DNA from: Candidatus Melainabacteria bacterium
GTDB lineage: Bacteria > Cyanobacteriota > Vampirovibrionia > Obscuribacterales > JAKAZS01
Assembly (NCBI GenBank): GCA_027371815.1
Contig: DAHXLC010000078.1
Span: 1 to 37,894, forward strand
Direction: 5' to 3'
DNA length: 37,894 nucleotides
The notes below the pieces were generated by a model that was given only the letters and a program-made list of their open reading frames with translations, had not been told where the DNA came from and ran no database searches. Positions 1 to 37,894 of the stretch are shown piece after piece. Within the stretch, counting starts at the first letter, position 1. The number at the start of each line of letters is the position of its first letter. The translations under genes were made by a program, and so were the position numbers.

Positions 1-990
1 CCCATTAGAATAAATATAATTATAAACAGTATAGGGTTTACGTAACATTTCGCGCATCCATTCAGTAGTCCCAGTAACCATGAAACCACATAATAAGAAC
101 ATTAACGATATACCAAAGGTAAAGCCCTTAGGATTAAGATATGGTCCTACATAAGCAAAAACAACAATAGTACCGGATAAAATTAAACTCAAATAAGTAG
201 CTCTAGTTAAAATAGAAAAATTGCCTACCCCTGACGTTTGAATACCATTAGCAATAGTCATAATAGTTTCATGCGGAATTTGGGTAAAGTACCAAAATCC
301 AATTATTGGTCCAGCAATAAATACAGGCATTAACCATTTAGCACTATATTTCACCATTCTTTCTCTTAAATTATCATCTTTAATCCTACTAGAAGTAACT
401 AAAGCATAAATACCAGCTATGGCTAACATAATTAAAATACGAATAAATAAAGACGGAAAATACGTTGGGTTTAAAAATCCATCTAACCAATTATGCGTTT
501 GAATCCATTTTCCTGGGGTCAACATAAAAGTTAAAATGCCATTAATAATAACCAAGGTAAACACTGAAAACCATAAATACAAATTAGCTAATTTAAGATG
601 AATTTCCTTAGAAACTTTGTCCCAAGTATAATAATAAGCAAAAGCTGTAGCTATTTCAGCCGCAAAAAACAAATATTCCCAGGCCCAAGCAAAAGCAAAG
701 TTTTGAATTAAAATCGCAATCGTATCAGGTGAAACCAGACTAACCGAAAACCAGATACCCACTCCAGTAATTGCACCACCAGCGGTAGTTATTAAGACAA
801 AAAAACGAGTATGTTTTTTTAAATAGTCATAAATACCTTCATCGTTTTCTTTATAGGCTTTACGTTCAGTTAAGGCTAAATAAAAACCACTACCAACTGC
901 AAAATGTGAAATAAATATATGGATTATGGAAATTATCCCGATAATCCAGCTACCACCTAAAAATGGCACCAGCCAAATAGGATAATTCAT
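1..990 (-). CDS. Polytopic membrane protein, cytochrome bd subunit I (CydA)-like without a long Q-loop (tentative). The 3' end is cut by the window edge.
   Basis: Absent from the ORF track because it runs off the window. My reverse-complement translation from the ATG at 990..988 stays open for all 330 codons down to nt 1: MNYPIWLVPFLGGSWIIGIISIIHIFISHFAVGSGFYLALTE...FAWAWEYLFFAAEIATAFAYYYTWDKVSKEIH...INGILTFMLTPGKW...TGTTEWMREMLRKPYTVYNYIYSNG. The start overlaps the cytochrome b stop (ATGA at 987..990). The sequence is very hydrophobic with many predicted TM helices. The motifs recall the CydA helix-1 His region, FFxE...GW and E..GRQPW; this is from memory, not computed. Confidence 0.6.
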   Translation of the reverse strand, partial: MNYPIWLVPFLGGSWIIGIISIIHIFISHFAVGSGFYLALTERKAYKENDEGIYDYLKKHTRFFVLITTAGGAITGVGIWFSVSLVSPDTIAILIQNFAFAWAWEYLFFAAEIATAFAYYYTWDKVSKEIHLKLANLYLWFSVFTLVIINGILTFMLTPGKWIQTHNWLDGFLNPTYFPSLFIRILIMLAIAGIYALVTSSRIKDDNLRERMVKYSAKWLMPVFIAGPIIGFWYFTQIPHETIMTIANGIQTSGVGNFSILTRATYLSLILSGTIVVFAYVGPYLNPKGFTFGISLMFLLCGFMVTGTTEWMREMLRKPYTVYNYIYSNG

Positions 991-2087
991 GATAAAGCCC
1001 CCCAAATAGAAAATACAATCATGGAAAGTAAAACTATTAGACCAAAATAAGTAGCTAATTGAGCTAATTTTTGCGATCTTCCCTTATCCCAAAATGGCAC
1101 CAAACCAAGGATTAAAACAATTAAACCAATTATGGTAATGCCAAATAATTCACCTTCAATTGGCCCAATATAAGCTGGGATTAATTTTAAGAATTGAAAC
1201 ATCGCTAAAAAATACCATTCAGGCTTTATACCTATAGGCGCTGGTGCAAATGGATTAGCTTCTTCACCTAGACCCCAAGGTAAAAAAGTAACTAATACGA
1301 ATAAAACATTTAGCGCTAAAATCCAAACTAATAAATCTTTAAAAATAAAATCGGGGAAGAATTTTTCATACTTAACTTCATTTACTTTAATGCTTTTAGG
1401 TGTGGAAATACCTTGTAATTGAATTAACAACAAATGAATTCCTAACAAACCAAATAACAACAAAGGTAAAATAATTACATGAATAGTAAAAAATCTGGAT
1501 AAGGTATTTTGCGAAATTATACTACCACCTCTTAAAACTGTAGCCAATTGGTCACCTAATACTGGGACTTTAGAGGTAATATCTAGACCAATTTTAGTTG
1601 CAAATAAAGAAACCTGATCCCAGGGTAATAAATATCCCGTAAAACCAAATCCCATAACTAAGACTAATAAACCCATACCAACCAGCCAGGTAATTTCCCG
1701 TGGCTTACGATAAGCTTTCATAAAATAAGTACTAAATAAATGCAAAAAAACCACAAATATCATTAAATTTGCCGCCCAACAATGCAGTGAACGCACAAAC
1801 CAGCCAAAATCAATACGGGTATTTATTTTTAAAATACTGGCATGAGCTGAATTTAAATCCGGTACATAATATATCATAAGTAAAATACCAGTTATAATCT
1901 GAACAATTAAAAACATTAAGGAAATTCCACCCATATAATACCAAACTGAATGTTTATGGATTGGGACTTCTTTTTTTTGGGCTATTTGCCAAATTGAAAC
2001 TAAATCCATTCGTTCATTTAACCATTTAAATAATGGATTCATTGATTTTTCCGGATCATTACTTTCGGGCAATAGTTCTGTAGCCAT
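987..2087 (-). CDS. petB: Cytochrome b, b6-like N-terminal half fused to a subunit IV-like C-terminal half
   Basis: Collinear with cytochrome b6: FGWFVRSLHCWAANLMIFVVFLHLF gives the helix B His pair. FFTIHVIILPLLLFGLLGIH gives the helix D His pair with 14 intervening residues, which is b6/Firmicute-type spacing. LPWDQ is present and PEWYF lies in the C-terminal half. The residue at the b6 Cys35 position is Tyr (VWYYMGG), so no covalent heme ci site is apparent. I prefer the ATG at 2087 (MATELLPE), preceded by TGAGG 9 nt upstream, over the TTG at 2102. Confidence 0.95.
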   Translation of the reverse strand: MATELLPESNDPEKSMNPLFKWLNERMDLVSIWQIAQKKEVPIHKHSVWYYMGGISLMFLIVQIITGILLMIYYVPDLNSAHASILKINTRIDFGWFVRSLHCWAANLMIFVVFLHLFSTYFMKAYRKPREITWLVGMGLLVLVMGFGFTGYLLPWDQVSLFATKIGLDITSKVPVLGDQLATVLRGGSIISQNTLSRFFTIHVIILPLLLFGLLGIHLLLIQLQGISTPKSIKVNEVKYEKFFPDFIFKDLLVWILALNVLFVLVTFLPWGLGEEANPFAPAPIGIKPEWYFLAMFQFLKLIPAYIGPIEGELFGITIIGLIVLILGLVPFWDKGRSQKLAQLATYFGLIVLLSMIVFSIWGALS

Positions 2088-2115
2088 GGTTTTAAACCTC
2101 AAAAAAAAAGTAAAT

Positions 2116-2601
2116 TTAAGCTCTGCTTACAACAATACTATCATTTTCAACTTTAACAGCTAACGCCGACAATGGTTTAGGGGGAGGGCCTGACACATTT
2201 TTACCGGTATCCGGATTATAACAGCCACCATGACATGCGCACCAGATGAGACTTTTATCTGATCGATATTGCACCGTACAGCCTAAATGCGTACACACAG
2301 CATTAAATGCATGAAAGCTACCATCTTGAGCATGAATAACTATGGCTGGTGAACTGCCAAATTGAAAATTTTTACCCGTATTAACCGGCAATTCAGCAAC
2401 TTTACACACTGTCACACTACTTACATTAGATTCGCTAGATGTAGCATCACTATTTCCTGAAGCAAGATACCTGTAAATAGGATAAAGCGCCATGCCCGCC
2501 CAGGATAAAGAAAACACACCCAATACCATTTTTAAAAACTGTTTTCGCCCTACTGGTTGAATTGGTTCGGTTGTTTTCCATTCATTAGAGACTTTTTCCA
2601 T
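2116..2601 (-). CDS. petC: Rieske [2Fe-2S] iron-sulfur subunit
   Basis: Both cluster-binding boxes are present: CTHLGCTV and CACHGGCY. An N-terminal TM anchor is preceded by GRKQFLK, an RK variant of the twin-arginine motif. The gene lies immediately upstream of cytochrome b on the same strand. Confidence 0.95.
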   Translation of the reverse strand: MEKVSNEWKTTEPIQPVGRKQFLKMVLGVFSLSWAGMALYPIYRYLASGNSDATSSESNVSSVTVCKVAELPVNTGKNFQFGSSPAIVIHAQDGSFHAFNAVCTHLGCTVQYRSDKSLIWCACHGGCYNPDTGKNVSGPPPKPLSALAVKVENDSIVVSRA

Positions 2602-2621
2602 GATTTACTTCCTCAATAATT

Positions 2622-3764
2622 TTAAACTGATTTTTTTTGATGAAATGCATTCCAGATCAAATGACTTAACCAATAAAAATAATAAATTAGCCCAATAGCC
2701 GAAATGGAAAAGATTATAATTAAATCCCATTGCATTTTAACGGGAACTAATTCTGGTTTAATTAAATTTTGAAAATAAAAAGAACGTAATTCATGACGAT
2801 TAATTATCATAGCCAAAACAACCGACAAACCAAGTGTCAATTCAGCATAATACGCTTTAACACTGCCACTAAAACTAGCTAGTGCGCTAGCTAATAGCGC
2901 TAACAAAGCTAAAAACATTGCCAAGCTAAATACCAGCGTACTGATTTTATCCTGACCCATAAAATTTACCATAATATCATGTGGTATCGAAAATAAAAAC
3001 CAAACGCCCACAGGAATTTGTAATAAAGTTATACCTAAAAATATTTTCGAACCAAGTTTAATGGCAAATTTACTAAATTCATCTTGATTGTCGACTCGAT
3101 AAGCTCCCAAACCAGCAACAGCCAAACCAGCTATAGCAATGGCTGCAAGTACGAAATGACTATAACGAGCAAGCAATTGTGGCTCATGAAGATTTAAATT
3201 TAAACCAGTCGGATGTGCCATATACATAGCTAACCATTTTTGCGGCGTTAACATTAATGTAGTATTATTGGTAAACAAAAAAGCAATAGTTAAAAAACCC
3301 ATAAAACCAATAAATAATAATATGACAGCTTTAACGTCAGCTGGAGACTTATCATTTTTCTGCGTATTAAGATATCGGTAAATTACAATATAGGTAATAT
3401 AATATGAAACCAACAATAAAAACAATATCGAAATCCAAGGAACCGCAATTAATACTGAAGCAGTATAGAACATTGGCCCATATAGCAATTGGATAAACAA
3501 TAATGGAACAATGCCTTGAGTTATGGCAAAAGATATAAAAATTGGCAATGAATAAGCCAATCTTCGTCCTAATTGATAAATATTTGAATCATGGTTATTG
3601 CGTCCAAAAAATAAAAATATTGGCGCTAAAAGCGATCCCCCTAGAGATACATTCATGGGAACAACATGCAAAAAAAATCCCAATACTAATAATAGCTCTA
3701 AAAACCAAACTGGAGCCGGCATAGGAAGATTTTGATAATTAGGAATTATATTGTGTATATCCAT
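2622..3764 (-). CDS. Polytopic membrane protein, paralog of the 1..990 product (bd-like superfamily, tentative); first gene of the operon
   Basis: 380 aa, about 10 hydrophobic segments, no Cys at all. It shares motifs at matching positions with the 1..990 product: FLHVVPMNVSLGGS vs ISHFAVGSGF, TLMLTPQKW vs LTFMLTPGKW, and EPQLLARYSHFVLAAIAIAG vs NPTYFPSLFIRILIMLAIAG. It is separated from the Rieske gene by 20 nt. Confidence 0.55.
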   Translation of the reverse strand: MDIHNIIPNYQNLPMPAPVWFLELLLVLGFFLHVVPMNVSLGGSLLAPIFLFFGRNNHDSNIYQLGRRLAYSLPIFISFAITQGIVPLLFIQLLYGPMFYTASVLIAVPWISILFLLLVSYYITYIVIYRYLNTQKNDKSPADVKAVILLFIGFMGFLTIAFLFTNNTTLMLTPQKWLAMYMAHPTGLNLNLHEPQLLARYSHFVLAAIAIAGLAVAGLGAYRVDNQDEFSKFAIKLGSKIFLGITLLQIPVGVWFLFSIPHDIMVNFMGQDKISTLVFSLAMFLALLALLASALASFSGSVKAYYAELTLGLSVVLAMIINRHELRSFYFQNLIKPELVPVKMQWDLIIIFSISAIGLIYYFYWLSHLIWNAFHQKKSV

Positions 3765-4144
3765 ATAATTAAATCCCTTGAAAAAAGCTTAATCAATACA
3801 ATTATATTAAGCAACTAACCACTAACTACTTAACTTATAATTACTTTCATTAAATCAATAGAAAGTCTAAAACAAATCCTTCCAAAGGATGATTTATGCC
3901 AATGACATCCTTGCTTGTCAATTCGTTAATAATAGACTTAAGCTAAACTTATGCTTACCAATTCAACATACCCCATATCAATTAAGCTTACTTTTTAATC
4001 ACTAGACTGAAATAGCACACGTTTGCATATCCATCACAACTCCAAAGGCTATACCAAAATTAAATTGCCAAAATATCCCTAAATTTAATGTAAAATCCAA
4101 CAAAATATATTATTATTTGGTCGTAAAGTCCAGATTATGGTATA

Positions 4145-5536
4145 TTGTCAAGTTTGTCCTTAACCAAGCCACCAGTTATAAATAAGACCAATAGCTTAAT
4201 TCAAGCCTGTACTAAAGTAATCAAGCAAAAATCAGCATCATTTCATATCCCTGGCCATAAAAGCCATAAACAATTTAACCACTTCCTATCTAACGGTCAA
4301 AGCTACGATCTTACTGAGTTAGTGAACTTAGATGATTTATACCATCCCCAATCAACGATAAAAAAAATCGAAACTGATTTAAGTTCAAAATTTGGCTCAG
4401 TCGAAAGCATTATATCAACCAATGGTGCTTCTTCTCTTATTATTGCCAGTCTAATTGAAATAGCCAAATTTGGTACTAGGGTTATAGTCCCAGTAAATAG
4501 CCATGTAAGCGTAATAAATGCCTTAATTCTAACTGGCCTTGAACCCATCTGGCTCGAACCTGATTATGATGAAAACTGGAATTTATATACCACGATAAAT
4601 ATTACAAAACTTAAAAATACTTTAAGTAATAACAAAAACGAACAAATTGCGGGTTTGATTATCACATCACCAACTTACGCTGGAGACGTTAGCAATATTT
4701 CTCAAATTGCTCAAATCTGTCAAGAAGCTAATATTTACCTTATTGTTGATGAATCGCATGGCAGTCATTTATTGTTTAATGGTCAAGAGTCTCTTAGCGC
4801 CCTTAAAACTACCGCCCACATTGTTATCCACTCGTTACATAAAACCTTATCAGCACTAACCCAATCAGCCTGCCTTCACATTAATCAAAAATTACCTTTT
4901 AATACCAATGATCTGAAAAACAATTTAAAACTCATTTCAACATCTAGTCCTAGCTATTTGATCATGTTATCTATTGAAGAAAGTTTGAAAAATTTAAATT
5001 CGGAAAATTTCATATCAGTAAATAATATTCAAACTGAAATCAACCAAAATTTAGCATCACTAAACCATATTTATCATTATAAACCAAATCACCAAATAGA
5101 TTCATGGCATATTTTAATAAAAAGCAACAGTATTACTAGTGATAAATTAGCATCGTTTTTAATAAATCAGGGTATTTATCCGGAAGGTTTAATCGGTAAT
5201 GGAGTGTTATTAATGCTCGGTCTTGGTTCTCAAAATAATGATAGTAAATTTTTACGCAAAGCATTAAATGCCTTTAAAGAATCCAAACCCCAAACAAATT
5301 CAGTCAGTCCCAAATTTAATAAACCATTACCTTTGTTTAACCAGGTAATGTCACCACGACAAGCCTATTTTGCTAAAACCAAAACGATCAAAGTTGCGGA
5401 TAGTCTTAATAAAATTAGCGCCCAAAATATATCTATTTGCCCTCCTGGTACACCTCTAATCGTACCAGGTGCTATCATTACTCAAGAAATTAAAAATAAT
5501 ATCAAGGATTTATCAATTAAAATTGTTAATGTATAA
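4145..5536 (+). CDS. PLP-dependent Orn/Lys/Arg decarboxylase family protein
   Basis: It has the N-terminal FHIPGHK motif typical of this family (compare the Bacillus YaaO/SpeA-like FHVPGHK). It also has the S-x-HK PLP-lysine motif (HSLHKTL) and DESHG. The start is uncertain: TTG at 4145 or 4154, no ATG, no clear SD. Confidence 0.8.
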   Translation: MSSLSLTKPPVINKTNSLIQACTKVIKQKSASFHIPGHKSHKQFNHFLSNGQSYDLTELVNLDDLYHPQSTIKKIETDLSSKFGSVESIISTNGASSLIIASLIEIAKFGTRVIVPVNSHVSVINALILTGLEPIWLEPDYDENWNLYTTINITKLKNTLSNNKNEQIAGLIITSPTYAGDVSNISQIAQICQEANIYLIVDESHGSHLLFNGQESLSALKTTAHIVIHSLHKTLSALTQSACLHINQKLPFNTNDLKNNLKLISTSSPSYLIMLSIEESLKNLNSENFISVNNIQTEINQNLASLNHIYHYKPNHQIDSWHILIKSNSITSDKLASFLINQGIYPEGLIGNGVLLMLGLGSQNNDSKFLRKALNAFKESKPQTNSVSPKFNKPLPLFNQVMSPRQAYFAKTKTIKVADSLNKISAQNISICPPGTPLIVPGAIITQEIKNNIKDLSIKIVNV

Positions 5537-5563
5537 TAAATTTACAACCTCAGGAGCAAACAA

Positions 5564-7159
5564 ATGGAAGTAATACCACCACCAGATGATTTAAATTCAT
5601 TTTTATTAATTTTGCCAGAACCAATAAAAAAAGTCCTTGAAAAAAATATCAATGGTCTTTATGAGGTAGTTTTAGATCTTGGACGCAAACCTGAAGCTAG
5701 ATACTTAGATAAACATACCTTGTTTTTAGCTGATAAAAATATAACGTTTAGCGATCTAGATTATGCCGTTAGTAAAATTGGTGATTTTTCTGCTGATAAT
5801 CGAGCGGGGATTGAAAGCACCTTACATCGCATCTCGGCTATCCGCAATCGCAGTGGTAAAGTTATTGGTTTAACCTGTAGAGTTGGGCGGGCAGTTACCG
5901 GAACTATTGAAATTATGTCTGATTTAATTTCTTCGGGCAAATCAATCTTATTTTTAGGGCCTCCTGGGGTCGGTAAAACTACTAAACTTAGAGAAATTAC
6001 CCGCGTATTAGCTGATGAAATTGGCAAACGGGTTATTGTGATTGACACATCCAATGAAATTGCTGGTGATGGGGATGTCCCACATCCGGCTATCGGCAGA
6101 GCCCGAAGAATGCAAGTATCATGTCCAGCACTCCAGCATCATGTTATGATTGAAGCTGTTGAAAATCACACACCTGAAGTGATTGTCATTGATGAAATTG
6201 GCACTATGGAAGAGGCTAGTGCAGCTCGCACTATAGCCGAACGGGGTGTGATGCTAATTGGTACGGCTCACGGTAATGCTTTAGAAAATTTAATTAAAAA
6301 TCCAACCCTGGTTGATTTAGTTGGGGGGATTCAGGCTGTAACTTTAGGTGACGATGAAGCCAGGCGACGTGGCACGCAAAAAACGGTTCTGGAACGTTCT
6401 AATAAACCAACTTTTGAAATCTGCGTAGAAATTATTGACCGGCTAACTATAGCAGTTCATCCCAACGTGGGTGAGGCGGTTGATCAATTACTTAGAGGTT
6501 GGAAAATTCATCCTGAAGTCCGTAGGCGTGATGATAGTACCGGCAAGGTTAGTGTCGTTCAGCCGAAAGTTAACACCATTGTCCCTAATTCACTAGAATT
6601 AATTCAAGGCGCTTTAGACAATCCAGCTATTACACTTAATCCCGGTGATACCGAATTAAAAATTTATCCCTATGCCGTAAGTAAAGGCTTACTAGAAAGA
6701 GTAATTAAATCTTTAGGTTTGCCAGCTATCGTCGTTAAAACTATTGATGAAGCCGATGCAATCTTAGCCTTAAAAAGTTATGCGCGCTCTGGAGCTAAAA
6801 TCTTTTCTTTAGCTGAAGCCAATGAAATTCCCATTTATATTGTAAAAAGCAATAGTTTACCGCAAATTCAAAAAGTTTTACGCATGGCCTTAAAACTTGA
6901 TGATGATTCAATAACTTCCATAGATTTAGAAGGTGATATTGATGAGACCGAAATTGCCCTAGAAGAAACCCGTCAAATCATTAATAAAGTTATGGATAAA
7001 CAAGAGCCAATGGAATTAACCCCGCGTAGAGCCTATATTCGCAGACTACAACACCAATTAGTTGAACAGCATAAATTAAGTTCGCGCAGCATTGGTGATG
7101 AACCCATGCGTCGCTTGAAAATATTGCCCGGTGGCAATAGTAATTTAGGCTTTATTTAA
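5564..7159 (+). CDS. AAA+ ATPase with C-terminal R3H domain (Ycf45 / SpoIIIAA-like nucleic-acid-binding protein)
   Basis: Walker A is GPPGVGKTT and Walker B is VIVIDEIG. The C-terminal R3H-like segment is RRAYIRRLQHQLVEQHKLSSRSIGDEPMRRLKILP. A GGAG SD precedes the ATG. Confidence 0.8.
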   Translation: MEVIPPPDDLNSFLLILPEPIKKVLEKNINGLYEVVLDLGRKPEARYLDKHTLFLADKNITFSDLDYAVSKIGDFSADNRAGIESTLHRISAIRNRSGKVIGLTCRVGRAVTGTIEIMSDLISSGKSILFLGPPGVGKTTKLREITRVLADEIGKRVIVIDTSNEIAGDGDVPHPAIGRARRMQVSCPALQHHVMIEAVENHTPEVIVIDEIGTMEEASAARTIAERGVMLIGTAHGNALENLIKNPTLVDLVGGIQAVTLGDDEARRRGTQKTVLERSNKPTFEICVEIIDRLTIAVHPNVGEAVDQLLRGWKIHPEVRRRDDSTGKVSVVQPKVNTIVPNSLELIQGALDNPAITLNPGDTELKIYPYAVSKGLLERVIKSLGLPAIVVKTIDEADAILALKSYARSGAKIFSLAEANEIPIYIVKSNSLPQIQKVLRMALKLDDDSITSIDLEGDIDETEIALEETRQIINKVMDKQEPMELTPRRAYIRRLQHQLVEQHKLSSRSIGDEPMRRLKILPGGNSNLGFI

Positions 7160-7236
7160 ATTGTATTAAAACAAAAATAACCAGAAATCATCAAAAAATC
7201 TGGCTATTTTATTTTTTTTATTAACCGCACAACTAA

Positions 7237-7815
7237 CTAAAACGGCATAAAAGTTGCTTCAGCTAAAGATTTAGTTATACTGGCAATTTTTAATTCTACT
7301 TGTTTTACTTGAGCCTGATTATCTTTGTATAAAACTTCTAAGGCTTGAGGAACTTTTTCTGCGGGCAATTCAAGCGCCTGATTAAATTTTTTCATGAAAT
7401 CTTCACTTTGTTGTTTTAAACCAGCTTCTGGTCCATTAGGATGAGCAGTAATCGCATCAATACCGTTTTTATCTGGTGACACATTCGAAGATTCATTACC
7501 TTTAACATCTTTATGTAAAATTTCTGGGCCGGCAATTACTTTAATATCATCACCTTTGCCGTCTTTATGCAAAATTTCTGGGCCGGCAATTGCTTTAATA
7601 TCATCACCTTTGCCGTCTTTATGCAAAATTTCTACTCCAGAATTAGCGGTCTTATCAGCACTTTTCGCTACTGCAGAACCATCACCTGAACTAGCATTCT
7701 TATTACCATCCATCAATTGTTTGGCCGCAATACCAAAACCATTTAATTTACTCTGTTTACCTTCACTACCATCTGATTTAATTTTTTTCAATTTTGTTTG
7801 GAACTGGTTCTTCAA
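7237..7815 (-). CDS. Hypothetical hydrophilic protein with tandem 18-aa repeats
   Basis: 192-aa ORF with a TTG start and no signal peptide or TM segment. It is Lys/Asp/Gly/Ser-rich. The central EILHKDGKGDDIK(A/V)IAGP unit is repeated about 2.6 times. The C-terminal part looks helical (ALELPAEKVPQALEVLYKDNQAQVKQVELKIASITKSL). I recognise no family. Confidence 0.5.
   Translation of the reverse strand: MKNQFQTKLKKIKSDGSEGKQSKLNGFGIAAKQLMDGNKNASSGDGSAVAKSADKTANSGVEILHKDGKGDDIKAIAGPEILHKDGKGDDIKVIAGPEILHKDVKGNESSNVSPDKNGIDAITAHPNGPEAGLKQQSEDFMKKFNQALELPAEKVPQALEVLYKDNQAQVKQVELKIASITKSLAEATFMPF
7508..7636. repeat. 54-bp in-frame tandem repeat, about 2.4 copies
   Basis: The unit tctttatg(t/c)aaaatttctgggccggcaatt(a/g)ctttaatatcatcacctttgccg occurs at 7508..7561 and 7562..7615. 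A partial third copy follows from 7616. Confidence 0.9.
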
Positions 7816-8010
7816 ATTTACCCATAGTTTTTAATTCCTTTTGTTAAGCTGTATATATTATACTACCCAAAATTTAAACATGTTAGACATGTATTAAACT
7901 TACATTTAAAATTTAATCTAAAATTTAAGCTAAAACAATGTAAAATTTCTCATAATTTAATCTATTTTTGCGTATTTTCACTAATGAAAATTTCCTTTTA
8001 CCACCTTAAC

Positions 8011-8574
8011 TTACTTTAAGCTAAGAATATCAGCGGTTTTTAAGGTTTTAATCCCCTGAGAAGCTAGTTTTTTTTGAAAAGTTAAATTATCCATATTTAC
8101 ATTAATACCTTTACAGGCATCAAGAATTATATAGGTTGCAAAATTATACTTAACAGCGTCAATTGCTGTACTCAAAACACAAAAATCTAATGCCAAACCA
8201 ACAATATATATAGATTGAATTTTTTGCGCTAATAAATATGGTAATAATTCAGGATTTTCAAAGCCACTTAATGTATCAACTTTATCGTCCATACCTTTAT
8301 GAAATAGTTTAATATTACTATTAACATAAAGAGTACTTGGAGGATTATAGCCATAACTGCCTTCAATACAATGCTGCCCCCACTTAGCAAAACTTTTATG
8401 GGTAGGTTTATGACAATCACGAATATCAACAACTAGCTTAAAGAAAGAATTACAACTTAACTCATTAACGTTAGGAATAATTTCTTGAGCCCTAGCAATT
8501 GCAACACTACTATTGGCAAGAAAATCATTTTGAATATCGACTCGAATTAAAGCCTTTGAAGATAAGTTAGCCAT
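8011..8574 (-). CDS. pncA: Nicotinamidase / isochorismatase-family hydrolase
   Basis: It has ALIRVDIQNDF (catalytic Asp region), KGMDDKVD and GLALDFCV (catalytic Cys). I prefer the ATG at 8574 (MANLSSK) to the upstream TTG at 8595. Confidence 0.75.
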   Translation of the reverse strand: MANLSSKALIRVDIQNDFLANSSVAIARAQEIIPNVNELSCNSFFKLVVDIRDCHKPTHKSFAKWGQHCIEGSYGYNPPSTLYVNSNIKLFHKGMDDKVDTLSGFENPELLPYLLAQKIQSIYIVGLALDFCVLSTAIDAVKYNFATYIILDACKGINVNMDNLTFQKKLASQGIKTLKTADILSLK

Positions 8575-8712
8575 ATGAAATTCACCAGCAACCAACAGAT
8601 TTTTATTAAATTCTCTTAACCTTAATAATGTATTTATTTAAACAAGGTATAGAAATTAGTTATTTTAATTATAATACAAGTAAGCCCCTATGTTAATTCT
8701 AATCTAAATCCC

Positions 8713-10851
8713 ATGCAAAATGAAGCACTTATTAGTATCTTAATTGTTGACGACCAAGAAGAAAACCTCTTAGCGTTAGAATCAGTTTTAACAGCACTCA
8801 ATATCAACATCGTAAAGGCCAGTTCTGGTAAAGAAGCACTAAGAAAACTACTTAACCAGGATTTTGCCTTAATTATCATGGATGTACGCATGCCAGAAAT
8901 TGATGGGATTGAAACGGCAAAATTAATTCGCCAACGGGAAAAAACCAAATTCATCCCTATCATTTTTTTAACCGCTAGCTATGCAGCCAATAATGATTTA
9001 CTAACACAAGAAGCTTATAAATTGGGAGCCATCGACTATATTAACAAACCATTTATTCCAGAAATTTTAAAAGCCAAAACCCAGGTGTTTATTGAACTTT
9101 ACCGGCAAACTGAAAATAATCGCAAACAATCACTGTTAATCAGTGAATTCAAAGCCCGTGAATATGAAAACCGCATTAATGAAGCTAAACAACAGGCTGA
9201 AACAGAAACCAATAAAATCCGGCAGGAATTATTAAGACAAGAAATTGAAGCCAATATTCTTGAAGAAAAAAATCGTAAAATAGCTACTGCCAATAAACTC
9301 AAAAGCGAATTTCTGGCTAATATGAGCCATGAAATCCGCACCCCAATGAATGGTATTATTGGACTTACCGATTTGTTGCTTAATTCTAATCTAGATACAG
9401 AACAAAGTGAATGTCTTAATTTAATCAAAGAATCAGCTGAAGCCTTACTGGATATTATAAATGATGTCTTAGACTTAGCTAAAATCGAATCAGGCAAACT
9501 TAGCCTAAATGAAATCAATTTTAATTTAGTCAAATTAATTGAAAGCAGTATGGATATTCTTGCTAATAACGCCAGAGCCAAAAACATCAGTTTACTTAGC
9601 TCCATAACACCCAATACCCCTCTAATACTTAAAGGCGACTTTGGTCGTTTACGCCAGGTTTTAATTAATTTAATTGGCAATGCCATTAAATTTACTAATG
9701 AAGGAGAAGTTATCATTAATGTAACTAACATTAATGATAGCAATCCCGAAAAGCCCATTTTACGCTTTTCAATAACTGATACCGGTATTGGTTTTACCCA
9801 AGAGGATTTACCAAAAATTTTCACCCCTTTTACCCAATTTAATCACCAAAATGAAACTAGCCACAGTGGTAGTGGACTTGGTTTGTCAATTTGCAAAAGA
9901 ATAATTGAACTAATGGGTGGCAAAATTGGTATTGAAAATAATGAAAATCGTGGTTCTACTTTCTGGTTTGAAATTATGCTAAAATTAGCCAATTCAGACC
10001 CCTCTAATGAACTGCCGAGAATTGAACAACTGAATCAAAGTGATATTTTAGGAAAAAAAATATTACTTATTTCCCATAATAAAAACTTAAATAAAGTGAT
10101 AAACAATAATCTTAAGTCCTGGGGATTTACCAATTTTACGGTTACCGATATACCTGAAGCAATCCAATTTCTTACCAATCCACTTAACCTCAACATCGAT
10201 TTAATTCTGTTGGACAACACTTTTACAGTTCAAGATAATCAATCAGAAATTTGCCAAGAAATTGAATTTCTTAATCAGAAGGCTAAACTTATAATTTTAA
10301 CTAATAGCAAATTAGAAAGTATTCACAATGATGACAAGAAAATAATCCTCCAAAAACCAATTCGTTCATCTAAACTTTATGATAATATCCTAAATTTACT
10401 TACTCCCAGTTCGACTACACAACCACTACCTAAAACGGCGTTGCCCAAAGACAAAATCACTCATGGTGGAAAAATATTACTAGCTGAGGATAATTTAGTA
10501 AATCAAAAAGTCGCCTTACTCCAATTAGAAAAACTAGGCTACCAAGTTGATGTTGCCTTTAATGGCCAAGAAGTCTTAGCCGCCATCAATAACAACCATT
10601 ACGATTTAATCTTAATGGACTGTCAAATGCCAGAAACAGACGGATTTGAAGCCACAAGACAAATTCGAAATTCAAATAACCCTAACCTTAAAAATATAAA
10701 AATTATTGGTTTAACAGCTCAAGCGATGGATGGCGATCGGCAGCGTTGCCTTTTAGCCGGAATGGACGATTACCTAAGTAAGCCAGCAACAATGGAAAGG
10801 CTTAAAGAAACTATTGAAAAATGGGTTTTACCAAATTTAGAAACAAATTGA
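8713..10851 (+). CDS. Hybrid sensor histidine kinase / response regulator (REC, coiled coil, HisKA, HATPase_c, degenerate REC, REC)
   Basis: The N-terminal receiver is [10 protein letters not shown]...[12 protein letters not shown]. The H-box is [17 protein letters not shown]1 and G2 boxes are present ([26 protein letters not shown]). The C-terminal receiver is [11 protein letters not shown]...[12 protein letters not shown]...KP. Confidence 0.9.
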
Positions 10852-10885
10852 TTAAAAACATTCAAACAGTCAATAACATTTTTGT

Positions 10886-13800
10886 TTAGGTTATGCTGGG
10901 GATTTTATTATACAGCCAAACGCGTAAAAGTGATAACAATAATTCAATATCTACAGGCTTGGCGATATAATCACTAGCACCAGCATCAAGGCATTTTTCC
11001 TTATCTCCTTTCATGGCCTTGGCTGTTAAAGCAATTATGGGCAAATCGTGAAACTTTTCCAATTCACGAATTTTTTTAATGGTTTTATAACCATCCAATT
11101 CCGGCATCATAATATCCATTAGGACAATGTCAATATTTTCCTGATTCCTTAATATTTCAATACCACTATAACCATTTTCAGCACTTAAAATATTCATGTG
11201 ATATTTTTCTAAAATAGCCGTTATGGCATAAATATTACGAATATCATCATCAACAATGAGAATCGTTTTATTACTTAAAATCGGATCAGCTTTCTTGGAT
11301 TCTTCAAGCATTTGTCGATTTACATTAGGCAGACTAGCTTCAGCCTTATGCAAAAATAAAGCAGTTAAATCTAATAGATACTCTTTTGACTTGGCTAATT
11401 TTAAGATTATTTTATCAGTGTATTTAGCAGCTAAATCTTCTAATTCATTTTCATTAAGAATCATAGCCCCAAGATCAAAGCCAGCAATAATAATTATTAA
11501 CTTGTCAATTTTTTCGTTGTTATGTATTGCTTCGAGTAATTTTATAAATTCATCAACTTCTAATTGCCTAGCTAAAATTAATATATTAATAAATTTAGCT
11601 ACGGCAACATTAACTATTTCATCAGGATTTTCAACAAAAAACATTTCACTGCCCAAACATTCTAAAAGTTCTTTGTACTCTTCATTATGCTCATTATTGG
11701 TATAAAATAAAATACTGGTACTATTCTGTTCAATAGCTTGTTTTAATTTTAAGATAATCTCCTGGATCTGATCTAATGTAGTGGGTTTTTGCATAAGTCC
11801 TAAAGCACCATAGGATAAAACTCGGCGTTTTTTGGCTTGCGAAGAAATTATATAAATTGGCAAATGCCTACTTATAAATTTATGCTTTAACTGATCAAAT
11901 AAAGCCCAACCATCAGCCAGACTAATATCAGTATCAAGAATTATTCCCTTTATAGCAAATTTGTCCAAAAGTTTAAATACATTGTCTGTTGGATTTACTA
12001 CAATACTTTTAAGACCACTCTCATGCAGGACTTTTAAAAACATGCTAGCATAACTTAAATCATCTTCTATTAAAAGAATAAGCTGATCATTTTCTAATAA
12101 ATTCAAGCGATCATCTTTAATCAAATCATTTTTCAATAAGGTCTGAGAAGACATTTCTAAATTTAATTTTGGGATAATTGATGGTTCTGGTAATTTTCCT
12201 AACAAGGTCAAACTGTCATTGACACTATGCCCCGTAAATACTCTGGGCAAATACAAGGTAAACACCGAGCCTTCCTGAATTTTACTATACAAATGAATTT
12301 CACCACCTAAAATCCTGGCAATTTCACGGCTGATGGGTAGACCTAAACCAGTGCCACCATATTTACGATTAGTACTACCATCAGCTTGCTGAAAAGCTTC
12401 GAAAATCAGCCCATGCTTATCTTTAGGTATACCAATACCTGTATCAATTACCCTAAACGCCAGAATATGTTCCTGATTCAGTAATGCAGGTGACTGTAAA
12501 TTTAAATTTTTACTACTAATTTGCTCTAGCTGTAAAGTCACACTGCCTCTTTCAGTAAATTTAAAGGCATTAGAAAGCAGGTTTTTAATTATCTGCATTA
12601 ATCTTTTACTATCCGTAAAAATTGTTTTAGGTAAAATGTTTTTCATACTAACAACAAATGCTAGTTTTTTGTCATTAGCTATTTCACTAAAATTGCGTTC
12701 AGCATACTGCAACAAATCTTCTAAATTAACTTCACTGATTTCTAAAGACATAGTTCCTGATTCGATTTTTGAAAGATCTAAGATGTCATTAATTAAAGCC
12801 AATAACTCAGAACCTGCATTATAAATCGTTCGCGCAAAATCAATTTGTTTTGCCGTTAAATTACCTTCCATATTATCAGCTAACATTTGCGATAATATTA
12901 ACAGTGAATTAAGTGGCGTTCTTAATTCATGAGACATATTAGCTAAAAATTCTGATTTGTATTTAGAAGCTAAAGATAATTGCTCAGCTTTTTCAAGCAT
13001 CGACAATCGCGCCTGTTCAATTTCTCGATTTTTGGTCTCAACCTCACTATTTTGAACACCTAGCAATCTGGCTTTTTCTTCTAAATCTTCATTAGTCGTT
13101 CTAAGTTCTTCTTGTTGCTGATATAGTCTTTCTTCACTAGCTTGTAAATTTAAAGCCTGTTGTTCAAGCCGTTTATTTGTTTCGGTTAATTCTTGCTGTT
13201 GTTGCTGTAATTCACGAGCTAACGACTGTGACTGAATTAATAAATTTTCCGTACGCATATTAGCTTCAATAGTATTAATAACGATACCAATGCCTTCGGT
13301 TAACTGATCCAGAAAAGCTAAATGAATATCACTAAATATATTCAACGAAGCCAATTCAATAATAGCTCTAATTTCACCTTCAAACAATACTGGTAAGACA
13401 ACTAAATTTACCGGCCGCGCTTCACCTAAACCAGAACTGATTTTAATATAGTCATCAGGAATTTCTAGCAAAAGTATGCGTTGCTTTTCTACTGCACATT
13501 GACCAATAATTCCTTCACGAAGTCCATAGCGATCCGATAAATGACGGCGACGTTGATAGGCATAACTACCCAGTAGTCTTAACTCGGGTTCACCTAAATC
13601 ATTTTCTTCTTTAATATAAAATACACCTAATTGAGCCTCAACCAAAGGTGCTAGTTCAGCTAAAACTAGATTTGCTACAGTTAAAAGATCGCGTTGGCCT
13701 TGAAGCATTTTGGTAAATTTAGCCAGGTTGGTTTTTAACCAATCTTGTTCGGTATTTTTCTGTGTAGTGTCTTTTAAATTGCGAATCATTTCATTAATAT

Positions 13801-16489
13801 TATCTTTAAGTAAAGCCACTTCCCCACTAGCTTTAACCGAAATAGATCGAGTAAGATCACCTTTAGTAACAGCCGTAGACACTTCCGAAATAGCACGTAC
13901 CTGCGTCGTCAAATTAGCCGCTAGTTGATTAACGTTATCGGTAAGATCCTTCCAGGTTCCGCTTGCTCCAGGAACTCTAGCCTGTCCACCCAAAACACCT
14001 TCAACGCCTACTTCACGAGCTACGGTCGTAACTTGTTCTGCAAACGTAGCCAAATTGTCAATCATTTCATTAATAATATCTGCTAATTCAGCTATTTCAC
14101 CCCGAGCAGTTAAAACCAATTTACGCTTTAAATTACCACTAGCTACAGCTGATACAACAACAGCAATACCACGCACTTGTTCGGTTAAATTGCTGGCCAT
14201 AACATTTACCGAATCGGTCAGATCTTTCCAGGTGCCTGATACTCCTTTTACATAAGCCTGACCACCTAGTTTACCTTCAGTACCTACTTCTCGAGCCACA
14301 CGGGTGACTTCACTAGCAAATGAACTTAATTGATCCACCATGGTATTTATGGTATTTTTTAATTCTAAGATTTCCCCTTTAACATCGACGGTAATAGTTT
14401 TTGAAAGATCACCAGTAGCTACAGCTGTTGTGACATCAGCAATATTACGCACCTGATTAGTTAAATTGCTGGCCATATAATTTACTGAGTCGGTGAGATC
14501 TTTCCAGGTTCCGGATACTCCTTTTACATAAGCCTGACCACCTAATTTCCCTTCAGTACCGACTTCTCTAGCTACACGCGTAACTTCATTAGAAAATGAA
14601 CCTAACTGATCTACCATGGTATTAATCGTGTTTTTTAATTCTAAGATTTCCCCTTTAACATCGACGGTAATTTTTTTAGAAAGATCGCCACTAGCTACAG
14701 CTGTTGTCACATCAGCAATATTACGCACCTGATTAGTTAAATTACTAGCCATTGAGTTTACTGAATCAGTAAGATCTTTCCAGGTTCCGGATACCCCTTT
14801 TACATCAGCCTGACCACCAAGCTTACCTTCAGTACCGACTTCTCTGGCTACACGAGTTACTTCACTGGAAAATGAACTTAATTGATCCACCATTGTATTT
14901 ATCGTATTTTTTAATTCTAAGATTTCCCCTTTAACATCAACCGTGATTTTCCGGGAAAGATCCCCTGTAGCTACAGCAGTTGTGACATCAGCTAAACCAC
15001 GCACCTGCTCAGTTAAATTACTAGCCATCGAATTTACTGAGTCTGTAAGATCCTTCCAAGTGCCAGATACTCCTTTTACATCAGCCTGACCACCTAATTT
15101 TCCTTCACTGCCAACTTCTCGAGCTACACGGGTAACTTCACTAGCAAATGAACCTAACTGATCTACCATCGTATTTATCGTGTTTTTTAACTCTAAGATT
15201 TCCCCTTTAACATCGACACTAATTTTTTTAGAAAGATCGCCTGTAGCTACAGCAGTAGTGACATCAGCTATACCACGCACTTGTTCGGTTAAGTTACTGG
15301 CCATCGAATTTACTGAGTCCGTAAGATCTTTCCAGGTTCCCGATACCCCTTTAACATAAGCCTGTCCACCAAGTTTACCTTCAGTTCCTACTTCTCGAGC
15401 CACACGGGTTACTTCACTAGCAAATGAACTTAACTGATCCACCATGGTATTTATGGTATTTTTTAATTCTAAGATTTCGCCTTTAACATCTACGGTAATA
15501 GTTTTCGAAAGATCGCCAGTAGCTACAGCTGTGGTAACACTAGCTATATTACGCACCTGACTGGTAAGATTACTGGCCATGGAATTTACTGAATCAGTAA
15601 GATCCTTCCATGTCCCCGATATTCCTTTAACATAAGCCTGTCCACCAAGTTTACCTTCTGTACCCACTTCTCGAGCCACACGAGTTACTTCACTAGAAAA
15701 AGAACTTAACTGATCCACCATCGTATTTATGGTATTTTTTAATTCTAAAATTTCGCCACGCACATCTACGGTAATTTTTTTAGAAAGATCACCAGTAGCT
15801 ACAGCAGTGGTCACATCTGCAATATTACGTACTTGATTGGTTAAATTGCTGGCCATCGAATTTACCGAATCGGTAAGATCCTTCCATGTTCCTGATACAC
15901 CTTTTACATAGGCTTGACCTCCTAGTTTACCTTCAGTGCCAACTTCTCGAGCCACACGAGTTACTTCACTAGCAAAAGAACCTAATTGATCAACCATTAT
16001 ATTTATGGTTTTAGCTAATTTTAAAAATTCACCTTTTAATTGAAAGCCTTCTATTTCTAAAGGCATGGTTTGTGACAAATCACCTTTAGCTACGGCACCT
16101 ATAACCCTTGCCACTTCAGTAGTCGGTCGCACTAAGTCACCAACCATTGAATTTACATAATTAACACAATTGGCCCACGATCCTGGTGCATTAGTCAAAG
16201 TTGCTCTTTGGGTAATTTTACCTTCCTTGCCAACTTGATGACTTAAACGCGCCAACTCATGCTCTAAATCATTACTTAATTCACAAGCCTGATTAAACGC
16301 TATAGCAATTTCACCAGCAATGCCAATTTGATCTAGTGGTAACCTTTGCGTAAAATCACCTTTAGCATAAGCTCTTAAGGCTTTAAGCAATTCTTTGGCA
16401 TCCAAATCAACATTGCTATCAATTGTAGTTTTAACAGCTTTATTACTACTAGTTACTTTACGAGCCTTGGTTGTTTGTGAATTTGGCAT
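10886..16489 (-). CDS. Giant soluble hybrid histidine kinase: poly-HAMP array, GAF, long coiled coil, HisKA, HATPase_c, REC, degenerate REC, REC
   Basis: 1867-aa ORF with a GAGG SD 7 nt upstream of the ATG and no N-terminal TM segment. It has nine consecutive 92-aa di-HAMP-like units. A GAF-like segment follows ([19 protein letters not shown]...[10 protein letters not shown]). A Gln/Glu-rich coiled coil comes next. The H-box is [15 protein letters not shown], with [16 protein letters not shown] and [10 protein letters not shown]. The terminal receiver is [10 protein letters not shown]...[12 protein letters not shown]...KP. Confidence 0.95.
13778..16399. repeat. In-frame 276-bp (92-aa) tandem repeat array encoding HAMP pairs; the near-identical core is about 14054..15985
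   Basis: The unit is L(G/S)SF(A/S)[87 protein letters not shown]. It is present 6.5 times with only a handful of substitutions; units 1 and 2 differ at 7 of 92 residues. Divergent units flank it on both sides. The coordinates were derived from residue numbers. Confidence 0.95.
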
Positions 16490-16645
16490 AATTTAACCTC
16501 AATAATGTTGACTTATATTTTAAATAACTATATTAGTTTACCTAACAAAATTAACTTTATCGGTTCATAATTAATAATCAGGGGAATTATATACAACCTT
16601 ATTTAATTTTAACGTGTTTAAAAAGTAAAAAATAAAAATTTAATG

Positions 16646-18976
16646 TTACAAAATTTTCCTTTCTTTACGACTAATTTTTTTTACTAACATATTAGAATTA
16701 TCAATTACAATTCTAACTTTACCAGGATTAGATATAACAATTGTTTTAGCATAACCAACAGGGTTTCTAATAAATTTTAAATTAATTACATTTTTACCTA
16801 TTTGTAAATTATCCAATTCAACTGCATCAAGAAAAGCTGGCAACATCGGGTTATTAATTCTCAAACAATGATTATTAGCATCAGGATTTAAACCCAAACA
16901 TGAAGTTAACATTAGAAATAACGATCCAGCCGCCCAGGCTTGCGGCGAACAAGAAACAGGATATTTAACTGGTGCATCATTTAACTTATAATCAAAACCA
17001 CAAAATAATTCTGGTAATCGTAATTTAGGTTCAGTTAAACAGGCATTATACATTCCGGTAAAAATTTTAACAGCTGCTATTTTATCATTATAATTACAAA
17101 GTCCACTAACAATCAAAGCATTATCATGTGGCCAAACCGATCCATCGTGATAACTCATCGGATTATAGTTTTTCTCACTTTTAGCTAACGTCCTAATACC
17201 CCAACCATTAAACAGATCAGTATCTTGTAATTTACTAATTACGGCTTTAGCTAGTTTGGGACTTAAAATATTCGTCATTAATAACTGACCAGGATTAGAA
17301 GCAATCACCTCACACTGATTACCTTTACCGTCTAAGGCTAAAGCAACAAAACTATTGTCTTTAAAAGCAAAATCAACATTAAAATGTTTTTTCAAATTAC
17401 TTGCTAAAGCAAGCAATTTTTTGTTTAAGTTATATTTATGCATTACCAAAGCCAGTTTAGCTTGACCAACATATGCTTCATACAAATACCCTTGAACTTC
17501 GGCCAAAGAAATAGGCGGCGCAGCCAGTCTACCATTTTTGTACATCACTGAATCAAAAGAATCTTTCCAACCCTGATTAGATAAATGCGCATCCTTAGTG
17601 CGACCATAGCTAAGATATGGTCCAACCGTGCTTTGATCAACTTCCCATGCTAAATATTTTAAGGCGGATTCAATATTTGGATATATTTCATTGATTAAAG
17701 CCAAATCATTAGTATTATTAAAATATCGAGAAATAAGTATAAGATATAATGGCGTAGCATCAATAGTACCATAATAAGGCCCAAACGGTACTTCGCCAAG
17801 TCTAGTCATTTCGCCTAATCTTAATTCATGCATAATTTTACCAGGACATTCCTGGGTCTTTTCATTAAATTTAGTACCTTGATAATGTGATAATAAGAGA
17901 ATAACTTTCTTGGATAATTCATGATTCAAGACTAAAGTTTCTAATGCTAAAATTGCTTCATCCCGTCCAAAACAAGCATTGAACCAAGGGATTCCTGCAG
18001 CAATACCTAAGCCTTTAGGCGTAGGTTCTTGAAGAATAAATATATCTTTAATATTTTGATCAATAATCCGATTAAATTTTTCATTACTGGTTGAAATCTT
18101 AGGCCAATTTTTAAGCCAAATCTGATAATTATGATGAGCTAATTTTAAGGTATCAGTAAAATTATACCTAGCTAAATTTAGCTGTGATTGTTTACTTACA
18201 GCTGAAGGAATAACTGTAACTTCAATTTCTTTTACCTCATGCGGTTTTAAGCTAATTTTAAAAACTGCTTTATGTTTTTCAATAACATCAGGCAGTATAC
18301 TATTAAATAAAATTTGCGTATTAACAATTTTTTTATCTAATGATTCATAAGCTAAAGTTACTTTATGATTTTTTTCACTAATTACTGGTAAATAAACCTG
18401 TCCACGCTTCTGCCTAACACTACCTCTAACTTCAAACATATCAGCAAAATCAGATCCAAAATACAATTCAATTTTGGTATCAATATTGTCAGAATGCAAA
18501 TTCGTAATCGTTAACTTTTCCTTCAAACCATTATAGATGATGACTTGCCTTTCTAAAAGTACAGCTTGTTGAGGTAAATTCTCTGTTTTTGAGTTTGAAG
18601 CAGTAAATTCAGCATAATAACCAACCGCTGTATCATCTTTTAAGTTCACAATCGGCTGACTTTCAAAAAACCAGTCCCAAGCATCTAAATATCGAGTATC
18701 ATTAGCATAAAGGCCATAACCATTATTGTTACGACTGGGGATTCTGCCCGTAGTATCCATAACCAAAAAGACATTTTTATTTTTTAACGTAAGCCTTGTA
18801 TCATTTGGATTAACTGCGGCTAAAGGGATATTTAATTCAGGTTTTTGGTTATCCGGAATTAATTTACTAGAATCAATCGAGGTACTCGTAGCCACTTTAG
18901 CCAAAACACAATTAGCTTGGCTAATTATTAAACCACTTATTAATACTATTAGTTTAATCAAATTACTCTTAAGCAT
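16646..18976 (-). CDS. Amylo-alpha-1,6-glucosidase / glycogen-debranching-enzyme-like (alpha/alpha)6 glycosidase with an N-terminal signal peptide
   Basis: GIPWFNACFGRDEAILALE matches the GDE_C-type WF..FGRD motif. The length and N-terminal beta-rich region fit bacterial GDE-like proteins. I prefer the ATG at 18976 (MLKSNLIKLIVLISGLIISQANCVLAK), which gives a signal-peptide-like N-terminus. Confidence 0.75.
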   Translation of the reverse strand: MLKSNLIKLIVLISGLIISQANCVLAKVATSTSIDSSKLIPDNQKPELNIPLAAVNPNDTRLTLKNKNVFLVMDTTGRIPSRNNNGYGLYANDTRYLDAWDWFFESQPIVNLKDDTAVGYYAEFTASNSKTENLPQQAVLLERQVIIYNGLKEKLTITNLHSDNIDTKIELYFGSDFADMFEVRGSVRQKRGQVYLPVISEKNHKVTLAYESLDKKIVNTQILFNSILPDVIEKHKAVFKISLKPHEVKEIEVTVIPSAVSKQSQLNLARYNFTDTLKLAHHNYQIWLKNWPKISTSNEKFNRIIDQNIKDIFILQEPTPKGLGIAAGIPWFNACFGRDEAILALETLVLNHELSKKVILLLSHYQGTKFNEKTQECPGKIMHELRLGEMTRLGEVPFGPYYGTIDATPLYLILISRYFNNTNDLALINEIYPNIESALKYLAWEVDQSTVGPYLSYGRTKDAHLSNQGWKDSFDSVMYKNGRLAAPPISLAEVQGYLYEAYVGQAKLALVMHKYNLNKKLLALASNLKKHFNVDFAFKDNSFVALALDGKGNQCEVIASNPGQLLMTNILSPKLAKAVISKLQDTDLFNGWGIRTLAKSEKNYNPMSYHDGSVWPHDNALIVSGLCNYNDKIAAVKIFTGMYNACLTEPKLRLPELFCGFDYKLNDAPVKYPVSCSPQAWAAGSLFLMLTSCLGLNPDANNHCLRINNPMLPAFLDAVELDNLQIGKNVINLKFIRNPVGYAKTIVISNPGKVRIVIDNSNMLVKKISRKERKIL

Positions 18977-19172
18977 AATCAAAACCACTTTTATAAGTTA
19001 GACTTAAACATAAGTTATTTTATTCACTAATTTTAAAGCAATAATTAAAATTTTTGAAAAAACTTAATTAAATTTTGACCTTGTCATCATAAATCAACGT
19101 TACAAGTAAAACACATCACGAACAAACTTTTTAACAATTAAACATTATTAAAAATAAATTATGGCAAAAAAA

Positions 19173-20546
19173 TTATCTATAATAAGTTGGTGTAATTAAT
19201 TCACGCATTTCACCAACAACATATAATGATCCACACACACATATCATATGATTAGGACTTGAAGCTAGTGCTGCTTCAAATGCTTCGTTGGTAGTTTCCT
19301 TACAAATTATCATTTCATCACTTAAACCATAGAAGCTTACGACTTCTTTAATAGTTTTAGTGCTAAAGGCTCGAGCATTTTTCGATCTAGTAATAACAAC
19401 ATTTTGTGCTAAATTTGCTAATTCATTCCAAATAGCATGAACGTTTTTATCATTATTAATACCAATAACGAAAGTAAATTGAGTATTAGGATAACAAGAC
19501 TTTAATGTTTGCGCTAAACACCTACTAGAATCTTGATTATGAGCTCCATCAAGAATTACGGTAAACTTCTCCTGATTTGATTTTACATATTCAAGAATCT
19601 CAAATCGGCCTGGTACAGTTGTATTTTTCAATCCGGTATGAATTTGCTCAAGGGTAATTGGTAAACCTTTTTTTTGTAAGGCCACGGCAGCTAAAGCTGC
19701 TGTACAAGCATTAACCTGTTGATGAATACCATTCATCGAAAGCTCAAACTCAAATTCAGGAGCAGCGTCTCGTGGTTTAGTAGGAACAATTTGAAACCGC
19801 TGGCTATTTATATTACTGGCAACTGAAACAATTTTATATTTTTTTCCTAATTCAATAAAGTCAGCACCAACTTCATAACATTTACGGGAAATTACTGTAG
19901 CTACGGCCGAATCTTTTTGAGACGCCAACACGGCGGAACAGTTTTTGGTTATAATACCAGCTTTATTACTAGCAATTTCAGTAATTGTATTACCTAGAAT
20001 TTCGGTATGTTCAAGGCTAATCGGAGTAATTATCGCAATATCTTTACTATTAAAAACATTAGTAGCATCATAACGGCCACCAATTCCAACTTCAATAATC
20101 TGGCAATCAATCTTTGGCACGTAGTTTTTAACCATTTGAAAAAACATTAGTGTTAAAACCCCAAATGTAGATAATGACCTGTCATTTTTAGCCATTTCAA
20201 TATCTAACAAGGGTTTTATTTCACTTAAAGTATCCGCAAATAATTGAGGACTGATTGGCTGTAAATCAATTTGAAACCGCTCTAGATAACTTGACAAATG
20301 CGGGCTAGTAAATAAGGCGGTTTTTAATTTAGCCGTTTTTAAAATATTAGCTAAAAAATGAGCTGTACTTCCTTTACCTTTAGATCCCGTAAGATGAATA
20401 GTGGTTCGGTTAAGCTGAGGATTGTCAAGCTTTTCTAACAATGCCATCATTGAACCTAACGTCATATTAGGCAATCTAGTTTGATGGTTTCCGGTTTCCA
20501 TATCGGGCAAAGTTTGTAAGTATTTCAATGCCTGGTCATAATTCAT
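19173..20546 (-). CDS. folC: Bifunctional folylpolyglutamate synthase / dihydrofolate synthase
   Basis: It has the Mur-ligase P-loop HLTGSKGKGST. FTSPHL, GIGGRYDATN and the 457-aa length are typical of FolC. Confidence 0.9.
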   Translation of the reverse strand: MNYDQALKYLQTLPDMETGNHQTRLPNMTLGSMMALLEKLDNPQLNRTTIHLTGSKGKGSTAHFLANILKTAKLKTALFTSPHLSSYLERFQIDLQPISPQLFADTLSEIKPLLDIEMAKNDRSLSTFGVLTLMFFQMVKNYVPKIDCQIIEVGIGGRYDATNVFNSKDIAIITPISLEHTEILGNTITEIASNKAGIITKNCSAVLASQKDSAVATVISRKCYEVGADFIELGKKYKIVSVASNINSQRFQIVPTKPRDAAPEFEFELSMNGIHQQVNACTAALAAVALQKKGLPITLEQIHTGLKNTTVPGRFEILEYVKSNQEKFTVILDGAHNQDSSRCLAQTLKSCYPNTQFTFVIGINNDKNVHAIWNELANLAQNVVITRSKNARAFSTKTIKEVVSFYGLSDEMIICKETTNEAFEAALASSPNHMICVCGSLYVVGEMRELITPTYYR

Positions 20547-20715
20547 ATTAAATCCTTAAATGTCAATAGCCAATGAGCTTTCCTCATAATATTATTCAAG
20601 AGTATTTATAAAAATACAAACAAAATTTAAAATTTCATCTAAATAAATTTATATTTTACATAATTGTAGTATTTTAAGATCAAGGATTTCTATTATTTCA
20701 TATAGTATAAATAAG

Positions 20716-20750
20716 CAAAAAAATAGAGGCTCGTAATGAACCTCTATTTT
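20716..20750 (-). terminator. Rho-independent terminator downstream of the Gly/Tyr-rich protein gene
   Basis: The minus strand reads gaaaATAGAGGttcattacgagCCTCTATttttttt. This is a 7-bp stem (extendable with A-U pairs), an 11-nt loop and a T7 tract. It starts about 13 nt after the stop at 20764. Confidence 0.65.
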
Positions 20751-20763
20751 CAAAAACTATCTA

Positions 20764-21273
20764 TCAATAAGGATAATATCCATAAGGATAGACAGGTTGA
20801 TAGTAGACTGGCGGTACATAATTATAATAGCTGTAAGGCAGATAGCCATAGCTATTAATTATGCTCCAGAAATACCAAGGCAGAGGATTCCAGCCACCAT
20901 TAAAGAAATAAAAGTACCGGCCATAAGAATCACAATAATAATGGTTAAAATCCCTATCCCCAAAAACATTATGCGGAAACCAACCATTATAACCACCACG
21001 ATAACCGCCATAATAACCACCACGATAGCCGCCAGCATAACCACCGCGATAGCCGCCATAATAACCACCACGATAGCCGCCAACATAACCACCACGATAG
21101 CCAACACGATTAATTACAGCGGCATGGTTATTATAGCTTGCGCTAGACCCACCAACCATACCACGAACACTCGAGAAACTAGGCGTACTTGCATTAGCTT
21201 GTCCGATTGCAACAAAGATTAAAACGGCTGCAATTAAAAAACCAAACATGAAATTACGATTTTTCGTATTCAT
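20764..21273 (-). CDS. Secreted Gly/Tyr/Arg-rich low-complexity protein
   Basis: The ATG at 21273 is preceded by AAGGAG with a 7-nt spacer; the TTG at 21300 in the ORF track is less likely. The signal peptide is MNTKNRNFMFGFLIAAVLIFVAIGQANA/S. Five GYRGGY(V/Y/A/Y/N)G octads follow. Then comes an aromatic tail, WFPHNVFGDRDFNHYYCDSYGRYFYFFNGGWNPLPWYFW...YYNYVPPVYYQPVYPYGYYPY. A good terminator lies downstream. Confidence 0.75.
   Translation of the reverse strand: MNTKNRNFMFGFLIAAVLIFVAIGQANASTPSFSSVRGMVGGSSASYNNHAAVINRVGYRGGYVGGYRGGYYGGYRGGYAGGYRGGYYGGYRGGYNGWFPHNVFGDRDFNHYYCDSYGRYFYFFNGGWNPLPWYFWSIINSYGYLPYSYYNYVPPVYYQPVYPYGYYPY
20983..21102. repeat. 24-bp in-frame tandem repeat, 5 copies, encoding GYRGGYxG
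   Basis: The plus strand shows ataaccacc(a/g)cgata(a/g)ccgcc-type units. The translation is GYRGGYVG GYRGGYYG GYRGGYAG GYRGGYYG GYRGGYNG. Confidence 0.9.
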
Positions 21274-21702
21274 AACAATTCTCCTTATCTTTTTGCCCAA
21301 AATATTTGGGGTTATTTGCTTGCAGTTGAAATCAAAAAATTAAATAATTAGCGCTTTCCTTCAAAATAAAAAATAAAAAATTTATACTTTACATCCTAAC
21401 AATTTGAATCAAAATATCAAAATTTATTTTTTGAATAAATTAATAAAATTTACTATTTTATGCAGTTACCAAAATTATCACTTGGTTTTTCTGATTAAAA
21501 TTAGTAAAATTACTAAACTTCGACATTAGCGCAACTCTACTAATAGCTATTGTTTTTAAGCCGCTAATTTAGCTTAACAAAAAAGTTATTTACCTACAGC
21601 TCAACCAAAATTTATTTATCAACTTATGCCAACCAATATAAAACAACTAGCATAATTAAACTAAGCCTACAACAATTTTAAATTTTGAATAATTGAAACA
21701 GT

Positions 21703-22923
21703 TTATTCTTCGCTTTGAACAATTTTAGCTAAATCTTCGCCAGCTTCAATAGTTACCGAAGCATCTAAATCACCAATAGAAGCATTTACGATTGAACCTT
21801 GATTATTTAAATCACTTAACACTAATAAGGCTTCTTGTGGATTACCTTTTTGAGCAATTATTTTTGATTTTACCAAAGGTTTAGTCTTATCAAAATTATC
21901 ATTATTGATAATATAAGTATTATAACCTTTATTGCGTAAATAACTTGATACTTTACTAGCTAGATGTGGGGTTGAACTAGCATTTTCAATGGCTACCTTA
22001 AAATTACGATTAACGATATTAGTTTGATACGATCCTAAAAACCAAGCATTAATGTCATAAAGTTTTTGTCGATCAGCAAGCCAATTTCCATCTCCGGAAA
22101 AATTCCCGGGCAGCATTGACAACATAAAATTCTTTTTGGGAACGCCGCGCGCAAAATTAGCTAAGCCTAAAATATCCGAAAAATCCATGTCCGTTAACAA
22201 GTATTGTTTTTCCAATTCAATTAATTGCGGTAAATGAGTCCATACTTCAGGCTGAGCCAATTTAATTAAAACTGCATGCATGAATAACTGTTGCCTTTGC
22301 ACACGGCCAATATCACCTAATGCATCATGGCGAAAACGCACAAAACCCATAGCCTGATTGCCCGTTAAAGTATGAAAACCTGGTTCTAACTCAATTTTAA
22401 GCTTAGCCGTCCAATCCATATATTTCATTGGCTTGGGAATTTGAACCGTTATTCCACCAATGATGTCTACAGCCTTTACCAACCCAGCTAAATTTAACAC
22501 AACATAATGGTCAATAGGCACATTTAACAGATTTTTTACGGTTTGCATCGCTAAACTTGGACCACCTAAGGCATTAGCTGAATTCACTTTCTGATGACCG
22601 AATCCCGGAACTAGTACAAAAGTATCGCGCGGAATCGATAAAGCGGTTATCGTATTACGAAATGGGTCGAACCTTACTAAAATCATAGTATCAGAGCGCC
22701 CGTTAAACGCTGTCTTATCAGCAACGTTTTTACGACCGGCCAGACTATAGACTACATCAGTACCCATAACCAAAATTGTTGCTGGTTCTTTGAGCCCACC
22801 CAGGCGCAACATTGGCGGCAAAAGATCAGGATTAGTAAAATTGGTATAAAAATAACCGCCAGCTATTCCAATTAAAGCGGCAATGATAAAAATTAAAGAC
22901 CAAGTAAAAGTTTTTCCCGACAT
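21703..22923 (-). CDS. LytR-CpsA-Psr (LCP) family cell-envelope polymer transferase with a C-terminal LytR_C-like domain
   Basis: It has an N-terminal TM anchor (WSLIFIIAALIGIAGGYF). LCP motifs are present: ILVMGTDV, RSDTMILVRFDP, LSIPRDT and FVRFRHD. Confidence 0.85.
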   Translation of the reverse strand: MSGKTFTWSLIFIIAALIGIAGGYFYTNFTNPDLLPPMLRLGGLKEPATILVMGTDVVYSLAGRKNVADKTAFNGRSDTMILVRFDPFRNTITALSIPRDTFVLVPGFGHQKVNSANALGGPSLAMQTVKNLLNVPIDHYVVLNLAGLVKAVDIIGGITVQIPKPMKYMDWTAKLKIELEPGFHTLTGNQAMGFVRFRHDALGDIGRVQRQQLFMHAVLIKLAQPEVWTHLPQLIELEKQYLLTDMDFSDILGLANFARGVPKKNFMLSMLPGNFSGDGNWLADRQKLYDINAWFLGSYQTNIVNRNFKVAIENASSTPHLASKVSSYLRNKGYNTYIINNDNFDKTKPLVKSKIIAQKGNPQEALLVLSDLNNQGSIVNASIGDLDASVTIEAGEDLAKIVQSEE

Positions 22924-23121
22924 TTTAAGATAATATATTCTCTTATAGTTAATATGTACTTTAATGTGTAAAATATTAATTAATTTTCAATGATTTTCCT
23001 AAAATCAATTTTAAAAATTTTCAACCTTAGCCTAAAGCATATTTATAGTATATGCATTTTACCTCTTAAATTATCACGCTGAAAATTATTGCCAAGTTGT
23101 AAACAACTTTCCCTTAACACA

Positions 23122-24078
23122 ATGAAACAAATCCTCGTTTTAAATTTTGGCGGCCTTGGTGATGAAATATTATTTTTACCAACGCTAAAATCCCTTAAAA
23201 CCCTTTACCCTAATTCCTATTTAACCTTAGTACTTGAGCCACGAGCTCAAAGTATTATTGAATTAACTTCAGATATTGATGAAGTTAAAACCTTTGACAT
23301 TAAGAAAAGACCTCTTTTAGTTAAAGATTTACTTGATTTACTCGGGTTATTACGGAGTAAATCATATGACATTGTTATATCTTCAGGATCTTCCCCGCTT
23401 GTGGCTATATTATTATTTTTATCTGGTATAGCAATTAGAGTGGGTTTCAATTGCAATATTGTAAGCAACCTACTCCTAACCCATAAAGCCAAGCTAAATC
23501 AAAATCAATATGCTGGACTTATGTATTATTCATTAGCTCAAAGTCTTGGCGCTAAACCAAAGCAAACTCTAAAGCCCGAAATTCATTTAACCAATATTGA
23601 CAATCAAACAATTCAAGATAATAACTTAACCAATAAACCTTTTATTTTAATTCATCCTGGTACCAGTAAATTATCTTTAAAAAAAGGCATCATTAAAACC
23701 TATGACAACTGGCCTGCCTTAATTAACAATCTCATTGACGAATTTCAACAATATCAAATTGTCTTAACCGGTGGGCCAGAAGATAGTGATATTATTTTAG
23801 CCTTACAAACCCAAATCAAAACTAGTAGTAACTTTAAAATTATCTATAATCCTCAATTAAGACTTAAAAGTTTTATTAACCTCTTAAACTTAAGTTCTCT
23901 GTTTATCTGCTTAGATTCAGCACCAATGCATATTGCCTGTGGCCTAAACAAGAAACTTATTGCCTTATTTGGACCAACCGATCCACTTAAACTTTTACCC
24001 GAAAATACTTCATTTAAGGCTAAACCACTTACAATTAAAGCTGCAGAATTAACCCAAGAAATTAAATGTTTTCTCTAA
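23122..24078 (+). CDS. Glycosyltransferase family 9 (heptosyltransferase-like)
   Basis: The MKQILVLNFGGLGDEILFLPTLKSLK N-terminus is typical of GT9. DSAPMHIA lies near the C-terminus. I prefer the ATG at 23122 to the TTG at 23089. Confidence 0.8.
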   Translation: MKQILVLNFGGLGDEILFLPTLKSLKTLYPNSYLTLVLEPRAQSIIELTSDIDEVKTFDIKKRPLLVKDLLDLLGLLRSKSYDIVISSGSSPLVAILLFLSGIAIRVGFNCNIVSNLLLTHKAKLNQNQYAGLMYYSLAQSLGAKPKQTLKPEIHLTNIDNQTIQDNNLTNKPFILIHPGTSKLSLKKGIIKTYDNWPALINNLIDEFQQYQIVLTGGPEDSDIILALQTQIKTSSNFKIIYNPQLRLKSFINLLNLSSLFICLDSAPMHIACGLNKKLIALFGPTDPLKLLPENTSFKAKPLTIKAAELTQEIKCFL

Positions 24079-24165
24079 ATAATACCAACACAATATCAAT
24101 TAGCGAATCTAAGTTTTTAGCAATTTGAATAAGGTAAAATATTAACTTTAAAACTTATCTAGTCT

Positions 24166-25200
24166 TCAATTTTCAAATAAGTCTAAAGGCAAGTCGTCAA
24201 CATTAAAATCAGGTATTTTACTCATAGCGCTAAGAAAACAATCAACAATTTTAATATCAAACTGTTTGCCTTTAAATTTATTAAGTTCAGCTACGGCTAA
24301 ATTATGACCAATAGCCTTACGATAGGGGCGATCTGATGTCATTGCGTCATAAGCATCCGCCACCAAAATAATTTTTGATCCTAAAGGTATTTCTTCATCC
24401 AGCAAATTAGCCGGATAACCACTTCCATCAACGAATTCATGATGATATAAAACATAGTCTTTAACCTTATCCAACATTTTTAAATTTTCGACAATGTGAG
24501 CCGAAGTAACTGGATGTAAATTCATTATCTGTTTTTCAGTAATATCTAAAGCTGATTCCTTCCAAAGAATTGATTCTGGAACCCCAATTTTACCAATATC
24601 ATGTAAAACGCCACCCAGACCCAAATAAAACAAATCAGCATCAAGTAAATTTAAAGACTTACCAATAAATATTGCCAGTTTACCAACCCTAAGACTGTGG
24701 CCAGCAGTATAGCCACATTTAGCATCCAAGGCACAACTTAGGGCTTCAATAACATATTGAACGGGCAAGCGCTGTTTTACATTATGCTGTTCAGCTGAAT
24801 TGTTACTTAAACCAGAAATCAATTGCGAAATTTGCTTAACATGACTAATCATTTCAAGATTACTTGCGGGTAATGTCAAATAAAGATCTATTAAATTTTG
24901 CTTGAAGCCCTGGATAATTTTATCCTCAATTAAATTATTCGCTTTATCAACGAGTAAAATATTAATTATGCCAGGATTAACTACTTTAACCTGTTGAAAC
25001 AAAGTAAAATCATCATTTAAAATATTATTATGTGCAACTACAACTTTAACATTTGAGTCTTTAACAATCGTTTCAACTAAATCAATTTGATTAACGACCG
25101 AAGTGGGAATATCAGCCAAATGAAATTGATCACAATAATCTTTATATTGCTTTAAAAGCTCGGGTCTTACTAATAATATCGAAGAAAGTTTAGACAGCAT
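24166..25200 (-). CDS. HD-GYP domain phosphodiesterase with a degenerate receiver-like N-terminal domain
   Basis: It has HSLRVG, VLHDIGKIGVP and HHEFVDGSGYP motifs. The N-terminal roughly 125 aa has a REC-like beta/alpha pattern. It lacks the acidic pocket: ILLVRPE instead of DD/DE, and VVVAHNN instead of the phospho-Asp. The start is uncertain (ATG at 25200, 25227 or 25257). Confidence 0.85.
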   Translation of the reverse strand: MLSKLSSILLVRPELLKQYKDYCDQFHLADIPTSVVNQIDLVETIVKDSNVKVVVAHNNILNDDFTLFQQVKVVNPGIINILLVDKANNLIEDKIIQGFKQNLIDLYLTLPASNLEMISHVKQISQLISGLSNNSAEQHNVKQRLPVQYVIEALSCALDAKCGYTAGHSLRVGKLAIFIGKSLNLLDADLFYLGLGGVLHDIGKIGVPESILWKESALDITEKQIMNLHPVTSAHIVENLKMLDKVKDYVLYHHEFVDGSGYPANLLDEEIPLGSKIILVADAYDAMTSDRPYRKAIGHNLAVAELNKFKGKQFDIKIVDCFLSAMSKIPDFNVDDLPLDLFEN

Positions 25201-25308
25201 CAAAAAAAGTTTAACTAAAAAAAACATTACCCTATGTTTAACACACAGAATTAACATTATACTAAAGTAATAGCTTAATTAGATAAGGCTTTAAAAAATT
25301 TTTGACAA

Positions 25309-25530
25309 TTAATAAGTAAAAGCCGAAGCACCACCAGTTAACATTAAATGGCGAGTCTTATTGATTTTTAAATCTTGACAACTGTTACTTGGCAAAGTTA
25401 TACTTCGTGCGATATTTACTGATTCAGTAGCTTGAACGTGATAAGAATTAGGGTTTTGGCTAACTAGATGAGATACAATTAAAAGCGGTACAATAATATT
25501 AATAATATTGATTTTAGGGTTTAACATCAT
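25309..25530 (-). CDS. Possible small secreted or hydrophobic protein (hypothetical)
   Basis: 73-aa ORF with a hydrophobic N-terminus (INIINIIVPLLIVSHLV), lying in an otherwise unassigned gap upstream of the HD-GYP gene. The SD is weak and there is no recognisable motif. Confidence 0.25.
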   Translation of the reverse strand: MMLNPKINIINIIVPLLIVSHLVSQNPNSYHVQATESVNIARSITLPSNSCQDLKINKTRHLMLTGGASAFTY

Positions 25531-25700
25531 CTATTTCTCAATAACCTATATAGCCAGTATAGGCCTAAATTTAAAATAAGCAAGAAAAAATTAAATATTT
25601 TTTAGCTATTTGGTCAATAATTAGATTTCTTTTATCTTTGGCATTTTTCTTACAATTAGCGATTGTCCTTTATAGTAAAGATTACCCAAACTTAATTAAT

Positions 25701-26423
25701 ATGATTCAAAAAATATTTAAGCTATACACCATTGTTTATTTAATAATTAGCTTTAACAACCAAAATCTCCTGGCCAAATCAATTTGTGTTAAAAATAGTA
25801 CTTTAATAAACAAAAAAATGAACATCGATATTGAATACCCTCAAATTAATGTACCTTCAAAATTAAACATTGCTATAAATAAATTAATTAATGAAGAAAA
25901 ATCATTTTATCTTAAATACCTAAATTACAATTATCCGCATAAAAACACTCAAGAAGTCTACCAAAACTCAAGCTTAAACATATCCTCTAATATTGCCTAT
26001 CAGACCCCAAATTTTATTTCATTGGCGGTATATTCAACCAACTCAGTTTATGGCTCGGCTCATGGAAGCGACAATGTAACTGCTTTTAATTATATTGCGG
26101 CTCAAGATAAAATTTTAAGTATTCAGGACTGTTTTAGACCTAAGACTAACTATTTAACTACTATCAAAAATTTAGCTGCTGCTGACTTAGCTAGACAGTT
26201 AGCCAAAGACAAAACTTTTAACATAAATACAATTTCAACATTAATTGAAGCTAAAAATGAAACTTTTAGAAATTTTACCCTTACCCGAACCAGTATAATT
26301 ATTTATTTCAATGAATATGAGGTTTTACCCTATTTTATGGGTATTCAAAAAGTAAATATCGACTTAAAATCCCTTACTAAATATGTAAGACCTGAGATTT
26401 TAGCAATTCTACATGGCCACTAA
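25701..26423 (+). CDS. Secreted DUF4163/DUF3298-like (RsiV/PdaC-type) domain protein
   Basis: The ATG at 25701 gives the signal peptide MIQKIFKLYTIVYLIISFNNQNLLA. IDIEYPQI matches the DUF4163-type start. The C-terminal IIIYFNEYEVLPYFMGIQKVNIDL matches the DUF3298 Y-x-I-A-P-Y-A-x-G-type motif (recalled from memory). Confidence 0.6.
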   Translation: MIQKIFKLYTIVYLIISFNNQNLLAKSICVKNSTLINKKMNIDIEYPQINVPSKLNIAINKLINEEKSFYLKYLNYNYPHKNTQEVYQNSSLNISSNIAYQTPNFISLAVYSTNSVYGSAHGSDNVTAFNYIAAQDKILSIQDCFRPKTNYLTTIKNLAAADLARQLAKDKTFNINTISTLIEAKNETFRNFTLTRTSIIIYFNEYEVLPYFMGIQKVNIDLKSLTKYVRPEILAILHGH

Positions 26424-26550
26424 TATGAAAGCAAACACGAAAACTATTCTACAAATGACAATGGGAAACCAGATTTTAACAACTTTAAATGACACAGTAT
26501 TAATATTCATAATCAAGGGATTATAAATAAAAGTGGTATTATAATGCAAT

Positions 26551-27282
26551 ATGATTAAAATCTCCAGCAATATTTTTAAAATAATATTTCATCTGATATT
26601 TTTGATTAGTTATGCTCAAGCACAATCAGCCTACCTTCAAGCTATAAATCAACAATATAATAATAAAAAATACAATTTAAAATTAACCTATCCCCATTAC
26701 CATAATACAATCTTACCTTTAATAACGATAAATCATGATATAGATGATTGTATTAAATTAATAAAAAATACCTATTTGAGACAGCTTAAAGCTAAAACCA
26801 ATGGCTTTAAACAACAAACAATCCTCAATCATTCTTATTTTAATTTGAATTATCATACTATTTATAATACCGGAAACATTTTAAGTTTCACTTTAATAAT
26901 TGATGAAATAAAATATCCAACTACACATGTTAAATGCCCTAAGATAATATCGTTTAATTACTATCTTAACAATCAAAAAAAAATTCTTTTATCAGACTGT
27001 TTTAGTCATGACTTTGATTATTTAAGCTTTATTCATAATTATTGTTATCAGGAAATTTTAAATAATTTTATTAAAATCAATTATCAATTTTCACATGCAG
27101 CTTTAAAAGAATCTATTTATGATACCAATATTAACAATTTTCAAATTACCCATAACGGTCTGGTTATTTATTTTAATCCTAATGAAATTATGCCCTTTAG
27201 CCATGGAATACAAAAAATTATTATTCCTTATAACAAATTAACATTATCATCTAAACTAAAAAAAGCCTTAAATTGTAAATAA
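26551..27282 (+). CDS. Secreted DUF4163/DUF3298-like protein, tandem paralog of the previous gene
   Basis: The signal peptide is MIKISSNIFKIIFHLIFLISYAQA/Q. LKLTYPHY and the C-terminal LVIYFNPNEIMPFSHGIQKIIIPYNKL parallel the neighbouring gene. Confidence 0.55.
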   Translation: MIKISSNIFKIIFHLIFLISYAQAQSAYLQAINQQYNNKKYNLKLTYPHYHNTILPLITINHDIDDCIKLIKNTYLRQLKAKTNGFKQQTILNHSYFNLNYHTIYNTGNILSFTLIIDEIKYPTTHVKCPKIISFNYYLNNQKKILLSDCFSHDFDYLSFIHNYCYQEILNNFIKINYQFSHAALKESIYDTNINNFQITHNGLVIYFNPNEIMPFSHGIQKIIIPYNKLTLSSKLKKALNCK

Positions 27283-27545
27283 TAAATTTGCAAAATAGTT
27301 TTGATCATTTTTAGCCAACAGCACGCCAATAACAGTAACTAGCTAATATAATTAATATTAATAAGATAAATTTATATTGCCAAAAACATAACTTAATTTA
27401 GCCTATTAGTTTATGTGTTAAATTCCGGTTAATTTTTAATTATATACGCAACTTTAGCGAAAATTTAATGTCTTGTATAAGTAATTAAAACAAATAATTC
27501 AATTAACTAATTAGAATAAATTTAAATAAAAGCGAGAGTGAGACT

Positions 27546-27872
27546 ATGAAAAATATCACGCTTAAATTTTTATATGTTATTACCGCAAGTATAATATTAA
27601 GTTTTAGTTCCATGAATGTGGCTTATGCCCATGCAAATGGTTATGGTCATGGTAATTGTAGTCATGGTGGTTATCATCACTACAGTTATGGGTTATGGCG
27701 AAATTTGTTTTATTATCACCATTATTATCCAAGACCTTATTGGGGATTTATTCCAGGTTTTAGGCATTACCGAAAATTTATGCTCTTTAATTTATTTAAT
27801 CCATTTTATTATTCTAATTATGGCTACTATCCATATAATTATGGTTATTATCCTTATAGGTTTTATTATTAA
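27546..27872 (+). CDS. Secreted Tyr/His-rich low-complexity protein
   Basis: A GAGAGTGAG purine-rich SD lies upstream of the ATG. The signal peptide is MKNITLKFLYVITASIILSFSSMNVAYA/H. The mature part is HANGYGHGNCSHGGYHHYSYGLWRNLFYYHHYYPRPYWGF...YYSNYGYYPYNYGYYPYRFYY. It shares the GYYPY-type tail with the 20764..21273 product. Confidence 0.65.
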   Translation: MKNITLKFLYVITASIILSFSSMNVAYAHANGYGHGNCSHGGYHHYSYGLWRNLFYYHHYYPRPYWGFIPGFRHYRKFMLFNLFNPFYYSNYGYYPYNYGYYPYRFYY

Positions 27873-28050
27873 GCAATTTAAAATTATATTACCATTGCCG
27901 TATCCTTCATCAAGCATCATAGCTTAGCAGTAATGAGCCCAACCCTCAACATTACTATTACAACAAATGATTTTCCTGATAAAATAACAGCTAAATTTTA
28001 ATGCTTCAAACCAGCAGCTTTAGCTAAACTATCTTAGTATATTTAAGCAT

Positions 28051-29478
28051 TTAGCATTTAAGCTTAGCGGACTTAAGAGCCTTAATCAGTTCCTGGCTAG
28101 ATTGTGCCCCGTTGGCAACACAATCGGGAATACCTACTCCATTATAAGCATTGCCACATAGTTTAATGTTGGGATATTTATTCAATTCATTGTTAATTGA
28201 TTCAATAAGCTTATAGTGACCCACTTGGTATTGTGGCATGGAATCAGGGTATTTAATCACATTACCGGAAATCGGATTAGCTTTTAAATCAAGAATTTCA
28301 CTTAACTCATTTTGAGCCTGAGCCAACAATTCTTGCTCTGATTTATGCAGATTGGCTTTAGCTATATCACCACAAATAAAAGCTCTTAGCCAAATTTTAT
28401 CACTAGCAGTACGATCGGGAAATTTACAGGAACTAAAACTACAGGCTTTAAGAAATTTTTCTTCAAGGGAAGGAACCACATAGCCAAAACCAGTAATATC
28501 ACGCCCTATAGATGATTTGTCAAAAATTAAATTAATCATAATCACACTAGAATATTCAATTTGATTTAACTTATTTGCTAGTTGAGGATTCCAGGATTTA
28601 ATCATATTACTAGTTACATAAGCTGGTGTTGCACAGATAATGCCTGCAACAGCCACTTTACTATTGTCAGTAAATTCTATCGTATAGCCGTTTTGGCAAA
28701 GGGTAATTTGGTTTACAGTTTTATTGCATTGAATACTATTACTCGGCAGATTTTTTACCAAGGCATTACATAATGTGCTTAGTCCATACTTTAAAGTCAT
28801 AAATAAACCATAACGTGGTCCTGATTCTTTAATTCCTGATTTGGCTGATTTCCAAAGACCGCGCACGACACTACCGTGTTTTAATTCCTGATGCCTGAAT
28901 AATTTAAGAACAAAATTAGCACTTAATTTATTAACATTGCCACCATAAATAGAGGATATCATTGGCTCGGCTACTTTGTCGTAAACTTCCTGCCCAAATC
29001 TTCGTTTTACATAATCAGCCACACTTTGATCAATTTCAGCTGGTACTGGTGTCAAGAACAAATCAGCTAAAACGCGAAGTTTAGCTTTAAAGGAAAATAA
29101 ACTGGATGAGTAAAAACTAGTAAAATTAGTAGGTGCAAACAGCCTAAAACCATCGGGCAAGGGTTTTAACTTACCCTGATGATAAATAAAAGTTCGTCGG
29201 TGATTAGGATTCATCGAAATCAAATCAGAACTTAGTCCTAATTCTTCAATTAAGTCTAAGATTTTATTATTTTGAGTAATAAATGCTTCTGGCCCTAATT
29301 CAACCAGGGTATCTTCAAGATAAGTGGTTTTTATATTGCCACCAATTTCAGCCTTGCTCTCATAAAGACAAATTTTATAAGGCAGGTTAGCAGCTTGGAT
29401 TAGTTTATCTAACTCATAAGCTGCACTAAGCCCAGCAATACCAGCACCAATAATGGCAATTTCTTCTTTAACTTGCAT
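28051..29478 (-). CDS. hemY: Protoporphyrinogen/coproporphyrinogen III oxidase, FAD-dependent (HemY type)
   Basis: It has the N-terminal dinucleotide-binding motif IAIIGAGIAGLSAAYEL. It is 475 aa and ends with a GNAYNGVGIPDCV motif typical of HemY/PPOX. Confidence 0.85.
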   Translation of the reverse strand: MQVKEEIAIIGAGIAGLSAAYELDKLIQAANLPYKICLYESKAEIGGNIKTTYLEDTLVELGPEAFITQNNKILDLIEELGLSSDLISMNPNHRRTFIYHQGKLKPLPDGFRLFAPTNFTSFYSSSLFSFKAKLRVLADLFLTPVPAEIDQSVADYVKRRFGQEVYDKVAEPMISSIYGGNVNKLSANFVLKLFRHQELKHGSVVRGLWKSAKSGIKESGPRYGLFMTLKYGLSTLCNALVKNLPSNSIQCNKTVNQITLCQNGYTIEFTDNSKVAVAGIICATPAYVTSNMIKSWNPQLANKLNQIEYSSVIMINLIFDKSSIGRDITGFGYVVPSLEEKFLKACSFSSCKFPDRTASDKIWLRAFICGDIAKANLHKSEQELLAQAQNELSEILDLKANPISGNVIKYPDSMPQYQVGHYKLIESINNELNKYPNIKLCGNAYNGVGIPDCVANGAQSSQELIKALKSAKLKC

Positions 29479-29952
29479 AAATATTTATGATTAAATCTAT
29501 TTTAACCAAGAAATTATAAAATAAAATTGCCTAAAAAAGCTTGCTTTTTTGTCTTTATCTTGCTTTCGTTATAAAAATTAAGATGTTTGGTTTAAACTGA
29601 AATTAAATTAACAAATTTGCCTAATCATTAATTAATGAAAAAATATTTTACAATTCATTATCTATGGCAAAGTTTTTACGATACCAGGTTCCGCCAGACC
29701 ATCTAGCTAGGCAAAGCAAACCATTCTAATGATTGATTGGGCTTAGGCAAATTCTTTTCAGCAAAATGCATTCCAGTTCGTAAAGTAGTAGGTACGGGTT
29801 TTAGCTTGGTTTCATATTTAATTGATGCCGTTAAGACAATAGCACCTTGTAAAGGTTTACTGGCTAAATGAAAATAACTTTTAATTTAGATCAATTAAAG
29901 AATAATTGTAGCTTTTGGGTGTTATTTTTCAGCTAAATTAATTTGCTGAATT

Positions 29953-31554
29953 TTATTTAGCGGGAAAATTAATTTTGCTGATTTCAATTTTATGATTATT
30001 GTCAAGACAGCCAATTGTAGCTCTTTGTATTATTGATAAATTCATGGCATCTGAAGTAACAACATATTCTTTGGTTATCAGCATAGGATAAATACCTAAA
30101 GCTAAAACCACTACAGCCAGGCCATAAGCAATAAATTGTTCAAGTGGTCTTATAGCGGCAAAATGATTAATCCATTTTTCCTTGGTATCTCCATAGAACA
30201 ACCGTTTAAGGAGCCAAAGCATATAGCCAGCAGTTAAAATCATACCGGTAGCAGCTAGATATACAGACCATTGACACAGGTGAGCATGTTTACCAACCGT
30301 AGCCATAAAGCCGGTAAATGAGCCGTAAATTACTGCTGTTTCAGCCACAAAACCACTTAAGCCAGGCAGACCCAAATTAGCCATACAGGCAAATATCCAA
30401 AAATAAAATAAAACCGGAGCCAACTTTGTTAAGCCACCACCAATTTCATGAATGTCACGTGTATGAGTTCGCTCATAGACAACACCGACGAGAAAGAATA
30501 ATAACGCCGAAATAACACCATGACTAATCATTTGGAATACAGCTCCACTTAAGGCTGCAGCCGAAACGGCACTAATTCCTAAAGTAACAAAACCCATATG
30601 GGAAACACTGGAAAAAGCAATAATCCGTTTCATATCAGTCTGAACCATGCAAGCAATAGCCGCCCAAACAATGTTAAAGGCGCCAATAAGCATTAGTACT
30701 GGTCCATAATGTAAAAAGAAATAAGGAAAAAAACCTAAACAAATTCTGACTAGCCCATAAGATCCCATTTTTAATAATAGGCCAGCTAAAATCATGGATA
30801 TTGGAGTTGGAGCTTCAACGTGAGCATCTGGCAGCCAGGTATGAAACGGAAAAGATGGTAGCTTTATCAAAAATGCCATTAAAAAGCCTAAACAGGCCAC
30901 CGTTTGAAAGGCTTGAGGCATAAGCGGACAGATTTGCGCCAAACGAATCATGTCAAAAGTTTGTGACGCAGCGTTGTCAATACCAAGTTGCGTATACATA
31001 TATATTAGACCGGTCAGCATTAATACGCCACCGGTAAATGTATAAATTAAAAACTTCATAGCTGCATAACTGCGACCAGGACCACCCCAAATAGCAATTA
31101 AAAAATACATAGGAACTAATTCAAATTCATACATGACAAAAAACTGTAACAAATCTAAAGATATGAATACGCCAATAACCGAAAAAGCTAAAAGCATTAA
31201 ATTAGCATAATAAAATTTAGGCCGATTATCACCAATAGAATAACTAGCTAAAGCAGAAAATAAAAATATAAACGTACTTAAAATAACAAGACATAAACTA
31301 ATGCCGTCCACACCAACATGGTACTGGACTTGAAAAGGCATGGTTATCCAGTTGTAGACTTCACTAAACTGCATGCCCATTAAATTATAATTAAACCCTA
31401 ATGCTATAACTAATGAAACTCCAAGCATGGCAACAAAGGAAGTTATGCTAATATATCTAGCTAATTTAGCCGGCATAATAGCAATAAAAATTGCCGCTAA
31501 AATGGGTATTACAAATAAGGTTGTAAGTATATGAGGCAGTAAAGGGGTATTCAC
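29953..31554 (-). CDS. nuoM: NADH-quinone oxidoreductase subunit M / NdhD-type antiporter-like subunit
   Basis: 533 aa with about 14 TM segments. It has the LPDAHVEAPTPISMILAG motif (HxEAPT) and a FSSVSHMGF motif, both characteristic of NuoM/NdhD. Confidence 0.9.
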   Translation of the reverse strand: MNTPLLPHILTTLFVIPILAAIFIAIMPAKLARYISITSFVAMLGVSLVIALGFNYNLMGMQFSEVYNWITMPFQVQYHVGVDGISLCLVILSTFIFLFSALASYSIGDNRPKFYYANLMLLAFSVIGVFISLDLLQFFVMYEFELVPMYFLIAIWGGPGRSYAAMKFLIYTFTGGVLMLTGLIYMYTQLGIDNAASQTFDMIRLAQICPLMPQAFQTVACLGFLMAFLIKLPSFPFHTWLPDAHVEAPTPISMILAGLLLKMGSYGLVRICLGFFPYFFLHYGPVLMLIGAFNIVWAAIACMVQTDMKRIIAFSSVSHMGFVTLGISAVSAAALSGAVFQMISHGVISALLFFLVGVVYERTHTRDIHEIGGGLTKLAPVLFYFWIFACMANLGLPGLSGFVAETAVIYGSFTGFMATVGKHAHLCQWSVYLAATGMILTAGYMLWLLKRLFYGDTKEKWINHFAAIRPLEQFIAYGLAVVVLALGIYPMLITKEYVVTSDAMNLSIIQRATIGCLDNNHKIEISKINFPAK

Positions 31555-31754
31555 TTTATTTCTCCTATTATTGGCAACTATTGATTAATTAATTAAATTT
31601 AGTTTGCTTAAACTTATGTTTAAATTCTTTGCTTTAAAAAGTATATCAATGTATATTGTATTTTAGTTAAAATCATAAGAAGTAAAAATTACTAAAAGTT
31701 AAATATTGCAATGTAATAATTTGGTAATCAAGAGTTAGAGAGGTTTCAAGTTAC

Positions 31755-33752
31755 GTGAATATATCTATAAATGATGCAAAACATTTAATTGAGTCAGCTT
31801 GGTTATTGGTAGCTGTTCCATTTCTGGTTGGTTTTTTGATAATTTTGGGTTTACATAAAAGCAAACCATTATCAATGATGATTTCAATTGGTGCTGTTGG
31901 CTATGGTTTTATTCATGCCGTATTAATTGTACTTTGCTTGGCTCAGCATAGCGATCTTGGACCTTGGCAGGCAAATTATGACTGGTTTACAGCTACAAAT
32001 TTGCGTTTATGCATGGGTTATTTAGTCGATAATTTAGCAGCGATGATGTTAGTTGTGGTTACGGCCATTAGCCTTTTGGTACAGATTTACACTCATGGCT
32101 ATATGAAGGATGACCCAGGTTATAGCAAATTTTATGCTTATTTATCTTTGTTTACGGCATCAATGCTCGGGTTGGTTGTATCAACTAATTTATTTGAAAC
32201 TTATTTTTTCTGGGAACTTGTTGGTGTTTGTAGTTATTTTCTAATAGGCTTCTGGTGGCAAAAAGAATCAGCTGCGCAAGCCTGTTTAAAAGCTTTTATC
32301 GTAAATCGTATTGGCGATTTTGGCTTTTTGCTAGGAATTATTATGTTTTTAAGTGTTACGCGCACACTATGGTGCGAATCTCCTATCTTAGCTTATGTTT
32401 CTAACAGTGGCCGAGATTTGGGTTCAATTATTATCCAGGCTTATAACGCCCATCTGTTAACGGCTCCAATGCTATCAGTTATTGCCTTGTTAATCTTTTT
32501 GGGGCCTATGGCCAAATCAGCCCAAGCTCCACTTCATGTCTGGTTGCCAGACGCAATGGAAGGACCAACTCCAATATCCGCTTTAATTCATGCTGCTACC
32601 ATGGTGGCTGCCGGTATATATTTAGTTGCTAGAGCCTACCCATTATGGCTGACTCCAGATGGCTCGCTACATAGCCTTGGCTTAACAGTTGTTGCTTGGG
32701 TTGGTGGGTTTACAGCATTTATGGCGGCAACGATAGCGTTAAGTCAATTTGATATCAAACGCGTTTTAGCCTGGTCAACAGTGTCCCAGTTAGGCTATAT
32801 GTTTGTAGGTCTTGGTTGTGGGGCATTTAGCGGTGGCTTATTTCACTTATTTAATCATGCTTTTTTTAAAGCTATGCTGTTTCTGTGTTCTGGTGCGGTT
32901 ATTCATGGATTACATGGTGAACAGGATATTCGTAAAATGGGTGGTTTGTTTAAATCCATGCCCATTACGGCAACTTGTTTTTTAATTGGCACCCTTTCAA
33001 TTTCTGGCTGTCCTGGATTAAGCGGATTTTTCTCTAAAGATGAAATAATTAGTGCTTCGATCGAACATAACTTACCCTTAGGCATACTAATGATTGTGAC
33101 CGCAGCTATGACTAGCTTTTATATGTTTAGACTGTTTTTCTTGACTTTTGTTGGTGAATTCCGTGGCCATGGTCATCCGCATGAATCACCATTGTCAATG
33201 ACTGGACCGCTTATGGCTTTAGCTATACCTTCAATATTTTCTGGCTATTTAGGGGTCAATTTACCAGCGTTATTCCAAGGACGAGCTGATACAAGTTTTT
33301 TCCCAAGTTTTGTTCACTTTGGCTCAACGCCAATTTTTGAAGAGCCTAACTTAAGCGTTATGGCTTATTCGACCATAGCTGCAATACTGGGTTTTGTTTT
33401 AGCCTTTATGATTTACAAGGCTAAGTCGTTAAGCTTTAATACAGCTATCGTTGAAAGTAAAAATACTTTAGTCCAGACCGCCTATAAATTTTCTTTAAAC
33501 AAATGGTATTTTGATGAATTGTATTTAAGCATATTGCAAAACTGTATTTTACCGGTTTATAAAAAACTTTGGGAAACTGTTGACGTCTTAATTGTTGACA
33601 GCATGGTCAATTTATCTGGTCTTATAGCCCTTGGACTTGGTGAAGTTATGCGTTATTTCCAAAACGGTCGGGCACAATTTTATGCCTTTGTTATTTTCTT
33701 TGGTATTGTTGCACTTACGACTTATGCTTATTACTTTGTAATTATGCCTTAA
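31755..33752 (+). CDS. nuoL: NADH-quinone oxidoreductase subunit L / NdhF-type antiporter-like subunit
   Basis: 665 aa with a GTG start after GAGAGG. It has WLPDAMEGPTPISALIHAATMV, STVSQLGYM and the C-terminal lateral-helix region NKWYFDELY typical of NuoL/NdhF. Confidence 0.9.
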   Translation: MNISINDAKHLIESAWLLVAVPFLVGFLIILGLHKSKPLSMMISIGAVGYGFIHAVLIVLCLAQHSDLGPWQANYDWFTATNLRLCMGYLVDNLAAMMLVVVTAISLLVQIYTHGYMKDDPGYSKFYAYLSLFTASMLGLVVSTNLFETYFFWELVGVCSYFLIGFWWQKESAAQACLKAFIVNRIGDFGFLLGIIMFLSVTRTLWCESPILAYVSNSGRDLGSIIIQAYNAHLLTAPMLSVIALLIFLGPMAKSAQAPLHVWLPDAMEGPTPISALIHAATMVAAGIYLVARAYPLWLTPDGSLHSLGLTVVAWVGGFTAFMAATIALSQFDIKRVLAWSTVSQLGYMFVGLGCGAFSGGLFHLFNHAFFKAMLFLCSGAVIHGLHGEQDIRKMGGLFKSMPITATCFLIGTLSISGCPGLSGFFSKDEIISASIEHNLPLGILMIVTAAMTSFYMFRLFFLTFVGEFRGHGHPHESPLSMTGPLMALAIPSIFSGYLGVNLPALFQGRADTSFFPSFVHFGSTPIFEEPNLSVMAYSTIAAILGFVLAFMIYKAKSLSFNTAIVESKNTLVQTAYKFSLNKWYFDELYLSILQNCILPVYKKLWETVDVLIVDSMVNLSGLIALGLGEVMRYFQNGRAQFYAFVIFFGIVALTTYAYYFVIMP

Positions 33753-34264
33753 GTTTTTGCACACAATTTATGATTTTTACTTGTGAATTATGCCTTATAA
33801 AAATTAAATAACAATTAATTAGTTAGCTTTTAAAATTTAATAGCTATATTTAAACCAATATTTGCAAACAAGTCAATTACAAAACCTATCGGTTTAAATA
33901 CTTTGCCAACGTAAGCCCAGATATTTTCAACATTTTTTTAAAATATTATTAGGTTTAACTTAAAGAAATTAGCCAGTAAATAGAGTTTGTTTACTTTAAT
34001 TAAGTTTGATATTGTTCAAATCTACATATATGGCTTAAAATTGACAAGTAGTTATTGATGTAAATTATTTAAATAATAATTACAGCTTGAATTTTTAAGG
34101 TTCTTAAGTAAGCATAAATAATTTTTAATTAGTTCGATATTTTTAATTTTAAGCATAAATATTTATAAATTACTATGATTTACAAAAAATTCATAAAAAA
34201 GATTTAGTATAAATCAATATTGTAGATTAAATTTTAATTTAAATTTTTTAGGAGTATAAGTTAA

Positions 34265-36265
34265 ATGCAAGAGATTACGGTTGGAATAGCTGGAGCAGCT
34301 GGAGATGGTTTAGATAAGTCAGGCGATACCCTGGCTCGATCTTCTGGTAGGATGGGTTTGCATGTTTATGCTTACAATAGTTATCAGTCCATTATTCGTG
34401 GCGGACATATCTGGCTTAAAGTCAGAATAGGCAATGAAAAAGTTTATAATCATGGTGATAATCTAAATGTATTAATTGCGCTTAATCAAGATTCTTTAGA
34501 ACGTCATAGTTTAGAAGTAAACGATGGTGGCGTAGTAATTTTTAATAGCGATAAGTTTAAACATGATTCAGCCTTACAGAAAAAGTCGGTTTTTTCCTTG
34601 GGTTTACCGATGGCACAAATCACCAAAGATACAGTCGCTAAATATGGTCCATTGCAACCAATCATGCAAAACACCATAGCTCTAGGTGCAGTTATGTATT
34701 TGTGCAGTTTAGGTGTTGAGGAAGCCAAAGCGGTATTAATGGATACCTTTGCCCATAAAGACCAAAAAATTGTTGATTTAAATATTAGTCTGTTAAATGA
34801 TGGCTATGCCTATGCCAAATCACAGACTAAGCCAATTATGTCACAATGGAATATAAATGCTGAGCTTAAAAAATCCATGCTGCCATTTATAACTGGCAAT
34901 GAAGCTATTGCTTTAGGCGCTGTGGCTAGTGGTTGTAAATTTTATTCAGCTTATCCCATGACACCAGCTTCAACCATTTTACACTGGATGGCCAGTCATG
35001 CTAAACAGGTTGGCGTAGCTGTTAAGCAATGTGAGGATGAATTGTCAGTCATTAATATGGCTATTGGAGCTGGAATTGGTGGGGTACGTTCAATGTGCGC
35101 AACAGCTGGTGGTGGTTTCGCTTTGATGACTGAAGCTATTGGTATGGCCGGAATTATGGAAGTCCCAGTCGTCTGTGTTGAAGTCCAACGCGGCGGTCCT
35201 TCTACGGGTCTGCCAACTAAAACTGAACAAGCTGATTTATTCCAGGTTTATGGAGCCAGTCAAGGTGAATTTCCTAAATTAATCGTGGCGCCAACTACGG
35301 TTAGTGATGCCTATGATGCAACGGTTGAAGCCTTCCATATGGCAGATAAATACCAATTACCGGCGCTTATAATTAGCGATTTGTTATTATCTGAACATCC
35401 TGAAACGGTTGAAGCTAGTAAATTTAATATGGATGTCAAGATTGATCGTGGCGAATTGGTCACTTCCTGGAACGAATCAATGGGTAAATATAAACGTTAT
35501 AAGTTTACCGATAGCGGGGTTTCACCTCGAGCACTCCCCGGTACGGCGAATACATTATACGTATCACCATCGGATGATCACGATGAAGAGTCAATTTTAA
35601 TTTCAGATATGTATACGACACCAGCTACCCGTAAGAAAATTATGGAAAAACGGATGCGTAAGATGGATAATTTATTAAAAGATCTTACCCCGCCAAAATT
35701 AGAAGGCCCTGACGATGCTGATGTAACCTTATTATGCTGGGGTTCAACCTATGGTGTTGTTAAAGAATCTTTAGAGCTGTTAAATAAAGTAGGAATTAAA
35801 GCCAATTTATTATGCATAAAATACATTGTGCCTTTCCATGTTAAAGAAGTTATGGAAATTTTAAATAAGGCTAAAAAGAAATACTCAGTTGAAGTTAACT
35901 TTACTTCGCAGATGGCTCGTTTTGTCCGGAGTGAAACAGGTATAGCAATGGATGGTCATATTAACCGATATGATGGTGAACCGATTGAACCAACTTTCAT
36001 TGTAACTAAAGTTAAAGGGCTTTTAACTAATAAGCCAAATAATACGCATTTAACTGAAGCCGAAGCAATGGATATGGCCTATCATTACTTAAGAACCCAT
36101 GGCTTAGAAAGTATGCGTCCAGTTAAATTTAGCCATGAATCAACGAATGGTCATAATGAACCAACTTGGCTGGTCGAATTTGCTGATAAGAAAACCGGAG
36201 ATGCAACAGCTAAGCTTAAACTAGGTGCCTTTACCGGTAGCAATCACGAATTTGTTAAACTATAA
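34265..36265 (+). CDS. korA: 2-oxoacid:ferredoxin oxidoreductase alpha subunit (gamma-alpha fused) with an extra C-terminal domain
   Basis: The N-terminal gamma-like domain is ITVGIAGAAGDGLDKSGD. The alpha domain has GNEAIALGAVASGCKFYSAYPMTPAS and GGPSTGLPTKTEQADL. A TAGGAG SD is present. Substrate specificity (2-oxoglutarate or other) cannot be read from the sequence. Confidence 0.85.
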   Translation: MQEITVGIAGAAGDGLDKSGDTLARSSGRMGLHVYAYNSYQSIIRGGHIWLKVRIGNEKVYNHGDNLNVLIALNQDSLERHSLEVNDGGVVIFNSDKFKHDSALQKKSVFSLGLPMAQITKDTVAKYGPLQPIMQNTIALGAVMYLCSLGVEEAKAVLMDTFAHKDQKIVDLNISLLNDGYAYAKSQTKPIMSQWNINAELKKSMLPFITGNEAIALGAVASGCKFYSAYPMTPASTILHWMASHAKQVGVAVKQCEDELSVINMAIGAGIGGVRSMCATAGGGFALMTEAIGMAGIMEVPVVCVEVQRGGPSTGLPTKTEQADLFQVYGASQGEFPKLIVAPTTVSDAYDATVEAFHMADKYQLPALIISDLLLSEHPETVEASKFNMDVKIDRGELVTSWNESMGKYKRYKFTDSGVSPRALPGTANTLYVSPSDDHDEESILISDMYTTPATRKKIMEKRMRKMDNLLKDLTPPKLEGPDDADVTLLCWGSTYGVVKESLELLNKVGIKANLLCIKYIVPFHVKEVMEILNKAKKKYSVEVNFTSQMARFVRSETGIAMDGHINRYDGEPIEPTFIVTKVKGLLTNKPNNTHLTEAEAMDMAYHYLRTHGLESMRPVKFSHESTNGHNEPTWLVEFADKKTGDATAKLKLGAFTGSNHEFVKL

Positions 36266-36294
36266 TAATTATTTTTTTAAGAGGAAATTATACT

Positions 36295-37173
36295 ATGTCA
36301 ACTTTAATTGAACTTCCGGTTGAAACTTATAAAGGCCCAGTTGATCCAGATTGGTGCCCAGGCTGTGGTGATTTTGGGGTGTTAAAAGCCCTCCAAATGG
36401 CTAGTGGTAAATTAGGCATTGCCCCTAAAGATATGCTTATTGTCTCGGGCATTGGCTGTTCATCAAACCTGCCAGGTTTTATACATTCTTATGGTATTCA
36501 CTCCTTGCATGGTCGCTCAATTCCTGTAGCCACCGGAGCACATTTAGCTAATACGGACTTACATGTTGTAGTAACTGGTGGTGATGGTGATGGCTATGGT
36601 ATTGGTTTAGGCCATTTACTACACGCCATGCGTCGTAATTTAAATATGACTTATTTAGTCATGGATAATCAAATTTATGGATTAACTACCGGCCAGGCAT
36701 CACCGACCACTGGGCTGGGTCAGAAAACTAAATCTACACCAATTGGTAATTTTGAAAACCCCTTAAATCCCTTAGCTTTAGCTATAACTAGTGGAGCCAC
36801 CTTTGTCGCCCGTGGTTTTAGTGGTGAGCAAAAGCAATTAAGTGACTTAATAGCTAAAGCCATAGCTCACAAAGGCTTTTCTTTAGTTGATATTTTTAGC
36901 CCCTGCGTTACTTATAATAAGGTAAACACCTATCCCTGGTTTAAAGAAAGAGTTTACAAACTTGAAGAAACGGATTTTACCACTAATGATTTTCATGCTT
37001 CATTAACTAAGGCTTTTGAATGGGGCGATAAAATTCCGCTTGGTGTTTTATATGAAGTTGATCATCCTATTTATGAAGACAGCGATCCAGTTCTAAGTCA
37101 AGGCCCACTTGTCAAGCAAAAACTTGGTCTTGACAAGAAATTGTTTACAGAATTGTTACAAGAATTAGTCTAA
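36295..37173 (+). CDS. korB: 2-oxoacid:ferredoxin oxidoreductase beta subunit (TPP-binding)
   Basis: It has WCPGCGDFG, the TPP motif GGDGDGYGIG...NQIYGLT and SPC. An AGAGGA SD is present. It lies 29 nt downstream of the alpha subunit. Confidence 0.9.
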   Translation: MSTLIELPVETYKGPVDPDWCPGCGDFGVLKALQMASGKLGIAPKDMLIVSGIGCSSNLPGFIHSYGIHSLHGRSIPVATGAHLANTDLHVVVTGGDGDGYGIGLGHLLHAMRRNLNMTYLVMDNQIYGLTTGQASPTTGLGQKTKSTPIGNFENPLNPLALAITSGATFVARGFSGEQKQLSDLIAKAIAHKGFSLVDIFSPCVTYNKVNTYPWFKERVYKLEETDFTTNDFHASLTKAFEWGDKIPLGVLYEVDHPIYEDSDPVLSQGPLVKQKLGLDKKLFTELLQELV

Positions 37174-37234
37174 AACTTTAAAATATAAGTTAATTATTGC
37201 TAATAAATATGCGCTAATATTAGTTAATACTAGT

Positions 37235-37264
37235 TTGACATATGTTATTATTTAATAGTAAAAT
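37235..37264 (+). promoter_or_regulatory. Candidate sigma70-type promoter for the tRNA-tuf cluster
   Basis: A consensus -35 TTGACA lies at 37235..37240. An 18-nt spacer follows, then a -10 TAAAAT at 37259..37264, about 18 nt upstream of the first tRNA. AT-rich DNA produces such matches by chance, so this is tentative. Confidence 0.45.
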
Positions 37265-37282
37265 TTTAATCGCATATTTTAT

Positions 37283-37354
37283 GCCGGTGTAGCTCAGCGG
37301 TAGAGCAACGGTTTTGTAAACCGTAGGTCGTAGGTTCGAATCCCATCACCGGCT
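37283..37354 (+). tRNA. tRNA-Thr (anticodon UGU)
   Basis: Cloverleaf folded by hand. The acceptor stem gccggtg/caccggc is perfect. The D arm is gctc-agcggta-gagc. The anticodon arm is acggt-tTTGTaa-accgt with anticodon TGT. The T arm is gtagg-ttcgaat-cccat, with one A-C mismatch at 51:63. No CCA is encoded. Confidence 0.88.
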
Positions 37355-37362
37355 AAAAGTAA

Positions 37363-37445
37363 GGGCAGATGTCCGAGTGGCTAAAGGAGGCAGCCTGTAA
37401 AGTTGCTGGCGAAAGCCTACGCTGGTTCGAATCCAGCTCTGCCCA
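37363..37445 (+). tRNA. tRNA-Tyr (anticodon GUA), long variable arm
   Basis: The acceptor stem is gggcaga/tctgccc. The anticodon arm is gcagc-ctGTAaa-gttgc. It has a long variable arm (tggcgaaagcctac) and a perfect T arm gctgg-ttcgaat-ccagc. It is collinear with bacterial class II tRNA-Tyr. Confidence 0.95.
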
Positions 37446-37536
37446 TTTCTTTAATATTTCATAACAAGAATTATTAAAGAAATTTATAAGTTAGAAATGA
37501 TAACCTAATCATGGTGCATAATTTGAATATGCTAGC

Positions 37537-37611
37537 GCCCATGTAGCACAGCGGTAGTGCACCCCCTTGGTAAGGGGGAGGTCACGAGTTCGATTCTCGT
37601 CATGGGCTCCA
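37537..37611 (+). tRNA. tRNA-Thr (anticodon GGU), CCA encoded
   Basis: The acceptor stem is gcccatg/catgggc. The D arm is gcac-agcggta-gtgc. The anticodon arm is ccccc-ttGGTaa-ggggg. The T arm is acgag-ttcgatt-ctcgt. The discriminator t plus cca follows. Confidence 0.95.
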
Positions 37612-37651
37612 TCTAAACAACAACAACTAAATTAAAGGAGAAAGTGTAAGA

Positions 37652-37894
37652 ATGGCTCGCCAAAAGTTTGTAAGAAATAAGCCAACGGTAAACGTTGGTA
37701 CTATTGGACACGTAGACCATGGTAAAACTACGTTAACTGCTGCAATTACTTTTATTTTATCAAAATCAGGTAAAGCGCAATTTAAAAAATATGATGAAAT
37801 CGATGCCGCCCCAGAAGAAAAGGCTCGCGGTATTACAATTAATACAGCCCACGTTGAATATGAAACTGAAACCAGACCGCGTTCAATACGGCCA
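37652..37894 (+). CDS. tuf: Elongation factor Tu, 5' fragment (runs to the window edge)
   Basis: An AAAGGAG SD lies 10 nt upstream. The translation is [33 protein letters not shown]...[25 protein letters not shown]. The last 6 codons (PRSIRP) do not match EF-Tu; see findings. Confidence 0.95.

Follow-up and report, generated by a model that had tools for sequence, protein, structure and literature searches.

A Rieske/cytochrome b module encoded between the subunits of an OR-C-like, cytochrome bd-related enzyme in Melainabacteria: a candidate quinol:O2 respiratory unit

We analyzed a 37,894-nt stretch of DNA from a melainabacterium, an uncultured relative of cyanobacteria (the window), and found at its beginning four genes, all on the minus strand, in the order b-subunit, Rieske protein, cytochrome b and CydA-like a-subunit. 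The features of this operon and its surroundings are listed below.

3764..2622, minus strand: b-subunit gene, first of the operon; 380-aa polytopic membrane protein, OR-C1b-like partner ("b") subunit
2601..2116, minus strand: Rieske [2Fe-2S] gene; 161 aa
2087..987, minus strand: cytochrome b gene; 366 aa counted from the ATG, a fusion that is b6-like towards the N terminus and subunit-IV-like towards the C terminus
990..1, minus strand: OR-C1a-like ("a") subunit gene, last of the operon; open at the window edge, 330 of 452 codons visible
990..987, minus strand: ATGA start/stop overlap between the cytochrome b and OR-C1a-like genes; 4 nt, read directly from the sequence
3765..4144, no strand: intergenic spacer that separates the operon from a divergent decarboxylase-like gene; 380 nt, presumed promoter region by position only

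The sequence confirms the layout given in the first-pass annotation: the four co-directional genes are separated by gaps of 20 nt (first gene/Rieske) and 28 nt (Rieske/cytochrome b), followed by the ATGA overlap. The genes of the quinol-oxidising module (Rieske and cytochrome b) are located between the two bd-like subunit genes. A sigma-70 consensus scan of 3765..4144 gave no more sites than shuffled sequence.

The Rieske boxes are CTHLGC and CACHGGCY, and the protein matches Pfam PF00355 (E=7.8e-15); its best NCBIfam models, scoring below their cut-offs, are those of the b6f subunit PetC. Across 57 operon homologs, the ligands of the cluster and the disulfide cysteines show almost no variation; the cluster His (H124) is found in 56/57. 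Cytochrome b matches PF00033 (3.6e-49) and PF00032 (4.4e-9), and among solved structures it is closest to b6 of cyanobacteria and plants (5e-57). The His spacing is H102-x13-H116 in helix B and H203-x14-H218 in helix D, the latter being b6-type, and in the alignment with solved b6 structures Tyr51 falls on the heme-ci Cys35; both traits had been read correctly before. All four His and the x14 spacing are kept in 57/57 operon homologs, and a Cys at the heme-ci site is present in none of the 57. The near invariance of heme and cluster ligands suggests that the quinol module is functional. The module resembles cytochrome b6f in its helix D spacing and PetC-like Rieske protein, but b6 and subunit IV are fused here, Tyr takes the place of the heme-ci Cys, and no cytochrome f gene is found in or beside the operon.

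In the a-subunit, which is homologous to CydA, 8 helices are predicted. The protein reaches 31.3 bits with PF01654 (cut-off 26.2), its family profile matches Geobacillus CydA (5doq_A) with E=3.9e-11, and the top 20 Foldseek matches of its AF2 model (pLDDT 79.6) are all cytochrome bd subunits. Residues E105 and E112 align with E. coli E99 and E107, and H131 with H126, which together with the Pfam score bears out the cytochrome bd subunit I motifs noticed earlier. However, the helix-1 His had been assigned to ISHFAVG (H29, present in 72/76 homologs), and the heme-ligand equivalent is instead H24 (SIIHIF). H24, E42, E105, E112, H131, E310, R313 and E314 are invariant in 76 homologs, and include the equivalents of the active-site heme ligand and the proton-channel lining of cytochrome bd. 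E310 is probably the E445 equivalent, judged only by its ExxR motif and invariance; the OR-C1a residues listed by Murali et al. (bioRxiv 10.1101/2021.01.16.426971) include no E445 equivalent. Since the TM6-TM7 loop is short in the model, the a-subunit has no Q-loop. This agrees with the earlier proposal, made from a last motif about 130 residues earlier than in E. coli CydA; the motif, TEWMRE, lies 135 residues earlier than E445 of E. coli. The a-subunit has no His at the CydA H186 register, and both b558 ligands (H186/M393) are absent, so that no direct quinol oxidation site is expected.

The b-subunit has no match in Pfam or NCBIfam, and its named homologs are all annotated as hypothetical; searched among representatives at 50% identity, the family has 2821 matches (E<=1e-3). 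In the PDB, the top 15 Foldseek matches of its AF2 model (pLDDT 91.7) are without exception subunit I or II of cytochrome bd (5doq_A, TM 0.75), so the structure searches suggested by the first-pass annotation placed both proteins only with cytochrome bd subunits. The two proteins are also similar to each other by BLASTP (E=2e-5 over 124 residues) and by profile-profile hhalign of the b-subunit against the a-subunit family (96% probability, E=1.5e-9, 171 columns). The a- and b-subunits are therefore paralogs, as had been recognized from short motifs, and both have the cytochrome bd fold. Their genes occur together in 67 of 71 distinct genomic loci uncut at the relevant end, as expected for the CydA/CydB-like pair proposed at the outset. 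Within the b-subunit, H33 (71/71), H203 (69/71) and M319 (71/71) are conserved among genomic homologs. His203 lies in the register of CydA H186, and the b-subunit has a His at both the H19 and H186 positions; the claim that only this paralog keeps the latter was correct. The fold is common to canonical CydAB (E. coli, Geobacillus thermodenitrificans), and the N-terminal four helices of the a-subunit align, including heme ligand and proton channel. The a-subunit differs from CydA in the missing Q-loop and b558 ligands and in an added heme c domain, and the partner is CydB in CydAB but a His-bearing CydA-like paralog here.

This heme c domain lies outside the window. No CxxCH occurs in the four visible products of the 3764-nt operon, and the earlier statement to that effect is true of the visible parts but not of the whole operon. 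Two contigs (L085 and L086), 100% identical to window positions 1..6664, supply the full a-subunit gene of 452 aa. The 122 residues beyond the window form a C-terminal, periplasmic monoheme cytochrome c domain with CMSCH at 373-377 and Met418. The apparent absence of a c-type cytochrome is an artefact of the window edge, which stops the gene at codon 330 of 452. C373, C376, H377 and M418 are invariant in 76 a-subunit homologs, CxxCH is present in all 81 homologs of at least 400 residues, and the family profile also matches cytochrome c domains. No further CxxCH gene was found downstream of the full-length gene on the identical contigs or on the 91%-identical L004, and neither the operon nor the adjacent DNA encodes a second c-type cytochrome. 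The proposed check of the cut-off gene and its next neighbor thus had a mixed outcome: a CxxCH is present, but it is fused to the bd-like subunit and there is no conventional c1/f subunit. In the b6c-type Bacillus complex of Firmicutes, a c-type cytochrome is likewise fused to a membrane subunit.

These data bear on two readings. From the visible 3764 nt, which lack CxxCH, it had been proposed that the bd-like pair takes electrons straight from the Rieske centre, in place of cytochrome c1/f. Such a complex is scarcely credible, and direct transfer without heme c is refuted by CMSCH and Met418 in the full-length gene and by their invariance. A second reading is an ordinary bc-type complex, in which the CydA-like domain only anchors a c1-equivalent heme c and electrons exit to a separate terminal oxidase. 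The CxxCH in the cut gene would fit this, as would other oxidases reported in Melainabacteria, including a cbb3 type beside another petB/petC set. We consider it very unlikely, because a mere anchor would not be expected to keep H24, E105, E112, H131 and E310 invariant across phyla, and would have no need of a paralogous partner that is itself conserved and bears an invariant His.

By sequence, the a- and b-subunits appear to belong to the OR-C1a/OR-C1b family described by Murali, Gennis and Hemp 2021 (bioRxiv 10.1101/2021.01.16.426971), for which cytochrome c was proposed as the donor. The published OR-C1a reference numbers H24, E105, E112, Y119, Y121, H131, V77 and W80 coincide with this a-subunit. 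The published family and the present pair share a CydA-like protein of about 8 helices that lacks a Q-loop and b558 ligands, keeps the H19/E99/E107 equivalents and carries a periplasmic CxxCH domain at its C terminus; in both, the channel glutamates are missing from the paralogous b subunit. In the published family the two genes are adjacent, whereas here they flank the Rieske and cytochrome b genes, and the heme-ligand conservation of the b-subunit (H33, H203, M319) seen here is not tabulated there. The first-pass annotation had called such Q-loop-less homologs functionally uncharacterised; no OR-C enzyme has indeed been characterised biochemically, but the proteins fit a published family and are not merely unclassified.

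OR-C enzymes are common in anaerobes such as Desulfovibrionia, where they carry up to 8 hemes c. The same complex could thus serve another acceptor, with the OR-C pair reducing or detoxifying NO, H2O2 or nitrite, for example, with quinol-derived electrons arriving through Rieske/cytochrome b. The abundance of this uncharacterised family in strict anaerobes, the missing b558 site, and the non-oxidase roles given in the literature to related bd-like proteins of nitrite oxidisers speak for this reading. We nevertheless hold it to be fairly unlikely, since the heme ligand and both channel glutamates of cytochrome bd O2 chemistry are invariant and the operon is found in melainabacterial orders described as aerobic.

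The order b-subunit/Rieske/cytochrome b/a-subunit was found in 56 distinct genomic loci, after duplicates of one Obscuribacter region were removed. These span Obscuribacterales, Vampirovibrionales and Caenarcaniphilales, all three aerobic melainabacterial orders, and include Geothrix rubra and Zixibacteria, Latescibacterota and delta-proteobacterial MAGs. The 4-nt overlap between cytochrome b and a-subunit is present in 44/56 loci. The linkage, whose conservation the first-pass annotation proposed to survey, is thus kept in many genomes and translationally coupled. The Rieske-linked a-subunits (OR-C1a) form one clade in a neighbour-joining tree, which suggests a single origin of the arrangement. 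In Terriglobia, Kryptonia, Ignavibacteria and Calditrichota, the bd-like pair is directly adjacent, without Rieske/cytochrome b; the pair may therefore be a self-contained cytochrome-c-oxidising enzyme to which the quinol module was added. Two Caenarcaniphilales loci within the Rieske-linked clade (L048 and L050) also have the pair without Rieske/cytochrome b, so the linkage is not obligatory.

Such unlinked pairs would suit separate enzymes that are merely co-transcribed, the fused heme c being reduced by collision or by another carrier, with no stable supercomplex. This is unlikely in our view: the operon and its surroundings encode no other c-type cytochrome as Rieske acceptor, the quinol module is inserted between the subunit genes with the frequent start/stop overlap, and the heme c domain has conserved clade-specific residues. 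The latter include R383, R392 and Y414, and an a-subunit loop insertion (254-257) is also clade-specific, consistent with a dedicated docking partner.

On this evidence, the four genes probably specify a single respiratory unit, in which the Rieske/cytochrome b module oxidises quinol and is wired to a bd-type terminal reductase of the OR-C family that depends on cytochrome c. The bc-bd-like supercomplex first proposed survives in amended form, arguably strengthened, since the bd-like subunit itself carries the heme c. We infer a quinol:O2 supercomplex, with O2 reduction by the OR-C pair suggested by homology. Cytochrome b would oxidise quinol at its Qo site. One electron would enter the Q cycle, crossing both b hemes to reach Qi, while the other would move from the Rieske protein's cluster onto the a-subunit's heme c, which would therefore play the part of cytochrome c1 or f. 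From this heme c, the electron would continue to one or more hemes bound through H24, and probably through E310, where O2 would be reduced with protons delivered via the E105/E112/H131 channel. The b-subunit would occupy the CydB position and, unlike CydB, may carry its own b heme(s), given its His at the H19 and H186 positions.

If true, a copper-free bd-type oxidase would gain a Q cycle, and its charge yield per electron would be about twice as high. Actinobacterial bcc-aa3 and the melainabacterial petB/petC-cbb3 operon likewise couple Rieske/cytochrome b to a terminal oxidase via membrane-tethered heme c, without a soluble carrier; the oxidase there is of the heme-copper type, in contrast to the copper-free bd-type enzyme here. 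Among bd-like oxidases, pet genes were reported only for OR-N1 and OR-N5 (bioRxiv 10.1101/2021.01.16.426971), which in Nitrospirota, Chloroflexota and Rubrobacter are encoded with petA/petB/petD or alternative complex III. These also combine a bd-like pair lacking a quinol site with a quinol-oxidising module in one gene set, which suggests a hard-wired quinol:O2 chain. OR-N subunits differ in their 10 to 14 helices, in lacking a fused heme c, and in the signature residues W118/N120, which are Y119/Y121 in this a-subunit.

The operon lies on the minus strand at the left edge of the window, with its four genes in the following order.

3764..2622, minus strand: b-subunit gene (upstream membrane protein), a 380-aa polytopic protein
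2601..2116, minus strand: Rieske gene, 161 aa
2087..987, minus strand: cytochrome b gene, 366 aa
990..1, minus strand: a-subunit gene (downstream membrane protein), an ORF of 330 codons that is open at the window edge

The spacers are 20 nt and 28 nt, and the cytochrome b and a-subunit genes overlap by ATGA. None of the four products, as visible in window positions 1..3764, contains CxxCH. What the first-pass annotation had read directly from this segment (the layout, the spacers, the ATGA overlap, the lack of a visible CxxCH, the paralogy of the two membrane proteins and the cytochrome b features) is correct. Promoter and terminator scans of 1..4300 gave no excess of sites over shuffled sequences.

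The truncated gene has homologs of about 450 aa, many of which contain Pfam cytochrome c domains. We found two contigs, L085 and L086, that encode the exact b-subunit protein, are 100% identical to window positions 1..6664 and extend past the edge. The full a-subunit gene in L085 encodes 452 aa, identical across the visible 330 residues, and carries the heme c motif CMSCH (residues 373-377) together with a Met-ligand motif, GIM418PP. The first-pass annotation had interpreted the locus as a bd-like pair linked to a Rieske/cytochrome b module that lacks a c-type cytochrome. The linkage stands, but the missing cytochrome, the most unusual point of that interpretation, was an artefact of the window end, because the full gene on identical contigs has both CMSCH and Met418; the recovered 3' end shows the CxxCH to be fused to the a-subunit. 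A complex without a c-type cytochrome is also refuted by the homologs, since 81/81 of those with at least 400 residues (two of them end-truncated fragments) have CxxCH at a similar position. A further CxxCH gene was not found downstream in L085, where each of the following genes is either encoded on the opposite strand or free of CxxCH, nor in the 91%-identical relative L004 or in Candidatus Obscuribacter. In the family topology the N-terminus is periplasmic, as in CydA, and there are eight helices, so the heme c domain is predicted to be periplasmic.

Just beyond the operon, past the left window edge, L085 encodes a 583-aa protein without a Pfam match (8659-10410, plus strand). The region also takes in L085 10407-10765 (minus strand); a WYL/WCX-domain gene adjoins the protein, and the other strand carries two small Asn/Gly-rich ORFs.

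To our knowledge, cytochrome bd is the only copper-free member of the three oxygen-reductase superfamilies, and all characterised bd enzymes we know of draw their electrons straight from quinol, with little energy conserved. The a-subunit belongs to this superfamily. Pfam PF01654 (Cyt_bd_oxida_I) matched its fragment in the window with 31.3 bits (cut-off 26.2), and matched P0001, a full-length homolog of 99% identity, with 31.0 bits. The b-subunit matched neither PF01654 nor PF02322. A profile of 29 a-subunit homologs aligned with Geobacillus CydA over helices 1-4 (E=3.9e-11), and hhalign against the single E. coli CydA gave a weak match (E=0.0025) whose register agreed with that of the significant Geobacillus alignment. 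Both alignments equate H24 with H19, E105/E112 with E99/E107, and H131 with H126. The helix-1 ligand had earlier been assigned to H29 (in ISHFAVG); the aligned residue is instead H24, which is invariant, whereas H29 occurs in 72/76 homologs. The residues invariant in these 76 homologs are H24, E42, E105, E112, H131, E310, R313, E314, C373, C376, H377 and M418. A CydA-like domain serving purely as a membrane anchor is therefore unlikely, as its catalytic residues are invariant.

We then compared AlphaFold models with the PDB using Foldseek. The top 20 matches of the a-subunit model (pLDDT 79.6) and the top 15 of the b-subunit model (pLDDT 91.7; TM up to 0.75) were all cytochrome bd subunits. 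Indeed, bd subunits were the sole significant PDB neighbours of both proteins, with subunit I ahead of subunit II. These bd-only neighbours rule out an NrfD-type or transporter identity for either protein.

Canonical CydAB carries the b558 ligands H186/M393 and a Q-loop in subunit I, whereas the a-subunit, which lacks these features, has a cytochrome c domain after its eight helices and is not a canonical quinol-oxidising bd. It has no His in residues 180-190, and thus no H186 equivalent, and its TM6-TM7 loop is short in the model. These features agree with the OR-C family defined by Murali, Gennis and Hemp (bioRxiv 10.1101/2021.01.16.426971). The OR-C 'a' subunit is CydA-like, with eight helices, no quinol site, H19/E99/E107 kept and a C-terminal heme c extension; the 'b' subunit is a paralog whose gene lies beside 'a', and cytochrome c is the proposed donor (bioRxiv 10.1101/2021.01.16.426971). 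The a-subunit is likewise a CydA-like protein with a C-terminal, predicted periplasmic CxxCH, it keeps the H19/E99/E107 equivalents without quinol-site features, and it is accompanied by a paralogous 'b' subunit gene, two genes away here and adjacent in Rieske-less relatives. Its residue numbers are the same as all eight of the published OR-C1a reference, namely H24, E105, E112, Y119, Y121, H131, V77 and W80 (bioRxiv 10.1101/2021.01.16.426971). In addition, the a-subunit has E310-x-x-R313, similar to E445-x-x-R448 in E. coli CydA, which suggests that a second active-site heme ligand (E310) is retained. Murali et al. give no E445-type ligand for OR-C1a (bioRxiv 10.1101/2021.01.16.426971), so E310 is a putative ligand.

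Murali et al. counted three oxygen-reductase superfamilies, entered OR-C for Cyanobacteria in their phylum table and reported pet genes only beside OR-N1 and OR-N5 (bioRxiv 10.1101/2021.01.16.426971); OR-N5 was tied to alternative complex III in a later Nitrospirales study. In OR-N1 and OR-N5 there are 10 to 14 helices and heme c is absent, whereas the a-subunit has 8 helices and a heme c domain. We rejected the pet-linked OR-N5 classification on helix number, heme c and differing signature residues. A second cydA beside a second cytochrome b6 gene set was mentioned for Melainabacteria BJ4A in one uninterpreted sentence (Matheus Carnevali et al., PMC6349859, Supplementary Note 6), and a full-text literature search on OR-C names found no further relevant paper. 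We regard the operon as a conserved, hitherto undescribed variant, probably within the OR-C family.

Searches of Pfam and NCBIfam gave the b-subunit no match at E<=1. A PDB sequence search with its family profile hit no bd chain, the sole match being a chance viral one, and hhalign of the family against the single E. coli CydA or CydB gave a probability below 1%. Its paralogy with the a-subunit, claimed from the outset, was borne out by BLASTP (E=2e-5) and hhalign (96% probability, E=1.5e-9). Among 71 homologs, H33 (71/71), H203 (69/71) and M319 (71/71) are conserved. In the global hhalign alignment, H33 falls on H24 of the a-subunit, and EPQLLARYSH203 is in register with NPVAQVKFVH186 of E. 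coli. By profile alignment and motif register, H33 would thus correspond to H19 and H203 to H186, in agreement with the earlier claim that the upstream paralog, and not the downstream one, keeps a His at the position of the b558 ligand His186. The channel glutamates are absent. Since these residues are conserved and the registers match, the b-subunit is no passive partner in the manner of CydB, and it may hold one or more b hemes.

The b-subunit family has 2821 matches at E<=1e-3 among 50%-identity representatives, and every named homolog is annotated as hypothetical. Naming this large family, which has had no Pfam model so far, as a His-bearing bd-fold subunit would correct the annotation of many genomes. 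Two homologs, P0292 (560 aa) and P0316 (501 aa), have a C-terminus longer than the family norm. P0292 has an additional hydrophobic segment and a domain with CLTCH, and the second subunit of its lineage seems to bind heme c as well; the extension of P0316 has no CxxCH. The 807-aa protein P0385 was considered as a fusion of a- and b-subunits, which would have been Rosetta-stone evidence of contact. We rejected it because, in place of the region with the cytochrome c Met ligand, it has an Arg-rich stretch of the kind that frameshifts typically produce in GC-rich DNA.

The nearest solved relatives of the cytochrome b are cytochromes b6 (E=5e-57). Its His spacings are H102-x13-H116 and, in helix D, the b6-type H203-x14-H218, and alignments to solved b6 place Tyr51 at the heme-ci Cys35 position, as had been read from the sequence before. 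In the 57 operon homologs (56 loci and the window), the four heme-ligand His and the helix D spacing are found in 57/57, and the heme-ci site is Tyr in 54/57 and Cys in 0/57. PEWY, which was read in the window protein only, is located at residues 289-292. Across the 57 homologs, the Rieske boxes CTHLGC and CACHGG-x-Y show almost no variation, disulfide Cys included, and the cluster His H124 (box II) is kept in 56/57. The four His, PEWY and the Rieske cluster ligands with the disulfide Cys are features of Rieske/cytochrome b complexes in general. The H-x14-H spacing in helix D, present in all 57, is shared with cytochrome b6f. However, b6f has Cys35 for covalent heme ci in place of Tyr, separate genes for b6 and subunit IV, and a cytochrome f subunit, whereas here a subunit-IV-like part (PF00032) is fused onto the b6-like part in a single 366-aa protein, and no cytochrome f gene lies in or adjoining the operon. 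Cytochrome bc1 differs in having H-x13-H in helix D and a cytochrome c1 subunit, the gene for which is absent here.

We scanned one genome per GTDB species and annotated 80 loci with profiles of the four operon proteins. The gene order b-subunit, Rieske, cytochrome b, a-subunit was found in 56 distinct loci, after removal of duplicate copies of one Obscuribacter region, so the Rieske/cytochrome b linkage that the first-pass annotation had proposed to survey is conserved. These loci are from Obscuribacterales, Vampirovibrionales, Caenarcaniphilales, the cultured acidobacterium Geothrix rubra (strain Red803 carries the four-gene operon), and MAGs labelled Zixibacteria, Latescibacterota and delta proteobacterium. 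The 4-nt overlap between the cytochrome b and a-subunit genes is present in 44/56. Homologs of the two membrane proteins come almost entirely from Melainabacteria/Vampirovibrionia. Together, the searches and comparisons above establish the identities, conservation and linkage of the four operon products.

In a neighbour-joining tree of a-subunits, all Rieske-linked proteins form one clade. Clade-specific residues (a loop insertion at 254-257, R263 and N286, and R383, R392 and Y414 in the heme c domain) would fit a dedicated docking surface. Elsewhere the a and b genes sit side by side without Rieske/cytochrome b, namely in Terriglobia, Kryptonia, Ignavibacteria, Calditrichota and others. As the OR-C pair functions alone there, it is possible that in the operon it is merely co-expressed with Rieske/cytochrome b and forms no stable complex with them. 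Two Caenarcaniphilales loci inside the Rieske-linked clade, L048 and L050, also have adjacent b and a genes and no quinol module. Their a-subunits are nearly identical to those of the Rieske-linked loci L046 and L047, which suggests that the module was lost or relocated recently. In the Ignavibacteria-type loci L067 and L074, two tandem a-subunit copies precede a single b-subunit gene, and the second copies group apart on a deep branch of the tree.

For the operon system, we infer a physical complex, its heme content and its acceptor. Electrons would pass from quinol to Rieske, the fused heme c, the a-subunit heme site and finally O2, and cytochrome b would run a Q cycle alongside. An acceptor other than O2 may serve the OR-C pair, as OR-C enzymes still await study and anaerobes commonly carry the family (bioRxiv 10.1101/2021.01.16.426971). 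With O2 as the acceptor, the four proteins might jointly form an obligate copper-free quinol:O2 supercomplex, in which a Q-cycling b6-like module feeds a bd-type oxidase by way of the fused heme c, the b-subunit holds b hemes on H33/H203 and redox work is common to both paralogs; we put this forward tentatively and consider it somewhat improbable as a whole.

If hard-wired, the system would represent a third kind of complex III-IV assembly and an example of a bd-type oxidase placed behind a Q cycle. Because the clade is present in all three aerobic melainabacterial orders, the operon could represent an ancient respiratory chain in the non-photosynthetic cyanobacterial sister lineage, and it could be a context for a heme-ci-less b6-type cytochrome b operating without photosynthesis. 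It thus bears on the respiratory modules present in non-photosynthetic relatives of cyanobacteria, and the widespread OR-C family and cultured Geothrix rubra Red803 offer an experimental handle.

The window (GC about 32%) otherwise carries ordinary chromosomal genes, including sensor kinases, NDH-1 antiporter-like subunits, 2-oxoacid:ferredoxin oxidoreductase and tRNAs. Several features are listed below.

7237-7815, minus strand: 192-aa protein, no Pfam match
10886-16489, minus strand: hybrid sensor kinase, 1867 aa, with nine consecutive HAMP, then GAF, HisKA/HATPase and two receiver domains
20764-21300, minus strand: 178-aa ORF, no Pfam match
29953-31554, minus strand, and 31755-33752, plus strand: divergent NDH-1/Mrp antiporter-like subunits, NuoN-like and NuoL-like
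37283-37611, plus strand: tRNA cluster Thr(TGT)-Tyr(GTA)-Thr(GGT), directly after the 2-oxoacid:ferredoxin oxidoreductase genes

Three of these contain tandem repeats. The 192-aa protein has about 3 copies of an 18-residue unit (EILHKDGKGDDIK.IAGP), derived from a 54-nt repeat at 7493-7665 whose copy number appears different in L004. The HAMP array DNA (14135-16009) is a 276-nt repeat of 6.8 copies with 85% identity, and in the 178-aa ORF a 12/24-nt repeat at 20984-21110 encodes a short-period Gly/Tyr/Arg-rich peptide repeat. No other complex I genes of the window lie near the NuoN-like/NuoL-like pair, which is adjoined by a flavin amine-oxidase or desaturase-like gene (28051-29478). Finally, GC falls to 26% at 25000-28000, compared with about 32% elsewhere, and this segment encodes two paralogous DUF3298 proteins (25638-26423 and 26551-27282).
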